In this document: one piece after another, positions 1 to 64,000 of the stretch
Layout of the letters: each line of letters opens with the position of its first letter
Numbering within the stretch: position 1 is the first letter of the stretch
DNA from: a bacterium
Lineage (GTDB): Bacteria > Cyanobacteriota > Vampirovibrionia > LMEP-6097
Direction of reading: 5' to 3'
DNA length: 64,000 nucleotides
NCBI GenBank assembly: GCA_038146805.1
Contig: JAYQSH010000003.1
Location: forward strand, 117,807-181,806
Program-made: the position numbers and the translations under genes
Notes under the pieces: model-generated
What the model saw: only the letters and a program-made list of their open reading frames with translations
Databases searched by the model: none
Told to the model about the DNA's origin: nothing

Positions 1-677
1 ATAGAGAAAAATTATCAGAAGCAGAACGCTGGAATAGTATGGGAACTTGGACAAGACAAGTTGAGGTGCACAACAAATTTTATGACGGCAAAAACAAAGA
101 ACTGCTACCTCCATTAGAAGATAAATTAGTTCAACTTTTAGACACAAACCAAGAAGCCGTGATTAAATTTGTAAACAGTATTAGTAACAAAACAGTAAAA
201 GAAAAATTCTCTGTAAGGATTGCCCAAGAGCTTTTCAAAAAAGCCAGTGAAAAAGCAAAGATTATCAATCAAAGAATTTACAAAGGTCACCTAGAAGTAA
301 AAGATACCAATGTCGCACTCATTAATAATTTGGTCGATATCCTAACAAAATTAGGTTATTGTGCTCAACTCTCAAATACAGAAATGAGCTCTCAACTTTT
401 AGTCTCAAGTAATTCAATACTTGGAGAACAAGATAGATCTGCATTTGAAGAAAACTTTAATCAAATAAATCAACTTATGTCATCTAGATTTTTATTAAGT
501 AAAGAGATAAATAGTGTCAGTCAAAATATAAAAGACTTAAAAGAGAAATGTTTATACCTGCTAAAACAGTTTAAAATAAGACCAACGCTGGGTAATATCT
601 TAGAATGGATTCCAGAAGAAAAACTAATAAAACTGGTTCATGCAAAAACTTCTGGAACTTATACTCAAGCAGCTTAA
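1..677 (+). CDS. hypothetical protein, 5' end outside window
   Basis: Reading frame of the 39..677 ORF stays open back to base 3. K/E/N-rich helical sequence with no motif I recognise. Confidence 0.5.
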   Translation, partial: REKLSEAERWNSMGTWTRQVEVHNKFYDGKNKELLPPLEDKLVQLLDTNQEAVIKFVNSISNKTVKEKFSVRIAQELFKKASEKAKIINQRIYKGHLEVKDTNVALINNLVDILTKLGYCAQLSNTEMSSQLLVSSNSILGEQDRSAFEENFNQINQLMSSRFLLSKEINSVSQNIKDLKEKCLYLLKQFKIRPTLGNILEWIPEEKLIKLVHAKTSGTYTQAA

Positions 678-764
678 GAAAAAATTTAAAGATTTTGTTT
701 TATCTTGCATTTGCAGGCTTATCGTGGCATGATTTAAATCTTGAACTTTGTCTTCAAAGTTTTT

Positions 765-841
765 GGCTGGGTAGCTCAGTTGGTAAGAGCGGTGGATTCA
801 TAACCCACAGGCCGGCAGTTCAAATCTGCCCCCAGCTACCA
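765..841 (+). tRNA. tRNA with CAT anticodon (Met; an Ile2-lysidine type cannot be excluded)
   Basis: Cloverleaf read by eye: acceptor GGCTGGG/CCCAGCT, D arm GCTC-AGTTGGTAA-GAGC, anticodon loop TTCATAA, T arm GGCAG-TTCAAAT-CTGCC, encoded CCA. Not initiator-like. Confidence 0.85.
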
Positions 842-866
842 TTTTTTGTTTAGTTATAATAGTGAC

Positions 867-2513
867 GTGAGAAAAAAAACTTTAATTGTTTTAGCTATCT
901 TTAGTTCTATATTAGTAATCTTTACTACCAGCTATGTTTTATTTAAAGATCAATTCAAAGAAAAATTAATCCCAGAAATCCAAAAACAAGTCAAACTAAA
1001 CACACAACTTGATTTTGAATTTTCTGATTTTTCTCTAAGCCTAAAAGACCTAATACTACTAAAACCAAGCCTAAAAATAAAAGAGGCAAAGATAGAAAAT
1101 GTTTTTTTTGCAAAGAGCATAAGGATTCAAGTTTCCCTAAAAGAACTTCTTCACAAAAAAATCGTTATCAAAAAACTTATTGTTGATCAAGCCAATATAG
1201 AACTTGAAGAAAACCAAAAAGGTGAAATTCAAATCAAAACATCCTCTAATTTACAAGCACTTAGTCAAACAAATAATAACTCTAATAACAATCAAGAATT
1301 ACAAGAGCTGGAACTTAATGACTTACAAATTAAAAATAGCCTAGCTCAAATAAAATTACAAAATCTTACTGAAAAAATAATTATTAATGATATTAATTTC
1401 AAAGTTTATAACCTAAAACTAAATGAAAAAGGTCAAATAGCTTGCGATATAAACCTCAAAGCTAACTTATTTGAATCAGCAAACTCTAAAATAAATTTAA
1501 ATGGTAGGATTGGACCAATTTCTCAAGACTACAAAAAAATACCTGTAAACCTTAAACACAACTCTATTATTAGCCTTAATAGTCTTCCTGAAAAATTATT
1601 AAAAGAAATATTTGCGGGATTTTTACAAAATAAAAACACTCAAATTATTATTGACTCTAAAATGCAAGGAGATTTATTGTCGATTACTAAAGGTCAAGGA
1701 CAGCTGAGTGTTGATAACCTTAAGCTTGGTAAATCAGCTAAAGAATTTGTTCATTCGAATATCAATATTCCAATATCACTCGAATTTAATAACAAAATTA
1801 CTCCGACACTTTTACTAGAAACTAAAGATGCAAAAATAAAAATTGAAAGTGATGAAAAAGATTCCGGAATTTTAATGCTAAATGCACAAATAGGATTAAA
1901 TCTTAAAACCGGATTTATACAAGGTAATTCGAGTGGGGAATTAACAGGTCTTGAGGTCAAAAACTTACTTGATGCCTTTAGTGAATTTGGTAATTATATT
2001 TCTGGACAATTATTTCTTACAAATTACAAACTGAATTTTCAAGCAACTGACTTTACAAAAATTGCTAATAAGACTGTCGCTACAGCCAATCTGGAACTTA
2101 AAAATGGAAGCATTTATATTTTAGAATCAATTACAAAATACAAAGAATTTGCCAAACAAATTTTAAATTCTTTGGGTTCAAATATAAAAACAGAAAAACT
2201 CAAAGGTAAATTTACTGCGTGTAAAGCAAAATTAAGTTTACAAAAAAGAACTTTAAAATCAGATGAGATCATGATCAAAGTAGATGATCAGATTTCAATT
2301 AACGGTTCGGGAGAATTGCGTAAATTTAAATGGCTTGTTTACAATATCAATTTAGATATTCCTAAACTAAGAACAATTCCAATAAAAATTAGAGGTGAAT
2401 TAGAAAACCCTAAAATATATCCCGATATAAAAAAACTAACTCAAAATGAACAAAGCCCAGCAATTAATACTCTCTTACAAACTGGATTAAAAGATTTATT
2501 AAAGAGTAAATAA
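867..2513 (+). CDS. AsmA-family outer-membrane biogenesis protein (likely GTG start at 867; the ORF track start at 846 abuts the tRNA)
   Basis: N-terminal anchor KKTLIVLAIFSSILVIF, followed by a long beta-rich N/K-rich periplasmic region typical of AsmA-like proteins. Confidence 0.55.
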   Translation: MRKKTLIVLAIFSSILVIFTTSYVLFKDQFKEKLIPEIQKQVKLNTQLDFEFSDFSLSLKDLILLKPSLKIKEAKIENVFFAKSIRIQVSLKELLHKKIVIKKLIVDQANIELEENQKGEIQIKTSSNLQALSQTNNNSNNNQELQELELNDLQIKNSLAQIKLQNLTEKIIINDINFKVYNLKLNEKGQIACDINLKANLFESANSKINLNGRIGPISQDYKKIPVNLKHNSIISLNSLPEKLLKEIFAGFLQNKNTQIIIDSKMQGDLLSITKGQGQLSVDNLKLGKSAKEFVHSNINIPISLEFNNKITPTLLLETKDAKIKIESDEKDSGILMLNAQIGLNLKTGFIQGNSSGELTGLEVKNLLDAFSEFGNYISGQLFLTNYKLNFQATDFTKIANKTVATANLELKNGSIYILESITKYKEFAKQILNSLGSNIKTEKLKGKFTACKAKLSLQKRTLKSDEIMIKVDDQISINGSGELRKFKWLVYNINLDIPKLRTIPIKIRGELENPKIYPDIKKLTQNEQSPAINTLLQTGLKDLLKSK

Positions 2514-2517
2514 AAAA

Positions 2518-3240
2518 CTAAACTTCGTTATAACCTTCTGCAATCATCAAGACACGAAGTTTTTTTGTCGCTTCTCTAATCATGTGAGAAACACGTGAAG
2601 GTGAGACTCCAAGTTTTTCGGCAACTTCATTACCACTAGCATTTTTATAAAACCTAAGTTCAATTACTTTTTTCAAATTATCAGGTAGTTTAGAAACAGA
2701 CTTTTTTAAACTCTTTTTCATTGCTAAAAGCTCTAAGCGATCTGACTCATCAACTCCATTAGGATCACTAATACTAAAACCAGTATCTTCAGCCATTGAA
2801 TCAACAGACATGATTACTTCATAAACAGCAGCACGAGCATCTTCAGCAGTTTTAATCTCTGAAGAGACTTCAGCAGTTTGTTCTTTTGCTTGTGCGCCTT
2901 TAGCGTCAATAGAATCTTTGTCTAAAGCAACAACTTTTTTTACACCATACCAGCTTTGTCTTGAGCGCAATTCATCTTTCATTGCCCACTTTACAGACTG
3001 TGCTATATAACTTGAATTATATTCAACAGATTCTGAGTTTCTAGCTGTATCAATTAACTTATTTACAGCAATTAATCCAGTGTTCACAAGTTCGTCGTAA
3101 CTTAAAATTTTTCCAGTTTTACTGCCATACTCTTTTTTTGCAATCATTTCAACAATAGGCATAAACTCGGCAAGATCCTTACCTTTATTTAAAGTCTTAG
3201 AAGTGATTTTTAGAGATTTTATTTTATCTTCTTGAGTCAT
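2518..3240 (-). CDS. sigma-70 family sigma factor (divergent, group 3/FliA-like)
   Basis: Region 2-like YDELVNTGLIAVNKLID and region 4 HTH GNEVAEKLGVSPSRVSHMIREATKKLR. Confidence 0.7.
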   Translation of the reverse strand: MTQEDKIKSLKITSKTLNKGKDLAEFMPIVEMIAKKEYGSKTGKILSYDELVNTGLIAVNKLIDTARNSESVEYNSSYIAQSVKWAMKDELRSRQSWYGVKKVVALDKDSIDAKGAQAKEQTAEVSSEIKTAEDARAAVYEVIMSVDSMAEDTGFSISDPNGVDESDRLELLAMKKSLKKSVSKLPDNLKKVIELRFYKNASGNEVAEKLGVSPSRVSHMIREATKKLRVLMIAEGYNEV

Positions 3241-3411
3241 CTGGTCTTATTTAGAATTTGCCCCTGTTACTAATATTTTATACCACTTTTTTTCAATTAA
3301 AATTTAGTATCAATCAAAAAAATTTTCTTATCTAATCTACAAAGTATAGTTTTTTAATTCTTTTATCAAAAAAATTGGCTTTTTAAAAATATATATGAAA
3401 AAATCTATAAC

Positions 3412-4155
3412 ATGAAAGCTATTATCTTTGCGGCTGGGCTATCGTCTCGACTTGGTGAACTTACAAAAGAACTGCCAAAATCATGTTTAGCAATTACAAA
3501 AAATCAAAATATGATTGAAAGAAATCTATTTTTGTTAATCAAAAATGGATTCACAGATATAACGATTATTACCGGTCACGCCAAAGAAGCTTTTGCAGAA
3601 ATTATTGCCAAACAAAAGATCAAAATCAATACTATCTATAACGAACTTTACATAGAAAGAAACAATATTTATACAGCTTACCTTTGCAAAGATATTTTAG
3701 ATGAAGATACCTTGATTTTAAATTCTGATTTAGTTTTAGAAGAAGAAATAATCAAAATTGCTCAAAAACAAATGCAAAGCTCAAAAGAAAGTTTTATGCT
3801 TATCGATGATTTCAATCAAGTTGATGAAGAATCAATGAAAGTTTATGTGGATGAAAATCAAAAAATCACACGCGTTAATAAAGCCCTTAATCTAGAACAA
3901 AGTCTGGGAGAGTATATCGGGGTCTTGCGGATATCCAATGAAGACAAGCCATGCTTTATTGAATCAATGCAAAGCATTTTAGACAAACAAGAATTTAATC
4001 TTTACTATGAAGATGCTATAGATAGAGCAAGTGCTAAAATGAATGTTCATGCAATTAGTACACAAGGTAAATTGTGGACAGAAATTGATACCTTAGAAGA
4101 TTTAGCAAAAGCTAGAGAACTAGCAAAAAATTTAGAAGCAGAGTTAAAAGTTTAA
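3412..4155 (+). CDS. sugar/alcohol-phosphate nucleotidyltransferase (LicC/NTP_transferase-like)
   Basis: N-terminal MKAIIFAAGLSSRLGELTKELPKSCL signature of the GT-A nucleotidyltransferase fold. Stop overlaps the next start (TAATG). Confidence 0.7.
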   Translation: MKAIIFAAGLSSRLGELTKELPKSCLAITKNQNMIERNLFLLIKNGFTDITIITGHAKEAFAEIIAKQKIKINTIYNELYIERNNIYTAYLCKDILDEDTLILNSDLVLEEEIIKIAQKQMQSSKESFMLIDDFNQVDEESMKVYVDENQKITRVNKALNLEQSLGEYIGVLRISNEDKPCFIESMQSILDKQEFNLYYEDAIDRASAKMNVHAISTQGKLWTEIDTLEDLAKARELAKNLEAELKV

Positions 4156-5189
4156 TGCAATCAATAGACATTCCAAACAAAATAAAAATTTGTGAAAACG
4201 CACAAGAACTTGAAGTCTATTTGAACAGTTTTTTTAGCAGTCATGAAAACGAAAATTTTTTATTTCAATATAGTGACTTTGGCAAAAGCATATTTGAAAA
4301 ACAAATTAAGCCACTGCTAAAAAATATAAAATTTAAAGAAATCAATTCTAGAGAAGGTGTTGAGCTTGATGAAAATATTGATTGGCTATTTAGTGTTGGT
4401 GCAGGTAGGACTTTAGACATCAGTAAAATGTCTGCCTATAAATCAAAAGCAAAATTAGCATGTTTACCAACTATGATTGCTCATGATGGAATTTGTTCAC
4501 CTGTTGCAGTTATAGACAACAAAAGCTCAGGCGCAATTGTACCTTCAGCACTTTTTATTGATCTAAGTATCATAAAAAATTCTCCTATCGAGCAAATTTA
4601 TGCTGGTGTGGGAGATTTGGTCGCAAACCTTTCTGCAATTGAAGATTGGTATTTAGCAAAAGAATTCAAAGCCGAAGAACTAGATGACTTCGCAATTATT
4701 CTCTCAAGAAGGGCAGCTCAAAGTATCATTGCCAAACTAGAAATAAATTTAGAAAACCAAGAACAAGATAGAAAAAGTTTTTTGACTAGCTCTGAATTTT
4801 TACATTCATATATCGAAAGTTTGGTATTGTCTGGAATTTCAATGAGTATCGCAGGAAGCTCTAGACCCTGTTCAGGAGCTGAGCATTTAATTTCGCACGC
4901 TATTGATGAGATCTATGGAGCAAATCAAAAAGCCTTACACGGTATTCAAGTTTTAGTTGCAACACTTTACTTAGAAAAACTAAGAGCAAAAGATTTATTG
5001 CTACAAACTACAATCACAGACCAAGAATCAAAATTAACTAATATTTTAAAAGCCTACAATATGCCTTCTAGTTTTGCAGATATTGATATTGAAGAACAAG
5101 ATTTAAAAAAAATCCTTGAAAAAGCACCCTCAACAAGACAAAATCGCTATACAGTTTTAGACCAACTCAATCAAAAAAAAGTTTTTTGA
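4155..5189 (+). CDS. sn-glycerol-1-phosphate dehydrogenase-like (EgsA/AraM family, iron-ADH superfamily)
   Basis: Motifs GAGRTLDISK, LPTMIAHDGICSPVA, AGVGDLVANLSAIEDWYLA and SGAEHLISHAID match the G1PDH/AraM metal and substrate motifs. Confidence 0.7.
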   Translation: MQSIDIPNKIKICENAQELEVYLNSFFSSHENENFLFQYSDFGKSIFEKQIKPLLKNIKFKEINSREGVELDENIDWLFSVGAGRTLDISKMSAYKSKAKLACLPTMIAHDGICSPVAVIDNKSSGAIVPSALFIDLSIIKNSPIEQIYAGVGDLVANLSAIEDWYLAKEFKAEELDDFAIILSRRAAQSIIAKLEINLENQEQDRKSFLTSSEFLHSYIESLVLSGISMSIAGSSRPCSGAEHLISHAIDEIYGANQKALHGIQVLVATLYLEKLRAKDLLLQTTITDQESKLTNILKAYNMPSSFADIDIEEQDLKKILEKAPSTRQNRYTVLDQLNQKKVF

Positions 5190-5228
5190 CCCCTTACTTT
5201 TCAAAATAAATTTGCCACTATATAGAGC

Positions 5229-5837
5229 ATGCTCGGATATAGTGAAGAAAAAAGTATATATTTTTCTATACAAAACCATACTGGCTATGCCAAATTAAAA
5301 CATCCATTTGAATTTATTGATTTACAGAATTTTAGTCACCATGAGTTAGAGTCTTGTATTGAAACAGGATGCTTTACGGGAATTCCTCAGTTTAAATTTA
5401 TTGATTTCAAAAAAGGATTTAGTTTTGAACATAAACAATGTCATGCCGCTGAACACAAGACCTATAAGGCCTTTAAAAAGAATATTAGAAACTTAAAAAG
5501 CAAAACCCAATATGAAGATTTTAAATATTATATTCCAAGCCTTGAAGAAATAAAAAACACTAATAGCTTTTCTATATTCTGCGGTACTAGTTTCATCATT
5601 AGCTCCACACTCGCTACATTAACAATGGCTTTGCCAAATATACTGAAATATAAAAATCACGATATTTATTTTATGAGTTTTTGGATTTTATTTTCATTAT
5701 GTGAGTTTTACTTCTGCTCAAAAATTATTCAAAAAAAATATCTTAGCGAACCAAATCATATTCAAATTCTACTTGCACAAAAAGCTTTAAAGGAGGCACT
5801 AAATGGAAACAACAATAAACCAAATACTTGCAATTAG
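5229..5837 (+). CDS. hypothetical membrane protein, first gene of the T4SS-like operon
   Basis: Soluble N-half with a CHAAEHK motif (reminiscent of DUF1385, low certainty). Two C-terminal hydrophobic helices. Overlaps the next gene by 35 nt. Confidence 0.45.
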   Translation: MLGYSEEKSIYFSIQNHTGYAKLKHPFEFIDLQNFSHHELESCIETGCFTGIPQFKFIDFKKGFSFEHKQCHAAEHKTYKAFKKNIRNLKSKTQYEDFKYYIPSLEEIKNTNSFSIFCGTSFIISSTLATLTMALPNILKYKNHDIYFMSFWILFSLCEFYFCSKIIQKKYLSEPNHIQILLAQKALKEALNGNNNKPNTCN

Positions 5838-6255
5838 CATCACAATCACACAAATATTAGTCATTATTATGGCAATCACACTACCAATATGGGCGTATAA
5901 AATCATTGACAAATGTTTTATCAATAAACATGAAGCACTAAAAACCCAATACACACATACAAATACCCATACACAAATTATTGCATCACTAGGAACAACA
6001 ACAGCAGGCGTATTTATAATTCAAATTTTGCCGTTAATTTTTAGCATTATCGGTGAAGTCGGGGGGGATTTTGGTATGTCATCTATTTACGGAGAATTCA
6101 CTCCGGGAGCAATAGGCATTAGTAATTATGCTGATAATTTTTATGCTCTTACAGCTCAGCTAAGTGATATGCTGCAACAAGTTGCTCCAATGGCTGCAGT
6201 AGGGTTGGGAGGGTTTAATTTAATCAATAAACTCTCAAGAGGATTACCTGCTTAG
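5803..6255 (+). CDS. VirB2/TrbC-like pilin candidate
   Basis: 150 aa with a long N-terminal hydrophobic leader plus two further hydrophobic segments. Strong SD AGGAGG 6 nt before the ATG. Sits immediately upstream of the VirB3/B4-like gene. Confidence 0.4.
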   Translation: METTINQILAISITITQILVIIMAITLPIWAYKIIDKCFINKHEALKTQYTHTNTHTQIIASLGTTTAGVFIIQILPLIFSIIGEVGGDFGMSSIYGEFTPGAIGISNYADNFYALTAQLSDMLQQVAPMAAVGLGGFNLINKLSRGLPA

Positions 6256-8726
6256 ATGATTAAAGTCTATAAGCACTTTAATACTCCACTTGAACTCTTT
6301 TGGGGATTGAGCTTCAGTAAAATAATACGGATAATATTATTATCTACGGGGATAATAATATTATTTAATTACTGCAAACTAAGTCCCCAAAACCCATTAT
6401 CACTATTTATATTCATTCCAGCTGTATTCATTCTAGCTATTATTATCAAATCAGAAGATGACTTTTACACAAATTTAGTTTTACATCCATTTCAAGATCA
6501 TATATTTTTACTAAATAAAAAATCAAAAACATATGCAAACATCAAAACTACTATAAATAAAATTAAAGACTGTACTCTTTACAAAAATGATAAAAGCATA
6601 TGCCAAATAATTAAAATTGATTATGGCATTAGTATTCAAAACCTAAACAATGAAGAACAAGAAAGTATTTTAGATTTATGGTCAAGCTTACTAAGTGAGT
6701 ATAATAAAATAACTAATTACGATGATTACTTTGCTAATATATTACTCAAAGAGGAACTCACCTTGCATACAAGTATTAAGCAGGGCTCTAATGAAACCAT
6801 TTACTACATTGGCATTCATCAAGATGCTTTAAATGAAGATAAATCAATTATAGAAAGATTTATTGATCTAGTAAAAAACAAATTAGCATTAACAGACGCA
6901 CAAGACTATAACCATAAAAAAGAATTAATATTACTTAAAGAAAAAGTTGATTTTTGCAAGAGTTACTTAAATAAAATGCAAATCAACTGTAAATCACTTG
7001 ATGAATATGAAATTAAAAAACTTTTTGAAAATCAAGTTGGCTTTTTTTTTCAAAAAAAGGCTTACTGATTGATAAAGGAAATCATTTAGAACTCAAAGAG
7101 AATGGCAAAAAAACATTTTTAAAAAATTATTGTCTTGAAACTATCCCTGATAGTGGAGATTTGAATTTTTGGCTAAAAGATTTTTTCTTAAGATTCAAAA
7201 CAAACACTTTTATTACAATTAAATTTGAATATCGAGATGCCTATAAAGACATTAAAAAGGTAGAACAAAAAGCTAAATACCTAAATGAATTTAAAAAAAC
7301 CAAAAAAGCAATCAATAAAAGTATCATCCAAGAAAGCCAAAGCCTTTCAAAGACTTTAATAGAAAGACCCTATTCATTTAACTTAAGTATAGACTTGACA
7401 ATAAAATGCAATACTATTGATGACTTAAAAGAAATTGATCGATTAATAACTCGTCCGCATAAAAATGCAGTATGGAACAAACAAAGCCGTAAACAAATAA
7501 AAGGGCTCAAAGCAAATTTACTAGGCTCTAGAATTAATGAGTCACACAAAAAACACTATAGCGACTTAGCTTTAGCACAAGCATGTTTTTGTTTTTATGC
7601 CAATAACTTTCCCACAGATAGTCTTTTTAAGATCGGTAAATCTCTCACTGACAATAATGATATTTTTTTTAATGAAGCAAACAAAAAACTACACAAAACA
7701 AGATCAATAAACTTTATTGGCGATTCTGGATCAGGTAAATCAATGGCAGCAAAATTTATGATTAGCCAAAGACTAAAACACAGTATTCACAATCATTTTG
7801 TAATTATTGACAATAGTTCAGATGGCTGGACAGACTTTTGTCGTATTCACCAAGGTGAAATTATTGACCTTAATCAAGCTTTAGAACATAGGGTATATTT
7901 CAATCCATTACAAATTAACACTGAACTTGAACAACAAGTAAAAAACTTGAAAATACAAGAACTTTTATTATTTTTTAGAGCACTTAGCAATAATGACGAA
8001 CTTACTTTAGCAGAAATTGATTTTTTAACAAAAAGTTTAAATGCATTTTTTGATAAACAAAAGAACGCAAAACTTTCTGATTTATATTTGTTTTGGTCAA
8101 CATGGCACGATAAAGAGCTGACACAAAAATGGCAAATCTTAATTTCACCATATTGCAAGATCACAAATGGAGCATATGCATATCTTTTAGATGGAAGCCC
8201 TAGTAAATTTGACAAACAACTAACATTATTTCAATTTAGTAAAATCAATCAAGATTCTAATTTCTCTGATCTATGTATGTATCTTATTAACCAAGAGCTA
8301 CAAGTTAAAGCACAAGATCTTAATAAGAAAATCACTTTAGTTATTGATGAAGCCTGGAAAATTTTTCAAAGTAAAAAATCAAAAGATTTTTTTTCTTACT
8401 ATGCAAGAGCAGGTCGAGCTCTTGAATGTGCATTATGGACTATTAGCCAAAAACCTACAGACCTAGGACGTGAAATATATTCAAACGCTAGTAATAATAT
8501 AAGTTTTCATTTAAAAGAAAAAAAAGATCAAGAACAACTCAAAGCTATTGCTGGTTTTGCAGAACATGAATTAAAACTTTTTACAAATAGCTTATTAAAA
8601 ACAACAGGTTGCTGCCTTATAAAATCAAACTTTGGTACTGATTTAGTAGAAGTACAAGTAGCAAAAGAAGATTTATTAATATGTTCATCAGACAAAGATT
8701 GTTTAATGCAAAAAAAAGGACTTTGA
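6256..8726 (+). CDS. virB4: VirB3/VirB4-like T4SS ATPase, split into 6256..7068 and 7029..8726 by a -1 frame change at the T9-C-A7 tract (823 aa if joined)
   Basis: N-terminus has two TM helices (VirB3-like). Walker A FIGDSGSGKS, Walker B LVIDEAWKIF and TISQKPTDL are typical of VirB4/TrbE/TraC. The downstream frame is open from 7029 and encodes GLLIDKGNHL...FLKNYCLETIPDSGDLNFWL. The joined length fits VirB4. Confidence 0.75.
7053..7059 (+). promoter_or_regulatory. candidate -1 ribosomal frameshift heptamer A_AAA_AAG
   Basis: AAA and AAG are zero-frame codons (7054-7059). The zero frame stops two codons later (TGA at 7066). The -1 frame continues GGC TTA CTG into the ATPase body. May instead be a homopolymer indel. 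Confidence 0.3.
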
Positions 8727-8727
8727 A

Positions 8728-9243
8728 ATGTTGAATAGGTGGTTAGTTCAGCCAGGAAAAGTAAAAAAACTACAAAGCTTGTTGGCTTTAAGTTTTATTA
8801 CCAATTTATTTTTAATTGCACAAAGCTTCAAGCAAACTCATAAAGAAAAACTAATTCAAAACAGCATTCAGCAAAAAGATACAACAAAAATTAACAACCA
8901 GGAGATTTTAAATTTCACAAAGCAATATTTAAATTATTTTTTTGATACCGGATTAATCGCAGAAGAATTTTTAATCAAACATACTAACCAAGACTTGTTT
9001 ACACAACAAATAAAGCCTCAAATCATGATTAGAAACTCTAAAAACTACAAAAGTATATTTGATATAAACGATTCATACATAGAGTTTCTTGATCAAGAAA
9101 AATACAGAGTGATTTTAATAGGTACAGAAAATTTCAAAGACAAAAAATTTATTACACGTGAAATAACGATAGTAATCGAGATACTCTACTCAAAAGAAAA
9201 CTTTGAAGTGATTTCAATACCAAGATTTGAGGTTACAACATGA
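8728..9243 (+). CDS. bitopic membrane protein, VirB8-like by position and topology
   Basis: One N-terminal TM (LLALSFITNLFLIAQSF) plus a ~130-aa periplasmic domain. Starts 2 nt after the ATPase stop. Confidence 0.4.
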   Translation: MLNRWLVQPGKVKKLQSLLALSFITNLFLIAQSFKQTHKEKLIQNSIQQKDTTKINNQEILNFTKQYLNYFFDTGLIAEEFLIKHTNQDLFTQQIKPQIMIRNSKNYKSIFDINDSYIEFLDQEKYRVILIGTENFKDKKFITREITIVIEILYSKENFEVISIPRFEVTT

Positions 9244-10520
9244 ACTTTTGTTTACTAGCCTTAATATTTTTGATCAGCAATTTTCATAGTGTAAATGCTT
9301 TCTTTTTTGATAACAACAAAGAGTACATTGAAGATACAGCAAAATTTCAAAATATAAATTTAAATACAAAAATCTCCCCCCTAAAAGATCTTAGAGTTGA
9401 ATCTAATAAAATTCTTTTTTGGGATGACTTAGAAAAGCAACATGAACAAATAGCCTTGAGTAACGAAGAAGCCTTTAAAAACTTTTCTTATAACAAAATA
9501 ACTGGAATGTCTAATGGACTCATTGATGTCACATTTCAAGTACGCAAAGGAGTCAAATTAGCTATTGAAGAAACCTTTGGAGGCTATGCCGAATACCAAA
9601 AACGTAAAAGTGCTGAAGAGATTGTTAATTCAAGTTTTGAAAATAGGAAGAAGCTCAATAAAACTTTATTTTTTAAAGAAGAAGAATTTGGCGAAAAAAA
9701 TATCTTTGATCTATTTAACATTTTTTCCAATAACATCAATAAAAAAACATCTAGTTACAAAATCATTAACTCCATAATAAATACAACAATTATTGACAAG
9801 CTAAGAAAAACAACAAGATACTTTGCAATGCTTTTACTGAGTGCATTTCTTATCATTAAGGTTTTACAACAAATCAAAAAAAATGTAAGTGTTGAAAATA
9901 TATTTAGTCAAAATATTCTTCAAGTCATATCAATCATAATTTTCATAAAGTTTTCTAGCGTTTTTTTTGATATACATCTAAATCTTTTTAATAACGCAAG
10001 CCTAACTTTTTTGAGTTATTTAGAAGAATATAATCTAATAAATCATATGCACACAAGCGCAGTCTGGAATGAATTTAGTAAGCAAGCAGGATATTTTCCC
10101 AGCTTAGCAATTGCTATATTAGACTTAATCTCACAAATTTTCATTGGCTTATTTTATTTGATTTTAATTGCCTATGTGAGTTTTAGCATTGTTCTTTTTC
10201 CTTTTTGGGTGCTTCCCACTATTTTTTCGAGTTTGAAAAATCATTTTTCAAATAACTATTTAAAATGGATACAAGCAAACTTAGCTCTTATAGCAAGTCC
10301 AATACTTATCATTATTTTTGATATACTCGCTCAACAGCTTCAAGGTTATTCTTTATTTTTGTGTTTACTAGCAAAAACCCTGAGTTTTTATGGCTGTCCC
10401 TTGGTTATGCTTTTTATTTTTTTTAAAATAAACAACAAATCTAATGGCGATTATGAGAAAATCAATGAAAACAACCTTTTAATAGATGAATTAAAAGATC
10501 TTATTGCAAATAAACAATGA
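9240..10520 (+). CDS. polytopic membrane protein, VirB6/TrbL-like
   Basis: Signal peptide, ~170-aa periplasmic region, then 5-6 TM helices. ATGA overlap with the upstream gene. Confidence 0.45.
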   Translation: MNFCLLALIFLISNFHSVNAFFFDNNKEYIEDTAKFQNINLNTKISPLKDLRVESNKILFWDDLEKQHEQIALSNEEAFKNFSYNKITGMSNGLIDVTFQVRKGVKLAIEETFGGYAEYQKRKSAEEIVNSSFENRKKLNKTLFFKEEEFGEKNIFDLFNIFSNNINKKTSSYKIINSIINTTIIDKLRKTTRYFAMLLLSAFLIIKVLQQIKKNVSVENIFSQNILQVISIIIFIKFSSVFFDIHLNLFNNASLTFLSYLEEYNLINHMHTSAVWNEFSKQAGYFPSLAIAILDLISQIFIGLFYLILIAYVSFSIVLFPFWVLPTIFSSLKNHFSNNYLKWIQANLALIASPILIIIFDILAQQLQGYSLFLCLLAKTLSFYGCPLVMLFIFFKINNKSNGDYEKINENNLLIDELKDLIANKQ

Positions 10521-11515
10521 TCATAAATGGCAATATACTAGATTTAATTTTAGTAGCTTTAATTAGTTTTATAGCTAGCTTTATTTTGCACAATTATTTA
10601 TTTGAAAAAGAAAAAAAACACTTTGTCGAAAAACACAAAAAACTTATTGAAAAATTTTTAGCAATAAATATTAGTCACCTTCATGATTCAGCAAACTTAT
10701 TCAATCTCATCAAAAACAATGCAGAAGAACAAAAAATTATAAATTTTGCAACTGGCGCAGCCTATCACTACAGATCAATTTTCAACTCACTCAAAAAAAC
10801 TTTTTTTGTTATACAAAATCAGAATTTTAAAAATTTAAACGAAGATACAATCTCACAATTAATTGCCAAAGAAGAAATTGACCTAAAGGACTTAATTAAT
10901 ATAGAACTTTTTCAACTTGGAAATTTCTCAGAGATAGAAATAGAAGATCATACTAAATCTAACTATGCCTTTATATACGGTAATTTTGATTTATTAACAA
11001 AGGTTGTTTTAAACCTTGTTGAAAATGCTTTAAAATACTCAAATACAAAAATCAAAATCATTCTCACAGAAATAAACAATCGATACATTCTAAAGATTAT
11101 GTCTTTTGGAAAATCAATTTCAGAAGAAATAAAAACAAAAATTAATAATCAAATCTACAAAGATCTTGAAGGGCACGGCTTAAGTAGTTTGGTAGAAATC
11201 ATGAATTACCATAATGCCAATATTGAAATTTCATCAATTCAAGATGAGGCGAGCTCAATAAATTTAGAATTTGAAAAATTTATTGCCACTAGAAAAACAC
11301 CAATAATAAAAAAAGCTTTCAACAACAAAAAAAATAAACAATTTGTTTGGCTACCAATAGTTGGTTTAATAGCATTAATATTTTTCTTAAAGCAAATCAT
11401 CTCGATTTTACAAAAACTAATCAAAAATACCATAAGTCAAAATAGAGATTTCCTCCGACTTGAGCAAATGATTGATAAAGAAACAGAAAACTTAAATTTA
11501 AAACTTGATTTATAG
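10517..11515 (+). CDS. histidine-kinase-like ATPase (HATPase_c) membrane protein
   Basis: N-terminal TM, H-box-like INISHLHDSANL, N-box NLVENALKYS, G-box EGHGLSSLVEIM, and an extra TM after the ATPase domain. ATGA overlap with the VirB6-like gene. Confidence 0.6.
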   Translation: MIINGNILDLILVALISFIASFILHNYLFEKEKKHFVEKHKKLIEKFLAINISHLHDSANLFNLIKNNAEEQKIINFATGAAYHYRSIFNSLKKTFFVIQNQNFKNLNEDTISQLIAKEEIDLKDLINIELFQLGNFSEIEIEDHTKSNYAFIYGNFDLLTKVVLNLVENALKYSNTKIKIILTEINNRYILKIMSFGKSISEEIKTKINNQIYKDLEGHGLSSLVEIMNYHNANIEISSIQDEASSINLEFEKFIATRKTPIIKKAFNNKKNKQFVWLPIVGLIALIFFLKQIISILQKLIKNTISQNRDFLRLEQMIDKETENLNLKLDL

Positions 11516-11723
11516 CTACTGTAAAAAAAGTATTTGAGCTATTTGACCTAGCTTGGATTGGGTTATCTTAAATAAATTAAATCTTTTACTTGTTATACCT
11601 AAATCAAAGAAGGGATAAAAATTAAAGCCTAAAGGCAGGAAAAAGAAAAAAATGAAGATTTTTGAAGATGTTATAGATTTCACACTTTTTGGCATAGTCA
11701 CATTTGTGATTTCAGTATCATTG

Positions 11724-12389
11724 CTAAACCTTTAATTTTTCAATCTGCTTTAACATTGTCTCTAAGACTTCATCTTTAGTTTTATCATCAGTAATAATTT
11801 CAATAGCATCATCTGCTTTTTTTAAAGGTGCAATTTCTCTATTTGAATCTTCTTGGTCTCTTTTTTCAATTTCACTAATCAAAATTTCAAGAACAGGATC
11901 TTCACCTAAAGCTTTTAAATCTAAGATTCTTCTTTGTGCTCTTGTTTTTGCAGAAGCTAACAAAAAAAATTTAATTTCTGCATCAGGAAAAACAACAGTT
12001 CCAATATCGCGTCCATCCATAACAACATCATGTGCTTGAGCAAGTTTTCTTTGTTGGTGCAATAAAAAATCACGTACATTTTTAAAACTAGCAATATAAC
12101 TTACATGCTGACTAACAACCGATTTTCTGATTTGATCATCGAGTCTTTCACCATTTAAATGTATAGAATTACCATTATCAGAAAATTGCAAATTGAAATT
12201 TTCTAAAATACTATCTAACAAACTTTCATCATTATCAGATTTAAGACCCGCAGTTTTTTCAAGCCATTTTAATGTAACAACTCTAAACATTGCACCACTA
12301 TCAATATAAACAAAGCCTAATTTATTAGCAATCAATTTTGCTGTTGTACTTTTGCCACTTGCCGCTGGACCATCAATTGCTATTTTCAT
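11724..12389 (-). CDS. cmk: cytidylate kinase
   Basis: MKIAIDGPAASGKSTTAKLIANKLGFVYIDSGAMFR. Start overlaps the leuA stop (TAATG). Confidence 0.9.
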   Translation of the reverse strand: MKIAIDGPAASGKSTTAKLIANKLGFVYIDSGAMFRVVTLKWLEKTAGLKSDNDESLLDSILENFNLQFSDNGNSIHLNGERLDDQIRKSVVSQHVSYIASFKNVRDFLLHQQRKLAQAHDVVMDGRDIGTVVFPDAEIKFFLLASAKTRAQRRILDLKALGEDPVLEILISEIEKRDQEDSNREIAPLKKADDAIEIITDDKTKDEVLETMLKQIEKLKV

Positions 12390-13996
12390 TAGATACTTGC
12401 TTCTTTTGCATCAACTATATCTTCATTCATTTGCGGGTTTAATTTAGCACTTTCTCTTTTTTCAAAATAACGATTTATAGCATTTAAATAAGCTTGAGCA
12501 GATGCCAACAAAATATCCGTATTTGCAGCATGACCGCTATAAATAGCCCCACTTTCATCATCTTTAACTCTGATAATAACCTCACCAAGTGAATCTATAC
12601 CTTCAGTTACAGACTTAACCGAAAACTCTATTAAAGTACAACTCGCTTTTGTCAATTTACGTATACATTTACAAATTGCATCAACAGGACCAGTTCCAAG
12701 CTCAGCACCCCTTAAGACATTTGTTTTATCTCTTTGATCTTGAAGCATAACACTTGCAGTAGGCAGCCCAGAACTACCGCAGGTTACTTGTGCGTGCAAG
12801 AGCTCAAATGTTGCTTGCAATTCACTAGTAAGAGCACTATCGGTTGTTAGGCTAATTAAATCTCTATCATCAACACGTTTTTTCTTGTCAGCAAGTAAAA
12901 TAAATTTTTGATACAACTCTTCAAGTGTTTCATCATTAATATGTTTAAAACCTAACTGTTCAATTCTTGATTTCAAAGCATGTTTGCCAGAACGTGGGCC
13001 TAGTGGAATTTGTGTAGAAAGTAAACCAATTTCTTCTGGGTTTATAATCTCATAGGTTTTTTGGTTTTTCAGCATGCCATCTTGGTGAATACCAGATTCA
13101 TGCGCAAAAGCATTAGCACCAACAATAGCTTTATTTGGTTGCACAAAAATACCTGTTACATTTGAAACTAATTTTGAAGTTCTCATAATTTGAGTTGAAT
13201 CTATATTAGTTTCTAAACCCAAATCTTTGCGAGTCTTTAAAATCATGACAATTTCTTCTAAGCTGGCATTACCAGCTCGCTCGCCAATACCATTGATAGT
13301 ACATTCTATTTGCCTTGCTCCATTTGTAATGGCGGCAAGAGAATTGCCAGTTGCCAAACCTAAATCATTATGACAATGCACTGAAATAATCGCTTTATCA
13401 ATATTTTTTACATTTGCTTTTATATCAGCAATCAAATTACCAAACTCCATTGGAGTCGTATAGCCAACTGTATCTGGGATATTAATTGAGGTAGCACCAC
13501 TTTCGATAGCGGCTGTAATTATTTCATACAAAAAACTTTTTTCGCTACGACCAGCATCTTCAGGAGAAAACTCAACTTCATCCACAAATGATCTAGCGTA
13601 AGCAACCATTTCTTGAGCTCTTTTTAAAACTTCATCTGCATTCATCTTTAGCTTATATTCCATATGAATTGCTGAAGTCGCAATAAAGGTATGTAACCTT
13701 TTACTATAAGCTTGCTCTAATGCTTTTGCCGCAGTCTCAATATCTTTAGGCAAAGCTCTTGCCAGCGCACAAATTGTAGGACCGCCCTTGATACCAACTT
13801 CTTTTGCGATATTAGCAACAGCATTAAAATCTCCAGAACTAGAAATCGGAAAACCCGCCTCGATTACATCAACTTTTAAAGCAGCAAGCTGTTTTGCAAT
13901 TGCTAATTTTTCATCAGCATTCATAGCAGCCCCGGGACTTTGTTCGCCATCTCTTAATGTGGTATCAAATATAAAAACTCTGTTATCTTCAGACAT
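12389..13996 (-). CDS. leuA: 2-isopropylmalate synthase (a CimA-type citramalate synthase is not excluded)
   Basis: IFDTTLRDGEQSPGA and HCHNDLGLATGNS motifs. C-terminal LeuA-dimer regulatory domain. Confidence 0.85.
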   Translation of the reverse strand: MSEDNRVFIFDTTLRDGEQSPGAAMNADEKLAIAKQLAALKVDVIEAGFPISSSGDFNAVANIAKEVGIKGGPTICALARALPKDIETAAKALEQAYSKRLHTFIATSAIHMEYKLKMNADEVLKRAQEMVAYARSFVDEVEFSPEDAGRSEKSFLYEIITAAIESGATSINIPDTVGYTTPMEFGNLIADIKANVKNIDKAIISVHCHNDLGLATGNSLAAITNGARQIECTINGIGERAGNASLEEIVMILKTRKDLGLETNIDSTQIMRTSKLVSNVTGIFVQPNKAIVGANAFAHESGIHQDGMLKNQKTYEIINPEEIGLLSTQIPLGPRSGKHALKSRIEQLGFKHINDETLEELYQKFILLADKKKRVDDRDLISLTTDSALTSELQATFELLHAQVTCGSSGLPTASVMLQDQRDKTNVLRGAELGTGPVDAICKCIRKLTKASCTLIEFSVKSVTEGIDSLGEVIIRVKDDESGAIYSGHAANTDILLASAQAYLNAINRYFEKRESAKLNPQMNEDIVDAKEASI

Positions 13997-14096
13997 ATTG
14001 CTTTTGCAATTATACTATTTTACTTGTCTTACTGCAAAACTTAAATGATAACTTTGAGGCACTAAAGTAAGGTAGCTAGGTTAAATTATTGAATGA

Positions 14097-14158
14097 TGAG
14101 ACAAAATGAACACGGTCCGAAGTGTCCTGAGACAAAATGAACACGGTCCGAAGTGTCC
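14097..14158. repeat. two exact head-to-tail copies of a 31-bp unit TGAGACAAAATGAACACGGTCCGAAGTGTCC
   Basis: 14097-14127 and 14128-14158 are identical. Related copies occur at 34998-35030 and 41831-41937. Confidence 0.9.
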
Positions 14159-14257
14159 CAGTTATCGGGACTTGTAGATAGTACCTCGTCTTTTTGCAAA
14201 ATAAGAAATCAATAATATAATACTTATTGCGTACAAATTTTCAGGGAAAACTACAGC

Positions 14258-16246
14258 ATAAAAAAAACAATACTAAACCGAATTGCAAGTATTTGCCTAA
14301 TATTTTTATTAGCTATTTTTTTCAACTTAAAAACAAATGCCCAAGAAGCAAGTAAAGTTCTAAACAACCTTGAATTAGAAAAATATTTTGGCAAAGCCAT
14401 AATTTCAGAAATTTCCATCAAGGGAAACCGGCTCATAAAAGACTCTGAAATAAAAAAAGAAATATTCTCTATGCCCGGTAGCTTACTACAAAAAGAAAAT
14501 ATTCTTGCTGATTTACAAAAAATCTATCAACTTGGTTATTTTGAGGGAGATAGCCTAAAAGCAACACCTTACTTAAAAGATGATCAAAGTATTTTACTTG
14601 AATACAGTCTTGTAGAAGCACCACCCATAAACGATTTGGTGATTTATGGTAATAACAATAGTGAAATCAATGCCTATGATATTTTTGTCGACTTGATTGC
14701 TAAACCAGAAAATGCAAAATTAATCAAAGAAAAAATTCAAGAACTTGAAAGTGAGTATTTGAAAAAAGGTTTTATTGTTGCCAAAGTTGCAGACATTAAT
14801 ATTACTCAAGCAGGTGGCTTAGAAGTCTTTGTTGATGAAGGTTATATCAATAGAATTGTTTTTAAAGGTAATGAAAAAACCAAAGAAAGTTACTTGAAAA
14901 ATGTCGTCAGAAATCAAAAAACAAATTCCGCCTATAATGAATTTGAATTTTCTAAAGATTATAAAAGATTACAAGGCACAAATTTTTTCTCTAGTATTAC
15001 ACGAACTGTAAGACCTAGTGAAAACTCATCTGGCTATGACTTAGTTATAGAAATGACCGAAAAAAGAACAGCCTCTGCTAGTATCGGTGGTGGTATAAAC
15101 TCAACAGCTGGAGTTTTTGCAAATGCTAATTTAAACATTGCAAATATTCGCGGTAAGGGCGAAAACCTTAATGTCACTGCGATTATAGGTAGTGGTTATG
15201 GTGCTACACAATCTTTTAGAAACAATAGTGACTTTGTAAGACGAGGTAATTTAACACAAATCTCTACAAGCTATAGCATTCCTTATTTTAGAGATACCGA
15301 TATGACTTTTAATACCTTTGCTAATTTTACACAAGGTGTTAATTACAATGTTGACCTTGCTGACCAAACTTCATACGGTGTTGGTGCAGGTATATCAAAA
15401 GTTTACGATAGCAAACATGTGTTTAGACTTTCTGGAACAGCAAACTATATTGATTTAAAAGATCGAGATCGAAAAACTTTTATTAATGAATTAACTAAAA
15501 ACATTATCAAAGAAGACGCATTAACCCAAGAAGATATTCTCAAGAAAAAAGGAGATGATTTTCTCGGTGGCAAAGACAAAATTGCACGAGATGAAGCAAA
15601 AGCAATTCGTGATTCTCAAATTGTTTCTGGAATGTATTTTGGTTTAAGACCTTCTTATAGTTTTAGTGATCTTGATGACCCTCAGAACCCTCGTGATGGT
15701 TGGCTTACAAAAATTAATGCAGAACCTACTTTAGGTTTTGCTGGTGTTTCTAGTTTTACCAAACTTAGTGCTAGTGCAACCAAATACTTGCCGCTAGGTG
15801 AAGAGTCTTCTTTTTTACTTAATATGCGCGGTGGTAGTACTGTATTTGGAGAACTTCCTCAGTTTGCAAGTTACCGACTTGGCTCTGCTTCAGGTGTAAG
15901 AGGTTACCGTCAATTTGCAGAACTAGGTTACGGATCAGACTTAGCAATAACCACGGCTGAATTCAGAACGCCTATTTATAAAGTAATCAGTCCTTTAAAA
16001 AGATACAAGTTCAGCAAAAATGTAGATTTTGCTCTTTTTGCTGATGCCGGTTTAGTTGCAAATTCAGTACGCTATAACAGAATCACAGATCGTTTATCAC
16101 AAGCAGCAGCTATAGGTTTTGGTATTCGGGTTAAATTACCTTTAGTCGGTGCTTTAAGGTTCGATATGGGTTTTCCACTAATAAAAGCAATCAGTCCTGA
16201 TCAAAAACTCTTTAGGTTTAATTTTGGACCTGCAAATATGTTCTAA
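14258..16246 (+). CDS. bamA: BamA/Omp85-family outer membrane protein; N-terminus extended relative to the ORF track and start codon uncertain
   Basis: Frame is open from 14216 and encodes the signal peptide KKTILNRIASICLIFLLAIFFNLKTNAQEA plus POTRA-like ISIKGNRLIKDSEIKKEI upstream of the track ATG at 14471. C-terminal Omp85 barrel ends FNFGPANMF. Confidence 0.75.
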   Translation: MKKTILNRIASICLIFLLAIFFNLKTNAQEASKVLNNLELEKYFGKAIISEISIKGNRLIKDSEIKKEIFSMPGSLLQKENILADLQKIYQLGYFEGDSLKATPYLKDDQSILLEYSLVEAPPINDLVIYGNNNSEINAYDIFVDLIAKPENAKLIKEKIQELESEYLKKGFIVAKVADINITQAGGLEVFVDEGYINRIVFKGNEKTKESYLKNVVRNQKTNSAYNEFEFSKDYKRLQGTNFFSSITRTVRPSENSSGYDLVIEMTEKRTASASIGGGINSTAGVFANANLNIANIRGKGENLNVTAIIGSGYGATQSFRNNSDFVRRGNLTQISTSYSIPYFRDTDMTFNTFANFTQGVNYNVDLADQTSYGVGAGISKVYDSKHVFRLSGTANYIDLKDRDRKTFINELTKNIIKEDALTQEDILKKKGDDFLGGKDKIARDEAKAIRDSQIVSGMYFGLRPSYSFSDLDDPQNPRDGWLTKINAEPTLGFAGVSSFTKLSASATKYLPLGEESSFLLNMRGGSTVFGELPQFASYRLGSASGVRGYRQFAELGYGSDLAITTAEFRTPIYKVISPLKRYKFSKNVDFALFADAGLVANSVRYNRITDRLSQAAAIGFGIRVKLPLVGALRFDMGFPLIKAISPDQKLFRFNFGPANMF

Positions 16247-16364
16247 AATCTTTTCTGGTTTTAATTAATGATTGTAAAAAAATAAAATAGATATTATAAA
16301 AAGCGGCTTTCTTTAAGTTTAATATAATATATTTACCTGTTATACGTGGTAATATATTCACAGA

Positions 16365-16703
16365 ATGTCAAATCAAGAAGAAATATTAGATATAAATGAT
16401 GCAATTAAAGAAGAAACTCAAGAAGATGAAATTGTTGAATTGAGTGATGAGGCTCGTGTCGCTTTTGCTTTGTATTTGGATGTAATGAAAAACGGTAAAG
16501 TAACAAAATACGGTACAAAAATTCCTCCATTAAATACAGCAAAAATCTCAAGACTAGCTGAGGTAAACCCTAAACAAGTATCTAAAAGTTTTGATCGTTT
16601 AAGAACTAAGGGCTTTATTTCTAACGATGATAATGGTGAGCTATTTATTCCTGATGTACTAGAATTTGAAGATTGGTTAAAAACCGAAGGCGCAGCAGTT
16701 TAA
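16365..16703 (+). CDS. small winged-helix DNA-binding protein with an acidic N-terminus
   Basis: HTH-like ISRLAEVNPKQVSKSFDRLRTKGFIS. Confidence 0.5.
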   Translation: MSNQEEILDINDAIKEETQEDEIVELSDEARVAFALYLDVMKNGKVTKYGTKIPPLNTAKISRLAEVNPKQVSKSFDRLRTKGFISNDDNGELFIPDVLEFEDWLKTEGAAV

Positions 16704-16788
16704 CTGAAAACACCTAATTTTAAGAAAAATAATTTTTATTTTTTAAGTACTTAACAGATCCTTAACTTGCATTTAGTAATTAAGATCT

Positions 16789-17067
16789 ATGGCAGTTTAC
16801 GAATTTATTCCATATATTAATTCAGCAGAAAGGTTAGCTGATTCAGAATCATTGATCGCGCAAACACAAGCAGACAATGCTTTTGCAGAACAATTATTGC
16901 AACAAGCAATTGCCGGAGTCGGCAATGTTCAAGCGGCAAGACACTTGCAAGCAACAGTTAGACAATTACTTGGTAACGCAAGAGTGAACCAACAATTTTG
17001 GATGGAAGTTGCTAAGGGTGATAAAGACCAATACAAAAAAGCCGTAGAGTTAATTAAAGTAAGCTAA
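16789..17067 (+). CDS. small helical protein, paralog of 39995..40447
   Basis: Shares LQQAI-G-G-V and R-LLG--RV--Q-W--EV blocks with the 150-aa protein. Confidence 0.6.
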   Translation: MAVYEFIPYINSAERLADSESLIAQTQADNAFAEQLLQQAIAGVGNVQAARHLQATVRQLLGNARVNQQFWMEVAKGDKDQYKKAVELIKVS

Positions 17068-17078
17068 TAGGGGAAAAT

Positions 17079-17555
17079 ATGTTTCATTCAAGTTCAACAG
17101 CACCAGAACCAAGTTATCTAAATTGGGATTTACAACAAGATTATATAACTCGTACCACAACACAGTTATCAGCAAGTAACTTTCAAGATATTTTTAATAT
17201 GACCAAAAGAGTTGGTGAAATCGAAGTTAAAATGAGTGATTTAAAATTCAGAGCTGGCGGCATCGGGGGTATGCTGGGTATCGCAGCTGGTGCACTCGGC
17301 GGACCGATTGGCAGTGTGATTGGTTTTGGAGTAGGTAGATCACTTGGAAACTTTGTAGGTTCAGCACTCGCAAATAAATATTACGGCGAAGAAAAAAATA
17401 CTATCAATCAACATTTACACAACGCGCAAATGAGAGATACTCAACTTAAATATCAAGTTGGTCAATTAAACGCTCTTGGACAAATGATTACAACTTTAAG
17501 ACAAAATAGAATTAATGATGATAAGAAAATCATCCAAGATATGCTAGTCCTATAA
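17079..17555 (+). CDS. glycine-zipper membrane protein
   Basis: GGIGGMLGIAAGALGGPIGSVIGFGVGRSLGNFVGSALA. SD AGGGGA precedes the ATG. Starts 11 nt after the upstream gene. Confidence 0.6.
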   Translation: MFHSSSTAPEPSYLNWDLQQDYITRTTTQLSASNFQDIFNMTKRVGEIEVKMSDLKFRAGGIGGMLGIAAGALGGPIGSVIGFGVGRSLGNFVGSALANKYYGEEKNTINQHLHNAQMRDTQLKYQVGQLNALGQMITTLRQNRINDDKKIIQDMLVL

Positions 17556-17582
17556 TTTAAATTCGAAATTAATTAAAAGTAT

Positions 17583-18083
17583 CTAGTTTTTCATTAATGA
17601 AACTGGTTGATTCAATTCATCTATTGGACCAATATAATCTCTTCTGAGAGGATATCCTTGCCAGTTATCAGGATTTAAGATTCTTACTAAATTTGGATGA
17701 TCTTCAAATATAATTCCAAGCATATCAAAAGCTTCTCTTTCTAACCAATTAGCTGTCGGGAATACAGATGTCAAGCTTGGAATACTTGGACTATTTTTAT
17801 CAGTGTTGACTTTCAAAACAACAGAACTATGAGTGTTAGGATCTTCAAGATGATAAATAGCTTGATAAGCATCTTTAACTTCAACAGCTGTTAAATAATT
17901 AAGCAAAGTCATTTTCTTAGATCTCATTAAATCTTTTGTAATCGCAAGTAAATCATTTTTATCAACTAAAATCATCTCAAAACCTGATGCATTTTCACCA
18001 AGTGATTCTACATTAAATTTTTTGTCAGTTAAATATTTAACAAACTCTAATTCTTTTACAACTGCACTATTTTCTTCTGTCAT
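17583..18083 (-). CDS. nuoC: NADH dehydrogenase subunit C (NuoC/NdhJ type)
   Basis: FPTANWLEREAFDMLGIIFEDHPNLVRIL...YPLRRDY. Confidence 0.85.
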   Translation of the reverse strand: MTEENSAVVKELEFVKYLTDKKFNVESLGENASGFEMILVDKNDLLAITKDLMRSKKMTLLNYLTAVEVKDAYQAIYHLEDPNTHSSVVLKVNTDKNSPSIPSLTSVFPTANWLEREAFDMLGIIFEDHPNLVRILNPDNWQGYPLRRDYIGPIDELNQPVSLMKN

Positions 18084-18707
18084 TTACTTCACCAATAAAC
18101 CTGTTTCTTCATCAACGTTTTTTGTTGCATCTCTATGAGATTGAGCAATCGCAGCTCTTTGAGATAATTTTTCTCTTCTAATTTTTCTTTGCAAAGTAAA
18201 TAAACCATGCAATAAACCTTCAGGACGCGGCGGGCAACCCGGCACATAGACATCAACTGGAATAATTCTATCTACTCCTTGTACAACCGAATAGCTATCA
18301 TGAAACATGCCGCCTGTAATAGTACATGCGCCCATGGCAATAACATATTTTGGCTCTGGTAACTGTTCATAAAGTCTAATTAAAGCAGGAGCCATTTTTC
18401 TTGTGATTGTACCTGCGGTAATAATCATATCTGCCTGACGCGGCGTTGCACGAAAAACCTCAGATCCAAAACGTGAAATATCAAAACGTGACATACCAAC
18501 TGACATCATCTCAATCGCACAACAAGATGTACCATAAGTCAAAGGCCATACGCTATTAGATCTCGCCCAATTGTAAATACTATCCAAAAAACTACCCACT
18601 GTGGTAACTAACAAATTATCTTGCAGACCTTCAGGGATTTCAATATCTTTTTTTTGGGGTAATTTAACTTGACTTTGAGAATAAAGTTCTTCGATTTTAT
18701 TTGCCAT
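18084..18707 (-). CDS. nuoB: NADH dehydrogenase subunit B (NuoB/NdhK type); start moved to [12 protein letters not shown]
   Basis: SCCAIEMM and GCPPRPEGL Fe-S motifs. The track start at 18755 is a GTG adding 16 unlikely residues. Confidence 0.85.
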
Positions 18708-18796
18708 ACCTATATAAATTATAACAATAAATGCAGTTTGACAAGTTTCACCCACCTTAATGTCTTAACAGTTTTTGCACAGGTTAAAATATCAAT

Positions 18797-21661
18797 ATGG
18801 CTGTGCAAACAAAAGAAAAAGATACTTTATTACTAATTGACGGAAGCAATTTAGCTTTTAGAATGTTTTTTGCACTAGAAATGAGTAACATGAGAGATGC
18901 TCAAGGCAACCCCACTTGGGCGGTATACGGAACCCTCAAAGCTTTATTTGATGTTATCGAACAAACTAAACCAAGCAGTATTGCTGTTGCTTTTGATTTG
19001 CCGCATCCAACTTATCGTCACGAATTATTTGAAGACTACAAAGCAAACAGACCTGATGAAATGCCTGATGAAATGAAACCACAATGGAACCTTATCAAAG
19101 AATGTTTTCGCAAACTTCATGTACCGGTTTTAGAAGAAGCTGGTTTTGAGGCTGATGATTTAATTGGCATTATGACTCAAAAAGCAAGCAAAGAAAATAT
19201 GAAAGTCGTTATTCTTTCTGGAGACAAAGATTTATTTCAACTAGTGGATGAATCAACAAGTATCGCTATGCCAAGACGAGGTGGAGGCTTAGACTTTTAT
19301 GATCCAGAAAAAGTAATAGAAAAGATGGGCGTTACTCCTCGCCAAGTTCCAGACTACAAAGGCATTGCTGGAGATAGTTCTGACAACATTCCGGGCATCA
19401 AAGGCTTAGGTCCTAAAGCCGCTATAAAATTACTTGGTGATTATCAAAATCTTGAAGGTATATATGAAAACATTGACAATGTTACTCCACCAAAAACAAA
19501 AGAAAAACTTATAGAGCAAGAAGACAAAGCCAGATTATCAAAACATTTAGCAACTATTATTGTTGAAGAAGAAGGTGTATCACCAGAAAATCTTGATTTA
19601 GAAAAATGCAAATTAAACCTTCCTGATACAGATGCATTAATTAGTTTTTTGAAAAGTCTACAATTTAACTCAATTCTCAAAAGACTGCCAATAGTTCTCA
19701 AACCTTTTAATCAAGGTGAATTAGTAAAAGTAGACGTTGGTGAACTTAACGAAACAAATACTCAAATTAATCGCCAAAAAAATACTGAAAGATGGGGCAA
19801 TATTGACCAAAGCCTCAAAAATATAGACACAGACAAGAATTTCAAAGCCAACTTGATAAAAGATGCAGCAGATTTAGATTTATTAATCAAAGAATTAGAA
19901 GAACAAAATTTAATTGCAGTTGACTTAGAAACCACTGGCTTAAATACTTTGAATTGTGAAATTGTCGGCTGGGCATTTGCTTACAAAAAGCAAAAAGAAA
20001 TTAAATCATTTTATATTCCTTGCAAACACAATCAAGCAAAAGAACAAATTGATCCAAGTCTAATTCTTGAAAAACTTAAGCCAATACTTGAAGATGAATC
20101 AAAAAAACTTTTAATGCAAAATGCAAAGTTTGAATTGAAAATATTTGAGAGACTTGAAATAAAAATCCATAATAATTTTTTTGATACCATGCTTGCAAGC
20201 TACATATATAATCCAGCAAACAAGCATGGTCTAAAACAACAAGCCAAAAGAATCTTTGCTTTACAAATGACAGAGATTGAAGATATTTTAGGCAGTGGCA
20301 AAAAACAAATCAATATGGCAGATGCCAACTTGGAACAAGTGACTCAATACGCTTGTGCTGATGCTTATATAACCTATAAACTATTTGATTTTTATCAAGA
20401 CAAGCTAGATGCTCGAGAAATAAAAATACTTGAAGAAATCGAATTTCCACTAGTGAATATTTTAAAAAACATCGAAAACCAAGGAGTAAGTCTTGATGTA
20501 GCTTTTTTAGAGACACTTTCAAAAACAATCCATGCAGAAATTGCAGTTATTGAAAAAAGAGTATTTGAACTAGCTCAAGAAGAATTTAACATTGCCTCAC
20601 CTAAACAGCTGGGAGTGATTATGTTTGAAAAACTAGAACTGCCAACAGTTGGCAAAAAGAAAAAGACAGGTTCTTATTCAACTGACATGGGTACTTTAGA
20701 AACCCTTCTCAATGACTATGAATTAGACCCATCTCATGAAGAATTTATCAAACTTATAATTGATTTTAGAACTTTATCTAAGCTCGCTTCAACTTACATT
20801 GATAATTTACCATTTTTAATTGCCAAAGAAGACAACCGTTTACATTCGGATTTCAATCAAGTAGCAACGACAACTGGTCGCTTGAGTTCATCAAATCCAA
20901 ATTTGCAAAATATTCCAATTAAATCTGCTTACGGAAAAGAAATCCGCAAAGCATTTAAAGCCAAAGAAAATAAAACTTTAATTAGCGCAGATTATTCACA
21001 AATTGAATTAAGAGTTTTAGCACACCTTGCAGACGAACAAGCTCTAATAGAAGCTTTTCAAAATGATCAAGATATTCATGCGAGAACAGCTATGGAAATT
21101 TTTGACCTTAAAGAAAATGAAGTCAGTGAAGAGCAAAGAAGAATCGGTAAGACTTTAAACTTTGCTTTGATTTACATGCAAGGCCCTTTTGCAACCGCAA
21201 AACAACTTGGCATTTCTATGTCAGAAGCCAAAAACTTTACTAACACTTACTTCAAAGTTTTTCCAAAAATCAAACCCTTCATGGATAAAACATTAAACGA
21301 TGCTAGACAAAATGAATTCACTGAAACACTTTTTGGTAGAAGAAGATTTTTTAGAAACTTAAATTCAGGAAATAAAATCCTACAAAAAGAAGAAGAAAGA
21401 CAAGCTTTTAACGCAGGTATTCAAGGTACAGCCGCTGATATTATGAAAATAGCCATGATTAATATTGCAAAAAGGCTAGAAAATTATCCGCAAGCAAGTT
21501 TAATTTTACAAGTACACGATGAAATTATTGTAGAAACAGATCTTGAAATCAAAGATGAAATAAAAGCAATTATTGAAGAAGAAATGTCACAAGCAACTGC
21601 ACTTAAAGTTCCACTAAAAGTAGAGGCAGGCGAAGGCGCAAATTGGCTTCTAGCTCATTAA
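18797..21661 (+). CDS. polA: DNA polymerase I
   Basis: 5' nuclease, 3'-5' exonuclease-like and pol A motifs (DYSQIELRVLAH, QVHDEIIVE). Confidence 0.95.
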   Translation: MAVQTKEKDTLLLIDGSNLAFRMFFALEMSNMRDAQGNPTWAVYGTLKALFDVIEQTKPSSIAVAFDLPHPTYRHELFEDYKANRPDEMPDEMKPQWNLIKECFRKLHVPVLEEAGFEADDLIGIMTQKASKENMKVVILSGDKDLFQLVDESTSIAMPRRGGGLDFYDPEKVIEKMGVTPRQVPDYKGIAGDSSDNIPGIKGLGPKAAIKLLGDYQNLEGIYENIDNVTPPKTKEKLIEQEDKARLSKHLATIIVEEEGVSPENLDLEKCKLNLPDTDALISFLKSLQFNSILKRLPIVLKPFNQGELVKVDVGELNETNTQINRQKNTERWGNIDQSLKNIDTDKNFKANLIKDAADLDLLIKELEEQNLIAVDLETTGLNTLNCEIVGWAFAYKKQKEIKSFYIPCKHNQAKEQIDPSLILEKLKPILEDESKKLLMQNAKFELKIFERLEIKIHNNFFDTMLASYIYNPANKHGLKQQAKRIFALQMTEIEDILGSGKKQINMADANLEQVTQYACADAYITYKLFDFYQDKLDAREIKILEEIEFPLVNILKNIENQGVSLDVAFLETLSKTIHAEIAVIEKRVFELAQEEFNIASPKQLGVIMFEKLELPTVGKKKKTGSYSTDMGTLETLLNDYELDPSHEEFIKLIIDFRTLSKLASTYIDNLPFLIAKEDNRLHSDFNQVATTTGRLSSSNPNLQNIPIKSAYGKEIRKAFKAKENKTLISADYSQIELRVLAHLADEQALIEAFQNDQDIHARTAMEIFDLKENEVSEEQRRIGKTLNFALIYMQGPFATAKQLGISMSEAKNFTNTYFKVFPKIKPFMDKTLNDARQNEFTETLFGRRRFFRNLNSGNKILQKEEERQAFNAGIQGTAADIMKIAMINIAKRLENYPQASLILQVHDEIIVETDLEIKDEIKAIIEEEMSQATALKVPLKVEAGEGANWLLAH

Positions 21662-21710
21662 TAATTCACCGAAAAACGAATTATTAAGGACTAAGGACTG
21701 CTAACAAAAA

Positions 21711-22250
21711 TTATTCTTTATCTTTGTCTTGACTATGCCTGTCAAGATTAAAGTCAGATGCTTTTACATCTCTTAAAAACTCTTTAAATTCTTTTCTTGC
21801 TTCAGGGTCAGCAATTGGATCAATATCTTCTGGGCTATCAGAAAGAAACTCAACTTTGGAAGCAACTTCTTCTAAAATCTTTTCTGAAACCATTATAGGC
21901 GCGTCTAATCTAATTGCCAGTGCAATACTGTCAGAAGGTCTTGAGTCGATTGCAAAAACATTTTCTTCACTATCAAGCAAAATTAAAGAAGCAAAAAAAG
22001 TAGAATCTTCATAAGAATTAATTTCTATAGAATCAATTGATGCTTCTAAAGTATCAAGCATATCAACCATCAAATCATGAGTCATAGGTCTTTCAGTTTC
22101 AGACTCACTTAAACCTCTTGCAATTGCCTGCGCTTCAGCTTGGCCAATCCAAATTGGCAAAGTATAGTTTTTTTCTTTGTCGTTTAATATCACAAGCGGG
22201 ATATTCGTACGAATATCGAGAGCAACACCTGTGACAAACATCTCGATCAT
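21711..22250 (-). CDS. bifunctional nuclease (BFN/DUF151) family protein
   Basis: PLVILNDKEKNYTLPIWIGQAEAQAIARGL...RPMTHDLM. Confidence 0.7.
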   Translation of the reverse strand: MIEMFVTGVALDIRTNIPLVILNDKEKNYTLPIWIGQAEAQAIARGLSESETERPMTHDLMVDMLDTLEASIDSIEINSYEDSTFFASLILLDSEENVFAIDSRPSDSIALAIRLDAPIMVSEKILEEVASKVEFLSDSPEDIDPIADPEARKEFKEFLRDVKASDFNLDRHSQDKDKE

Positions 22251-22344
22251 AAGCTTATTATTCCTTGTTATAAATAAAGCTATGCATCCATCAAAGCACC
22301 TAGATCAAAAAAATTAGGTGTAAAAAGCTATAAACAAAGGGGTT

Positions 22345-23739
22345 TTAAAGCTTTTCAGCAAGTAAAACCACATCAATAAGAGCATTTGCCTTATTAAATG
22401 TTTCTTGCCATTCACTCTCCGGGACACTATCAGCAACAACACCTGCGCCAGCTTGTATTGTTATCTTAGTATTTTCGATAAGCATAGTTCGAATCATAAT
22501 TGCAGTATCACAAGTACCATCAAGACCAAAATAACCAATTGCGCCACCATAATAATTTCGAGGATCTTTTTCTAAAGACAATAATTGTTTAATTGCCTCA
22601 ATTTTTGGAGCACCACTTAAAGTACCTGCGGGAAAACTAGCTTTGATCAACTCAACAACAGATTCTGCCTTTGTCATTTTTCTTAAAATGCCAACTACAT
22701 GGGAAACAATATGCATTACATGCGAATAAGTTTCCACGAAAATTTTTTGTGGCACAGATACACTATCGCAAACTCTCGATAAATCATTTCTAGCTAAATC
22801 AATCAGCATAACGTGTTCAGCAATTTCTTTTTTATCATTTAAAAGTTTTTCTTTTAATTCCTCGTCTTTTTTTAAATCATGAGTTCTTCTATAAGTCCCA
22901 GCAATAGGATTAATTTGTGCTTGAATACCATCTGCTGTTTTAGTAGATTTAACCATCATTTCTGGTGAAGAGCCTACTAAAGTTTTAGGACTTTCATCAA
23001 AATAATTAAAGATAAATTGGTATGGAGAAGGATTTACCGTTCTTAAAATTCGATAAATTAGAAATGGATCAGGACTTGAATCAGCAAAATCTTTTATAAA
23101 TTTATGAGAAATGACCATTTGAAAAACTTTACCCTCATAAATAGCATTTTTTGCTTTCTCAACATATGACAAAAATTCTTGTTCACCAGTATTAGAATAA
23201 AAGCCAGTTTTTGCAAATTCATTAACAATAGATTGCTGTACATCAAAATCAACTCTAAGCAAATGTTGATTTTCATCTATTAATTTTTTTATGTCTTCTA
23301 AGTTTGACTTTTGCGTATCATCTAAAACATTTTCAATCAAAAACAATTTATTTTGTACATGATCAAATACAATTAAATTACCAACCAAATACAAAAAAGC
23401 TTTATCATGGTTTTGAACTTTAATACTTGGCTCAATTTCAGTAAATGTTTCAAAAGGTAAAAAACCGACAAAGCCCTTATAAAAAAACGGTAAAACCTCG
23501 TGCTCATCATTATCTGCCAGATTTTCAATCTCTGCTTGCAAACTTTGAAGAATCTGAGTATTGGATATGGTTTTTAAAGCATTAAAACCAATAAAAGAAT
23601 AACGTCCCACTTGCTGAGCTTTAATCACAGACTCAAATAAAAAACAATCTTGATATTTTGACTTGATTTTACTAAAAATACTTATTGGAGTATCTACATC
23701 ATTGACTAACTCTAAATATCTAGTGTGTATTTTTTTCAT
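22345..23739 (-). CDS. chorismate-utilising enzyme, anthranilate/aminodeoxychorismate synthase component I
   Basis: C-terminal chorismate-binding motifs GAPKIEAIKQL, GGAIGYFGLDG, IRTM, AGAGVVADS. No adjacent glutaminase subunit. Confidence 0.75.
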   Translation of the reverse strand: MKKIHTRYLELVNDVDTPISIFSKIKSKYQDCFLFESVIKAQQVGRYSFIGFNALKTISNTQILQSLQAEIENLADNDEHEVLPFFYKGFVGFLPFETFTEIEPSIKVQNHDKAFLYLVGNLIVFDHVQNKLFLIENVLDDTQKSNLEDIKKLIDENQHLLRVDFDVQQSIVNEFAKTGFYSNTGEQEFLSYVEKAKNAIYEGKVFQMVISHKFIKDFADSSPDPFLIYRILRTVNPSPYQFIFNYFDESPKTLVGSSPEMMVKSTKTADGIQAQINPIAGTYRRTHDLKKDEELKEKLLNDKKEIAEHVMLIDLARNDLSRVCDSVSVPQKIFVETYSHVMHIVSHVVGILRKMTKAESVVELIKASFPAGTLSGAPKIEAIKQLLSLEKDPRNYYGGAIGYFGLDGTCDTAIMIRTMLIENTKITIQAGAGVVADSVPESEWQETFNKANALIDVVLLAEKL

Positions 23740-26586
23740 TTATGCATTTATTGGTTTTGAATCATCTTTTTCAACAACTTGAGAGTGAAATAACAAAACA
23801 ACAGTATGTCTTTTGATATCTTCTAACAAATCATCAAACATATCAAAACTTTCTTTTTTATATTCGATTAAAGGATCTTTTTGACCATAACTTTGCAAAT
23901 GAATACCTTCTTTTAAACTATCCATTGAATGTAAGTGATTAATCCATTTTGAATCTATTACATGAAGCATTATTTGCCTTTCTGCTTCAGCTAAAACTTC
24001 ATGCCCTAAGCTTTCTTCTTTAGCATTAAATAAATTAAACACTGCTGTCTTTAATTGATGTAACATTGCTGAAAAATCTTTAGTTCTAAAACTTTCTATA
24101 TCTTCAACATCATGTAAAACCTCAGCCCCAAAATCATTTTTATAAGTTTCAAAGATAGTGGCAATCGGTGATAAACCATTACTATCATCAAACCAAATCT
24201 CTGGCGGAGTATTCGGGTTAATATGTGAATAACAAATATTTTCAGCATGACTATCTATCATTTTTAAAATATTGTCATGGATATCATCACCATTTAAAAT
24301 CTGTCTGCGTTCTCTATAAATAACCTCTCTTTGAGTGTTCACAACATCATCAAATTGCAAAACATGTTTCCTAATATCAAAATTATGAGATTCAACTTTC
24401 TTTTGAGAATTATTAATTGCACCACTAATCAAACCAGCCTCAATTGGTAAATCTTCATCTGCATTAAGCATAGTCATAATTGCCTGAATTTTTTCACCAC
24501 CGAAAATTCTCATTAAGCTATCTTCTAAAGACAAGAAAAACTTAGACTTACCCGGATCACCCTGACGCGCACAACGACCACGTAATTGATTATCAATACG
24601 ACGACTTTCATGCCTCTCGCTACCAATTACATACAAGCCACCAGCTTCAATAATTTTTGCTTGATCCTCTAAATCAACAACATTATAATCAGCAGAATTA
24701 GGATCGTTTGACTTATGACCACCCAAGATGATATCTGTACCTCTACCTGCCATGTTTGTTGCAATAGTTACAGCTCCCAAACGACCTGCTTCTCGGATAA
24801 TTTGTGCTTCTTGTTTATGATTTTTTGCATTTAAAACACTAAACTTAATTTTTTTTCTAACTGCAGTTAACACATCAATAGTATTTGTTACTGTTTCAAG
24901 AGCAAAACTCGCATCTTCATTTAATTTAACGGCACTATTAATTTCAGTTGCAATTTGAGACCATTTTTCATCAGTTAGATTTGCTGGTCTATCTAAAAGT
25001 TTTTTTGCTTCAGCACTTAAGCCAGTAAAATTTGCTTTTTGCAGATGCTTGAACAAACGTGCAAGTCTAAATTGAAGAAGTTGTAAACTCAAATTTGGTT
25101 TAGAAAGGATTGCCGCTATTGCCTCAGATTTTTCAATACTTGTTGTTCCAACTAGTACTGGAACACCTGATTTATGAGCTTTTATAACTTCTTCAACGAC
25201 AGCATAAAACTTTGCAAACTCCGTTTTGTAGACAACATCATTTAAATTTTGTCTTTGATTTGGTTTATTCGTTGGAATTGTTAGAACTGATAGATTATAA
25301 ATTTTTTCAAATTCCTCAGCTTCTGTCAAAGCTGTACCAGTCATACCTGAAAGCTTAGGATAAAGCCTAAATAAATTTTGAAAAGTAATACTTGCCATGG
25401 TTAGAGTTTCTTCTTGAATTGAAACTCCTTCTTTTGCTTCAATAGCTTGGTGTAAACCATCTCCCCAACGTCTACCTTCCATCAGTCTTCCAGTAAATTC
25501 ATCAACAATAATTACTTCTTTTTTTCTAGTTTCAGCATTTGCTTTAACTATATAATCTGAATCTTTTACATATAAATCTTTTGCTCTTAATGCTTGAATA
25601 ATATGGTGCGCTAAATTATACTCAGGGTTCCATAAATCATCTACATTCAAAATTTGCTCAGCATTTTTAATACCAAGGTCCGTCAAAATTACATTTTTTG
25701 CTTTTTCATCTAAGTAATAATCAGCTTTTTCAGCTTTTTCGTTTTCACCTTTAACTAATTTCTTTGCAACTTTCTGACAAGCCAAATAAATATCACTTTT
25801 TTGTGTATCTGGAAGCCCACTAATAATTAATGGTGTTCTTGCTTCATCAATCAAAATACTATCAACCTCATCAATGATTGCCATGTAATATGGTCTCTGC
25901 ACACAATCTTCAACATCAGTTTCCATATTGTCTCTCAAATAATCAAAGCCAAATTCATTATTGGTACCATAGGTTATGTCACAGGCATATGCTTGTTTTC
26001 TTTCTTCAGGTTTTTTTCCCGCAACAATCAAGCCAGTTGTTAATCCAAGCCAAGAGTAAAGTTTACCCATCCATTGTGAATCTCTCTGTGCCAAATAATC
26101 ATTTACTGTTACTACATGCACTCCGCGACCACTTAAAGCATTGAGGTAAGCTGCAAGAGTACACACCAATGTTTTACCTTCACCGGTTTGCATCTCAGCA
26201 ATACCACCATTATGCAATTGAATACCACCTATTAATTGCACGTCAAAATGACGCATCTTTAAAACTCTTTTAGAGGCTTCTCTACAAACTGCAAAAGCTT
26301 CCGGCAAAATTTCTTCTAAAGTTTCAGCAAGCACCTTATCATGACTTGTTCTAACTTGCCCCGGCATTTTTGCAACATCATCTGGAATAAATTTTTCAAA
26401 TTTAACAGCTGAAATTTTTTCTTGAATTTTATTTTTAAATTCTTGAGTTTTAGATTGCAGTTCACTATCGCTTAGCTGTTCAATTTCTTTTTCAAGAGAA
26501 TTAATATGATCAACCAAGGGTCTAATCCTTTTGAGATTATTCTCGTTAATATTTCCAGAAAAAAAACTTAAAACTTTTTCAAACAC
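23740..26586 (-). CDS. secA: preprotein translocase ATPase SecA
   Basis: MQTGEGKTLV, DEVDSILIDEARTPLIISG, TNMAGRGTDI. Confidence 0.95.
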   Translation of the reverse strand: MFEKVLSFFSGNINENNLKRIRPLVDHINSLEKEIEQLSDSELQSKTQEFKNKIQEKISAVKFEKFIPDDVAKMPGQVRTSHDKVLAETLEEILPEAFAVCREASKRVLKMRHFDVQLIGGIQLHNGGIAEMQTGEGKTLVCTLAAYLNALSGRGVHVVTVNDYLAQRDSQWMGKLYSWLGLTTGLIVAGKKPEERKQAYACDITYGTNNEFGFDYLRDNMETDVEDCVQRPYYMAIIDEVDSILIDEARTPLIISGLPDTQKSDIYLACQKVAKKLVKGENEKAEKADYYLDEKAKNVILTDLGIKNAEQILNVDDLWNPEYNLAHHIIQALRAKDLYVKDSDYIVKANAETRKKEVIIVDEFTGRLMEGRRWGDGLHQAIEAKEGVSIQEETLTMASITFQNLFRLYPKLSGMTGTALTEAEEFEKIYNLSVLTIPTNKPNQRQNLNDVVYKTEFAKFYAVVEEVIKAHKSGVPVLVGTTSIEKSEAIAAILSKPNLSLQLLQFRLARLFKHLQKANFTGLSAEAKKLLDRPANLTDEKWSQIATEINSAVKLNEDASFALETVTNTIDVLTAVRKKIKFSVLNAKNHKQEAQIIREAGRLGAVTIATNMAGRGTDIILGGHKSNDPNSADYNVVDLEDQAKIIEAGGLYVIGSERHESRRIDNQLRGRCARQGDPGKSKFFLSLEDSLMRIFGGEKIQAIMTMLNADEDLPIEAGLISGAINNSQKKVESHNFDIRKHVLQFDDVVNTQREVIYRERRQILNGDDIHDNILKMIDSHAENICYSHINPNTPPEIWFDDSNGLSPIATIFETYKNDFGAEVLHDVEDIESFRTKDFSAMLHQLKTAVFNLFNAKEESLGHEVLAEAERQIMLHVIDSKWINHLHSMDSLKEGIHLQSYGQKDPLIEYKKESFDMFDDLLEDIKRHTVVLLFHSQVVEKDDSKPINA

Positions 26587-26703
26587 CGCAATACATTATA
26601 TCAAGTATTTGCCAAACTTAGTTTTCGAAAATATTAAAATTCTTTCTTAACGTATTTGGTTTGAGGACACGTCCATAAAAGAAAATTCTAAACAAAACAA
26701 GTC

Positions 26704-27602
26704 TTACTCAAAGTCTTTCATTATGACTTTCAACTTTTGTAAAGCTTTCATATGTAACTGAGATGCTCTTGATTCAGACACGCCTAAAATCTCACCAATC
26801 TCTTTAAAAGTTAATTTTTGATAGTGATACAAAGCAACAACGAGTCTATCTCTTTTTTGCAAACTATCAATTGCTTGAGCAAGTTTTTCTTTGAGTAAAA
26901 TTCTCTCAACCATTTCTTCTTGAGTCATTTCATCAGAAGCAATACTGTCAACTAATGTTGATTTTGAATCTTCAAATGGTTTTGTCACATCTGCACTATC
27001 TAAAGAATAAACATTTACATTTACTTGAGCCATTATTTTACGGTAATCAGCTTCAGAGAGATTTAATGACTTCATCATCTCTTCATCCGTAGGGGCTCTT
27101 CCTAATTTTGCCTCAAGCTCATTATAAGCCGCTTGATATCTTTTTACTCTAGTTCTAGAAGTTCTACTTAAAAAATCTCTAGATCTAAGAAAATCTAAAA
27201 CTTCACCTCTAATTCTGTTAATTGCAAAAGTCTCAAAAGAACAATTTTGATCTGGATTATATCTATCAACGGCTTCAATTAAACCTAAACAACCATAACC
27301 AATCAAATCATCTTTATCAAAGTCAGCAGTTTCAATTTTCGGGAAACGACCAATAACCCACTTAACTAAATAAGAAAATTTTGTAATTAATTGATCTCTT
27401 ATGTAAGCAGGTTTTTTATCAGAAACATATTTAGCCCAAAGTCTTCTAGACTCTTCTTTATCTTTTAACTTTTCAGCATCACTAATATTTTTAATTTCAT
27501 GTCATGTTTCTTTGTTAAAAGATCATCCTCTTTAACATCAGTAGTTACTACTGCTGAAGCAATAATATTTTTTTTATTTAAATTGTTATTATTGTCTTTC
27601 AT
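26704..27602 (-). pseudogene. group 3 (FliA/SigF-like) sigma factor interrupted by a 5-bp tandem duplication
   Basis: Regions 2.2-4 lie in 26704..27306. Regions 1.2/2.1 (RRLWAKYV...LVKWVIGRF...DLIGYG) continue upstream with no start codon up to a TGA at 27502-27504. ATG at 27602 opens another frame. Removing one TCATG copy (27497-27506) joins them into 297 aa. Confidence 0.7.
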
Positions 27603-27603
27603 C

Positions 27604-27969
27604 TTAACCTTCTGACATGATTTCTAATTTTGATTCTCTAAGTTCAATTTGTTCTTGTAACAATCTACGTTTCTTTTGCTTCGACATTTCCAAATCTAAG
27701 AAATGTTTTCTTTGCAAAACATTAGAAATCAAAGCTCCAATACAGTATCCCAAAATGGCGCATCCTAATATTGGAAATAGACTAACTACAAAAAATCTTT
27801 TAAATGTAAAAGCTTCAAAACTTCTTTCATTTACATAGAAAAAAAAATTAACCGCAAATGATAGAGTTGCAAAAAGGATTGTAAATTTTAAAGAGTAGTT
27901 TTTAAAATTTTTGTACCTTTTGAATAACTCATCTTTTGCTTCTTTTATTTTTTCCATTTCGACATTCAT
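27604..27969 (-). CDS. small membrane protein (2 TM plus C-terminal coiled coil)
   Basis: Hydrophobic helices FTILFATLSFAVNFFFYV and LFPILGCAILGYCIGALI. Its stop lies 1 nt from the sigma factor ATG. Confidence 0.5.
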   Translation of the reverse strand: MNVEMEKIKEAKDELFKRYKNFKNYSLKFTILFATLSFAVNFFFYVNERSFEAFTFKRFFVVSLFPILGCAILGYCIGALISNVLQRKHFLDLEMSKQKKRRLLQEQIELRESKLEIMSEG

Positions 27970-28118
27970 ATTTATTTGTCTACATTAGTTTTATTCCAAT
28001 AGCACCAAGGTTTTTTAAGTCAGTCCAATGATTGAAATTACAAATAAAAACAAGTAAAAAAATTATTTAGCAAAAACTAAATAGTCTAAAAGGTTTATAT
28101 TAAAAAGATTGCAAATCC

Positions 28119-28895
28119 TTATAAATAGAGTAATGGGGTGAGGATACCATCCATGATAATCACGCCCATAATAACAATTGCTGTTGCTTTAGTTGTCGTC
28201 ATGCCAACTTCTTTTGCACCACCCTCGCACTTAAGTCCCATGACAATATGTACTAAGATACAAAAAATAGCGAAAATTTCTATTTTTATCAAAGGTAAAA
28301 TATAATCTTTAATTTCTACAAGCTTCCAAGCAGAATCTAAAAACTCAATCATCTCAAGATCTACAGCAAGCTTGGCGACTGTCATTCCAGCAAAAACAGA
28401 AATCACAGAACTAATTGCCAAAACAAAAGGCATCATGATCATAACCGATAATAAGGCTGGAACCAATAAATAATAAAGTGGGTCAATTTTTAAAACTTTT
28501 AATACATCAATTTGCTCTGTAACCTGCATAACAGAAACTTCAGAAGTAAATGCTGTTCCACATCGAGCAGCAAGCCCGAAGGCAATAAAAACTGGAACCA
28601 TCTCCCTCAAATTAGCTAGAACAATTAGTGGACCAATTAAATCTCGACCACCTTGTTTTACTAGTTCAATCGAAGTATTTAAAGTTAAAATCGAAGTACC
28701 AATAACAATCAAGATTAAAATCATTGGTAAGGATTCATATGAAATCAAGGCCGCTTTACTGATTGTTTCTTTGAGTGGTATTCTGCCATTTGCAATCATC
28801 TTCATAGATTTAAAGAAAGCAGGTGTGATACTTCCAATAATTTCTAAAAAACTTGCCTTATGAGCTGGATTTGGTGGGGCAAAATTTGCAGACAT
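28119..28895 (-). CDS. mlaE: MlaE/YrbE-type ABC transporter permease
   Basis: Conserved MlaE core REMVPVFIAFGLAARCGTAFTSEVSVMQVTEQIDVLKVLKIDP. Confidence 0.8.
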   Translation of the reverse strand: MSANFAPPNPAHKASFLEIIGSITPAFFKSMKMIANGRIPLKETISKAALISYESLPMILILIVIGTSILTLNTSIELVKQGGRDLIGPLIVLANLREMVPVFIAFGLAARCGTAFTSEVSVMQVTEQIDVLKVLKIDPLYYLLVPALLSVMIMMPFVLAISSVISVFAGMTVAKLAVDLEMIEFLDSAWKLVEIKDYILPLIKIEIFAIFCILVHIVMGLKCEGGAKEVGMTTTKATAIVIMGVIIMDGILTPLLYL

Positions 28896-28913
28896 GGTTA
28901 TAATTTTATAACA

Positions 28914-30791
28914 ATGCTGGAAATTCTCAAAAAAGAAATTTTTGACGTTAATTTAGATCAAGAAACTCACCAAAATCTTATTGAAAGTTTCAAAAAAGAC
29001 TATTTTGGCACTTGGGCTCAGTTAGCTCGCCAAGAACTTTATTGGCAAGAAGATTTTGAGACTGCTTACGAACAAAAAAACTTTCCCTTTAATAAATGGT
29101 TTTTAGGTGGCAAAACCAATTTATCTTACAACTGTTTAGACCAGCACTCAAATGTCAAAAAAGACAAAATAGCCTTTACTTTTGTTAATTCACAACAAGA
29201 AACCCAAACTATTAGTTTTGGCGAATTACACAAAAAAGTTATCCAGTTTGCTAGCTACCTAAAAAAACTTGGAGTTAAAAAAGGTAACATTATTACTCTC
29301 TATATGCCGCTAAGTATAGAAGCAATTATTGCCATGCTCGCAATAGTTAGAATAGGGGCAATTCACAGCATTGTTTTTGCTGGGTTTTCGGCAACTGCAC
29401 TTGCACAAAGAATCGAAGATACCAAAAGTGATTTTTTAATAACAGCAGATAAAGGTTATCGCAAAGGTAAAGAACTAGAATTACTGAAAACGGCTCTAGA
29501 AGCTCATAAACTCTTTAATTTCAAAAACATTATTCTATACAATCGCTCAAAAAGTTTTAATTTCAATTCTATAGAAACCCAAAATGCTTTTTTGATTTTT
29601 GATTTTGACGATTACAAAAAAGAAAGCTCAGAAAATGATCCGATACAATGGCTAGATTCAGAAGACCCTTGCTTTATTTTGTACACAAGTGGCAGTACCG
29701 GAAAGCCAAAAGGTTTACTACACACAACAGCAGGTTATGCACTTTGGGCAAAACTTACAACAAAGTGGGTTTTCGACATCAAAGATAGTGATCAATATTG
29801 GTGTACAGCAGACATTGGCTGGATTACAGGTCATAGTTATTTGGTTTATGGACCCTTATTAAATGGTACAAGTTCTTTTTTTTATGAAGATGCACCAGAC
29901 TTTCCACATAAAAATATTTTTTGGGACTTAATTGAAAAACATAAAATTTCAATTTTTTATACTGCACCAACAGCCATTCGCACTTTTATGAAATGGCAGG
30001 CACAAGAAGCAATCACTGCAAACTTAGATTCATTGAGATTACTTGGTAGTGTGGGTGAACCCATAAACCCAAAAGCTTGGCAATGGTTTTATGAAGAAAT
30101 TGGTCAAAGCAGATGTCCTATTGTAGATACTTGGTGGCAAACTGAAACTGGTGGCATTATGATTACAAGCCTTGTAGGGATTGATGATATGAAACCCGGT
30201 AAAGCTGGTAAAGCGCTACCTGGAATTACAAGTTTTATTGATGAGGACAAGTTCTTGTATATCAACAAACCCTTTCCCAGTTTAGCTAGAACAATTTATA
30301 ATGATGATGAAAAATACAAAAGTAATTATTGGCAAAATAAATACAATGCATACAAAGCCGGTGACTCAGCCTTAGTTGATGCAGATGGATATATTGAAAT
30401 TCAAGGCAGGATTGATGATGTCTTAAATGTTTCAGGACATAGACTAGGCACTGCTGAAATCGAATCAGCCATTATCAAAACAGCGAATATTTCTGAAGCT
30501 GCAGTTGTTTCACGTAAAGATGAAATTACAGGAGAAGCAATCATTGTCTTTGCAGTAGGCAACTCTGAAGCAAAAAAAGAAGATATAGAAAAACAAATAA
30601 AACAAGATATAGGTTCTTTTGCAAAGCCTAAAGAAATTCATATTTGTTCAGCATTACCTAAAACTCGCTCAGGCAAGATCATGAGACGTTTACTAAAAGA
30701 TCTAGCAAATGGTAACTTGCCAAAAGGTGATATTAGTACCTTAGAAGACGCGAACGTAATCAAAGCTTTAACTAAACTTTTGCATAATTAG
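28914..30791 (+). CDS. acs: acetyl-CoA synthetase (start moved to [11 protein letters not shown])
   Basis: [43 protein letters not shown]. Confidence 0.9.
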
Positions 30792-32067
30792 CTTGAGTAT
30801 ACAATGGATACTTTGCAGTAAGAGCTTTAACTTCAGCTAAAATAGTTTTTTCTAATTCTGAATCAATTTGCGAATTACCATCAGCATCTTTATTTTTTTC
30901 AAGTGCATTAATAACCATACTAATCAGCTCGGCGACTTTGATTGCATCTACTTCTAAAAATCCTCTTGTTGTAATAGCAGGCGTACCAATACGAATACCA
31001 CTTGTTACAAAAGGACTTTTTGGATCATTCGGTACACTGTTTTTATTAACGGTGATTTTAAGTTCATCGAGAACGTTTGCAACAAGTTTACCTGTTAAGC
31101 CTTTTGCTGTTAAATCTAACAAAAGCAAATGATTTTCTGTACCATTAGAAACCATATTAATGCCATGTTTTAAAAACTCTTGAGCCATTGCCTGAGAATT
31201 TTTCACAATTTGTTTTTGATAATTTTTAAACTCTGGTTGTAATGCTTCAAAAAATGCAACCGCCTTAGCCGCAATAATATGCATCAAGGGACCACCTTGT
31301 GAACCCGGAAAAATTCCAGAATTAAATTTTTTGGTCATATCTTCTGAATTCCACAAGATCACTCCACCACGAGGGCCTCTAAGTGTTTTATGAGTTGTAC
31401 TAGTTACAACATCAGCATGTGGAAACGGACTTGGATGCTCTCCTGTCGCAATCAAACCGGCTATATGAGCCATATCTACCATAAAGTAAGCACCAACCTT
31501 ATCTGCGATAGCTTTGAACTTTGCAAAATCAATCTGACGAGGGTAAGCTGAAGCACCTGCAATAATTAATTTTGGTTTTTCTGCAAGAGCAATTTTCTCA
31601 ATTTCTTCGTAATTTAAAAAACCATTTTCATCAACGCCATAACTCAAAGCCTGAAACCATTTACCTGAAAGATTCACTGGCGAACCATGAGTCAGATGAC
31701 CACCTGCTTCAAGACTCATTCCCAGAAATTTATCACCCGGTTCAAGCAAGGCTAAAAATACAGCCGTATTTGCATTAGCACCAGAATGAGGTTGAACGTT
31801 TGCAAAATTACAAGAAAATAATTGACATAATCTTGAAATTGCCAAATTTTCAATTGCATCATGGTATTCACATCCATTGTAATAACGTTTACTTGGATAA
31901 CCTTCTGCGTATTTATTAGTCAAACAAGAGCCAGCGGCACTTAAAACAGCCTCGCTAACAAAATTTTCACTGGCAATAAGCTCTATATTATCTTTCTGTC
32001 GATTTAATTCTTTTTGCATTAAATCTTCTACTTGCTCATCTCTTTGTTTAATAAAAAAATCTGACAT
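30772..32067 (-). CDS. glyA: serine hydroxymethyltransferase
   Basis: [19 protein letters not shown]. Confidence 0.95.
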
Positions 32068-32228
32068 ACAGTTATTTTAATGCATTTCTAAGGCATTCGC
32101 CAAAAAACAAAGAATTGATCTACTGCAAATCTGACAAAAATAGGTAACTTAGACTATTTAGAAGCATATAGTCTAAAGCTTCTAGGGGAGTTAATCGATC
32201 AAATAACTTACGTATAAATTAATTACTT

Positions 32229-32846
32229 ATGTCACAAGCCGATTTATTCCCCAAATTAAGCAAAAACAAAAGAATTGCTGAAACTAGTACTGAAGATAGT
32301 ACTGCAGAAGCAATTAAAATACTTAGTGAACAAATTATTGAAATTCGAGACATTATTTTTGAGCAACATAGCGTGATCAAAGAATTAACAGGAACGATTA
32401 CAATTCTTAAAGAAAAACAAAAAGAAAATTCTCAAAATTTAGAACTTACTCACATTGACCAAAGAGATTTAGCCAAACAAGTAAGAATTTTAAAAGCTAA
32501 TCAAGAAGCTAATGATTTCACTCAACAAAAAATTGTACAAAGAAAAACAAGTCAAGAAGTACACAGAGATAAAGATATTGAAGAGCTATTTTATAAAAAC
32601 GCAAAAAATAGCACTGTAATGAAAAACTCACAAGCTAGTGAAGCTATCAAAAAAACTCTTGCTGAATTAAAAAAACTAGAAAAACCAAAACAAAAAATCA
32701 TTGACCAAAGGGCGCGCGCGCAAACTACACGCACTCAAGCAAGTCAAGAAGATCAAAAAAAAGCTAAGTTGATCAAAAAAATGGTTTTTGGTAAAACTTC
32801 AAAACTGATTAAGGGCGAGTCTTTAAATTTGGGCCAAACCCGTTAA
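32229..32846 (+). CDS. hypothetical coiled-coil, K/Q-rich protein
   Basis: ORF only; no recognisable motif. Confidence 0.4.
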   Translation: MSQADLFPKLSKNKRIAETSTEDSTAEAIKILSEQIIEIRDIIFEQHSVIKELTGTITILKEKQKENSQNLELTHIDQRDLAKQVRILKANQEANDFTQQKIVQRKTSQEVHRDKDIEELFYKNAKNSTVMKNSQASEAIKKTLAELKKLEKPKQKIIDQRARAQTTRTQASQEDQKKAKLIKKMVFGKTSKLIKGESLNLGQTR

Positions 32847-32990
32847 TAAGAATCACCGAGTCTTTAGAGTTTCACGCAGGGAAATAAGTAGGGACCCCAT
32901 TTTGTGATTTTAACATTTCACTGCCTAACCCAAAAAGAATCAAACACCGTCGCTTAGTGAGTTTCACGCAGTGAAACAAGCTAAGCGTAA
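32847..32990. repeat. two copies of a ~45-bp unit containing GAGTTTCACGCAG; the second forms a 37-nt hairpin
   Basis: AAGAATCA..CCG..GTC..TTAG..GAGTTTCACGCAG.GAAA.AAG occurs at ~32849 and ~32935. Hairpin CGCTTAG-TGA-GTTTCAC-GCA-GTGAAAC-AAG-CTAAGCG spans 32951-32987. Confidence 0.7.
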
Positions 32991-33094
32991 GGTGGTTTTT
33001 TTAACCCTAATTAAAGAATAAAACTTAGCTCAGGAACTGGATACTAGCTATAAGACACTCAAAAGCTTTTTTTCTCAAAGTTTGTTAACAACAG

Positions 33095-33673
33095 CTAGTA
33101 AATAAGAATTCGCTTTGGACTAAGCCACGGATCAATATCCTTTTTTTTAAATAAAGAAGATAGAAAACCTTTTTTTATATCTGAGCTATTTTCTAAATAT
33201 AAGTCCTTTGTTATTGCAATTAGTTTTTTAGTATTGTTTGCAAAAGTGAACTCTAAAAAAAACTGAGAATCATTATTAGCATTAGCAAAAACATCTTTTT
33301 GCAAAAAAGTAAAATTGAAATATTCCTTATTCATCAAATTATTTGATGATTTTATAGGGGATATTACAAACGGCTTTTTTTCTTGTTGCTTTAATCCCCA
33401 TAAACTTTTTTCATAGTTTGCTATAACAAAGTTTATGTTCTTAAGTTCTTGATTGTCAAAAGAATTTTTATTGATTTTTATTGTTAAATACTGAGAATTG
33501 TGCGCAATATCAATTAAAGCGATAATCTTATAAAGACCTTCATAGGCTTGAAAAAACCTTTCAATATAAACTTCTTGTTTTAATTTACTTTGATCAAAAA
33601 AATGTTTTTTTTTAGCAAAAACTAGTACCGGGGAAAACAAAAAAACAAAAAATATTAATATCAACTGCGGCAT
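33095..33673 (-). CDS. hypothetical secreted protein
   Basis: Signal peptide MPQLILIFFVFLFSPVLVFA. N/K-rich mature part. Confidence 0.45.
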   Translation of the reverse strand: MPQLILIFFVFLFSPVLVFAKKKHFFDQSKLKQEVYIERFFQAYEGLYKIIALIDIAHNSQYLTIKINKNSFDNQELKNINFVIANYEKSLWGLKQQEKKPFVISPIKSSNNLMNKEYFNFTFLQKDVFANANNDSQFFLEFTFANNTKKLIAITKDLYLENSSDIKKGFLSSLFKKKDIDPWLSPKRILIY

Positions 33674-33801
33674 AGAACAAGAACAACAAGAATATAAAAT
33701 AGCTAAAAAAAAAGGTCAATAAAGCAAAAATTAATAAATTCTAGATTTGTTTTTAAAACAAGGCTTGCAAAACTCTTATAATAAAGACTAAAATAGTCAC
33801 T

Positions 33802-34170
33802 GTGACTTATAAAGAAGAAGCGCAAGAAAAATATAGAGAGACCCCATGGGGTACTTGGACAGTTTTAGATGATAAAGATGATTTTAAAGTAAAAAAAATT
33901 ATCATAAAACCTCAGCAAAGATTAAGTTATCAAAGACATCTCAAAAGACAAGAAAATTGGTTTATCGTAAAGGGCAAAGCTGAAGTAACTTTAAATGACG
34001 ATACAAAATTTCTTTCAGAAGGTGATTTTATTTATATACCTTTTGCAGCAAAACATCGAATTGCTAATAGTTCAACAAGCGAAGACTTAGTATTTATTGA
34101 AATCCAAAGAGGCAGTTACTTTGGCGAAGATGATATTGAGCGCTTTGCTGATGATTACGGTCGTAATTAA
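33802..34170 (+). CDS. cupin-domain protein (mannose-6-phosphate isomerase type II C-terminal-domain-like)
   Basis: PWGTWTVL...KVKKIIIKPQQRLSYQRHLKRQENWFIVKGKA. GTG start. Confidence 0.65.
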   Translation: MTYKEEAQEKYRETPWGTWTVLDDKDDFKVKKIIIKPQQRLSYQRHLKRQENWFIVKGKAEVTLNDDTKFLSEGDFIYIPFAAKHRIANSSTSEDLVFIEIQRGSYFGEDDIERFADDYGRN

Positions 34171-34219
34171 CAAGTTGTTAAAGAGACAATAAAAATTGAG
34201 ACGCTTATAAATTTAATTT

Positions 34220-34912
34220 TTAATTGATTGTATAGGACTTAGTCTGCAACAAATCTTTTTCTTCGATATCATTTGCTTTTAGTTTTTGCGTATCAATATT
34301 CTCAAAAATATTTTCTGGGAAACTAAAAAACAAATTTGAAAAACCCTCATAAGAATTACTATGACTAGCTTCTTTAATAAAAGAAGTCTGAGTAAAAGCA
34401 AAAATATCTTGCATGATATTTTCTAGAGAGTCGCGCATAAAATGATCTTCTTGTTTAATATGCTCATCACAAATTGGAGTAACAACAGCATCCACATTTA
34501 AGAACTGTTGAAAATGGGCTAGTCTATGTTTTTTGCTATCCAAAAATTCCAGATAGAGAATTCTGTTTTCATTAAAATTTTGCAGATCTATACTAATTAG
34601 CTTGTGTTTTAAATTTTTTCTTTTTAGATTGATACTAGAACTATAGTGTTGAATTTTATTATTGTTTTCATCAAAAGAATAGCTTATCAATTGGATTTTT
34701 TTGTGTCGCTTATATAAATTTTTCAAATTTAAAACTAAATCAAGTTTTAAATTGCCTAATTTATCGTGAGAGGCAAAGTCTTTTTCTAATAAAAAAACAT
34801 CAAAAGCATTGTTTTCGCTCAAGAGTTTTTGCATTTTTGTGCCACTAGCAAATACCGCATTAGAAAAAAAACAAAGCAAAAATACAAGATAGAAATTGAT
34901 ATTTTTGATCAT
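34220..34912 (-). CDS. hypothetical secreted protein
   Basis: Signal peptide MIKNINFYLVFLLCFFSNAVFA. Confidence 0.45.
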   Translation of the reverse strand: MIKNINFYLVFLLCFFSNAVFASGTKMQKLLSENNAFDVFLLEKDFASHDKLGNLKLDLVLNLKNLYKRHKKIQLISYSFDENNNKIQHYSSSINLKRKNLKHKLISIDLQNFNENRILYLEFLDSKKHRLAHFQQFLNVDAVVTPICDEHIKQEDHFMRDSLENIMQDIFAFTQTSFIKEASHSNSYEGFSNLFFSFPENIFENIDTQKLKANDIEEKDLLQTKSYTIN

Positions 34913-34997
34913 TAGTTACATTATTCCAAGACGAAAAACAAAAAAAACTGTTTCAAAGCTCAGTCATATAGCTTAAAATTTAACAAAATCGCCAAAA

Positions 34998-35030
34998 TGG
35001 GACACTTCGGACCGTGTTCATTTTGTCTCA
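34998..35030. repeat. solo copy (inverted orientation) of the 31-33 bp repeat
   Basis: TGGGACACTTCGGACCGTGTTCATTTTGTCTCA is the exact reverse complement of 14128-14160. Confidence 0.9.
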
Positions 35031-35059
35031 TAGTTCAGCAAATCTAATTAGATAAAATT

Positions 35060-36373
35060 GGCTCTACCTCAAATTTGTGTAAAATAGGGAACTAAAAAAT
35101 AAGTGAAACTCTTTTATTAATTGAGATACAGAAGGAGTTTCACTTATGAAAAGTATAGTTCAAAATTAATAAATTTACCAGGGTATGTCATTACAAATGA
35201 TTCAATTGATGGATATCGGCTCAATTTTGACGTAAAAATCAAGCAAAAGCATGGTTTTTGCCCTAAATGTAGGGCTAAAACTAAGACTGTCTATGAAAAG
35301 AATTAGAAAAATAAACCATAACTTTTGGGATCATAGACCCTGCAAATTAAAAGTTTTGGTTAGAAAATTTCGCTGCAAAAACTGTAAAACAAGATTTTGG
35401 GAACAACTACCAGGTCTTAAAAAATACGCAAGAAGAACAGAAGCTTTTAAAAGACAAATAGCAAAGGAAGCTCTTGCTGGTGTTAATAATAAATCAGTTT
35501 CTAGAAAATATAATGTTGGGCAAGCAACTGTTCAAAGAGATGTTAATCACTACACTGACCTTGAACTAAGAAAAAAATCTGATGTACTTGCTCCTAGAAT
35601 CCTTGGCATCGATGAACACTTCTTCACGAAGAAGCAAGGCTACGTTACTACACTCTGTGACCTTCAAAGAAGAAAAGTATTTGATATTGTTCAAGGACGC
35701 TCGGAACAAGCCCTAGAAGGCTATCTGAGACGATTGAAATATAGAGATAGAACTGATTACGTAGTAATGGATCTTTCTTCAACTTACCGCTCAATTGTTC
35801 AAAAATACTTCCCTAATGCTCAAATAATTACTGATAGATTTCATGTAATTAGATTAGTAATTTTAAGATTTCTTGCAACCTGGAAACTCTTAGACTCCAA
35901 AGGAAGAGACAACAGAGGCTTACTCTCACTCTTTAGAAGACACCCTTCTAAATTAACTGAAGAACAACACAAAAACTTCACCGCTATCTTCAGTCAAAAC
36001 CTGGTCTAGAAGCTTTGTATAAGTTTAAAAATAGATTTGTAAAGCTCTTGAATTTAAAAGAAATGAAGTTTAGATATGCAAGGAAAGTGATTGGCTATTT
36101 TAATACTCTTACTCACTTTTTAAACAAGTCAAAATTCAAGCCTCTGATGTCATTAGCAAAGACTTTAGAGAATTGGCAGGAGGAGATATTGAGGATGATG
36201 AGATATACTAAATCCAACGGAATTACAGAAGGATTTCACAACAAAATGAAGCGAATCATCAGAATCGCTTACGGATTTAGAAACTTTAAAAATTACAGAC
36301 AGAGGGTTTTGTTACAATGCGGATAAACGGAAGAGTTTCACTTCCTAAAATTACACAAAATTGGTGTACATCC
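35060..36373 (+). mobile_element. ISL3-family insertion sequence, ~1.3 kb, decayed
   Basis: Imperfect terminal IRs GGCTCTACCTCAAATTTGTGTAAAAT and GGATGTACACCAATTTTGTGTAATTT (19/26 identical). Flanking direct repeat GATAAAATTGG on both sides (35051-35061 and 36374-36384), consistent with an ~8-bp target duplication. Confidence 0.8.
35121..36326 (+). pseudogene. ISL3-family transposase broken into three ORFs by two single-base frame changes
   Basis: Zinc-finger CPKCRAKTKTVYEK / RKFRCKNCKTRF, DDE region ILGIDEHFF...VVMDLS...ITDRFHVIRL, C-terminal GITEGFHNKMKRIIRIAYGFRNF. Frame changes fall in A-runs at ~35297-35301 and ~35971-35976. Confidence 0.8.
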
Positions 36374-36440
36374 GATAAAATTGGGTTGGAATCAGCCATC
36401 ATTTGAACTTCTGTAAACATTAGTTCTCTATAACTATAAA

Positions 36441-36472
36441 AAAAAAGACCTCCTTTACAGAAGGTCTTTTTC
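36441..36472 (-). terminator. rho-independent terminator downstream of tRNA-Asp
   Basis: Stem AAGACCT/AGGTCTT. A T9 run follows it on the minus strand. Confidence 0.6.
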
Positions 36473-36482
36473 TTGTTAATAA

Positions 36483-36559
36483 TGGCGGAGACGAAGGGAC
36501 TCGAACCCTCGGCCCCCTGCGTGACAGACAGGTGCTCTAACCAGCTGAGCTACGCCTCC
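36483..36559 (-). tRNA. tRNA-Asp (GTC)
   Basis: Reverse complement reads GGAGGCG-TA-GCTC-AGCTGGTTA-GAGC-A-CCTGT-CTGTCAC-GCAGG-GGGCC-GAGGG-TTCGAGT-CCCTT-CGTCTCC-G-CCA. Confidence 0.9.
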
Positions 36560-36731
36560 GCAACTTCCCAAATTTTTTAGAGCATTGGGAACTGCTCCGC
36601 TCAATCATCCTCATTCAGCTAGGCTGAAAAACAATGAAATTAAGCTAGTTTTTGTAAATTCACTACTTACAAAAATTAACTTTGCGGATAAAATACTAGC
36701 ATAACTCATTAAAAGTACAAACTAAAAAAAA

Positions 36732-37811
36732 TTGAAAAAAGCTAGTATTAATATTAAAAAAATCATTTGTCTTCTCTTAGTAAGCTTAATATATATTTAC
36801 AACAGCGTTTATCCTTGCCTTGCTCAAGATACTATCTACAAAGCAAAGGTCAGTGATTCCAACTTAAAAGAACTATTTTTAAAACTGGTGCCAGATACTT
36901 TAATCGATACCGATTTAAGTATGCCCGGTGATTTTTTTAGTGTCATGGTTACAAAACCAAGTGCACAACTATTACAAATACCAACGGGTTCGAGATTGAT
37001 CGGAAAAGTTACAGAAATAGAAGAAGCCAAATCATTTAATCGTGGTGCAAAATTAAAATCAGAAATTGATCAAATCATGTTACCTAATGGTCACCTTGTC
37101 AAAGCTCATGCAATTCTTTCAGCAGAAGCCGCTATGCAAAATATGGACAAACCATCAAGTACAAAAAAAATTCTGAACGCAATAACTAAAAACTCAAAAG
37201 AAATTACAGCAAGCGCTCTTGTTGGTGCCGTTGATTCGCTTGAATATCTTGGAATCAATACTGCTATTGCCAGTTCTGGAATTTCAACTGCCATTGGAGC
37301 AGGAATTGGCTTTGGAATGGGTTTATATGGTGCTTTCACACAAGAAGGTCAAGAACTGAATTACAACCAATTCAATGCTATGAGTTTTAAACTTGAATCT
37401 GAATTTGAATTACTTGAGGAACTGCCATACTCACAAACAGAATTAGAAGACCTAATTGATATTTCTATTTTAGGTATCGACCTTGATATCACAAAAGTCC
37501 AAAAACATTTTTCAAGACAATACGGAGATTTTTTACTTATTAAAATGCAAGTAAAAAATCATAGTCAAGAAAAACTTTGTCTGGGAGATTTTGTTCTTGC
37601 TTCTGACCTACATATCAAACCAGTTTTAGCAAACCCTCTACTTAGTGCTCAAAGTATTCTGAGCATCATGCCAAATACTGAAACTGAAGTCACTCTAGCT
37701 TTTAGTCTTAGTAAATTCAAAAAGAATGAAAACTATAAAATCTATTTACTAAATGCAATTGACCAAACAATTATGGCAAATACAAATATTGAAATTGCTG
37801 AATTTATTTAA
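36732..37811 (+). CDS. hypothetical secreted protein with a glycine-zipper segment and an Ig-like (DUF4352-like) C-terminus
   Basis: Signal peptide, GISTAIGAGIGFGMGLYGAF, and C-terminal FLLIKMQVKNHSQEKLCLGDFVL. TTG start. Confidence 0.45.
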   Translation: MKKASINIKKIICLLLVSLIYIYNSVYPCLAQDTIYKAKVSDSNLKELFLKLVPDTLIDTDLSMPGDFFSVMVTKPSAQLLQIPTGSRLIGKVTEIEEAKSFNRGAKLKSEIDQIMLPNGHLVKAHAILSAEAAMQNMDKPSSTKKILNAITKNSKEITASALVGAVDSLEYLGINTAIASSGISTAIGAGIGFGMGLYGAFTQEGQELNYNQFNAMSFKLESEFELLEELPYSQTELEDLIDISILGIDLDITKVQKHFSRQYGDFLLIKMQVKNHSQEKLCLGDFVLASDLHIKPVLANPLLSAQSILSIMPNTETEVTLAFSLSKFKKNENYKIYLLNAIDQTIMANTNIEIAEFI

Positions 37812-37823
37812 TCACATTCGCAG

Positions 37824-38855
37824 TTACAAATTAAGCTCTAAAATATTTTCAATTTCTTTTTTTGCTTCATCGAAACTCTCAATTTGATTGATCTTCACCC
37901 TTAAATTAGAAGCACCACGCAAACCACTAATATAGTTATTAATATGACGTCGACTTTCTCTAATACCTATAAATTCACCTTTGTACTTTACTAAAAGCTC
38001 GCAATGTAACAAAGCCAAATTTAATTTTTCTTCTAAGGATGGTTCAGGTAAAATTTCTTGTGTTTCTAAATAATGACTTACCTGTTTAGAAAACCATGGT
38101 TTACCCATTGTGCCACGGGCAATGGCAATACCATAAGCACCTGTAATTTGATAGATTTTTTTTGCATCTTCTAGTGTCTTCACATCTCCATTAGCAAAAA
38201 CGGGTATTTGCACAGCATCCACAACTTCTTTTATCAAATGCCAATTTGCAGTACCTTGATACTTTTGCGCACGAGTTCTTCCATGAATTGTCAAAGCCGC
38301 AATTCCTAATTTTTCCAATTCAACACAAAGCTCAACAGCATTCAAACTTTCTTCGCACCAACCAAGGCGAGTTTTTACAGTAACTGGTAAATGAGTTGCT
38401 TTTTTCACACTTGCTACTATTTCACAAGCCAGATCTGGCTCTTTCATTAATGCAGCGCCATCTCTACCATTAACAATTTTTGCAACCGGACATCCCATAT
38501 TGATATCAATAAAATTTGCTCCAAGATCAGTTGCAATTGCAGCAGCTTCAGCCATAACCTTAACTTCATGACCAAAAATTTGTACTCCAGTGAGTTGATC
38601 ATTTTCCGGGATTGTCAAACGTTTAGCATGATGATGATCTTTTTTATTTATGTGTGCATATGTCAAAGATTTTGAACTTAGCATTTCCGTTGCAAGCACC
38701 ACGTTTTCATCCATCTTTCGACATAAAGTTCTATAGGCAATATCAGTAACACCAGCCATTGGCGGAATATAGACCAAAGTCTTTTTATTCAAAAAATGTT
38801 TTTTACGTTTTTCAAGCGCCAGCATAAGCAAGCTCCAAGTTTTGTAATTTATCAA
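37824..38855 (-). CDS. dusB: tRNA-dihydrouridine synthase (start may be the downstream Met at 38825)
   Basis: PPMAGVTDIAYRTLCRKM, DINMGCPV, LTIHGRT. Confidence 0.85.
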   Translation of the reverse strand: MINYKTWSLLMLALEKRKKHFLNKKTLVYIPPMAGVTDIAYRTLCRKMDENVVLATEMLSSKSLTYAHINKKDHHHAKRLTIPENDQLTGVQIFGHEVKVMAEAAAIATDLGANFIDINMGCPVAKIVNGRDGAALMKEPDLACEIVASVKKATHLPVTVKTRLGWCEESLNAVELCVELEKLGIAALTIHGRTRAQKYQGTANWHLIKEVVDAVQIPVFANGDVKTLEDAKKIYQITGAYGIAIARGTMGKPWFSKQVSHYLETQEILPEPSLEEKLNLALLHCELLVKYKGEFIGIRESRRHINNYISGLRGASNLRVKINQIESFDEAKKEIENILELNL

Positions 38856-39714
38856 AAGCAGTTTTTAGAGCTAATTTAACTTTGACAAAGCTCTTGATAT
38901 CATAAATCAACTCTTCAATCAGCCTAATAGCCTGTGACTCCAAGATCCCGATATTGATATTTGATGCAATTTCTTTTTCTAGTAAAGAAAAAGCCTCGAT
39001 AAGATCATCTCTTTCTATTTGTGCAAGTTCTTCAACAAAAACAATTCTCGCCAATTCATTACTAGCCTGCGCTGACTCTAAAAACTGGATAATTTTTTGC
39101 TTTAAATCAAAAACCTCTTCTTTTATATCACCTTGCTCACCGGGCAAAAAGTTAACACTTTGACATCTACTAACAATTGTTGATAAAACATTTTGCTTAG
39201 CATCTGCAAAAAACAAAAACATAGTATTTGCCTTAGCTTCTTCTATTGTCTTTAAAAGTGCAGCTGAAGAATGCTTATTAAGAGATTGAAAAGAAGCTTC
39301 TTTAAAAATCACCACGCGAAAATACTCAGAACTTTGACTTAATTCTTCTTGTAATTTTCTCACTACCTCTATTTGAATTATTTTTTTTGCTCCACTCGTT
39401 TCAACAAAAATTGGAGTGACAGCGTGACTATTTTCATTAATCCATAAACAATTTTGGCAAGTTTCACAAGCCATTTGGTAATGAGTTTCTGGTTTTACAA
39501 ATAAGGAATTTTGATTTTGATCACAATATAATCGTTCTTGCCAGACACTTTTATTTTGCTGACAATTTAAAATTTTTGTAATTGCTAAAGCAAAATCTAA
39601 TTTATCTGCCAAATTATCACCTAAAAATAAATAAGACCTAGAGAGTTTTTTTGTACTAAAAACTTTGGAAAAAAATTCTTCGGCTATAATTTGTTTTGTA
39701 TTTGCAAAAAACAT
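38812..39714 (-). CDS. holB: DNA polymerase III delta-prime subunit-like
   Basis: SYLFLGDN...AITKILNC and a Cys cluster CETCQNC...NSHAVTPIF. AAA+ clamp-loader layout with a degenerate P-loop. Confidence 0.55.
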   Translation of the reverse strand: MFFANTKQIIAEEFFSKVFSTKKLSRSYLFLGDNLADKLDFALAITKILNCQQNKSVWQERLYCDQNQNSLFVKPETHYQMACETCQNCLWINENSHAVTPIFVETSGAKKIIQIEVVRKLQEELSQSSEYFRVVIFKEASFQSLNKHSSAALLKTIEEAKANTMFLFFADAKQNVLSTIVSRCQSVNFLPGEQGDIKEEVFDLKQKIIQFLESAQASNELARIVFVEELAQIERDDLIEAFSLLEKEIASNINIGILESQAIRLIEELIYDIKSFVKVKLALKTAFDKLQNLELAYAGA

Positions 39715-39994
39715 CTTTATATAAGTTTAAAACAATTGATATTTCAGTCGTGGAATCAGTTGCATTTTAGGTTAAAACCACTAATACTAATACCTGATTT
39801 GTATTCAAGTAATGCCTTATAAACACTAGCTTTTGTGTTTTTTTTTAAAAAAAACTCATGTTCTTAACCCTTTGATAATTTTCAGATGCAACAAAGTATA
39901 TGTAGTTTGCTTAAGATATTTGAATTTATTTTTTAATTTAGATATTTGGCAGTAGTTCCTCAAGTTTTGAGGTTTTGAAAAAAAGGAGAAAAAC

Positions 39995-40447
39995 ATGGCA
40001 TCAGCAAATCCTACAATTAAATTAGCTGTGATTCGATCACAAATTGATAGACAACAACAAGTAATTAGTAAATTAGAATCAGAACTTCAACAAGCAATCT
40101 TAGGAGGAACTGGAGGAGTAAACAGTGCGAATCAAATTTTTGAAGAAACCTTTGGTGGGATCTTAACGCAAATAGATGATATCTATGGAAATGATGGGGT
40201 GCCTTATGATGGAGATGATCCTGCTGGAGAAGGTCAATATCAAAATGAACTTACCAGAGCGATCTATAGAGGTATTAGTTCTGATTGGTCAATGACTGAT
40301 GATGTTGAACAAGATGGTTTAAGACAACTACTTTATCAAGCAAGAGCACTTCTTGGTGAGCTTAGAGTAGAAGAACAACACTGGAACGGTGAAGTTAATG
40401 AAGAAAAAGGTAGAAGAAAAGATTTAGGCGATATGTCAAAAAGCTAA
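39995..40447 (+). CDS. small acidic helical protein, paralog of 16789..17067 with a central acidic insertion
   Basis: SD AAGGAGA. Shared blocks LQQAILGGTGGV and ARALLGELRVEEQHWNGEV. Confidence 0.6.
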   Translation: MASANPTIKLAVIRSQIDRQQQVISKLESELQQAILGGTGGVNSANQIFEETFGGILTQIDDIYGNDGVPYDGDDPAGEGQYQNELTRAIYRGISSDWSMTDDVEQDGLRQLLYQARALLGELRVEEQHWNGEVNEEKGRRKDLGDMSKS

Positions 40448-40468
40448 GAAGCCTTTAATTTTTATTTT

Positions 40469-40501
40469 AAAAAGCACAGAAATTTTTTCTGTGCTTTTTT
40501 T
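40469..40501. terminator. bidirectional rho-independent terminator
   Basis: AGCACAGAAA-TTT-TTTCTGTGCT flanked by an A-run and a T-run, between convergent genes. Confidence 0.65.
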
Positions 40502-41816
40502 ATAGCATTCCTTGATCACCAATATTACGAGCGTAAGTTTTAGAAGGCAATTGCAAAGCATCTGCAAGCTTGTAAGCTAAGATTTGTGCATCAACTAATG
40601 TTTCTGCAACTGCTGTTGCTCCAAAAATTTCAGCATAATTTTGTTTGAGGTTTTTTGTACCATAAAACATTAGCGGCATACCACTTAAAATTGTTTGGTA
40701 ATTTTCTAATTGATGATCAATACTTTCTAAAAGCTCTAGAGAATGAATTGGCGTAATGTAATCTTCTGTCTTATCACTACTTACAACATTTACAGCAAGC
40801 GCAGAACCCATAAATTTATGAAAACCATCTTTATAAAAGCTCAAATCTTCTTTTGCCGCAGCCATAAAAATTTCAAAAAGCTCTTCATCAAGCAAGGGTA
40901 AAATCACCTGAGCATCTGAATCTAACAGGTTTGTTCTATATTGTAATAATTTAGGTTTATTATTATCATTTGCATCTAAGACTAAATCAAAAGACAACAA
41001 ACCCGAGTAAGGTCTACCTAATTTGGCTAAAGCATTTATAGTTGGATCAATAATTTTATACCTTATCTCAGCCATTAAATCTTCACTCAATATTGGTGTA
41101 GGTGCAAAAGCACCCCTATCAAACAAATGACCATAATCATCATCTTCTCTATAGGATTGTACTGGTGGCAATGACAATGCTCGAGTGCCATCCGCGAGTG
41201 TATTAATAGTAATCTGATGTCCTTCTAAAATCTCTTCAATTACAATTAAAGGTTTTTCTTTTTCAAATACAGAAGGTGTAAGCATTTCTTCTACTGTCAT
41301 GAGTGCTTGTTCTAAATCATAAACAACAGTACTTGTCTCTTCTTTATTAAAGACTTTATCAAAACGAATACGAATAGGAAATTTAACCGTAGTCAAATAG
41401 GCATTTGCCAAATTTAAATTTTCAAAAAAAGCAGATCTTGCAGAGGGTATATCATTTTGCAGCATAAAGTTTTTTGCAAAATAATTTGAAAATTCTATTG
41501 TTGCTGCAGCTTTTGTCGGACCAAGAATAAATTTATTTGCTGCTTTGAATTTACTGACTATATCTTTTTCAAAAAGCTCAGACTCTCCAATAATAGTTAA
41601 GTCAATATTTCTAGCAATAGCAATTTCTAAAATTCGATCAGGGTCTTTGATATCAGCATCAATACAATCAACAATTTTTCTTAAAGCAAAATTACCCGGA
41701 CACGCATATATTTCAGGATCAGCAAAATTTTCTGATGAAAGAAATTTCCATACCAATGCATGTTCTTTTGCTCCCGAACCTATAATAAGAATTCTCACTA
41801 TCTCATTGTTACACAT
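40500..41816 (-). CDS. purD: phosphoribosylamine-glycine ligase (divergent)
   Basis: N-terminal RILIIGSGAKEHALVWKF, ATP-grasp layout, C-terminal YARNIGDQ. Confidence 0.7.
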   Translation of the reverse strand: MCNNEIVRILIIGSGAKEHALVWKFLSSENFADPEIYACPGNFALRKIVDCIDADIKDPDRILEIAIARNIDLTIIGESELFEKDIVSKFKAANKFILGPTKAAATIEFSNYFAKNFMLQNDIPSARSAFFENLNLANAYLTTVKFPIRIRFDKVFNKEETSTVVYDLEQALMTVEEMLTPSVFEKEKPLIVIEEILEGHQITINTLADGTRALSLPPVQSYREDDDYGHLFDRGAFAPTPILSEDLMAEIRYKIIDPTINALAKLGRPYSGLLSFDLVLDANDNNKPKLLQYRTNLLDSDAQVILPLLDEELFEIFMAAAKEDLSFYKDGFHKFMGSALAVNVVSSDKTEDYITPIHSLELLESIDHQLENYQTILSGMPLMFYGTKNLKQNYAEIFGATAVAETLVDAQILAYKLADALQLPSKTYARNIGDQGML

Positions 41817-41830
41817 ATATATTATTTTGT

Positions 41831-41937
41831 TGAGACACTGCGGACCGTGTTATTTTTGTCTCACTTGTTATCTAGCACTCCACGCTGGCTAACAAGATAA
41901 GAGGTGGGACAAAAATAACACGGTCCGCAGTGTCTCA
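41831..41937. repeat. 107-bp foldback (MITE-like) built from two inverted copies of the 33-bp repeat
   Basis: TGAGACACTGCGGACCGTGTTATTTTTGTCTCA (41831-41863) pairs with its reverse complement at 41905-41937 (32/33). The 41-bp spacer contains its own IR CTTGTTA/TAACAAG. Confidence 0.85.
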
Positions 41938-44900
41938 AAAAGCTCCTATAATAACTAAAGTGAAATACCTGAAAACTATTTGTTTTACAGCATTTTTTTT
42001 GAGCGGCTTAGCCTCAATAGTTTATGAACTTACATGGATTCGCCTGCTTAGAAACATTTTTGGCTCAGATAGTCTTGCTTTTAGTTCCTTACTTACAATC
42101 TTTATTGGCGGTATCGCGACAGGCACATTTTTGTCAGGAAAATTTATCAAAAAATTTTTTAGTCTACCCTCTCGAGCATCAGAAGCACTAATTTTTGCAA
42201 TCGACAAAGCAAAGAATTTCTTTTTTATTTTGATATATGGCTTAATTGAACTTTTAGTTGGTATCTATGCACTCATAACACCCTTATTATTAAGCGAAAA
42301 TACACTTGGCTCAACTTGGATATTCTTATCAAAAGTTTTAAATGACAATATCATTTTACTTAGCTTAAGCAAATTTTTAATTGCCGGTTTTGTCCTGATA
42401 TTACCCACACTATTACTCGGACTCAGTTATCCGATTTTAGTAGAACTTGTAACAAGCAACGAAAACAAAACAGACAACAAATACCGACTTGGCAGTAGCA
42501 ATCTTTATGCAACCAACACACTCGGATCTATTTTTGGATCAATAATTGGTGGCTTTTTATTAATCCCGCACTTTGGACTCAAAACAAGCATTCTCATTGC
42601 TACCTTAATAAATTTCTTTATTGGTTTTTTGATATTTGTTTTACACAAAACAAACATACAAATGTTTTCAAATTTTAAAATAAAAGAAGCAATAAACTTT
42701 TTAATTACAAATGCAAAAACTGTTAAATTAGAAAACCAAAACAAACTCAAAAAATCGTTTTCATTTTGGCTTTTAGTTAGCATTGGCGTAATCTTAGGCT
42801 TTAGTAACTTAGGGCTTGAGGTGATTTGGAACAAGATCTTTGCACTTATAATCGGTTCATCTGTATATTCAGCAACTATTGTTATTTCTGTAGTGCTTGC
42901 AGGAATTAGCTTTGGCGCTTATAGCCTTAATTACTTTAGCAAAAAAATCAAAAACGAAAATATCGATATTTTTTTATGTGCGATAATTTTTGCGTTTTCT
43001 CTTTTGATTTTTGCAAGTAGTTTTTTACTAAATGCATGCCCATGGTTTTTTGTGAAAGTACATAAAATTTTCACAGCACTTGCTCAAGACAATTCATGGA
43101 TCTTTACCAATATAACTAAATATCTAACAGTCAGTTTAATAATTTTCCCAGTAACATTTCTTGAAGGATTAGCTTATGCAATCGTTCTTTACAAAGCATC
43201 AGAAATCACAAAAGAAAAAAACGATCCTGTAGGCTCAAGAATCGCTGTGATTTCATACTGGAACACAATCGGTGCCATTTTAGGTTCTTTTAGTGCAGGC
43301 TTTATATTGATACCCTTCTTTTCACAATTTGGCAGTGGCATTACAAACTCTATAAGATTTATTCTTGCTCTTGCTTTTATCACCACAATTTTAAGTTTGA
43401 TTAGTACAGGCAAAACAAAGCTAAAACATCTGTTATTGCTAATAGCAATAGCTATCACAGCGATATATTGTGTACCAACATTAGCAAAAAACACTTTGAA
43501 TTCAGGAACGGAAATTTATAAAGCAACAAAATTTAAAGACATCTCAAAAAAAAAATTCCTAGATGAAAACGAAGAAATTCTTTTTTATAAAGAAGGTCTA
43601 AACAGTATAGTAACGGTAGTCAAAGACGATGCAGCAAATGCAATTTTTTTAAAAAACAATGGAAAAATCGAAGCTGGAATCCCACTGCGTCCTGAATACC
43701 CCTCAAAAGCAGATACAATTACCCAAGATCTACTAGGAATTTTGCCCATCTTATTAAAGCCTGATAGTAAAAATGCTTTAGTGGTTGGCATGGGCTCAGG
43801 TAAAACAGTTGCCAGTCTTGCTATCAGTGGCAAAGAAAACAATTTAGAAGAAATAACAGTTTGCGAAATAGAAAGGGAAATCTTCAATGCCTCAAAAGAA
43901 TTTTTCGTAAAAAGTTTTCCAATAAAAGTTAACAAAAAAAACATCGATGCTCGTAATTTTTTGAATACAACTAAAGAAAGTTTTGACTTAATCATCTCTC
44001 AGCCTTCTGACCCTTGGATATCAGGAGCTCTATTTACCAAAGAATTTTGGTACAAAGTCAAATCACGACTAAGCGCACAGGGTATTTTTCTGCAGTGGCT
44101 ACAATTATACTCATTAGATGAAGAACACCTTGAAATTGCGCTCAGAACTTTCATTGAGAGTTTTCCACAAAGCTATATTTTCAGACCACCATTTTCAGCA
44201 GAACTTATTTTGGTAGGAACTGACAATCTGAATTTTTTCAACATCAATAAAACAGAAGAAAATATTTTCAAAAAAGATACATATAATGCTTTGTCACACA
44301 TTGGTATCAATGACAGTGCTGACCTTTTTGCAAATCTTGTTTTAACACCAAAAGATTTAAATGCACTTAAAAACAAAGCTGGGATTAACACAGACGACAA
44401 TATGTCTTTAGAGTTACATACATCAAAAAACATCGACAATTTTTTTGAAAGTATCAAAACAAATAATCAATACCTAAAAAAATTAGCCCAGCCAAATAAT
44501 TTATACAACTTTTTCAGCTCAATAGATGAAATAAATTTTTTAACCAAACTCAGTGTTGCTCATAACAAATTCCACAAAAAGAACAATCAAGAGATTTCCT
44601 CTTTCATCATCAACAAAATACATCAAGAAAACCCAAGCCCCATGAGCTTTCTAGCCCTTTATGAAATTTACAAATCTGATAATGAATTTGAAAAAGCAGA
44701 CTCAATAATTTATGAAGCTGCGAAAACTTATTCTGATTCCATCTCAAAAATCAATAACCAAACTTTTATTTTCAAAAACTTACATAACAATTTCCATTCT
44801 GATTTTGATCAAACTCTAGCAATGTATAAAATCTTTTTAAACGCACAAGACCGTGAAAACGCGAGCAAAGCCGAGCTTTTATTAAGAAAACAACTTGTAG

Positions 44901-45535
44901 AAAAAAAGAAAGAGTTGCGCAAAATTTATCTTGCGGAAATTTTTTACGAAAAAGCAAAATCAAACTTTGCCAACCTTACAGCAAACCCTGATTACAAAAC
45001 ACTTGAAGAAGTTTTAGAAGATTTAAAAAGAGCTCGCAAAAACAACCCTCAAAATTATTTATACCTTAAAGAACAAGCAAAAGTTTATTTATACAAAGCA
45101 AAATTATCACCGAATGATGCTGACAAATATAAAGATGATGCATTAAATTTTCTAGAAGCGGCAAACAAAATTTATGCATTAGATTATGAAACCCATGAAA
45201 TGCTGGCAGATATATACTATGAAACCCTACCAAAATCAGAGATTAAATTCATCAGTAAAAGTTCAGATAGTGATTTTGAAAATAAATTACAAAAAACCAT
45301 CAACTTTCTAAAAAACACTTTAGACTTAAATCAAAATTCAATTAAAGCTAATTATTATATGGCTGATATCCAATACAAAATGGGCAACCTCAAACTATGT
45401 ATCAAACATTTGGATAAACTCACAAAAATTTGTGAAGATCAAAACCTTTGTCTGAGTGAATTAAACAACGACAATAAACTTGCCTATGAAACTCTAAACA
45501 GTAAAATCAATAACCTAACTAATTTTGCAAAATAG
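41930..45535 (+). CDS. fused polytopic membrane / spermidine-synthase-like / TPR-like protein (1201 aa; GTG start at 41930 or 41960)
   Basis: N-terminal FFLSGLASIVYELTWIRLL and more than 10 TM helices. SpeE-like core VVGMGSGKT...IISQPSDPW. Helical-repeat C-terminus. Confidence 0.7.
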   Translation: MSQKAPIITKVKYLKTICFTAFFLSGLASIVYELTWIRLLRNIFGSDSLAFSSLLTIFIGGIATGTFLSGKFIKKFFSLPSRASEALIFAIDKAKNFFFILIYGLIELLVGIYALITPLLLSENTLGSTWIFLSKVLNDNIILLSLSKFLIAGFVLILPTLLLGLSYPILVELVTSNENKTDNKYRLGSSNLYATNTLGSIFGSIIGGFLLIPHFGLKTSILIATLINFFIGFLIFVLHKTNIQMFSNFKIKEAINFLITNAKTVKLENQNKLKKSFSFWLLVSIGVILGFSNLGLEVIWNKIFALIIGSSVYSATIVISVVLAGISFGAYSLNYFSKKIKNENIDIFLCAIIFAFSLLIFASSFLLNACPWFFVKVHKIFTALAQDNSWIFTNITKYLTVSLIIFPVTFLEGLAYAIVLYKASEITKEKNDPVGSRIAVISYWNTIGAILGSFSAGFILIPFFSQFGSGITNSIRFILALAFITTILSLISTGKTKLKHLLLLIAIAITAIYCVPTLAKNTLNSGTEIYKATKFKDISKKKFLDENEEILFYKEGLNSIVTVVKDDAANAIFLKNNGKIEAGIPLRPEYPSKADTITQDLLGILPILLKPDSKNALVVGMGSGKTVASLAISGKENNLEEITVCEIEREIFNASKEFFVKSFPIKVNKKNIDARNFLNTTKESFDLIISQPSDPWISGALFTKEFWYKVKSRLSAQGIFLQWLQLYSLDEEHLEIALRTFIESFPQSYIFRPPFSAELILVGTDNLNFFNINKTEENIFKKDTYNALSHIGINDSADLFANLVLTPKDLNALKNKAGINTDDNMSLELHTSKNIDNFFESIKTNNQYLKKLAQPNNLYNFFSSIDEINFLTKLSVAHNKFHKKNNQEISSFIINKIHQENPSPMSFLALYEIYKSDNEFEKADSIIYEAAKTYSDSISKINNQTFIFKNLHNNFHSDFDQTLAMYKIFLNAQDRENASKAELLLRKQLVEKKKELRKIYLAEIFYEKAKSNFANLTANPDYKTLEEVLEDLKRARKNNPQNYLYLKEQAKVYLYKAKLSPNDADKYKDDALNFLEAANKIYALDYETHEMLADIYYETLPKSEIKFISKSSDSDFENKLQKTINFLKNTLDLNQNSIKANYYMADIQYKMGNLKLCIKHLDKLTKICEDQNLCLSELNNDNKLAYETLNSKINNLTNFAK

Positions 45536-45565
45536 ATTTTTCTTTGTGCCAGGAACCCAGAGCAA

Positions 45566-48304
45566 CTATGCTGTCTTATTGCCAGCTGGCTCTTTAGCAC
45601 CGCCACCACCAGCACCAGATGCATCACCCGAACTCGGTAAAGTCAAAACTTTTTTCTTGCTTTTTATTGTAGATTTTTTCAACTCTTCTTGTTCTTCTTC
45701 AGAATAAGAACCAATGACTCTAAATTTCACTTTTGCTTTAATCAAAGCTTGGCGTTTATCAGCATCTTTTGTTTCTTGAGAAACTTCTTTTTTGTCTTTT
45801 TCTTTTGAATAATCTTTTTCTTTTGGAAACTCAGGATCAAACTCGATGTAAGCCTCAACTTTATCACCAGCTTTTAATCTTTCATGAATCAATTCATCAG
45901 AAATCTCATCTTCTAAAAGCTTTTGAATACTACGTTTCATAGGACGAGCACCAAATTGTTTTTTGTAGCCATCTACAGAAACTTTGTCTTTAACTTCATC
46001 AGTTAAAGCAATAGTCATTCCATGTTCTTTTAATCGTTTTTCAAGATCTTTGATCATGATATCTACAATTCTTCTCATATCATCACGATTCAAGTGTCTA
46101 AAGATCACAATATCATCAAGCCTATTCATGAACTCAGGCTTAAAGACTCTCTTCATTTCATCTAAGACCATGTCTTTCATTCTGTTATAACTATCTTCTT
46201 CTGCTTTTTTCTCAGTTGTAGCAAAGAAACCAACACCAGTATCTCCAAGCATTTTTTGAGCACCAACGTTAGAAGTCATAATAATGATGGTATTTTTAAA
46301 ACTTACCTGACGACCACGACTATCAGTCAAGTGACCATCATCAAGCATTTGCAACATAATGTTAAACACATCAGGGTGAGCTTTTTCGATCTCGTCAAAT
46401 AGTACAACGCTATAAGGCTTACGACGCACAGCTTCTGTTAATTGACCGCCATCACCGTAACCAACATAGCCCGGCGGCGAACCTATCAACTTAGAAACAG
46501 TATGTTTTTCCATGTACTCAGACATATCAACTCTAATTAAATTTTCAGCACTGCCAAAGAAATAATCAGCTAAAACTTTCGCTAACTCTGTTTTACCAAC
46601 ACCTGTTGGTCCACAAAAAATGAAACTTCCAATTGGACGTTCTGGATTTTTCAAACCAGCACGCGCTCTACGAATAGCTTTTGATACAGCAGTTACAGCA
46701 GGATCTTGCCCGATAACTCTACCTTGCAAAATATCTTCCATGGTTTTTAGTTTTTCAGTTTCGCCCTGTTTTAAATCACCAACAGGAATACCAGTCCAAC
46801 TTGAAACAATAAAAGCAATCTCTTCTTCTTCTACTTTTGGCTTATTTTTTTCTTGTTCTTTTTTCCATTCTTCTTGAATCTCACGAATTTTATCTCTTAA
46901 CTCATTCTCATCATCACGAAGTTGAGAAGCTTTTTCAAACTCTTGATTTCTTATTGCCTCTTCTTTAGACCTCGAAATTTTTATCAAATCTACTTCTAGC
47001 TCTTTACCCTCTGGTGGCAAAGTAGAAGCTCTAAGTCTTACTCTTGATGAAGCTTCATCAATTAAATCAATTGCTTTATCTGGCAAATATCTATCAAAAA
47101 TATATCTATCAGACAAAGTCGCAGCAGCTTCAATCGCTTTATCAGTAATTATCAACCTATGATGATCTTCGTACTTTTGTCTTAAACCTCTTATAATATC
47201 AATCGTTTCTTCAACAGATGGAGAGCTGACAACAACAGGTTGAAATCTTCTTTCAAGTGCGGCATCTCTTTCAATATGCTTTCTGTATTCTTCAAGGGTA
47301 GTCGTTCCAATACACTGAAGCTCACCACGCGCTAATGCCGGCTTTAAAATATTTGCTGCATCAATAGCACCTTCAGCAGCACCAGCACCAATCAAAGTAT
47401 GCAATTCATCAATCACAAGCATAATATTGCCAGCGCTACGAATTTCATCCATTATTTTTTTAAGTCTTTCTTCAAACTCACCACGGTACTTTGTACCAGC
47501 AACAAGCAAACCTAAATCAAGCATTATAAGTTTTTTGCCTTCCAAGATTTCTGGCACATCTTGAGAAACAATTCTTTGTGCCAAACCTTCTGCCACAGCT
47601 GTTTTACCAACGCCGGGCTCACCAATTAAAACTGGATTATTTTTTGTACGACGTCCTAAAATTTGTACAACTCTTTCAATCTCTTCACTTCTACCAATTA
47701 CAGGATCAAGTCTACCTTCTGCTGCTGCTAAAGTAAGGTCTGTTCCAAACTCATCCAAAGTAGGAGTTCTTGTTCTACCACCTTGCGAACTTGATGACTT
47801 AGAAGAGCTTACACCAAGCAAAGAGCTAGAACCACTTGCAGCACTTGCTGTTCCTGTAGATGTTGAACTACTTTCACCTAGTAACCTTATAATGTGTTGG
47901 CGAACTTTTGATAAATCAACTCCAAGATTGTCTAAGACTCTCGCTGCAACACCCTCGCCTTCACGAATTAAACCAAGTAATAAATGTTCAGTACCAATAT
48001 AATTGTGTCCAAATTGTCTAGCTTCATCCCAGCTTAATTCTAAAACCCTCTTGGCACGCGGGGTAAAAGGGATTTCAACTGCAACAAAACCTGAACCGCG
48101 ACCAATAATTTTTTCAACTTCTACACGAGCATCTTTTAAATTTACTCCCATAGATTTTAATGTCTTTGCGGCAACACCAGTACCTTCGCCGATTAAGCCC
48201 AGTAAAATTTGCTCCGTGCCGACAAAATTATGACCAAGTCTTCTAGCCTCTTCTTGGGCTAGCATAATTACTTTTATTGCTTTTTCTGTAAATCTTTCAA
48301 ACAT
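45566..48304 (-). CDS. clpC: ATP-dependent Clp chaperone ClpC with a Ser-rich linker and a C-terminal extension
   Basis: Double Clp_N repeat, two AAA+ modules ([18 protein letters not shown]), UVR-like [11 protein letters not shown]. Confidence 0.9.
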
Positions 48305-48387
48305 GAGTTGTTACCATTTAATTATATATATAATTGTATTATTCACTATTTATAATTAATTTAAACTGTTATTAAATATTTTTGAAA

Positions 48388-48452
48388 TAAAAAAAAACTT
48401 ATCAGCCTACTCCAGATAAGAAAACGTCCAACTCTTTTGGAGATGGACGTTT
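48388..48452 (-). terminator. tandem rho-independent terminators after the LuxR-type gene
   Basis: On the minus strand: AAACGTCCA...TGGACGTTT followed by TTTTCTT, then CTTATC...GATAAG followed by a T10 run. Confidence 0.6.
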
Positions 48453-48564
48453 GTAGTTTGAGTTGTTTGGGGGGGAGAGAAGTTTTTATCAAAAACAATT
48501 CAGTTACGAGACCCACAGTTGTAATTAAAAGAACTGCTTTTAATAGATAACTTTATCAACAAGT

Positions 48565-49284
48565 CTAGGCAACAGATGAGTTACTGTTAGACATAGTTGC
48601 TGACATCAAACTTTCAAGATCATGTCTTAGTGCATATAAGACAGCTTGAGTTCTATCATTTACTTTTAATTTAGTAAACACGTTATTAATGTGAGTTTTA
48701 ACTGTTGACTCAGAGATAAATAATTTTTGAGCAACTTTTTTGTAGTTTAAACCTTCACATAAAAACTTTAATACTTCAGCTTCTCTTTCAGTTAAAAGCT
48801 CTAAGTTACCATAGTTAGCATTTGAGCTTGTAAGTAAAGATTGCTTCTCTTTGATAATGTTTCTAAGAGTATTATTTACTGAATAATCTACAAACAATTG
48901 ATTTGCTTCAGCGGCTTCGATAGCAAGCGATAAAGTTCTATCTGATCTTTCGCTAACTAACCAAGCTGCAATATTTTCTGCAACATAGATGTTAAGTAAT
49001 TCATCTTCAGTAATAGACTTAGAAATGAAAATAATTTTTGTATCTGGTGAAACACTTTTAATTTCAGCAAACACTTCACCGATTGCTTTTCTACCAGGTA
49101 ATTCACTTGTAATAATTGTGATGCTAGGTCTTCTAGTTTGTACTGTTTGAATTAAAGCTTCTTGGTAATCTACACGTTCTATTCTAGTGTAGCCAGCAAG
49201 ATTTAATTCCTTTGTGATTTGTACAGTTGACTGTACAGGACTCAAAGCAATAATTGCTTCTCGTGTTGTTTTCATTTGTGACAT
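48565..49284 (-). CDS. LuxR/NarL-family regulator with an atypical receiver-like domain
   Basis: C-terminal HTH LTEREAEVLKFLCEGLNYKKVAQKLFISESTVKTHINNVFTKL. The receiver-like N-half lacks the acidic pocket. SD AAGGAG. Confidence 0.75.
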   Translation of the reverse strand: MSQMKTTREAIIALSPVQSTVQITKELNLAGYTRIERVDYQEALIQTVQTRRPSITIITSELPGRKAIGEVFAEIKSVSPDTKIIFISKSITEDELLNIYVAENIAAWLVSERSDRTLSLAIEAAEANQLFVDYSVNNTLRNIIKEKQSLLTSSNANYGNLELLTEREAEVLKFLCEGLNYKKVAQKLFISESTVKTHINNVFTKLKVNDRTQAVLYALRHDLESLMSATMSNSNSSVA

Positions 49285-49749
49285 GAGCGGGGGTCTCCTT
49301 AAGATTTTTACGGGTCTTATTGATACACATTTATTTAATTTAAAAATAAAGGCATCAACTTAAAGCGCGGGTACGCTTTTGTGATTAATGTGGGAACATT
49401 GATCACTCTTAAGATATAGACACAAAAACGCAGTTAAATAGAGGGGAAACCCACGAAAAAGATTTATTTTTTTTCACTATCAGTATATATCGGCAATTTT
49501 CTTGGTTTCTTGAGTTAAATTTTATTAATTTTTGAAACTTTTTTCTAGAGGTTTTATTTTTTTTAGGTTTTTATACTTGGTCACTATAAATTAAACCAAA
49601 AGTACCAAAACAAGTCAATGCATTTCACTCATTAGTTTTCAAAAGCTTTTGCATTCATAGCTTTGATAAAAATGATAGGAATCTTAAAACTATGGCAATA
49701 ATAAACAGAGAAACAAATCTGCCAATGATAAAATTTTAGAGTATTAACA

Positions 49750-51765
49750 ATGAAAAAATTTCCACAGAGCTTACCTTTTATAATTTTAATTCTATTTTTG
49801 ACTCTTTTTACTATAAGTTTAATGGGGCAAGAAAAACAAAGAAATGTTCTTAGTTATAGCGACTTTATCAAAAGAGTTTTACCAAACGACGATAGCCCTT
49901 CTACAGCCTATAAAGTAGAACTGCGCAACGGAGATGACGTTGCACGTATCGAAGAAAAAACTGGAGAAGTTTACTATGCAAGAGTTCCAGCCAATTTACT
50001 TGGAGCAAATACCGAGCTTGCTGACAAGTTGATTGAGCGTAATGTCAACGTAGAAGTAAAAGCGCAACCACGTGACAATCTTTGGGCTGGGCTGCTTTCA
50101 AACTTTTTAGTGCCACTAGTTCTTTTTGGATTATTTATTTTTATGATCCGCAATATTGGTGGCGGAGGCGCCATGTCTTTTGGTAAAAGCAGAGCAAAGC
50201 AAATGGAAAAAGATATCAAAATTAGTTTTGATGACGTTGCCGGTATAGAAGAAAGTAAACAAGAATTAGAGGAGATTGTAGATTTCTTAAAGAACTCACA
50301 AAAATACACTTCGCTAGGAGCTAAAATCCCCAAAGGTGTAATTTTGGTAGGACCTCCGGGCTGTGGTAAAACCCTGTTAGCAAAGGCTGTTGCTGGAGAA
50401 GCTGGTGTGCCGTTTTTTTCAATTTCAGGATCTGATTTTGTTGAAATGTTTGTGGGTGTTGGTGCTTCACGTGTTCGTGATTTATTTGAGCAAGCAAAAA
50501 AAAATGCACCGTGTATTGTTTTTATTGATGAGATAGATGCCGTTGGTAGACAAAGATCTGGCATGTCTGGCGGTGGTAACGATGAAAGAGAACAAACTCT
50601 CAATCAATTACTTGTTGAGATGGATGGTTTTCAAACAAATAGTGGAATCATTATTATCGCGGCGACAAACAGACCAGATGTTCTGGACAAAGCATTACTT
50701 AGACCGGGTAGATTCGATCGTAAGGTTGTTGTAGATGTCCCAGATATGACTGGAAGACACGATATACTAAAAGTACATGCTCGAGGTAAACCTTTAGCTG
50801 ACTCAGTTGACCTTGAAACTTTAGCAAAAAGAACACCCGGATTTAGTGGAGCTGATTTGTCAAACTTAATCAATGAAGCTGCTATACTCGCTGCTCGAGA
50901 CAAAAAAATCGATATCGATATGTCTTTTTTAGAAGAAGCGATAGACAAAGTTGCGATTGGTCCTGAGAAAAAAAGTAAAATCATAAAACCAAAAGACCAA
51001 GTATGTACTGCAATTCATGAAATTGGACATACTCTTATAAGCCTTTATTATGAGTCACCAAATGAGTTTCATAAAGTGACAATTATTCCTCGAGGTATGG
51101 CTTTAGGGCTTACTTGGTCAACTGAAGAAGAATATAAAGTTTCAGCAAGCAAAAAACAATTAATGATTGAGATGCGCACTTTACTTGGTGGAAGAGCCGC
51201 TGAAGAAATTATTTTTGGAGTAGATAACGTTACCACTGGTGCATCAAATGATATGGAAAGGTGCTCAGCTATTGCCAGAGCAATGGTAACCAAATATGGT
51301 ATGAACCAAGCACTTGGCATCGTTACTTATGGAGAAAAATCAGGTAATCCATATCTTGGTGATGAATATAGTTCAAGAAATTATTCTGATGAATATGCAA
51401 ACAAAATTGATCAAGAGGTGCAAGTTTTAATTCAAGCTCTTTATGAAGAAGTAAAAGAAAAACTAATTGAAAACAAAGAAGAACTTTTGGCTGTATCACA
51501 AGTGCTTCTTGAAAAAGAAACAATGGATAAACAAGAAGTTTTAGATGTTTTAGAAAGTGTGAAAAATCAAGATTTTGAAGCAATTCCTCTTGAACAATTT
51601 GAAAGTCTGGCGCAATCAAGAACTCCAGAAAAAATCAAAGCAATGCTAGAAGAAGAATCTAACAAAAGAAAAGAAGAACGCGAAAGATTAAGAGAGATTG
51701 AAAAAGCTAAACAAGAAAATTTAAATAAAAAGAAAAGTGATATTGAAGACCAGTTCTTTGGTTAA
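49750..51765 (+). CDS. ftsH: ATP-dependent zinc metalloprotease FtsH
   Basis: [13 protein letters not shown] and HEIGH. Confidence 0.95.
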
Positions 51766-51839
51766 GTATTGAGGTGTTCATGAATTCTAAGATCCTTTTG
51801 TGGGAAGTTTATTGAGCGAACACGTTATAATATATAACG

Positions 51840-54417
51840 ATGCAAGCGTTATCCTGTCAAGAAATTAGAGATTTATGGGTTGAGTTTTTTACCAAGAAAT
51901 GTCCCAGTGCTCATAAAGCACATAAAATCAGCATCGTTGGTTCCGGACAATCCAACCTTACTTTTAAATGCGGCTGGAATGGTGCAATTTGTACCAATTT
52001 TTTTGGGGACAAAACCTGCAACAGAACCTCCAAGAGCTGTAACAATTCAAAAATGTGCACGTGTAGGTGGTAAAGATAGTGACTTAGAAAATATTGGTCG
52101 CACTGCAAGACACCATAGCTTTTTTGAGATGTTGGGAAATTTTTCTTTTGGCGACTATTTTAAACAGCAAGCTATTCCATGGGCTTGGCAATTTGTAACT
52201 GAAGAACTTAAATTAGACAAAGAAAAACTCTATGTTTCCGTATTTGCTGGTGATGAGCAAAATCCTTTTGATCAAGAAGCTTACGACACTTGGAAAGAAA
52301 TAATCTCAGAAGATCGAATCTGGAAAATGTCGCGTAAGGATAACTTCTGGGGTCCACCAGGAGAAACAGGTCCTTGTGGTCCATGCAGTGAAATTTATTA
52401 TGAAGTAAATCCATCAGCAACAGAATTTGATGATAGATATACTGAAATTTGGAATTTGGTTTTTATGGAATTCTTCAAAGATGAAAACGCAAACTTTAGC
52501 GCACTTGAGAAAAAAAATATCGATACAGGGGCTGGACTTGAAAGAATTGCAACAATTCTACAAGATGTCAACAATACTTTTGAAACAGATGAATTGTTTT
52601 TTGTATTAGAAAAAATCGCATCACGTCTTGCTATCAAGTACCAAGGAAATAATTCTGAAACAGATTTATACTTAAAAATTATTACAGACCATTTGCGCTG
52701 TGCCGCTTTTCTTATTGCTGACGGGGTTCGTCCTTCTAACTTAGGGCGTGGTTATGTACTAAGAATGATAATTAGAAGAGCCTCAAGATTTGTTTATTTA
52801 ATTCAAAACAAAGCTGAAGCTTTTTTGACTTACCTAGCTAAAGACCTAGCGCAAGCTTACCAAAAAGCTTACCCAGAACTCAACACAAATCTTGCACAAA
52901 TTGAATCATGTTTAGAAAAAGAAGAACTCGCCTTTGCAAAAACACTCGAACAAGGACTTGAAATTTTAAACAAAAAACTTAGCGAAATTTCTAACAAAGA
53001 ATTAGATGGCGAATTTGCGTTTAATTTATACTCAACCTATGGCTTTCCTTTAGAGCTCACCAAAGATATAGTGGAACAACAAAATATCAGTATAAATCTT
53101 GAAGAGTTTGAAATAGCAAAAGAAAAACATACGCAAGCATCAGGCTCTGGTGCTGTTGCAAAATCAGTAGAACAAAATACATTTATAGCTGATATTTTAA
53201 AAGAACATGGCAAAACTAAATTTATTGGTTATCACGATAATTTAAAAGCAGAAGCCAAAGTACTCTATGTTGCAGACAATAAAGTAGTTTTGGATCAAAC
53301 TTGTTTTTATGCTGAATCAGGCGGTCAAATTGCAGACATTGGTAAACTTGCAAACACAAAAGTTACAAATGTAAAATCAATTGAAGGAGTCTTTGTACAT
53401 CAGTTAGAATCAAGTGCTGAATTAAAGGTAAACGATATTGTCAGCTTGGAAGTTGACAAAAATAATCGAGAATTCACCAAGAAACATCACACCAGTTGTC
53501 ACTTGTTACAAGCGGCGCTGAGAAATACACTAGGCTCTGGCATACAACAAATGGGTTCACAAGTTGGTGCTGAGTATACTAGGTTTGATTTCAATTTAGA
53601 TCGTGCAATGACTAAGCAAGAAATAAGCGCAGTTGAAAATCAAATTAACTTATGGATCGAGAAAGACTTAAGCGTTGAAACAAAAGTAATGCAGTTTGAT
53701 GATGCTGTTAAAGCAGGTGCTTTGAGTTTCTTTGAAGACAAATACGATGACGAAGTAAGAGTTTTGTTTATTGGTGATGCATCAATAGAACTTTGCGGTG
53801 GCACTCATGTTGATAAGCTTTCAGAAATCAAAAATATTGTAATCGCTCAAGAAGGCTCTATTGCATCTGGTATTAGAAGAATAAAGCTCCTTGCAAACAC
53901 AGTCGCAGACGAATTTATCGCAGAAAAAGACAAAGCTTTTGCTGAGCAAAAAGCTCTTGAAGAACAAAAAGAAAAAGAGAAAGAAGCACAAAAAGCAAAA
54001 CTAAAAATCGAAAAAGAAGAATTGCTCGCTTTAACTAATTCTATTTTGGAGCAAGCTGATCAGAGTAATGAGACAAAAGTTGTAATTCTTTACGCAAATG
54101 AATTTTTTAATAAAGAATATTCAAGCGAAAGTATAAAGGCACTAGTTGAAAATTTAACAGCTAAGAATCCAGCATCGTTTTTAGTTTTTATTGCATGTCA
54201 CACAAATGACAAAGTTGTTTTTTATAGTGCCGTAAGCAATGATTTAATCAAAGAATTTAATGCTGGCAATATTGTCAAAGAAGCGGCAAAAATTTGTGGC
54301 GGTGGCGGCGGCGGCAGACCTAATTTTGCTCAAGCTGGTGGCAAAGATATTAGTAAAATTCATGAAGCAATTAGTTTTGTGAAGAATTTAGTATTAGGGC
54401 AAGCGGCAAATGCTTAG
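51840..54417 (+). CDS. alaS: alanine-tRNA ligase, with a +1 frame change in codons ~28-30
   Basis: ATG at 51840 encodes MQALSCQEIRDLWVEFFTKK (conserved EIR..FF). The body, SASLVPDNPTLLLNAAGM onward, is in the next frame. The junction is at the A4 run 51924-51927. Confidence 0.85.
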
Positions 54418-55780
54418 TATTCCTAGAGAAGAAATCAATGAATTAATAAACACATACGGAACAGCCGTGCCAAGATACACAAGCTACCCCACGGCTCCAG
54501 AATGGAAAGATGTTTTTTCTCAAGAACAATTTGAAGCGGCAATTGCAAAATCAAATCTTACACAAGAAGATTTTTCTTTGTATTTGCATATCCCTTTTTG
54601 TGAATCTCAGTGCTATTTTTGCGGTTGTAACGTAGTCATCAGCCCAAAGCACGGCATTGAAGAAGAATACCTAACTCACCTATTTAGTGAGATTGATTAT
54701 TACGGAAACTTATTTGACAAAGAAAGAAAAGTTGCACAAATGGCTTGGGGCGGAGGCACTCCAAGTTATTTGAGTGTCAAACAAATCTATGATCTTTACA
54801 AAAAGTTAGATGATAACTTTAATATGTACAAGAATAAAAACGATAACTATGAATATGCAATAGAGATTGATCCAAGAGTAACAAACAAAGAACAACTACA
54901 AGCTCTTTATGATTGCGGCTTTAATCGCCTAAGCATGGGGATTCAAGATTTCAATACAAGTACACAACTTGCCATAAATAGAATTCAAAGTGCTGAAGAT
55001 GTCTTTAACTTAACGCAGCAAGCTAGAGAAATTGGTTTTAATAGTATTAATTACGATTTAATTTATGGGCTGCCATTTCAAACAATGACTAGTTTCCAAG
55101 AAACAATTGCTGTTATCAAAGAACATGCACCTGACAGAATTGCTCTATTTAATTACGCACACTTACCTGAAATGATTGCGCATCAAAAAAAATATATTGA
55201 TGAAACGACTTTACCAGATACTAAAACTAAACTAGAAATTTTTGATAGCTCGGTTGTAGCATTTACAAACTTTGGTTATGAATTTATCGGTATTGATCAC
55301 TTTGCAAAAAAATCAGATTCTCTTGTAACTGCTTATAAAAACAAAAGTTTATATAGAAACTTTCAAGGTTATACAACTTTTTCTGGTTGCGACATGATTT
55401 CTTTTGGTATTACAGCAATTAGTGATATTCAAGGTGCCTATAAACAAAACGCAAAAAAGATGAACGATTATTACAAAGACTTTAAAATGGCCCAAAAAGC
55501 AAAATTCTCTGACACAAATGATATTACAAGAAGAACAATCATCAAAGAAATCATGTGCAACAACTTTGTTGTGATAAACAAAAATCATTTTTCGCATGAA
55601 ATAGAGCTATTAAACAGCTTCGCTAAAGATAATCTGCTTAAAATTTCTCAAAAAAATGAGGAGCTTGTAAATATAGAATTAACTAGCATTGGTAGGTTCT
55701 TTTCTAGAAATATTGCTAGTGTTTTTGATGACTACCTCAATAAAAAAACAGCATTCAAAGCATTTTCTCAATCACTGTAA
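54410..55780 (+). CDS. hemN: oxygen-independent coproporphyrinogen III oxidase (radical SAM)
   Basis: YLHIPFCESQCYFCGCN. Start overlaps the alaS stop. Confidence 0.85.
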   Translation: MLSIPREEINELINTYGTAVPRYTSYPTAPEWKDVFSQEQFEAAIAKSNLTQEDFSLYLHIPFCESQCYFCGCNVVISPKHGIEEEYLTHLFSEIDYYGNLFDKERKVAQMAWGGGTPSYLSVKQIYDLYKKLDDNFNMYKNKNDNYEYAIEIDPRVTNKEQLQALYDCGFNRLSMGIQDFNTSTQLAINRIQSAEDVFNLTQQAREIGFNSINYDLIYGLPFQTMTSFQETIAVIKEHAPDRIALFNYAHLPEMIAHQKKYIDETTLPDTKTKLEIFDSSVVAFTNFGYEFIGIDHFAKKSDSLVTAYKNKSLYRNFQGYTTFSGCDMISFGITAISDIQGAYKQNAKKMNDYYKDFKMAQKAKFSDTNDITRRTIIKEIMCNNFVVINKNHFSHEIELLNSFAKDNLLKISQKNEELVNIELTSIGRFFSRNIASVFDDYLNKKTAFKAFSQSL

Positions 55781-55839
55781 CTCGTATTACATCCTTATTG
55801 TTGTATAATTTTTTTAAAGGGATTTCCTAAGTTTGAAAA

Positions 55840-56610
55840 ATGGCAGCTGGAGCACCAGGTACTAATAATTTAAACAGTAGTTTTGCAAATGCCTCAAGAG
55901 CACTTAGCTCTAAGGTATCATCGCAAGGTTATGCAATTCGTGCTGAAGCTCAATCTGAAAGACAAGTTACCGTAAGACAAAATAATCAAATGGACCCTTC
56001 TTTCCTTGCTCGTATGGCATTAGAAGATGAGCTAAGAAAACGAGGCGGCGGTGGCGGTGGCTCAATTAAATCTTATAACCCCATGACATGGATTCCTTAT
56101 AGTTTTTCTTTACTTGCAAAAGCAATAGAACAAGCGCGAGCGGCAATAGCAAATCTAATAAATCAATCTTTAAATGCACTTGGCACATCAATAACAACAA
56201 GCATACAAAACACTTTTAACTTTTTGACTAAACCTTTAATCCCAATCAATAATTTTTTTAGATCTATCACTTTAAACATTACTAGAACCATGATTCAAGG
56301 TCTTAGAGATTTTGCTAAAAACCCAATTGCATTTAGTATGAAAATGGCAAACAATGCTATGCAAGGTGCAATGGCGATATTTGCGGCAGTAGTAAATGGA
56401 CTTAAAAAAATCATTTACGGTAAAGATGAAGCAGTCGCTGAAGCAGATCCAGAAGAATACAAAGAAGAAGGTTTACTGACAAAGCTTTTGGGATACTTTA
56501 AAAAACAAGATGAAGACCGTGAATCAAATGGCAAAAATTTAGGTTCACATATAAAGAACAAAGCAAAACTCAAAATTAAAAAAAGAACAGTCTTAAAATC
56601 AAATGCTTAG
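55840..56610 (+). CDS. hypothetical protein with a Gly6 linker and a long amphipathic/hydrophobic region
   Basis: ORF only. MAAGAPGTNN...RKRGGGGGGS, followed by an A/I/N-rich helical segment and a K-rich tail. Confidence 0.45.
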   Translation: MAAGAPGTNNLNSSFANASRALSSKVSSQGYAIRAEAQSERQVTVRQNNQMDPSFLARMALEDELRKRGGGGGGSIKSYNPMTWIPYSFSLLAKAIEQARAAIANLINQSLNALGTSITTSIQNTFNFLTKPLIPINNFFRSITLNITRTMIQGLRDFAKNPIAFSMKMANNAMQGAMAIFAAVVNGLKKIIYGKDEAVAEADPEEYKEEGLLTKLLGYFKKQDEDRESNGKNLGSHIKNKAKLKIKKRTVLKSNA

Positions 56611-56627
56611 AAAATTGAAATTCCAGC

Positions 56628-57983
56628 TTAGTTGTTTTTAGAAAACTCTTTATTCAAAAATAAATTATCAGCAGCACTTTGACGGCGAATAGTCGCACCT
56701 AGTTGAGTGAATTTTTCTTCTAAGTTTTCATAGCCACGATCAAGGTGTTTTAAACCACGTACTTCGCTTATGCCTTCCGCAGATAAAGCCGCAACGACTA
56801 AAGCCGCCGCACTTCTCAAATCCTTTCCTCTAACAGAAGCTGATTGTAATTCTTTTACACCCTTAAATACTGCTATCTTACCGTTGATATCAACATTTGC
56901 TGCCATCTTTTTAAGTTCATCAGCATGTTGAAAACGTGAATCATAAATATTTTCTTTGACAACACTGGCACCATCAGCAATTGCAAGCATAGTTGAAAAA
57001 ATAGGTTGAATATCAGTTGAAAAACCAGGATACCAAACTGTTGTTAAATCAGTTGCTAACAAACGCTCAGCATTTCTTTGTACTTGTATATCTACAAGTT
57101 CTCTACCATCTAAACTTTTATTTGTTGCAAAAATTTTCACAGCAACTCCAGCATCTTCAAATTTTGAAAGTAAAGATTGTAAATCTTCTTCAATAACTTC
57201 TTTGGTTGTAACTGTACCACCAGTCATAGCACCCGCAATTAAATAAGTTGCAGCTTCAATTCTATCTGGAATACAAAAATGCTCTACGCTATGTAAGTCG
57301 TCAACAGTCTTTCCGTAAATATGAATATTTGAACTACCAGCACCTCTAATGTCGCAACCCATTTTGTTTAAAAAATTTGCAAGATCAACAATTTCAGGAT
57401 CTTGTGCTGCATTTTCTATTATAGTTTCGCCTTCTGCCATCGTTGCTGCAAGCATGATATTTTCAGTAGCACCATTAGAAGGAATATCTAAATAAATTTT
57501 TGTACCAATAAGCTTGTCTGCTTTTGCATGTATAAAACCATGCTCTTCTGTAATCACTGCACCCAAAGCTTTTAAACCTTTTAAATGTAAATCAATTTTA
57601 CGAGCTCCAATATTACAACCTCCCGGCATTGCAATTTTTACATCTTTAAATCGAGCTAACAAAGATCCCAAACAAACAATACTTGCTCTTAATTGATTAG
57701 CAAGTGTTAAAGGGACATAATTTGAAGAAAGGTTTGAACAATCCATTTCAATAGTTTTGCCATCAAAATTTATTTCACCACCCAAGACCTGAACAATTTC
57801 TGCCATAACACGCATATCAGACAAATTAGGTACATTTTTAATAGTGGCTGTGCCGTTTTTTAACATTAAAGCGGCAGCAACAATTTTAAGTGCAGAGTTT
57901 TTTGCACCAGAGATAGCAACTGATCCATTTAAGGCTTTTCCACCCTCAATAACTAAAAACTTTTCTGTTAATTTTTCAGACAC
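56628..57983 (-). CDS. murA: UDP-N-acetylglucosamine 1-carboxyvinyltransferase
   Basis: GAKNSALK and MPGGCNIGARKIDLHL. GTG start. Confidence 0.9.
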   Translation of the reverse strand: MSEKLTEKFLVIEGGKALNGSVAISGAKNSALKIVAAALMLKNGTATIKNVPNLSDMRVMAEIVQVLGGEINFDGKTIEMDCSNLSSNYVPLTLANQLRASIVCLGSLLARFKDVKIAMPGGCNIGARKIDLHLKGLKALGAVITEEHGFIHAKADKLIGTKIYLDIPSNGATENIMLAATMAEGETIIENAAQDPEIVDLANFLNKMGCDIRGAGSSNIHIYGKTVDDLHSVEHFCIPDRIEAATYLIAGAMTGGTVTTKEVIEEDLQSLLSKFEDAGVAVKIFATNKSLDGRELVDIQVQRNAERLLATDLTTVWYPGFSTDIQPIFSTMLAIADGASVVKENIYDSRFQHADELKKMAANVDINGKIAVFKGVKELQSASVRGKDLRSAAALVVAALSAEGISEVRGLKHLDRGYENLEEKFTQLGATIRRQSAADNLFLNKEFSKNN

Positions 57984-58098
57984 AACTATTATCCTTAAAT
58001 ACGCCTAGGTTCTTATTTTAAAAAAGACGCTTTAACAAGATATATTGTTTCATAAAAACGTGATTTTTACTAGCTTTCTTGGTAAAAAAACAGTGATT

Positions 58099-59163
58099 TT
58101 AAGCGAAGCAATAGTTTTGCACTGTTTTTATAAAAGTTTTGGCAGATTCAACAGGTACACTAGGTATAATCCCATGACCTAAATTCGCTATATACCCGGG
58201 GGCTGATCCAGCTTGCTCAAGCATAATTCGAGTGTTTTTTTCTACCTGCTCAGGGCTTGCAAGCAAAGCACAAGGATCAAAATTACCTTGAATAGCAATA
58301 TTTTGCCCAGCAACATACTCTCTAATATCTTTTAAATTCACACGCCAATCAACACTCAAACAATTTGCGCCGGTCTGTAACATGTAATCTAAAACATTAC
58401 TTACACCATTTACATATAAAGTAATTGAAGCGTTAGGATATTTTTCTCTAATGTTTGAAACAATTTTTTGTTGATACGGCAAAGCAAATTCTTGATAATC
58501 TTTTTGACTAAGTACAGAAGCCCAAGTGTCAAACAACTGCAAAGCATGAACACCGGTATCAAGTTTATTGAGTAAATAATTACTAACTGAAATTGTAAGT
58601 TTTTCTAGTAAAAGATGCATAGCTTGTGGCTGCAAGTACATCATTTTTTTTATATGTGCAAAATCCTTTGAGCCACCACCTTCTATCATGTAGCTAGCAA
58701 GAGTCCAAGGTGCACCAGCAAAACCCAAAATAGGAATTTCATTATTTAACTTTGCGGCAATCTCTTCGATAGTTTCATAGACATAATGACACTGATTTTT
58801 TAATTGCTCTTTATCAAGCGCAATCAATTTATCAATATCCTCACAACTACGAGTAGGATTTACAAACCTTGGCTTACCCGTATCAAAATCCAAACCTGCA
58901 CCCATAGGCTCAAGCAAAACTAAAATATCCGAAAACATAATAATGGCATCGACACCTAGAATTTCATATGGCTGTAAAGAAACCTCTGCAGCTTTTTTTG
59001 GATTTTTACAAAGTTCCAAAAAAGACATTTGCGACCTTATCGCTTGATATTCAGGAAGATAGCGACCAGCTTGGCGCATCATCCATACCGGCGCACGATT
59101 TGTTTTTTCACAATTAAGTGCTCTTAAAATTAAATCGTTCTTTATACTTGTCGCAGACACCAT
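58099..59163 (-). CDS. hemE: uroporphyrinogen decarboxylase
   Basis: PVWMMRQAGRYLPEY. Confidence 0.9.
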   Translation of the reverse strand: MVSATSIKNDLILRALNCEKTNRAPVWMMRQAGRYLPEYQAIRSQMSFLELCKNPKKAAEVSLQPYEILGVDAIIMFSDILVLLEPMGAGLDFDTGKPRFVNPTRSCEDIDKLIALDKEQLKNQCHYVYETIEEIAAKLNNEIPILGFAGAPWTLASYMIEGGGSKDFAHIKKMMYLQPQAMHLLLEKLTISVSNYLLNKLDTGVHALQLFDTWASVLSQKDYQEFALPYQQKIVSNIREKYPNASITLYVNGVSNVLDYMLQTGANCLSVDWRVNLKDIREYVAGQNIAIQGNFDPCALLASPEQVEKNTRIMLEQAGSAPGYIANLGHGIIPSVPVESAKTFIKTVQNYCFA

Positions 59164-59202
59164 CGAGATAATTATAGCAATATCTATAATTTATTTTTTT
59201 AT

Positions 59203-59325
59203 CTAGGCTTCCGCTATCAAACCAAAAGCAGATATCATCAATATGATAAAAAATATAATTGCATAAAAAATTATATTTTCAAAAACTCTATCAACTCTAG
59301 TTTTGTCTTTTACTTTATCTACCAT
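59203..59325 (-). CDS. unannotated 40-aa single-TM peptide (below the ORF-track cutoff)
   Basis: MVDKVKDKTRVDRVFENIIFYAIIFFIILMISAFGLIAEA. ATG lies 3 nt after the stop of the MvhD-like gene. Confidence 0.4.
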   Translation of the reverse strand: MVDKVKDKTRVDRVFENIIFYAIIFFIILMISAFGLIAEA

Positions 59326-59328
59326 TTT

Positions 59329-59772
59329 TTATGCGCCTTCCTTCTCAAGCTCAGCAACGACTTCTTGCTTAAACTCTTCAACTCTATCTTTAAAAGTCCC
59401 AACTTGAACTTCTGACATCCATAAACCTTTAAGTCTATTTTTTGGTACAGATTTTTTAATCATAGGAGGTCTTACACCCAATAACCTTTCTCTACAAAAT
59501 TTATTTCCTTCTCTAAAGTGACAATCACCAATCTGGCAACCCATCGCTATGACACCGTCTGCACCGGCATTGAAAGCCGACTCAATCATACGAGGTTGAA
59601 TCATTCCAGAACAAGGCACTTGTACAACATAGGCATTATTAACACCATCAAGATCTCTGCCATGTTGCCCAGAAAGATGACCATCAAGATTAACACTTCT
59701 CTCGCAAGCAATAACCATAACTTTGACGTTGTCGGTATTTTTTGTTTCTTTAGTTATTTCTTCAGTAGACAT
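59329..59772 (-). CDS. MvhD/FlpD-like hydrogenase iron-sulfur subunit family protein
   Basis: VMVIACERS...VVQVPCSGMIQPRMIESAFNAGADGVIAMGCQIGDCHFREGN matches the methyl-viologen-reducing hydrogenase delta subunit signature. Confidence 0.75.
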   Translation of the reverse strand: MSTEEITKETKNTDNVKVMVIACERSVNLDGHLSGQHGRDLDGVNNAYVVQVPCSGMIQPRMIESAFNAGADGVIAMGCQIGDCHFREGNKFCRERLLGVRPPMIKKSVPKNRLKGLWMSEVQVGTFKDRVEEFKQEVVAELEKEGA

Positions 59773-59787
59773 AAATTTTCCTTTTTA

Positions 59788-60936
59788 CTAAGCAGCAACA
59801 GCCTCGTCTTGTTCTAAAGCGATTCTAATATCATCCATCACGACTGGCGACATTGTATGTGGTAGTTCAATAGCATCAAAATTACATGCACCAACACACA
59901 AACCACACTCAGCACAACGTTCATCAATAACGATAGCTAGTTCTTTAAACTTAGAACCATCGTTTCTTGGTGCCATATAAATTGCTTCATAAGGACAATC
60001 AACAGAGCAAAGTTTGCAACCAACACATTTATTTGAGTTTACACTTGCAGGCTCATGATCTTTTGACTCAACTAAGCTCGGTAAAATAGTGGCAATAACA
60101 ACACCAGCAACAACCATTAACCAAGTTAAAGGATAACCTATGATTTTCATGACTGGGAAAATCCATAAATAGAACCAATCAATATCAAAATATGTTGGTT
60201 GCACAGTGAAATCTGCTTCAGGACCTGAAATCGCTGGGAACATCGCTGAAAAAACTAAAACAATACCAGCAAGTAAACAGCCAATAGCCCAAGTGACATT
60301 GACTAAAGGTCTTGAGATTCTCATATAATGTACCCATAGCATTACTAGCAATGACAAAGAAATTCCAGCATGAATAAAAAATGACATTGACATTGTCAAG
60401 TTTGAAATCACATTATCATTTATAAATGCATGAGAAAGAGCATCACCAATAAAAGGAACAGCGGCTAAAAACTCAGAAACCATTGTGACAATAATAAAAG
60501 ACCTTTCATCCCAAACCAAAATATAGCCAGATATACCAATCGCTAACATCATAATGGTAAGTGCGATTCCAGAATACCAAGCAATAATTCTATACTCTCT
60601 GTATCTGTCAGTGAAATAAACACGCAAAGCATGTAACCAAACAGCAAGCATCATGCCATCAGCAGCGTATCTATGCAAACCTCTAATAATATCTCCAAAA
60701 GGAATTTTTTGAGTAATGTACTCAACACTTTGGTAAGCCGCTTCAAGTGTACAAGTGTAATAAGCAAACAACAACAAACCAGACAAAAAGAGCATCCACA
60801 TAAAAAAGTTTGGAATAGCTCCGTGGTAATAAAGTATATTTTGCTCTGAGCCAAAAACCTTATTCAAAAGATCTTCTAGCTTCAATAGAGCTTTTTGTCC
60901 TTCTCTTACTATCTTAGTTAATACAGCCGATATCAT
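59788..60936 (-). CDS. cytochrome b (four His ligands, PEWY-like region) fused to a C-terminal 2x[4Fe-4S] ferredoxin domain
   Basis: RGLHRYAADGMMLAVWLHALRVYF (His spacing 14), GYILVWDE, FFIHAGISLSLLVMLWVHY (His spacing 14), DWFYLWIFP, then CVGCKLCSVDCP and CAECGLCVGACN. Confidence 0.75.
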   Translation of the reverse strand: MISAVLTKIVREGQKALLKLEDLLNKVFGSEQNILYYHGAIPNFFMWMLFLSGLLLFAYYTCTLEAAYQSVEYITQKIPFGDIIRGLHRYAADGMMLAVWLHALRVYFTDRYREYRIIAWYSGIALTIMMLAIGISGYILVWDERSFIIVTMVSEFLAAVPFIGDALSHAFINDNVISNLTMSMSFFIHAGISLSLLVMLWVHYMRISRPLVNVTWAIGCLLAGIVLVFSAMFPAISGPEADFTVQPTYFDIDWFYLWIFPVMKIIGYPLTWLMVVAGVVIATILPSLVESKDHEPASVNSNKCVGCKLCSVDCPYEAIYMAPRNDGSKFKELAIVIDERCAECGLCVGACNFDAIELPHTMSPVVMDDIRIALEQDEAVAA

Positions 60937-60955
60937 AAAAATTCTCCAGTATAAA

Positions 60956-61291
60956 TTACTTTGCCTGCGTTACCTCATAACCCTCACTTGGTCTTTTGTT
61001 TGCAACTACTATCGCAAAGAAAGTTGAAATTAAAGAAAAACCTAAACACAAACCCCAAAGCAAAGTAGAAATTCTATCTTGTTTACTTGGATCAATTTCA
61101 ATGCCAAATAAACCTGAAATCGCATTTATATACTTTAAGTTTTGCAAGGTACCTTCATCGAAATAACTAGTATCAGTACCAATCAACTCAAAGTAGTTCA
61201 TCAAGAAAAACATGAAACCAAAAAATGCCAAATTAAATAAAGCGACAAATAATGGAATATAAAATGATTTGATATCTTCTTTTGTAAACAT
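60956..61291 (-). CDS. small membrane protein (3 TM)
   Basis: Hydrophobic ORF tightly packed within the operon. Confidence 0.5.
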   Translation of the reverse strand: MFTKEDIKSFYIPLFVALFNLAFFGFMFFLMNYFELIGTDTSYFDEGTLQNLKYINAISGLFGIEIDPSKQDRISTLLWGLCLGFSLISTFFAIVVANKRPSEGYEVTQAK

Positions 61292-61294
61292 AAA

Positions 61295-61582
61295 CTAATT
61301 TTCCTTAACTTTAAACCTTTTATATAAACTATCAAATGGAGCAAAACTAACTCTAAGGTTGTCTTTTGCTTTTTCCTCTGAATAAATCTCAAAAGCCATA
61401 AAAAACAATGACCCAGCCAAAGCAAAAGCACAAAGAGCAATTACAGCATAAGCTGTAACTGTATCGCCGGCATTGAAATATTTATAAGAAGTAAAAAACT
61501 TAGTAATAGCTACAGTAGCAACTATAAAAGCAAAATAGAAAGCAAAATTTAATTTCTTTTTGTTTTGTTTTGTCGCTGACAT
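61295..61582 (-). CDS. small membrane protein (2 TM)
   Basis: Hydrophobic ORF tightly packed within the operon. Confidence 0.5.
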   Translation of the reverse strand: MSATKQNKKKLNFAFYFAFIVATVAITKFFTSYKYFNAGDTVTAYAVIALCAFALAGSLFFMAFEIYSEEKAKDNLRVSFAPFDSLYKRFKVKEN

Positions 61583-61584
61583 AG

Positions 61585-63087
61585 TTAAGCTTTTTGCTCC
61601 TCTATTTTTGCTTGAGTATTTTCATAAGCCCAAATAACAACCATTAAGGCAAAGAAACCACCATAAAAAATCCAATTACGACCCCAAGAACCATCCGCAA
61701 AAAATGTTTTATCTAATAAATTATTCAAAGGCAAACCAAAATAAGGAACTGTATGAATCCTAGATAAATAAAGCAATTGGAAAATAGTATAAACTAACAT
61801 TAATTTCCATCTGTCAATTTTTGCGTACTGTTTTTGTGACAAATATATTCCAATAGCAACAATCATAGTACTTCCAAAAATCCAGTACGGTGGGTCTGTA
61901 TTAATATTTGCGATATTTAGAATAATTAAAACAGAAAAAACAATTGCATTAATCGCACCCATAATAGACAAGCACATGACAATTGGTCTTCTGTGAATTT
62001 TAGTCTCTGGTGATCTATCAAAAAACGGCATCAACAATACAGTTGCTGGAATCAAAATAGTAACAAAAGTAGCAAGTACTGGTTCAATGTATTTGTACAT
62101 TTGATACAAAGCTAGAAAATACCAGTCAGAAAGAATTGGTAACGGAGTTACAGAAGGATTGGCACGAGCACCAAATTCTGCAGGGAAAATCATTGCTGCG
62201 GCAGCAATCATACCAATAACAAGAAAGCCTTCAATCCATGGTAGATTAAAACGTTTCTTTTTATTAGAGTAAAAATATAATTCAACAATAATTAGACCAA
62301 TTGTTGAAAGTGCCATGTGCATTGAATAAAATCTGGTAATTGTTGCTTGTCCAATTGCAGAACCACCTAAAAGAATTTGTTGAGTAGTCATTCCTAAGTT
62401 AAAATTTATATACTCGTTTAAAAGCTTCATGTCCCACAAAATACCTCCGCCTTCTTCAACAGGAACAGCAGGTAAACTTGTTGGCACACCCCATTCAATA
62501 AGTTTGTTCACAATCGTTGCTCCCAGAAAGGCAAGATTTAATCCAAATTGATCCATGTAACCCGGGAAGGTAGCAAATACTTTTGTAGCCCAAAAAGCTC
62601 TTTGGTTCCAAATTAAAAGATATCCAGAAAGTCCAGAATAAAAACCAAGTAAGAGCAAAAAGAAACAAACCCAAAAATTAAGCTCACGCTTACCTTTATA
62701 ATCAGCGCAAATCACAATACGATAAATTTTCAAAGTACAAATAATGATAAAGGCATCAGCACCATACTTGTGCATGCCACGTATCAACCATCCTGTTGGA
62801 ATGTGGTCTTGAATATTCATGATACTTGAATAAGCCTGCTCAGCAGTTGGAATATAAAACATCATTAACACAGCACCGGTGACAATCGTTACAATCCAAG
62901 TGAGCCACTGTAAAGGACCAAGCTTATACCAAACATTTTCTTTTTGTTTATCAACAAAAGTTTCGTCAAAAAAATCAATATTTTTCAAGCGCGGCATTAC
63001 CATCTTGTTGATTACTTCATCAATAGAAGGCAACATTGAAAGTAAATTTGCAAGACCTTGTTTATCGTTTTTTATTTCAGCTGACAT
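61585..63087 (-). CDS. long cytochrome b homolog (b6 plus subunit IV plus extra C-terminal TMs) lacking both bH/bn His ligands
   Basis: [27 protein letters not shown] aligns with b6 [64 protein letters not shown] and [10 protein letters not shown] are also present. Confidence 0.75.
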   Translation of the reverse strand: [500 protein letters not shown]

Positions 63088-63692
63088 TATGAAATACCTC
63101 CAGACTCAAGCGAACTAATTACTATATCAGCACCCTCAATTTTGAAATTAAATTTAAATGGTGATCTTGGAGCAGGTCCAGACACAACTTTTCCACGCCC
63201 CTTTGTATCAGTTTGCATGGGGTCATACACTGATAAGTGACAAGGACAAGCAAAGACTTTTTGTCCGGGAAACGGAGTGTAGTTGTAACCAGCAGCAACT
63301 TCCGCTTCAACTGGAACAAAATTGAACACACAACCTAAGTGCGGGCATACTCTTGAAAAAACAACAAAGTTTGGAAAACCATCCATATCAGGAGTTCTAA
63401 CAACAGCACCCGGAATAGTTTTTATTTGCTCACCAACTGCAGTATATTCACGATTTGCTTCTTGGAACATAAAATATTTAAACGACCAAGCAGAAGGAAA
63501 ATCAGTCATTGAAAACTTAATTTGTTTTACTGGAGCTGGTTTATCAGGTCTTTTGAAAATTTCGGCAGTCGCTGTAGGACCCGAACTAGGCTTTAAAAAC
63601 CTAACAAAAGGTGAAGCAAAAATCGCAGCCAGTGTACCTACTACTGGGATTGCTAATAAACCTTTTACAAAATCTCTTCTATCAAATTTCAT
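63087..63692 (-). CDS. Rieske [2Fe-2S] protein with a Tat signal
   Basis: MKFDRRDFVKG, CPHLGC and CPCHLSVYD. TAATG overlap with the cytochrome b start. Confidence 0.85.
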   Translation of the reverse strand: MKFDRRDFVKGLLAIPVVGTLAAIFASPFVRFLKPSSGPTATAEIFKRPDKPAPVKQIKFSMTDFPSAWSFKYFMFQEANREYTAVGEQIKTIPGAVVRTPDMDGFPNFVVFSRVCPHLGCVFNFVPVEAEVAAGYNYTPFPGQKVFACPCHLSVYDPMQTDTKGRGKVVSGPAPRSPFKFNFKIEGADIVISSLESGGIS

Positions 63693-64000
63693 TTAATTAC
63701 CCTCACCTATAGATTTTTTGTACTCTTGTAATTTTTCACGCCCAAGATCTAATCTATCTTTTTCTTGAGTATGAGAGAACTGTCTAACATAACGAACTAA
63801 TTTCCAAATCATTTCTTCATCAAATTTGATTTTCTTATCAAAATCGTATCTGTTTTTCCAAGCAGGCATTGCTGTCCAAGGAATACCATACATTAATTCA
63901 TTGAAGAGTTTTTCATCTGTTCTGGTATAAAGTCTTTCTGTCATAGTAAAGTTTGCAGGCGGTGGATACAAAGACTTATGTAAGTTACCATCACCATGAC
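63693..64000 (-). CDS. c-type cytochrome, N-terminus outside window
   Basis: Frame continues upstream of the track start as (C)HGDGNLHKSLYPPPANF, the end of a CXXCH motif. MPAW-type Met ligand region IPWTAMPAWK. Confidence 0.65.
   Translation of the reverse strand, partial: HGDGNLHKSLYPPPANFTMTERLYTRTDEKLFNELMYGIPWTAMPAWKNRYDFDKKIKFDEEMIWKLVRYVRQFSHTQEKDRLDLGREKLQEYKKSIGEGN

Follow-up and report, generated by a model that had tools for sequence, protein, structure and literature searches.

Chromosomal derivatives of type IV secretion systems (T4SSs) that lack a relaxase have precedents in both bacteria and archaea (PMC12102498, PMC9905601). The MPF_FATA-related T4SS of the Patescibacteria (CPR) is chromosomal and lineage-wide, usually has no relaxase nearby, combines a VirB4 akin to the monoderm type with VirB3-, VirB6- and VirB8-like accessory proteins, and is presumed to have been repurposed (PMC12102498). 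The archaeal DNA-import systems Ced and Ted are likewise chromosomal, repurposed T4SSs, whose named core comprises small membrane proteins alongside an ATPase like VirB4 and a polytopic protein like VirB6; they possess a demonstrated VirB2-like pilin and pilus, have no reported VirB8-like component and reside in single-membrane hosts, and archaeal genomes contain no recognisable relaxase homologues (PMC9905601). On the conjugative plasmid pCF10, an example of the minimal T4SS translocons of Gram-positive bacteria, a four-part inner-membrane core consisting of PrgH (VirB6), PrgI (VirB3), PrgJ (VirB4) and PrgL (VirB8) is accompanied by PcfC (T4CP), PcfG (relaxase), PrgK (cell-wall hydrolase) and adhesins. 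The DNA-uptake system ComB of Helicobacter pylori is chromosomal and non-conjugative, with VirB4 as its sole ATPase and no T4CP, VirB11 or relaxase; it belongs to the MPF_T class and retains a VirB2 homologue and, as ComB7/9/10, the outer-membrane core. VirB11 is a component of MPF_T and several other classes and is lacking from F-type systems. Within the Cyanobacteriota in the broad sense, the MPF_C class (Nostoc pCC7120alpha, alr7199-alr7213) is plasmid-borne and includes a VirB4, a MobV relaxase, a T4CP and VirB10.

The locus considered here lies in a 64,000-nt stretch of contig JAYQSH010000003.1 (GCA_038146805.1; GTDB lineage Bacteria; Cyanobacteriota; Vampirovibrionia; LMEP-6097), hereafter the window, where six genes (A-F) form a cassette at positions 5229-11515 (Table 1). 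We consider it quite likely that this cassette is a repurposed T4SS-derived inner-membrane module. Genes A and B overlap by 35 nt, C follows B with a gap of 0 nt and D follows C with a gap of 1 nt, and the D/E and E/F junctions are ATGA overlaps; an AAGGAGG Shine-Dalgarno sequence is located 8 nt upstream of gene B. The open reading frames, overlaps and short gaps listed in an earlier note on this DNA held on re-reading of the sequence. That note counted seven genes where there are six, and it overlooked the frameshift that splits the ATPase gene into two parts lying in different frames. Its topologies for D and E stand, and the kinase-like identity of F and the DUF1385-like identity of A had escaped it.

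Table 1. The six-gene cassette and the homopolymer run in gene C (positions in the window)
Feature	Positions	Strand	Description
Gene A	5229..5837	+	202 aa; membrane protein resembling a shortened DUF1385 (YqhQ)
Gene B	5803..6255	+	150 aa; small hydrophobic membrane protein
Gene C	6256..8726	+	VirB4-family ATPase; ~822 aa if intact; here ORFs 6256-7068 and 7161-8726
T9 homopolymer	7042..7050	+	breaks the frame of gene C; T7 in relatives
Gene D	8728..9243	+	171 aa; VirB8-like
Gene E	9240..10520	+	426 aa; candidate VirB6-like channel subunit
Gene F	10517..11515	+	332 aa; membrane histidine-kinase-like protein

The six genes were found in the same order at about 30 distinct loci, assigned to Melainabacteria/Caenarcaniphilales by labels or synteny, down to 25-30% protein identity. 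Because the order is identical at every locus long enough to show all six genes, with A first and F last throughout, the arrangement is far beyond chance. Most loci share one housekeeping site, cmk-leuA-bamA, with genes for a sigma factor, NTP_transferase and Fe-ADH_2 upstream and cmk, leuA and bamA downstream; a housekeeping setting had been described earlier for this copy. A divergent member occupies another housekeeping site, with fliPQR and rplC; altogether, the cassette occurs in at least three chromosomal contexts, and the neighbourhood differs in divergent members. A search of a viral-contig collection found no relative. The earlier view of the host as a diderm is supported by BamA/Omp85 and MlaE, encoded in the window, and by LpxC in a syntenic relative. 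The cassette is best read as an operon that is fixed in the chromosome and inherited vertically in a small group of uncultured cyanobacterial relatives that do not photosynthesise.

Gene C encodes a genuine VirB4 ATPase with intact catalytic motifs. In a Foldseek search with its AlphaFold2 model (pLDDT 78), the top 18 matches were all VirB4 structures, the best being R388 TrwK (E 1e-24), aligned at full length over about 830-860 columns. The protein also matched the NCBIfam model VirB4_plasma across residues 22-738 (4.6e-21) and the Pfam families AAA_10 (8.7e-12) and P-loop_TraG (5e-14). The GDSGSGKS, VIDEAWK and TISQKPTD motifs on which a VirB4-class anchor had been proposed are all present in the window, and across 16 family members there is no variation in the Walker A, Walker B (DEAW) and SQKP motifs. 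At its N-terminus the ATPase has a fused two-helix membrane hairpin that is putatively VirB3-like: the two membrane helices suspected earlier were recovered by a hydrophobicity scan (18-36 and 48-66) and are helical in the model, but Pfam VirB3 gives only an E of 0.27. Judged by sequence, this VirB4 appears closest to monoderm-type VirB4s, the best scores being those of a Mycoplasma ICE model, PrgJ of pCF10 and the CD1110 family of Firmicutes; VirB4_plasma and AAA_10, among its best models, count as monoderm-type; against a panel of T4SS proteins its profile matched PrgJ best (2e-7; TrwK 0.05), and its identity to plasmid VirB4s is 21-24%.

Gene D is predicted to have the architecture and fold of VirB8, in agreement with the earlier assignment of this bitopic protein. 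One N-terminal membrane helix is followed by a linker and an NTF2-like domain of three helices and a four-stranded sheet (AlphaFold2 pLDDT 88). The best Foldseek match was the IcmL-like T4SS protein 5cnl (TM 0.62-0.65), at an E of 4e-4 that is comparable to the scores of unrelated NTF2 proteins, and CagV, PrgL and Rickettsia VirB8 were also among the matches, mixed with generic NTF2 folds. No VirB8 match was found in Pfam; the best sequence-profile match in the PDB was 4ec6, the VirB8-like TraM of pIP501, at a non-significant E of 0.14, and PrgL was among the top matches in the T4SS panel. A search of 1.84 billion representative proteins yielded no more than 29 clusters for gene D.

Gene E is compatible with VirB6 and is a candidate VirB6-like channel subunit by its topology and very weak profile scores. 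A hydrophobicity scan bore out the polytopic character reported before, predicting a signal peptide, a periplasmic domain of ~170 aa and then five or six membrane helices; the periplasmic domain contains the conserved motif NKI.G..G.IDVT.QV..GV..A.K.T..GY.EYQRRK..EE.LN. The top two matches in the panel of 35 T4SS proteins were the VirB6 homologues PrgH and TrwI, at just 3-6 bits, and TrbL/VirB6 was the top Pfam family over 18 orthologues, through one member only (E 0.055). A sequence search of the PDB returned no match. Genes C and E co-diverge tightly (rho 0.92), with a positive correlation with LeuA.

The inner-membrane core of the cassette would have the same four parts as that of pCF10, to whose PrgJ, PrgH and PrgL proteins C, E and D are drawn in the panel; in contrast, the cassette has no T4CP, relaxase, hydrolase or adhesins, and its host has an outer membrane. 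Compared by description, it departs from the Patescibacteria system in its diderm, Melainabacteria-type host, in the apparent fusion of VirB3 to VirB4, which is not seen in Patescibacteria, in the lack of detectable TrsD, VirB1 and VirB2-like genes at the cassette, and in its DUF1385-like, B and kinase-like partners (PMC12102498). The likeness to Ced and Ted is one of gene content, sequence similarity not being expected, and includes the lack of a recognisable relaxase, here in the window (PMC9905601). The outer-membrane core kept by ComB has no counterpart in the cassette, nor do the MobV relaxase, T4CP and VirB10 of MPF_C. Membership of the cyanobacterial VirB4 clade, raised in the earlier note, was not borne out: gene C has no detectable similarity to alr7206, the VirB4 of MPF_C (E 3.2 in BLASTP), no significant homologue of alr7204-alr7212 emerged when profiles of A-F were run against the MPF_C genes, and monoderm-type VirB4s score best. 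Nor does the cassette fall in with MPF_FA/FATA by host, which here encodes BamA, MlaE and LpxC, and the locus is chromosomal and syntenic and has no mobile-element genes.

The remaining three proteins of the cassette are A, B and F. Gene A resembles the DUF1385 (YqhQ) family (PF07136), from which it differs in being ~100 residues shorter; 14 of 23 orthologues match this Pfam family (best E 3.3e-5), all below the curated cut-off (best score 21.3 bits versus 22.1), and the window copy itself gives no Pfam DUF1385 match. Its invariant residues are H72, A74, E75, H76 and C118, which fall in an H-x-A-E-H motif (of the HxxEH, inverted-zincin-like kind) and in FCG(T/S), a second motif, and orthologues end in two C-terminal hydrophobic helices; no relative is present in the PDB. 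Gene A may be a metal-dependent enzyme. Gene B encodes the best-conserved of the six proteins (mean column identity of 55% in an alignment of 21 orthologues), has two strong and one weak hydrophobic segments in a hydrophobicity scan, and ends in a conserved SRGLPA sequence, followed in most orthologues by a short basic tail. The strong Shine-Dalgarno sequence noted earlier is present. The suggestion that B is a pilin found no support: Pfam gave no pilin, VirB2 or VirB3 match, the T4SS panel no pilin match and the PDB no match, and the predicted topology is not pilin-like. No similarity was found between B and protein E, and B appears to fit no known T4SS component. Gene F matches HATPase_c in Pfam (2.5e-8) and, far below the cut-offs, NCBIfam sensor kinases (4e-7 and weaker). 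A membrane helix is followed by an H-box-like motif, SHLHDxxN (H56, D57 and N60 invariant among 17 aligned orthologues), the HATPase_c domain, a second membrane helix and a variable tail that ends in the conserved acidic motif E.LGLDL.L. The HATPase_c domain carries an N-box (LNLVENALKY) and GHGL, and the position of the DxGxG box reads S.G..I. There is no HisKA family match, and the cassette includes no response regulator, a nearby one being found at a single locus (L005). Neither histidine-kinase-like nor DUF1385-like proteins are known as T4SS parts.

Among ORFs of at least 120 aa in the 64-kb window, Pfam searches found no relaxase, T4CP (VirD4/TcpA), VirB9, VirB10, VirB11 or integrase, and the 10-kb flanks of relatives contain no conjugation, integrase or outer-membrane-core genes, in accord with what had been reported for this copy. 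Neither the relaxase and VirD4/TcpA of a conjugative T4SS nor the VirB7/VirB9/VirB10 core of a diderm T4SS is found in the window or in the relatives' flanks. Because plasmid-transfer genes are absent from the operon, the machine was probably repurposed, and its conservation as a chromosomal module, in a housekeeping setting where genes for conjugation are not found close by, argues for the non-conjugative use that had been suspected. It is likely that the vertically inherited operon is a stripped-down, repurposed T4SS comprising only the inner-membrane, energy-transducing half, and we infer its function as follows. A VirB4 hexamer would dock on a membrane platform made of VirB6-like E and VirB8-like D and spend ATP in moving its substrate, which could be a macromolecule or a subunit embedded in the membrane, across the inner membrane or out of it. 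Protein B would serve the platform as a structural subunit or else be what VirB4 extracts. Gene A is translationally coupled to gene B, and its HxxEH product may act in the processing or assembly of B; the kinase-like F would sense or regulate. As VirB4 is the only ATPase that the cassette encodes, and its surroundings include neither a relaxase nor a coupling protein nor VirB11, the parts list is nearer to DNA-import T4SS derivatives, such as ComB of Helicobacter and the archaeal Ced and Ted, than to conjugation. By analogy, we think plasmid transfer less probable than DNA uptake or exchange or another non-conjugative transfer, for instance in contact with a host or partner as in Patescibacteria; DNA import specifically is conceivable, if rather doubtful. 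With slightly less than even confidence, we propose that the cassette represents a previously undescribed class of repurposed T4SS, in which a monoderm-type VirB3/4-VirB6-VirB8 inner-membrane machine fixed in the core genome of a diderm (Caenarcaniphilales-type Melainabacteria) is wired to parts never seen in a T4SS (A, B and F) and serves DNA import/exchange or partner-cell interaction with no dedicated outer-membrane channel. If true, such a class would join three things to a T4SS core: a DUF1385-like enzyme of the HxxEH type, a small membrane subunit that is new, and a sensor-kinase-like protein dedicated to the machine.

In a diderm cell, a complex confined to the inner membrane has no access to the exterior; no outer-membrane partner turned up in the window or the relatives' flanks, so some component of the mechanism is either missing or located at another place in the genome. 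The cassette might be a single locus of a T4SS that is complete but dispersed and secretes proteins or DNA across both membranes, its coupling protein, VirB7/9/10-like core and perhaps relaxase or effectors being encoded elsewhere in the chromosome. The T4SS genes of Rickettsia are dispersed in this manner, and a diderm needs an outer-membrane conduit, which is not found near the operon. T4CP genes frequently lie at a distance from virB4 (PMC12102498), and VirD4, relaxase or VirB9/10 genes may lie at other loci, as our searches covered the window and 10-kb flanks. This explanation seems unlikely, however, as none of the ~30 loci, in at least three chromosomal contexts, has an additional T4SS gene beside a cassette that appears self-contained, and the ATPase appears to belong with the monoderm type, in which the systems known so far lack a VirB7/9/10 core.

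A T4SS-derived machine that acts within its own cell envelope, extracting, inserting or polymerising B or remodelling the envelope under the control of F, with no transfer to another cell, is similarly improbable. It would account for the lack of an outer-membrane component, the strong conservation of B and its translational coupling to A, and the obligate presence of a sensor-kinase-like protein; dislocation of pilin from the membrane is a role ascribed to VirB4, and envelope genes (BamA, AsmA/DUF748-like) abound in the conserved neighbourhood. On the other hand, such a role has no precedent, the neighbourhood is not conserved in divergent members, and B bears no pilin signature.

Gene C is split in the window because of the T9 run, and a frameshifted ATPase, together with the absence of relaxase, T4CP and integrase and an operon G+C (27.9%) slightly below that of the flanks, could suggest the decaying, functionless remnant of an integrated conjugative element. 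An ISL3 transposase fragment is also present in the window, though 24 kb from the cassette. In five independent assemblies that are 98-99.9% identical to the window, however, the gene is intact, with T7 and 822 aa (T7 seen in L006, L029, L030 and L031; intact 822-aa gene in L036); across 4982 nt, a single mismatch and the T9/T7 indel are all that separate L030 from the window. Remnants do not persist as six intact genes in one order across relatives at 25-55% protein identity, with invariant catalytic motifs, at a chromosomal site shared by most loci; this and the intact ATPase elsewhere largely refute decay, which we regard as highly improbable, and the host-like GC3 of the operon matches that of housekeeping genes.

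Equally remote is a HerA/FtsK-type module for anti-phage defence or DNA-repair translocation with membrane partners, part of a case that the earlier note had named as refuting its reading: although HerA was the best, weak match of gene C in a PDB sequence search (E 0.007) and its C-terminal domain gave weak mad8 and HerA matches in PADLOC, HerA first appears at rank 19 of the Foldseek list, at 1e-10 and as a partial alignment, the full-length structural matches to VirB4 (E 1e-24) include the N-terminal domain, the full-length NCBIfam match is to a VirB4 model, none of the five partners has a PADLOC match, HerA-type systems being marked by a HAS barrel and by partners such as Sir2, DUF4297 and NurA, and D has a predicted VirB8 fold.

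The operon at 5229-11515 is organised around protein C, which comparisons of profiles, motifs and predicted structure together show to be a membrane-anchored VirB4 whose catalytic motifs are intact. C matches Pfam AAA_10 (8.7e-12) and the TraG P-loop domain (5e-14), and its top NCBIfam model, aligned to residues 22-738 at 4.6e-21 but well short of the equivalog cut-off, is that of the Mycoplasma ICE VirB4. When an AlphaFold2 model of C, built from 16 family members (mean pLDDT 78), was compared with the PDB by Foldseek, ranks 1-18 were all VirB4, among them R388 TrwK (about 830-860 columns, E 1e-24, TM about 0.55-0.59) and the C-terminal domain of a Thermoanaerobacter VirB4, while HerA entered the list only at rank 19, aligning in part and with high rmsd. 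The Walker A, Walker B (DEAW) and SQKP motifs do not vary across the family, and the GDSGSGKS, VIDEAWK and TISQKPTD motifs read in the earlier note are all present. That note's assignment of the ATPase to the VirB4 class is thus borne out by Pfam, NCBIfam, Foldseek ranking and invariant motifs, and the outcome that it said would overturn this, an ATPase falling outside VirB4, did not hold in the Foldseek and profile comparisons. The N-terminus forms two membrane helices (18-36 and 48-66) with the topology of a VirB3 fused to VirB4, the Pfam VirB3 match being weak (E 0.27).

Six genes, A-F, make up the operon, not the seven ORFs counted previously; C is broken here into two pieces, which lie in different frames that meet at GGC-T9-C-A7-GG (7039-7060). 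Adding one T to the sequence yields an 823-aa protein. Because five independent assemblies of 98-99.9% identity (loci L006, L029, L030, L031 and L036) have T7 and an intact 822-aa C, the break is peculiar to this strain or its assembly; over 4982 nt, one mismatch and the 2-nt indel in the T run are all that separate L030 from the window. Possible causes are an error of assembly, a recent null mutation or allele, and homopolymer slippage or phase variation. An Rfam scan of the window found only two tRNAs, no rRNA and no match in the operon, and a promoter and terminator scan was uninformative, promoter-like sites being fewer than in shuffled sequences.

Coordinates of the operon genes and of other features in the window
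Feature	Position	Strand	Description
Sigma-70/ECF-like factor	2518-3240	-	divergent, upstream of operon
NTP_transferase and Fe-ADH_2 (glycerol-1-phosphate-dehydrogenase-like)	3412-5189	+	mutually overlapping; end 40 nt before A
Gene A	5229-5837	+	202 aa
Gene B	5803-6255	+	150 aa; 35-nt overlap with A; AAGGAGG ribosome-binding site
Gene C	6256-8726	+	VirB4 ATPase; frame broken in window (pieces 6256-7068 and 7161-8726)
T9 run	7042-7050		within gene C; splits VirB4 gene
Gene D	8728-9243	+	171 aa
Gene E	9240-10520	+	426 aa; ATGA overlap
Gene F	10517-11515	+	332 aa; ATGA overlap
Three small ORFs	16365-17555	+	after bamA; 112, 92 and 158 aa; no Pfam match
ISL3-family transposase fragment	35251-36009	+	252 aa; 24 kb from operon
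tRNA-Asp	36483-36559	-	adjoins ISL3 transposase fragment
Transporter-synthase fusion	41930-45535	+	1201 aa; major-facilitator transporter region and spermidine-synthase-like domain
Two adjoining cytochrome b-like genes	59329-63087	-	one fused to 4Fe-4S dicluster domain; adjoin FlpD-like (hydrogenase delta subunit) gene

The gene following that for the ATPase encodes a protein, D, that can reasonably be regarded as VirB8-like, because its predicted fold, its topology and its position next to virB4 agree, and not by sequence-family membership. A single-sequence search with D returned two near-identical proteins as its sole matches, and an exhaustive HMMER search found 29 clusters among 1.84 billion representatives. 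Modelled, as C was, but with 30 homologues from the latter search (pLDDT 88), D is predicted to begin with one long membrane helix, which a disordered linker joins to three helices packed on a four-stranded sheet. Its best Foldseek match in the PDB is a Legionella IcmL-like T4SS protein (E 4e-4, TM 0.62-0.65), followed by CagV, PrgL and Rickettsia VirB8. The VirB8 identity proposed earlier therefore stands as to bitopic topology and NTF2-like fold in the model, but is less specific than it might seem, since unrelated NTF2-like domains interleave with the VirB8 proteins at similar scores. The top match of the D profile to PDB sequences (E 0.14) was 4ec6, the VirB8-like TraM of pIP501 (PMC3548508).

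Protein E is a candidate VirB6-like protein: its signal peptide is followed by a conserved periplasmic domain of roughly 170 residues and then by five or six membrane helices. The polytopic topology on which a VirB6 had been proposed is thus upheld, but the profile matches are weak: against a panel of 35 T4SS proteins the top two were the VirB6 homologues PrgH and TrwI, at a mere 3-6 bits, and TrbL/VirB6 was the top Pfam family over 18 orthologues, yet in one member only (E 0.055). The E profile had no match among PDB sequences at E 1 or better.

Proteins A, B and F have no such counterparts among T4SS proteins. B is the most conserved protein of the cassette (55% mean column identity), with three hydrophobic segments, two of them strong and the third weak, and a conserved C-terminal SRGLPA followed in most orthologues by a short basic tail. 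By the positive-inside rule, we infer that its N-terminus lies outside and its C-terminus inside, unlike the usual pilin. The pilin label previously attached to B was not sustained, there being no match to pilin, VirB2 or VirB3 families and none among PDB sequences at E 1 or better; the alternative that B is a VirB2-like duplicate of the E N-terminus, as in CedA1/CedA, was rejected (hhalign probability 1.8%). Among A orthologues, 14 of 23 match Pfam DUF1385 (best E 3.3e-5, a little short of the cut-off), a family reportedly named in a metagenome correlation study of domains of unknown function. A carries an FCG(T/S) motif and an invariant H-x-A-E-H motif; because HxxEH is the inverted motif with which M16 peptidases bind zinc, our guess is that A may be a metal-dependent enzyme. 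The A profile matched no PDB sequence at E 1 or better. F is a membrane histidine-kinase-like protein (HATPase_c 2.5e-8) with two membrane helices, an invariant H56-D57..N60, an N-box (LNLVENALKY) and GHGL; a response regulator is not part of the cassette. Past the second helix, F has a highly variable tail of 40-300 residues, closed by the conserved acidic peptide E.LGLDL.L, a motif suggestive of docking or recognition. The A, B, D and E alignments joined end to end had no matches in a large protein database.

The ATPase family is rare (18 matches in a search of 5.8 billion proteins). A scan with one genome per GTDB species gave 21 loci and metagenomes added four, while no relative was found in a viral-contig collection. 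The order A-B-C-D-E-F is constant in every locus long enough, down to 25-30% identity, and in most loci the cassette is flanked upstream by the sigma factor, NTP_transferase and Fe-ADH_2 genes and downstream by cmk, leuA and bamA. Divergent members are sited elsewhere, still amid housekeeping genes; in locus L045 the cassette lies between fliPQR/rplC and cofH, and in L005 it adjoins two-component genes. Operon GC3 (0.19-0.28) is that of polA and bamA. Divergence of C tightly follows that of E (rho 0.92), and each correlates positively with LeuA divergence (rho 0.37-0.45, from pairs that are not independent). The association of the six genes is obligate and fixed in the chromosome. Informative locus labels are Candidatus Melainabacteria, Caenarcaniphilales/Caenarcanales or Cyanobacteriota. 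Ten loci, including L008, L009, L011-L013, L016, L017, L019 and L022, bear the label Gammaproteobacteria or Proteobacteria; of these ten, seven share the flanking synteny, in a comparison that omits L017, L022 and the upstream side of L013. Because their flanks match those of Melainabacteria-labelled genomes, the labels of these seven metagenome-assembled genomes are probably wrong. Most relatives, L005 and L045 excepted, keep the NTP_transferase/Fe-ADH_2 pair in synteny with the cassette, and in the window the pair may share a transcript with the operon; some relatives have two extra small ORFs between Fe-ADH_2 and A that are absent in the window (100 and 59 aa, 8451-8904 in L003). The sigma-70/ECF-like factor, a possible regulator of the region, is 64-83% identical in many relatives, more than the cassette proteins are.

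As the earlier note held, no relaxase, coupling protein (T4CP), VirB9/10/11, VirB1 or integrase was detected by Pfam in the 64-kb window (ORFs of at least 120 aa) or in the 10-kb flanks of the relatives. Judged by these relatives, the window's organism is probably Caenarcaniphilales-like. The cell is diderm, as BamA and MlaE in the window and LpxC in a syntenic relative indicate, and the remainder of the window is of the housekeeping character described (secA, trpE-like, sigma-70, mlaE, acs, glyA, dus, holB, purD, clpB, ftsH, alaS, aroA, hemE, cytochrome b genes, bamA, NDH-1 subunits and polA), bar the ISL3 transposase fragment, which is its sole mobile-element gene.

The suggested link to the cyanobacterial VirB4 clade (MPF_C) must be abandoned. 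The MPF_C locus of Nostoc pCC7120alpha has a MobV relaxase, the VirB4 alr7206, VirB10 and a T4CP; C has no similarity to alr7206 (BLASTP E 3.2) and no partner profile matched the MPF_C set. Plasmid VirB4s (F-type TraC, Bacteroidetes TraG and a Saccharolobus plasmid ATPase) reach at most 21-24% identity to C, over its C-terminal half. In the T4SS panel, C matched pCF10 PrgJ at 2e-7 and R388 TrwK at 0.05, and L041, the one checked among those metagenome sequences outside the family that most resemble C, is a member of the Firmicutes CD1110 VirB4 family. The strongest signals (the Mycoplasma ICE model, AAA_10, PrgJ and CD1110-type sequences) thus point to an affinity with the monoderm type.

We favour a non-conjugative transfer function for the cassette, in which C, D and E would form an inner-membrane complex as in R388 and Gram-positive systems, with B as a subunit or as cargo handled by VirB4. 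A might act on B, since their genes are translationally coupled, and F would sense or regulate. Because VirB4 is the cassette's sole T4SS-type ATPase (the HATPase_c domain of F has a kinase-type fold) and its surroundings offer no T4CP, VirB11 or relaxase, its nearest analogues in function would be DNA-import derivatives of T4SSs such as ComB. The Ced/Ted systems are likewise DNA-import derivatives (PMC9905601), and the Patescibacteria T4SS, also among the closest analogues, is repurposed with an unknown substrate (PMC12102498). DNA import is accordingly named as the leading single guess at the function, and a tentative one. The outer membrane is the weak point, as neither the cassette nor its surroundings contain anything that would span it. 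Another envelope system might be used, or parts might lie elsewhere, or the complex might act at the inner membrane only. A complete T4SS with its genes scattered across the genome would supply those parts, and we consider this unlikely; a role internal to the cell's own envelope is possible but likewise unlikely. That the operon is the remnant of a decayed ICE is contradicted by its deep conservation, its invariant catalytic motifs and the existence of intact copies. The ranking of VirB4 above HerA, together with the lack of any PADLOC match among the partners of C, speaks against a HerA-type module for defence or repair, and a defence-system reading was rejected.

Bacterial VirB4-based machines are nearly all found on mobile elements. 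To our knowledge, the described non-mobile exceptions are few, namely ComB, archaeal Ced/Ted and the Patescibacteria T4SS, each of which exposed a new biological use of conjugation machinery. Chromosomal repurposed T4SS derivatives are therefore an already known kind of system, to which the operon adds a further case in the sister lineage of the photosynthetic cyanobacteria; what is distinctive here is the host, the monoderm-type core in a diderm cell and the three new partner proteins. The searchable literature holds no description of the cassette in Melainabacteria/Caenarcaniphilales, only of an unrelated T-type T4SS of Vampirovibrio. The mix of such a core with no outer-membrane part and three partners of unknown role is unusual, and A gives the uncharacterised DUF1385 family a first genomic context. 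Compact and well delimited, the cassette raises the questions of what the minimal functional T4SS unit is and how hosts recruit such machines, with the practical limit that its hosts are uncultured.

Elsewhere in the window, small ORFs of the same size as those after bamA are kept in the related loci L001, L002, L046 and L047. The transporter-synthase protein is an unusual fusion, and the cytochrome b-like/FlpD-like module is an unusual respiratory set for a non-photosynthetic cyanobacterial relative.

Follow-up and report, generated by a model that had tools for sequence, protein, structure and literature searches.

What path do electrons take through a Rieske/cytochrome b system whose operon also encodes a second cytochrome b, a ferredoxin domain, and an MvhD-like protein? 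The question is raised by positions 59203–64000 of the window, the whole 64,000-nucleotide stretch of DNA analysed here, whose source is a Caenarcaniphilales-type Melainabacterium. All eight genes claimed for this region in the initial annotation are present in the ORF list, on the minus strand and tightly packed. The junctions, running from the cytochrome c gene to the gene of a 40-aa peptide, are 0, -1 (an overlap), 2, 3, 19, 15, and 3 nt. ORF coordinates, junctions, and Pfam/NCBIfam matches agree with the inventory, tight coupling, and domain assignments of that annotation, and hemE indeed starts 39 nt downstream of the 40-aa peptide gene.

The operon is cut by the window end. A contig with 98.8% identity over 4,383 nt (L167) extends upstream and encodes CcoN, CcoO fused to a c domain, two 66-aa ORFs, and the complete 260-aa cytochrome c. 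In L167 and in all relatives, ccoN and ccoO (with its c-type domain) are adjacent, co-oriented, and directly upstream, outside the window. The eight genes, taken before for a free-standing operon, thus belong to the distal section of a respiratory operon of roughly 10 kb with a cbb3 oxidase. The genes run in the order ccoN, ccoO-c, ccoS-like, a small ORF, dihaem c, Rieske, long cytochrome b, two small TM proteins, cytochrome b–Fer4, mvhD-like, and the 40-aa TM peptide. Wherever contig extent permits, the gene order is identical in 80 of 80 species-representative genomes from three orders, an arrangement conserved far beyond chance. The cytochrome b–Fer4 and MvhD-like genes stay with the Rieske/cytochrome b genes throughout these 80 genomes, so the first refuting condition of the initial annotation, which included lack of this synteny in relatives, does not hold, and the dihaem cytochrome b always lies two small genes downstream of the long cytochrome b. 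No HdrA-type flavoprotein, hydrogenase, or formate dehydrogenase is encoded in the operon, nor within 10 kb in the 80 genomes.

The fused complex III/IV operon of Melainabacteria is reportedly covered by Soo et al. (2017, Science). The locus has also been noted as a Melainabacterial complex III/IV fusion by Matheus Carnevali et al. (2019, PMC6349859), who report that in Obscuribacter and other aerobic Melainabacteria petC/petB-like genes come after those of a C-family (cbb3) oxidase. In the sections of that paper available to us, the genes are labelled as b6f subunits or petB/petC, and the second cytochrome b, the ferredoxin domain, the MvhD-like gene, and the missing haem bH ligands are not mentioned. 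New with respect to the known locus are the loss of bH, the intact second cytochrome b, and the family of more than 5,000 members to which the latter belongs.

The first gene of the region encodes a C-terminal fragment of a c-type cytochrome (63693–64000, minus strand; 3′ part, about 102 codons), the gene start and the two CxxCH motifs lying beyond the window end. Within the window the fragment has no CxxCH motif and no Pfam match. Two CxxCH motifs are present in 71 of 71 orthologues (260–294 aa), and the protein is therefore called a dihaem cytochrome c. The Rieske [2Fe-2S] protein (63087–63692, minus strand; 201 aa) has a twin-arginine signal, the RR of which is kept among orthologues, and one TM anchor (residues 12–30). 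It matches Pfam Rieske weakly (1.9e-4) and NCBIfam Rieske_proteo at 7e-12. The cluster boxes CPHLGC and CPCH (C116/H118/C121 and C149/C151/H152) are invariant in 63 orthologues.

The long cytochrome b (61585–63087, minus strand; 500 aa) matches Pfam Cytochrome_B (6e-25) and Cytochrom_B_C (4.6e-9), and combines a b6 part and a subunit-IV-like part in one polypeptide with a C-terminal extension. The Qo motif PILSDWYFL, a PDWY-like variant of PEWY, and the haem bL ligands H106 and H257 are invariant in 76 orthologues. In a residue-level alignment to PDB cytochrome b6, the haem bH ligand positions are occupied by K120 and Y271; both pairs of positions were also viewed in a four-way cytochrome b alignment. 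Over the 76 orthologues, the first bH position is K or R (25 and 50, respectively), the second is Y in all 76, and His occurs in none. The long cytochrome b is predicted from these residues to hold one haem, bL, and to have lost bH. Since neither bH position carries a His, the protein alone cannot run an ordinary Q cycle, and a Qo site without an onward electron path needs a partner. The absent bH ligands, a fact beyond the initial annotation, strengthen at the sequence level its idea of a rewired low-potential branch.

Two small proteins with two TM segments each follow. The 95-aa protein (61295–61582, minus strand) is conserved in position, with orthologues in 61 loci. The 111-aa protein (60956–61291, minus strand) has 25 orthologues and is detectable by sequence only in Caenarcaniphilales-type loci. 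Neither has a family match in Pfam or NCBIfam. Equivalence of the 111-aa protein to a 116-aa ORF of SAR324-type clusters was considered and rejected (hhalign probability 1–2%).

The second cytochrome b (59788–60936, minus strand; 382 aa) matches Pfam Cytochrome_B (5e-28) and Fer4_7 (3.8e-10), and consists of six TM helices (A–F) followed by a C-terminal 2x[4Fe-4S] ferredoxin domain. The four haem ligands H88, H102, H189, and H203, as well as the eight cluster Cys, are invariant in 109 relatives and 150 family representatives, and both haems are thereby retained. The AlphaFold2 model has a pLDDT of 85.9, with a confidence of only 60–75 in the Fer4 domain, and Foldseek matches it to bc1 cytochrome b over about 285–310 columns. 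The ef loop carries an xDWF(Y/F)L motif. The P-side Asp of this PEWY-like motif is invariant across the fusion family, which points to a putative P-side quinone or other site, unused in the scheme that we propose below. The two cytochromes b, named paralogs in the initial annotation, are 23% identical. The fusion is thus not a close paralog of the long cytochrome b but a member of a separate, very large family. The CxGG Cys that would hold haem ci/cn is present in neither cytochrome b, being replaced by Lys in the long one and by Tyr in the fusion.

The FlpD/MvhD-like [2Fe-2S] protein (59329–59772, minus strand; 147 aa) is soluble. It matches Pfam FlpD at 3.4e-22 (79.2 bits against a cut-off of 22.3) and aligns to MvhD of PDB 5ODC (4.9e-15), and residues C23, C54, C79, and C84 are invariant in 74 of 74 orthologues. 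The Fer4 domain and the FlpD protein align as one stretch to the C-terminal ferredoxin and MvhD part of HdrA2 (residues about 570–770). Both are predicted to be cytoplasmic, because the fusion has six TM segments after a cytochrome-b-type N-terminus and no signal peptide is present. The last gene of the operon (59203–59325, minus strand) encodes the 40-aa peptide with a single TM segment (residues 18–36). Homologous ORFs are found at the same position in 41 loci, and relatives in which the cytochrome b, Fer4, and FlpD parts are fused have a TM helix after the FlpD domain, at the matching position.

By sequence similarity, the fusion and the MvhD-like protein belong to an uncharacterised family of more than 5,000 proteins, for which a profile search returned 474 clusters at E<1e-30. 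All three parts are found in one chain in 121 of the best 150 family representatives, and the two window genes are collinear with a single such protein (P0129; 40% and 36% identity). Fusion into one polypeptide in other phyla indicates that cytochrome b–Fer4 and the MvhD-like protein work together. Family holders include Bradyrhizobium, Xanthobacteraceae, SAR324, and Thermodesulfobacteriota, and the proteins are annotated as 'hydrogenase iron-sulfur subunit' or 'cytochrome b N-terminal domain-containing protein'. The window proteins and the single-chain family have in common the haem and cluster ligands, the P-side Asp, and the association with a heme-copper oxidase. They differ in that the window holds a split form within a Rieske/cytochrome b–cbb3 operon, whereas the single-chain form has COX2/COX1/CtaB-like/SCO1 neighbours and no Rieske gene.

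We propose as the most likely reading, with a probability of about 0.4, that the locus, as the distal part of a cbb3 operon, encodes a split b core connected to a chain of cytoplasmic Fe-S clusters. The Rieske protein and the long cytochrome b would presumably make up the Qo site at which quinol is oxidised. The high-potential electron would pass from the Rieske protein through the dihaem cytochrome c to the cbb3 oxidase and O2. To judge from the ligand patterns, the two cytochromes b may form a mixed b core, in which the electron on haem bL would move to the neighbouring haem bL′ of the second cytochrome b and on to bH′; the bL-to-bL′ step would be the inter-monomer bL–bL route known from bc1 dimers. 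The Fe-S/MvhD arm would join bH′ to a cytoplasmic redox partner encoded outside the operon, which itself encodes neither such a partner nor an acceptor enzyme. The arm would either feed electrons in or equilibrate bH′ with a cytoplasmic carrier, and the final acceptor of those electrons would be the oxidase, or quinone at a putative n-side site on the second cytochrome b.

We judge feeding in or equilibrating to be more likely than draining to a low-potential acceptor, given the NuoF-like genes at four fused-type loci and the role of MvhD in characterised Mvh/Hdr complexes, where it passes electrons from the donor enzyme inward. Fused copies have a NuoF-like NADH/FMN gene between or beside them in L084, L099, L096, and L098; this gene was called by precomputed Pfam families in L084, by a Pfam scan in L099, and by similarity to the L084 protein in L096 and L098.

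The cytochrome b–Fer4/MvhD pair could instead be an oxidase accessory outside the Rieske/cytochrome b enzyme, that is, a stand-alone transmembrane wire that would pass cytoplasmic electrons across two b haems to the periplasmic side. By analogy, it would be comparable in function to CcoG or to eukaryotic dihaem metalloreductases, acting as a direct donor to the heme-copper oxidase or in its maturation (reduction of Cu(II) or of SCO-type chaperones), and Melainabacteria would simply carry its genes within the oxidase operon. We regard this as possible but doubtful. Of 68 fused-type metagenome loci, 61 have SCO1 and/or a COX1-type gene no more than 6 kb away (SCO1 in 55, a COX1-type gene in 43; usual order COX2-COX1-CtaB-like-SCO1-fusion), and in none of the 68 is a Rieske gene beside the fused form, consistent with such a conduit. 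So are the existence of a family member that is a SCO1–cytochrome b–Fer4 fusion (P0154), the TM helix and periplasmic domain in which fused forms usually end, and the Melainabacterial operon itself, in which the oxidase and the maturation factor CcoS are present and CcoG is absent. The primary role of the fusion family may be with the oxidase rather than the Q cycle. However, a conduit leaves the loss of bH in the long cytochrome b unexplained, and the whole Rieske/cytochrome b block stands between the fusion and the oxidase genes, with the fusion directly after the block in all 80 genomes. Moreover, the periplasmic tail is missing in the window and, in the fused forms, matches neither FixG_C nor known copper domains; FixG and FixG_C likewise have no match among the window proteins, and the likeness to CcoG/FixG is architectural only.

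In the model of the initial annotation, Qo would send its low-potential electron via the second cytochrome b and both [4Fe-4S] clusters to MvhD and from there to a cytoplasmic acceptor, without reduction of quinone at Qi. Such a path would amount to a quinol-driven redox loop or bifurcation. This model draws on the same structural facts as the split b core, and P-to-N is the normal direction in a b-haem chain. NarGHI-type enzymes pass electrons from quinol through a dihaem b and cytoplasmic Fe-S clusters to an acceptor, a workable charge-separating design. Something similar has been proposed for the Rieske/cytochrome b complexes of anammox bacteria, whose cytoplasmic Fe-S subunits bind NAD(P) (PMC5600118, PMC12954380). 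Even so, we consider such an exit unlikely here. Export to a low-potential acceptor is energetically implausible, because an electron going from the P to the N side to NAD+ or ferredoxin would move uphill in potential and against the membrane potential; by standard potentials, an electron at bH would not reach either. An acceptor more positive than quinone would be required, and none is evident, nor does the operon encode an acceptor enzyme. In addition, MvhD is a donor-side wire in known complexes, and it is not obvious why a heterotrophic aerobe would need such a route.

The locus could also encode an ordinary b6f/bc1-type complex III accompanied by genes that have nothing to do with it, the absence of bH ligands being an artefact of alignment or sequencing. 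This fits the plain petB/petC annotation in genome papers (PMC6349859), but is very improbable given that the bH substitutions recur in 76 independent orthologues with flanking bL ligands that align perfectly to solved b6 structures, that across 80 genomes the extra genes retain all their cofactor ligands as well as their position, and that both cytochromes b lack the haem ci Cys.

The locus shares with b6f and bc1 complexes the canonical Rieske cluster boxes, a PEWY-type Qo motif, and a c-type cytochrome, its long cytochrome b being most similar to b6 plus subunit IV (best PDB matches); the oxidase linkage is shared with bc1–cbb3 and bcc–aa3 supercomplexes. It differs from b6f and bc1 in that the Qo-bearing cytochrome b is without bH ligands, that two different cytochromes b are encoded, which would take the place of a homodimer, and that a cytoplasmic 2x[4Fe-4S] and [2Fe-2S] extension is present, and from b6f in the unsplit b6/subunit IV and the absence of a haem ci Cys. 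To our knowledge, all characterised Rieske/cytochrome b complexes are homodimers with haems bL and bH in each cytochrome b, and inter-monomer bL–bL transfer has so far been probed only in engineered bc1. The combination of a Qo cytochrome b without bH and a dihaem cytochrome b with cytoplasmic Fe-S clusters is not described for any studied complex III. If a second, dihaem cytochrome b does compensate for the lineage-wide loss of bH, the system would offer a naturally occurring test of inter-monomer bL–bL transfer.

The Fe-S/MvhD arm likewise poses a testable question, namely whether electrons can pass between a bc-type low-potential chain and cytoplasmic carriers. The same point has been at issue for a long time in b6f cyclic flow and in anammox complexes, and the ferredoxin-to-b6f route has long been debated. 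The window proteins share with HdrA2 and Mvh/Hdr the Fer4–FlpD alignment and the MvhD [2Fe-2S] Cys. Unlike those systems, the locus has no HdrA-type flavoprotein, HdrBC, or hydrogenase, and the membrane partner is a bc-type cytochrome b rather than one of the HdrE/NarI type. A membrane dihaem b together with Fe-S domains and an MvhD-like domain is likewise found in QmoABC.

Carried further, the split b core would be a natural complex III with a labour-divided, heterodimeric core, in which a Qo/bL monomer is paired with a dihaem monomer hard-wired through 2x[4Fe-4S] and MvhD to ferredoxin, NADH, or hydrogenase, and the fused relatives would be a new class of oxidase-linked redox modules. We advance this extension only tentatively and would not yet bet on it. 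If true, a single n-side site would be shared by cytoplasmic reductant and the low-potential chain of the Q cycle. This would build the ferredoxin-to-b6f route of cyclic flow into the complex itself, in the sister lineage of the oxygenic cyanobacteria, and the fused relatives would be a widespread class of membrane modules. The hosts are the closest non-photosynthetic relatives of cyanobacteria, and the layout bears on the evolution of respiration and of b6f. Common soil and marine bacteria, Bradyrhizobium among them, encode more than 5,000 cytochrome b–Fer4–MvhD proteins beside heme-copper oxidase genes, and we know of no member with a known function.

The anammox and clade-G Rieske/cytochrome b complexes also have a bc-type cytochrome b wired on the n-side to a soluble-type Fe-S module, and in both cases the question arises whether the low-potential branch is linked to cytoplasmic carriers. 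Those complexes contain a large GltD-like FAD/NAD(P) subunit and multihaem c proteins (Kartal 2011/2013 and de Almeida 2016, as reviewed in Dibrova et al. 2017, PMC5600118). In contrast, the locus studied here has no flavoprotein, its Fe-S domain is fused to the second cytochrome b, an MvhD adaptor is present, and the Qo subunit is without bH. A GltD-like FAD/NAD(P)-binding Fe-S subunit and multihaem c proteins are absent from the window operon and from the operons of its relatives. A gene set with a GltD-like FAD/NAD(P) subunit and multihaem c proteins is found near L084, one of the fused-type loci.

The eight minus-strand ORFs that the initial annotation placed at 59203-64000 are all present exactly as described, with successive junctions of 0, -1, 2, 3, 19, 15, and 3 nt, and profile searches agree with the domains it assigned (Cytochrome_B, Cytochrom_B_C, Fer4, FlpD, and Rieske). 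The first gene is clipped at the window end and the fragment contains no CxxCH; its orthologues are dihaem c-type cytochromes (71/71). Next comes a 201-aa Rieske protein, which carries a twin-arginine signal and whose cluster boxes show no variation among 63 orthologues. The 500-aa long cytochrome b (61585-63087, minus strand) matches Cytochrome_B and Cytochrom_B_C, the 382-aa fusion (59788-60936, minus strand) matches Cytochrome_B followed by a dicluster Fer4 domain, and the 147-aa MvhD-like protein (59329-59772, minus strand) matches FlpD (3.4e-22). In a promoter/terminator scan, promoter-like matches are at chance level and no terminator-like site is found at the gene junctions, a result compatible with one transcript or several.

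Contig L167, which shares 98.8% identity with the window across 4,383 nt, carries cbb3 genes directly past the position of the window end, indicating that this organism has them there. Therefore, the window block is the distal half of the Melainabacterial complex III/IV fusion already in the literature (PMC6349859), the genes of which are named petB/petC there. The gene set, order, and packing of the proposed eight-gene operon thus stand, but the unit extends into the cbb3 oxidase genes beyond the window.

Scanning GTDB with a single genome for each species yields 224 genomes with a relative. The best 80 of these 224 fall into a Caenarcaniphilales-type group (65-86% identity), to which the window belongs, a groundwater Melainabacteria group (52-55%), and an Obscuribacterales group (45-49%). 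Those homologues of the fusion that bear a name belong to Candidatus Melainabacteria or Obscuribacter. At every locus with enough flank, the window genes belong to an operon of constant order: CcoN, a fusion of CcoO with a c domain, a gene resembling FixS/CcoS, a small ORF, dihaem c, Rieske, the long cytochrome b, one small TM protein or two, cytochrome b-Fer4, and FlpD, usually closed by a TM peptide of ~40 aa. Eight MAG records (L005, L014, L015, L017, L041, L048, L054, and L073) carry a Melainabacteria-type operon with 45-74% identity to the window protein under titles such as Gammaproteobacteria, Chloroflexota, Oculatellaceae cyanobacterium, Drouetiella sp., or Flavobacterium psychrophilum. 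Mis-binning or mislabelling of the contigs is the probable cause.

The gene for uroporphyrinogen decarboxylase, hemE (58099-59163, minus strand; Pfam 3.8e-127), starts 39 nt past the last ORF, as had been claimed, and the scan finds no terminator-like site in this gap. Its distance ranges from ~10 to 1,100 nt in relatives, and Obscuribacterales have a sigma-70 gene on the opposite strand at this position instead of hemE. Therefore, hemE is a neighbour outside the conserved unit.

When the long cytochrome b is aligned residue by residue with cytochrome b6 chains of known structure, His106 and His257 fall on the ligands of haem bp/bL, and Lys120 and Tyr271 occupy the ligand positions of haem bn/bH. 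The bL ligands and the Qo motif PILSDWYFL are invariant in 76 distinct orthologues. At the bH positions, the same orthologues have Lys or Arg (25/50) at one and Tyr (76/76) at the other, and never His. The interchange of Lys and Arg excludes the residue there as a haem ligand. From its sequence, the long cytochrome b is predicted to be a Qo/haem-bL module that has neither bH nor ordinary Qi chemistry. At an unrelated metagenome locus (L084), the cytochrome b adjacent to Rieske has the full set of four His, indicating that bH loss is specific to the Melainabacterial operon type. The long cytochrome b also carries an insertion of ~45-50 residues (residues ~180-232) after the cd region compared with cytochrome b6 and the other aligned cytochromes b, which is probably periplasmic and near Qo.

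The second cytochrome b, cytochrome b′, is 23% identical to the long one. His88, His102, His189, and His203 of the fusion and both of its CxxCxxCxxxCP motifs are kept in 109 relatives. Its AlphaFold2 model (pLDDT 85.9 overall, >90 in the membrane part, and 60-75 in Fer4) superposes on bc1 cytochrome b over ~285-310 columns, a stretch that takes in helices A-F and the ef loop. Because a cytochrome-b-type N-terminus is followed by six TM segments, the Fer4 domain is predicted to lie in the cytoplasm. The FlpD protein can be aligned with MvhD from the Mvh-Hdr structure 5ODC, and four of its Cys are invariant in 74 orthologues. The cofactor inventory of the cytoplasmic arm is 2x[4Fe-4S] plus [2Fe-2S]. 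In the alignment, the CxGG Cys for haem ci is absent from both the long cytochrome b and the fusion. Kinship of either small TM protein of the window to the 116-aa ORF that precedes the fusion in clusters of the SAR324 type was considered and rejected (hhalign probability 1-2%).

The fusion and FlpD belong to a much wider family. Searching 1.84 billion representatives with a profile returns 474 clusters at E<1e-30, and a word-indexed search returns >5,157 homologues at E<1e-20. Among the best 150 of the 474 clusters, 121 have FlpD in the same chain, and 87 of those 121 have a tail of at least 120 aa, comprising a TM helix and a ~140-aa periplasmic domain. The adjacent window genes are collinear with one such single-chain protein (40% and 36% identity), and Fer4 and FlpD align as one stretch to the C-terminal ferredoxin and MvhD part of HdrA2; cytochrome b′, Fer4, and MvhD are one functional unit. 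Across the family, the four His and eight Cys hardly vary, nor does the Asp of the PEWY-like motif. Named homologues come from Bradyrhizobium, Pseudolabrys, Xanthobacteraceae, Rhodoplanes, Betaproteobacteria, SAR324, and Thermodesulfobacteriota, and all names are generic; we find no NCBIfam model specific for the cytochrome b-Fer4-FlpD family. The periplasmic tail has no match in Pfam or the PDB, even with a 12-sequence profile. Two variants are a 676-aa protein (P0154) with SCO1/SenC joined N-terminally to cytochrome b-Fer4, and a 769-aa form (P0285; L086 4206-6515) whose tail terminates in a CxxCH cytochrome c domain. Identity of the fused family with 'orf1' of the ammonia-oxidiser cluster norSY-senC-orf1 is unsupported: the homologous Bacillus cluster differs, having a 190-aa six-TM cbaD after senC (PMC3475470), and searching for NE0686 gave nothing useful.

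A metagenome scan built on a 10-sequence alignment gives 80 loci, 68 of the fused type (cytochrome b-Fer4-FlpD in one chain) and 12 of the split type (two genes). SCO1 (55) and/or a COX1-type gene (43) lies within 6 kb at 61 of the 68 fused-type loci, usually in the order COX2-COX1-CtaB-like-SCO1-fusion, and a second COX1-like gene frequently comes next; no fused-type locus has a Rieske gene (0/68). The split-type loci are Melainabacteria-like, and all six with enough upstream flank have the Rieske block. Therefore, the module is generally oxidase-linked and is joined to Rieske/cytochrome b only in Melainabacteria. The strong linkage to oxidase and SCO1 could also mean that the module is a transmembrane conduit serving the oxidase, independent of the Rieske enzyme, although this reading leaves the loss of bH unexplained.

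A NuoF-like gene lies beside or between two fused copies at three of the 68 fused-type loci (L096, L098, and L099) and at the separately found L084, as called by Pfam families for L084 and L099 and by similarity to the L084 protein for L096 and L098. At L084 (4617-10121), the NuoF-like gene (FMN/NADH, [4Fe-4S]) is between two cytochrome b-Fer4-FlpD genes, downstream of COX2/COX1; the contig also has an anammox-like set of Rieske, four-His cytochrome b, multihaem c, and a GltD-like FAD/NAD(P) Fe-S protein. In many clusters among L087-L166, the second COX1-like gene downstream of the fused gene is shorter (~460-480 aa; for example, L088 14715-16109 and L111 12108-13565), and at L141 a hemerythrin and a small cytochrome c take its place.

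We favour a split b core in which the Qo subunit, having no bH, needs an outlet for its bL electron; with its gene nearby in every genome, cytochrome b′ is the natural candidate. The electron would cross from bL to the dihaem cytochrome b′ through a bL-bL′ route, as is known from bc1 dimers, and the high-potential electron would pass from Rieske through dihaem c to cbb3. The Fe-S/MvhD arm would more likely serve for input or equilibration from a cytoplasmic donor. This direction is favoured because MvhD carries electrons on the donor side in characterised complexes, four loci have NuoF-like neighbours, and passing a bH electron on to NAD+ or ferredoxin, against the membrane potential, is energetically implausible. 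Export would be workable only toward an acceptor more positive than quinone. The unusual composition noted initially is thus confirmed, and its interpretation as a low-potential branch leaving toward a cytoplasmic acceptor is supported in part. With bH lost throughout the lineage and a second cytochrome b wired to Fe-S clusters, inter-monomer electron transfer and cytoplasmic coupling become directly testable in a bc-type complex, and the analysis exposes a very large uncharacterised oxidase-linked family.

The window system resembles in its working a Rieske/cytochrome b complex that is joined to a cbb3 oxidase, but its Qo cytochrome b lacks the defining set of four haem-ligating His, and haem ci, the hallmark of b6f, is missing. 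Its Fer4-MvhD wire shares homology with the one in HdrA2, but no Hdr or hydrogenase partner lies in the operon or within 10 kb of it across 80 genomes. Closest in concept are complexes of the anammox/clade-G type, whose cytoplasmic Fe-S subunit binds NAD(P) (PMC5600118), although the parts differ. Within the library searched, papers on MvhD with Rieske and cytochrome b, on Melainabacteria with complex III, and on Vampirovibrionia yielded no description of this composition.

The remaining window has ordinary chromosomal gene content. The ORF after hemE (56628-57983, minus strand), which matches by position a 451-aa EPSP_synthase-family gene in an 86%-identical relative, is probably murA. An ORF of 256 aa with abundant Asn, Ser, Gly, and Lys (55840-56610, plus strand) has an equal-sized counterpart with no recorded Pfam hit at the matching position in that relative, and ORFs of the size of alanyl-tRNA synthetase and a radical-SAM protein (51880-55780) also match it by position. 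Genes for tRNA-Met (CAT) and tRNA-Asp (GTC) are at 765-841 (plus strand) and 36483-36559 (minus strand), respectively.

Follow-up and report, generated by a model that had tools for sequence, protein, structure and literature searches.

Cytochrome b is commonly defined by its two b haems, held by four histidines, and without them there would be no Q cycle. In Rhodobacter capsulatus, engineered bc1 dimers, either cross-inactivated or fused, show an H-shaped electron transfer in which the Qo site and haem bL come from one monomer, bL and bH come from the other, and turnover proceeds via bL-bL; according to section 3.3 of PMC7908018, the bL-bL bridge has been proven functional in the cross-inactivated enzyme (see also PMC3276305). 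In anammox bacteria, Rieske/cytochrome b complexes (Kuste4569-4574 and Kustd1480-1485) carry an NAD(P) oxidoreductase on the N side; they have been modelled as homodimers of a four-His, heme-cn-containing b6 plus subunit IV, in which a cytoplasmic Fe-S chain is proposed to take the low-potential Qo electron to NAD(P)+, not to a Qi quinone (PMC12954380). Members of the cyanobacterial cytochrome b subfamily K have another residue in place of a helix-2 haem-ligand His and lack the Gly that accommodates bn (Dibrova et al. 2017, PMC5600118). Genes corresponding to those treated here have so far gone under plain petB/petC or bc1 annotations, with no remark that an ordinary complex of either kind is precluded (PMC6349859, PMC8235220). 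Our searches of the literature on complex III of Melainabacteria, Vampirovibrionia and Obscuribacter turned up no account of the ligand loss, of an operon with two cytochromes b or of the electron route proposed below.

The window, i.e. the whole 64,000-nucleotide stretch of DNA analysed, carries part of a conserved operon consisting of genes for cbb3 oxidase, cytochrome c, a Rieske protein, a long cytochrome b, two small membrane proteins, a second cytochrome b with a ferredoxin domain (cytb-Fd) and an MvhD/FlpD-type protein (Table 1), with the cbb3 genes upstream of cytochrome c. The long cytochrome b is the Qo-site (quinol-oxidising) cytochrome b of this fused 'complex III-IV' operon, which belongs to a Caenarcaniphilales bacterium (Vampirovibrionia, non-photosynthetic cyanobacteria). 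It resembles canonical bc1/b6f cytochrome b in 1) the PF00033/PF00032 fold family, the ligands of haem bp and the bp-side glycines, 2) the WxQ and PEWY-type Qo elements and the adjacent Rieske gene, and 3) the c-type cytochrome and oxidase that are fed, whereas it differs in having K/R and Y for the bn histidines, a relaxed helix-C bn glycine, no heme-cn Cys, no conserved Qi His, an SDWY Qo motif, an insert of about 50 residues, extra C-terminal helices and a second cytochrome b that is always co-encoded.

Table 1. Operon genes in the window and key residues of the long cytochrome b
Feature	Position	Strand	Remarks
Dihaem cytochrome c, C-terminal part	63693..64000	minus	translation open upstream; gene runs past the window end
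Rieske [2Fe-2S] protein with twin-arginine signal	63087..63692	minus	PF00355, TIGR01416
Long cytochrome b (subject of this analysis)	61585..63087	minus	500 aa; matches to PF00033, PF13631 and PF00032
H106, helix-B ligand of P-side haem bp (b6 H86)	62770..62772	minus	alignment
K120, helix-B position of N-side haem bn (b6 H100)	62728..62730	minus	codon AAA
H257, helix-D ligand of P-side haem bp (b6 H187)	62317..62319	minus	alignment
E269-L270-Y271 motif	62275..62283	minus	E269, family-specific invariant Glu
Y271, helix-D position of haem bn (b6 H202)	62275..62277	minus	codon TAT
S320-D321-W322-Y323, variant of the PEWY quinol-oxidation (Qo) motif	62119..62130	minus	motif comparison
Small membrane protein 1, probable subunit	61295..61582	minus	95 aa; two hydrophobic stretches
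Small membrane protein 2, probable subunit	60956..61291	minus	111 aa
Second cytochrome b (cytb-Fd), b6-like, four His	59788..60936	minus	PF00033, 98.7 bits; Fer4_7 and related models
MvhD/FlpD-type [2Fe-2S] electron-transfer protein	59329..59772	minus	PF02662; last operon gene

The long cytochrome b scored 88.6 bits against PF00033 (cut-off 27.2), which places it in the N-terminal cytochrome b/b6 domain family, and 36.9 bits against PF00032 (cut-off 20.7), indicating that the C-terminal, subunit-IV part is present. PDB chains of both b6 and subunit IV aligned with it; it is a fused protein of 500 aa with b6-like and subunit-IV-like parts followed by the extra C-terminal helices, and not a short four-helix b6 separate from subunit IV. 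The phmmer alignment with the cytochrome b6 chains 2zt9_A, 1vf5_A and 1q90_B (E = 1.8e-24) paired its helix-D region, located after the insert (roughly residues 180-232), with b6 'tryysaHtfvlpwliavfmllHfl' with a single gap. In this alignment the two haem bp ligands are histidines (H106 and H257), whereas the two bn positions are occupied by K120 and Y271, so that bis-His ligation is available for one haem only. Identical ligand columns were obtained from three MAFFT alignments with b6 and the second cytochrome b as references, and misalignment was therefore ruled out as the cause of the substitutions. The preliminary description of this DNA had held that both P-side ligands are kept, that both N-side histidines are replaced and that the paralogous second cytochrome b keeps all four; these statements were borne out, the profile alignments that it called for placing no His at the bn positions and the paralog having H88, H102, H189 and H203. 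It had left the helix-D residue as 'Y/F', of which only the Tyr stands: because the His-to-Tyr spacing is 14, as it is in bc1 and in the paralog, the residue homologous to b6 H202 is Y271, not the Phe.

Five histidines are present in the whole protein (95, 106, 257, 365 and 445), with one each in helices B and D. Because H106 and H257 are the only ones invariant among relatives, there is no alternative His ligand, and one located a turn away from either bn position was likewise excluded. An AlphaFold2 model computed from a 20-sequence alignment was of low confidence, its mean pLDDT being only 62.9.

Orthologs were surveyed in a set of 81 long proteins, namely that of the window and those of 80 species-level relatives (Vampirovibrionia/Melainabacteria). 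H257 was invariant (81/81), and H106 was His in 80/81, the remaining sequence being truncated at that residue. The helix-B bn position was covered in 80 sequences, with Lys in 24, Arg in 56 and His in none, and the helix-D bn position was Tyr in 81/81; the Glu corresponding to E269 and an LSDWY Qo motif were also found in all 81. Beyond this set, a scan of 1.84 billion proteins yielded a wider family of about 20 representative clusters from Vampirovibrionia, Holophagaceae and Armatimonadota. All 20 representatives had R/K on helix B, Lys being confined to Caenarcaniphilales and Arg present in all other members, and their helix-D motif was E-x-[Y/H/R/F], with R..R at the two bn positions in Holophagaceae and with His retained on helix D in one subclade. 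The LSDWY Qo motif was found in the Holophagaceae locus and in the other relatives outside Vampirovibrionia. In comparison, all four ligand positions were His in 111/111 representatives of four-His cytochromes b from the same search; the substitutions are not a matter of chance. Loss of both bn histidines is thus a trait of a multi-phylum family and not an assembly artefact. The survey of relatives called for in the preliminary description thus showed K/R plus Tyr throughout the 81, and its refuting condition, substitutions unique to this assembly, did not hold. That the substitutions stem from faulty alignment, from misassembly or from decay of a pseudogene can be dismissed with near certainty: the three alignment methods agreed, the ORF is intact and packed tightly with its neighbours, with its start overlapping the Rieske stop, and the same residues at the bn positions are found again in hundreds of metagenomic proteins and 80 independent assemblies. 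The survey of these 80 genomes refutes an artefact, in favour of which nothing was found.

The surroundings of the missing ligands have also changed. Of the four haem-accommodating glycines on helices A and C, three are kept in the window protein (G57, G71 and the bp-side helix-C Gly), and the bp-side glycines are retained in the family. The bn-side Gly of helix C, present in 111/111 canonical representatives, is A/S/C/T/G in the family, most members having Ala, Ser or Cys and the window protein Cys. Residues that are L/A/V at position 41, F/L at position 44 and A/V/G/L at position 200 in canonical proteins are Y/W, W and E, respectively, in the family, the new aromatic residues lying on helix A and the new invariant Glu on helix D. 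The position of the bc1 quinone-binding His (+5 from the helix-D ligand) is variable among the relatives of the long cytochrome b (K/A/G), and the heme-cn Cys is absent, KLGP standing in place of CLGG with no relative having Cys there. Judged from these sequence features, haem bn and a normal Qi site have most likely been lost from the long cytochrome b, and the preliminary prediction that no normal Qi site would exist fits the data. Some bn-pocket features persist nevertheless, including the helix-A Gly (G57, 80/80) and the invariant R123 (+3 from the helix-B ligand position), an Arg that normally pairs with the bn propionate; together with the strict Tyr of Vampirovibrionia, they could mean that a haem is held without His ligands. 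Ligation of haem by Tyr is possible, as in catalase and HasA. The protein would then be a two-haem cytochrome b whose N-side haem, tyrosinate-ligated or five-coordinate with Lys/Arg in a distal or charge-compensating role, would be unusual and probably very low-potential or high-spin. The small residue (A/C/G) still found at the helix-C position and the subclade with His on helix D agree with such a haem. However, Arg, the commonest helix-B residue, is no ligand for haem iron, and helix D has R or F in some members, including the R..R of Holophagaceae, which leaves no family-wide ligand; the helix-C Gly replacement and the bulky Y/W on the haem-facing side of helix A argue in the same direction. 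We therefore consider a non-His bn haem doubtful, at perhaps one chance in four. The Lys/Tyr ligation put forward as an option in the preliminary description is unlikely, since Lys is restricted to Caenarcaniphilales, most members having Arg, and helix D ranges over Y/H/R/F.

The second cytochrome b, only about 24% identical to the long one, aligned over its full length to cytochrome b6; it is extended by two more helices and ends in a cytoplasmic ferredoxin domain of the 2x[4Fe-4S] type. Its four histidines were conserved in 77/77 relatives and two CxxCxxCxxxC motifs in 74/77; YYHGA stands in place of CxGG. It also has a PEWY-like motif of its own (xDWF/Y), while the operon has only one Rieske gene. 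The MvhD/FlpD-type protein matched PF02662 (79.2 bits, cut-off 22.3) and MvhD chain 5odc_D (E = 5e-15), with Cys23, Cys54, Cys79 and Cys84, the predicted [2Fe-2S] ligands, invariant in 74/74. The ferredoxin domain matched HdrA2 568-645 and 5odc_A 577-638, and together with FlpD it corresponds to consecutive parts of HdrA2 and of the HdrA/MvhD chains of 5ODC. Hence the arm resembles the Mvh-Hdr (PDB 5ODC) and HdrA2 wire in its consecutive segments, the C-terminal Fd domain of HdrA and MvhD, with conserved Cys ligands, but its anchor here is a membrane b6-type cytochrome in place of a hydrogenase or a flavin-based bifurcating HdrA.

On the other side of the long cytochrome b, the Rieske protein has an RRDF Tat motif and the motifs CPHLGC and CPCHLSVY, the latter present in 70/80 relatives and containing the Ser and Tyr of the high-potential signature. 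The cytochrome c gene was found directly upstream of Rieske in nearly all 80 loci, the few exceptions being those in which the contig ends there, and a full 262-aa ortholog in one related locus (L001) has CSSCH and CAVCH motifs with PF13442/PF00034 matches. The order cytochrome c, Rieske, K/R cytochrome b, small ORFs, cytb-Fd and FlpD was kept in all sufficiently long loci among the 80 species representatives, and FlpD followed the second cytochrome b wherever the locus was long enough. Small membrane protein 1 had no Pfam match; small membrane protein 2 was 42-80% identical to its counterparts in Caenarcaniphilales loci by tblastn. Whatever the operon type, the K/R cytochrome b is followed by two small ORFs. 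The same operon was found outside Vampirovibrionia in Holophagaceae and two other lineages. A second, distant operon type (type 2, loci L087 and L088) has, in this order, genes for Rieske, cytb-Fd, FlpD, Fer4, a ShyB/AsrA-like protein, a ShyC/AsrB-like NAD(P)/FAD protein, a cytochrome b with R..Y and two small ORFs; the arrangement is thus shuffled, yet both b genes remain together.

Taken as a whole, these observations are best explained, with a probability that we put slightly above even, by a complex III that is naturally built like a heterodimer, its low-potential electron crossing from haem bp into the second cytochrome b and from there entering the Fe-S arm. The long cytochrome b would carry one haem only and no Qi site, and its partner would stand where an ordinary cytochrome b dimer has the other monomer. 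Upon quinol oxidation at Qo, one electron would go via Rieske and cytochrome c to the cbb3 oxidase, and the other would go from bp to bp' of the partner, then to bn', the ferredoxin domain, MvhD and a cytoplasmic acceptor. Alternatively, the latter electron might reach a quinone at the N side of the partner, with the Fe-S wire supplying the second electron, and along the Fe-S arm electrons may flow in either direction. Against this explanation stand the persisting bn-pocket features, the PEWY-like motif of the second cytochrome b beside a single Rieske gene, and the lack of a gene for a cytoplasmic MvhD partner in the window operon type. A heterodimer of the two cytochromes b is proposed from the co-occurrence of their genes, and the sideways transfer raised in the preliminary description is plausible given this strict co-occurrence, in two differently ordered operon types across several phyla, and the bL-bL precedent. 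The design would be that of the engineered R. capsulatus dimers, except that those are laboratory constructs from two copies of one gene; here two genes are involved, the asymmetry would be natural and ancient, and the receiving subunit has an Fe-S domain.

The two cytochromes b might instead belong to separate enzymes that are merely co-transcribed, namely a quinol:cytochrome c oxidoreductase without Q cycle (Rieske, one-haem b and cytochrome c) feeding cbb3, and, independent of it, a quinone oxidoreductase (cytb-Fd and MvhD) linked to ferredoxin or NAD(P)H. Each b protein does have a PEWY-like motif, the Fe-S arm and the four-His haems would suffice by themselves for transmembrane electron transfer to quinone, and the link between the two proteins is one of gene neighbourhood. 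Against this, it follows from established Q-cycle reasoning that a Qo site would stall or leak electrons to oxygen if its low-potential haem lacked an outlet. In addition, the b genes, Rieske, FlpD and the small ORFs have been kept together in two differently ordered operons from distant phyla. Two separate enzymes are thus quite improbable in our estimate, and the heterodimer-like arrangement is preferred. A more specific reading, which we offer only tentatively and regard as possible but on balance unlikely, is that the 'complex III-IV' operon encodes, in Vampirovibrionia as well as in Holophagaceae and Armatimonadota, a naturally asymmetric Rieske/cytochrome b machine. Its one-haem Qo subunit would pass the low-potential electron over the dimer interface to the second cytochrome b, whose Fe-S/MvhD wire would take it to the cytoplasm, so that O2 reduction by cbb3 would drive quinol-based bifurcation yielding low-potential reductant (ferredoxin or NAD(P)H) in place of a Q cycle.

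The combination of a ligand-poor b with a complete, Fe-S-wired b suggests that electrons in complex III can take a route not described before. In this natural and widespread family, the N-side His pair is missing from the Qo-bearing subunit, which is always teamed with an Fe-S-wired cytochrome b. If the proposed routing is true, nature would offer in this family a test of two debated ideas, electron transfer between the halves of the cytochrome b dimer and Qo bifurcation that reduces low-potential carriers in the cytoplasm, the latter having been proposed until now for anammox bacteria only. Studies of how the nearest kin of oxygenic cyanobacteria evolved are also affected, as neither an ordinary b6f nor an ordinary bc1 complex can be assumed for them.

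Subfamily K is likewise a natural cytochrome b6 relative with a replaced ligand His and a lost bn Gly. However, its members are short, have Glu/Gln and not Arg/Lys, and are accessory copies beside a normal b6f; neither an operon with Rieske and oxidase genes nor an Fe-S partner has been described for them. The anammox complexes differ from the present system in that here the roles are split between a haem-bn-less b and a ferredoxin-fused second b and MvhD is used; the window operon further differs in its cbb3 oxidase linkage and in having no NAD(P) subunit, no gene for an NAD(P)/FAD oxidoreductase being found in it or in the 80 related loci. The relation is one of resemblance in design, not of membership: both have a Rieske/cytochrome b core with a cytoplasmic Fe-S chain and the high-potential Rieske signature, and the distant type 2 relatives, the only loci with such an oxidoreductase gene, likewise have an NAD(P)/FAD protein at the end, this NAD(P)-binding flavoprotein giving their Fe-S arm an NAD(P)(H)-type endpoint.

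In a phmmer search of all PDB chains, the 500-aa cytochrome b (hereafter long b) matched cytochrome b6 over two stretches, in which b6 H86 and H100 of helix B corresponded to H106 and K120 of long b, and b6 H187 and, with a single HMMER gap, H202 of helix D corresponded to H257 and Y271. MAFFT alignments with a b6 fragment and the second cytochrome b of the operon (the paralog) as references gave identical columns. Thus, as proposed in the preliminary description, long b keeps the ligands of the P-side haem (bp) and has lost both His of the N-side haem (bn), and the paralog, which aligned with b6 over its full length, retains all four (H88/H102 and H189/H203). The helix-D replacement had been given as Tyr or Phe; the His-to-Tyr spacing of 14 residues is the same in bc1 and the paralog, and therefore the homologous residue is Tyr, not the adjoining Phe. 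Long b contains five His, of which H106 and H257 are the sole ones invariant among relatives, hence there is no nearby substitute His. The position of the b6 haem-cn Cys is occupied by Lys (KLGP vs CLGG). It was also noticed that residue 105 (window 62773-62775), beside a bp ligand, lies in RGMHKY, and the corresponding stretch is RGKHKY in the cluster representative P0001, listed as 100% identical.

A GTDB scan with one genome per species yielded 275 related loci, 80 of which were compared. In the window and these relatives, long b had His at both bp positions, Lys (24) or Arg (56) at b6 H100 and Tyr (81) at b6 H202, preceded two residues ahead by an invariant Glu, while the 77 paralogs recovered had His at all four positions. 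The substitutions are consequently not unique to this assembly, and that they are an artefact is exceedingly improbable. When 1.84 billion representative proteins were scanned by phmmer, without a profile, the score fell sharply after approximately 25 clusters; in a joint alignment, every cluster above the drop with helix B covered had Arg or Lys, and the helix-D residue was Tyr, His, Arg or Phe, always inside E-x-[YHRF]. The other full-length hits were, bar a handful, canonical four-His cytochromes b, with His at all four positions in 111. According to the source names, the family is found in Holophagaceae (Acidobacteriota) and Armatimonadota besides Vampirovibrionia. The substituted ligands are a trait of the whole family, and long b, a cytochrome b homolog without the four His, ought not to be classed with the ordinary cytochromes b of bc1 or b6 type. 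Among natural proteins, cyanobacterial subfamily K comes closest to a precedent for the ligand loss, in that a helix-2 His is replaced by Glu or Gln and the number of haems is unestablished (PMC5600118); unlike long b, this is a short accessory protein without such an operon.

It is likely that long b has no haem bn, and rather unlikely that its bn site holds a non-His-ligated haem or another cofactor. Retention of haem bn in a Tyr-ligated or five-coordinate form, for which the chance seems similarly small, would agree with the strict conservation of the Tyr throughout Vampirovibrionia, the presence of G57, the helix-A Gly adjoining haem bn, and an invariant Arg three residues past the ligand position, usually the partner of a bn propionate. 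However, the helix-B residue is most often Arg, which is not a haem ligand, and the helix-D residue varies across the family, being Arg or Phe in some members. All 111 canonical representatives have Gly at the bn-side helix-C position, where members of the family carry Ala, Ser, Cys, Thr or Gly; both bp-side glycines remain Gly. Further against retention, helix-A positions 41 and 44 (b6 numbering), facing the bundle interior, change from Leu, Ala or Val to Tyr or Trp and from Phe or Leu to Trp, respectively, and the small hydrophobic residue at position 200 is replaced by Glu. Whether haem bn is present or gone, long b is not expected to have an ordinary Qi site, as had been predicted, because the bc1 Qi-site His has no conserved counterpart and haem cn is absent. 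AlphaFold2 modelled the protein with low confidence (mean pLDDT 62.9). A further difference of long b from b6 and bc1 is a P-side insertion of about 50 residues (window 62392-62550, residues ~180-232) that separates the cd region from helix D; it contains an EEGGG stretch, and the AlphaFold2 prediction for it was poor.

The gene belongs to a tightly packed minus-strand operon extending from ~59.3 kb to the window end, in a window of ~32% G+C. Best homologs of the 500-aa protein came from Melainabacteria/Vampirovibrionia, with Caenarcaniphilales as the closest genomes (74-84% identity).

Genes of the operon in window coordinates
Feature	Position	Strand	Remark
Dihaem cytochrome c, C-terminal part	63693-64000	-	gene cut by window end
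Rieske protein, Tat-dependent	63087-63692	-	Pfam/NCBIfam
Long b, 500 aa	61585-63087	-	Pfam/NCBIfam
Two small membrane proteins	61295-61582 and 60956-61291	-	
Second cytochrome b (paralog), 382 aa, fused to 2x[4Fe-4S] ferredoxin domain	59788-60936	-	Pfam/NCBIfam
MvhD/FlpD-type protein (FlpD)	59329-59772	-	Pfam/NCBIfam

In the closest relative and in Obscuribacter phosphatis, CcoN and a CcoO-cytochrome c fusion are located upstream of cytochrome c. Therefore, the operon is the fused 'complex III-IV' operon ascribed to aerobic Melainabacteria, the genes of which were named petB/petC or bc1 with the haem ligands unmentioned (PMC6349859; PMC8235220). The window stops within the cytochrome c gene, and therefore the cbb3 oxidase genes that would lie further upstream, as in loci L001 and L054, are not part of it.

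Searching the 80 loci by tblastn with the window's proteins revealed the order cytochrome c, Rieske, long b (K/R..Y at the helix-B and helix-D bn positions), small ORFs or a C-terminal extension, paralog and FlpD in every long-enough locus; the paralog was missing in only four, on contigs ending within ~1.2 kb of the long b gene. The operon, including CcoN, CcoO and two small ORFs, also occurs in Holophagaceae (R..R) and two further lineages (R..H). A distant branch (R..Y, PDWY) has a type 2 operon (L087, 946-8471; L088, 5053-12575) without cytochrome c or oxidase, ordered Rieske, four-His cytochrome b with ferredoxin domain, FlpD, polyferredoxin, ShyB/AsrA-like Fe-S protein, ShyC/AsrB/PyrK-like NAD(P)/FAD protein, long cytochrome b and two small ORFs, the long cytochrome b bearing an insert of ~280 residues between helices A and B. 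The shuffled order has not separated the two b genes from each other or from the Rieske gene, FlpD and the pair of small ORFs, a pattern of gene content that argues for one unit; that they encode two independent enzymes, merely co-transcribed, appears quite improbable. As type 2 shows, an NAD(P)(H)-binding flavoprotein can form the end of the cytoplasmic arm, indicating the kind of redox partner for the arm.

Six helices (A-F) were predicted in the paralog, which, given how b6 and subunit IV are known to be arranged in the membrane, puts the ferredoxin domain on the cytoplasmic (N) side, beside the paralog haem bn (bn'). Its two CxxCxxCxxxC motifs were present in 74/77 relatives, and four Cys of FlpD, which matched MvhD of the Mvh-Hdr structure (5odc_D, E = 5e-15), were invariant (74/74). 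Because the ferredoxin domain and FlpD matched consecutive segments of HdrA2 (568-645 and 646-768, respectively), and the former also matched the C-terminal ferredoxin domain of HdrA, sequence comparison supports a continuous wire of bn', [4Fe-4S], [4Fe-4S] and [2Fe-2S]. In the Rieske protein, CPCH is followed by Ser and Tyr (CPCHLSVY) in 70/80 relatives, residues that accompany high-potential Rieske clusters, whereas the type 2 protein lacks them and has CRCHDGVF, a low-potential type motif. At paralog residues 36-39 (window 60820-60831), an invariant Y-Y-H-G-A or Y-F-H-G-A stands in place of the haem-cn-binding CxGG of b6; its H38, conserved in 77/77 relatives, the Holophagaceae locus and two other non-Vampirovibrionia lineages with the oxidase-linked operon, could be a ligand of an extra cofactor or of an N-side quinone.

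As the most likely mechanism, we propose that long b would contribute only haem bp and the Qo site, and that the paralog would be its partner where a normal dimer has a second monomer. Upon quinol oxidation, one electron would pass via the Rieske protein and dihaem cytochrome c to the cbb3 oxidase, and the other to bp, across to the paralog bp' and down to bn', from which the Fe-S wire may carry it to a cytoplasmic acceptor. Alternatively, the electron at bn' may help to reduce quinone on the N side of the partner, the wire supplying electrons; the flow in the arm could take either direction. Functionally, the closest analogs are bc1 dimers engineered to be asymmetric and the NAD(P)-linked complexes of anammox bacteria. 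With cross-inactivated bc1, bL-to-bL transfer was shown to be fast enough for turnover (PMC7908018, section 3.3; for bc1 fusion templates, PMC3276305), and in the anammox complexes Qo bifurcation has been proposed to drive electrons into an N-side Fe-S chain, which fits their high-potential Rieske proteins (PMC12954380). The literature searched, of incomplete coverage, yielded no account of the ligand loss, of the two cytochromes b as a pair or of the MvhD arm in these operons, and their novelty is probable but not certain.

Haem-biosynthesis genes adjoin the operon: hemE (uroporphyrinogen decarboxylase; window 58099-59163) follows immediately downstream of the gene for MvhD, as it does in many Caenarcaniphilales loci, and an ORF for a HemN-like oxygen-independent coproporphyrinogen oxidase, identified from its translation only, lies ~3.5 kb off (54410-55780). 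Elsewhere in the window, TraG P-loop/AAA_10 (VirB4-like) domains in an ORF at 7161-8726 suggest a component of type IV secretion or conjugation, systems discussed for predatory Vampirovibrio, and in a 1201-aa ORF (41930-45535) an MFS transporter-like region is joined to a spermidine-synthase-like domain.
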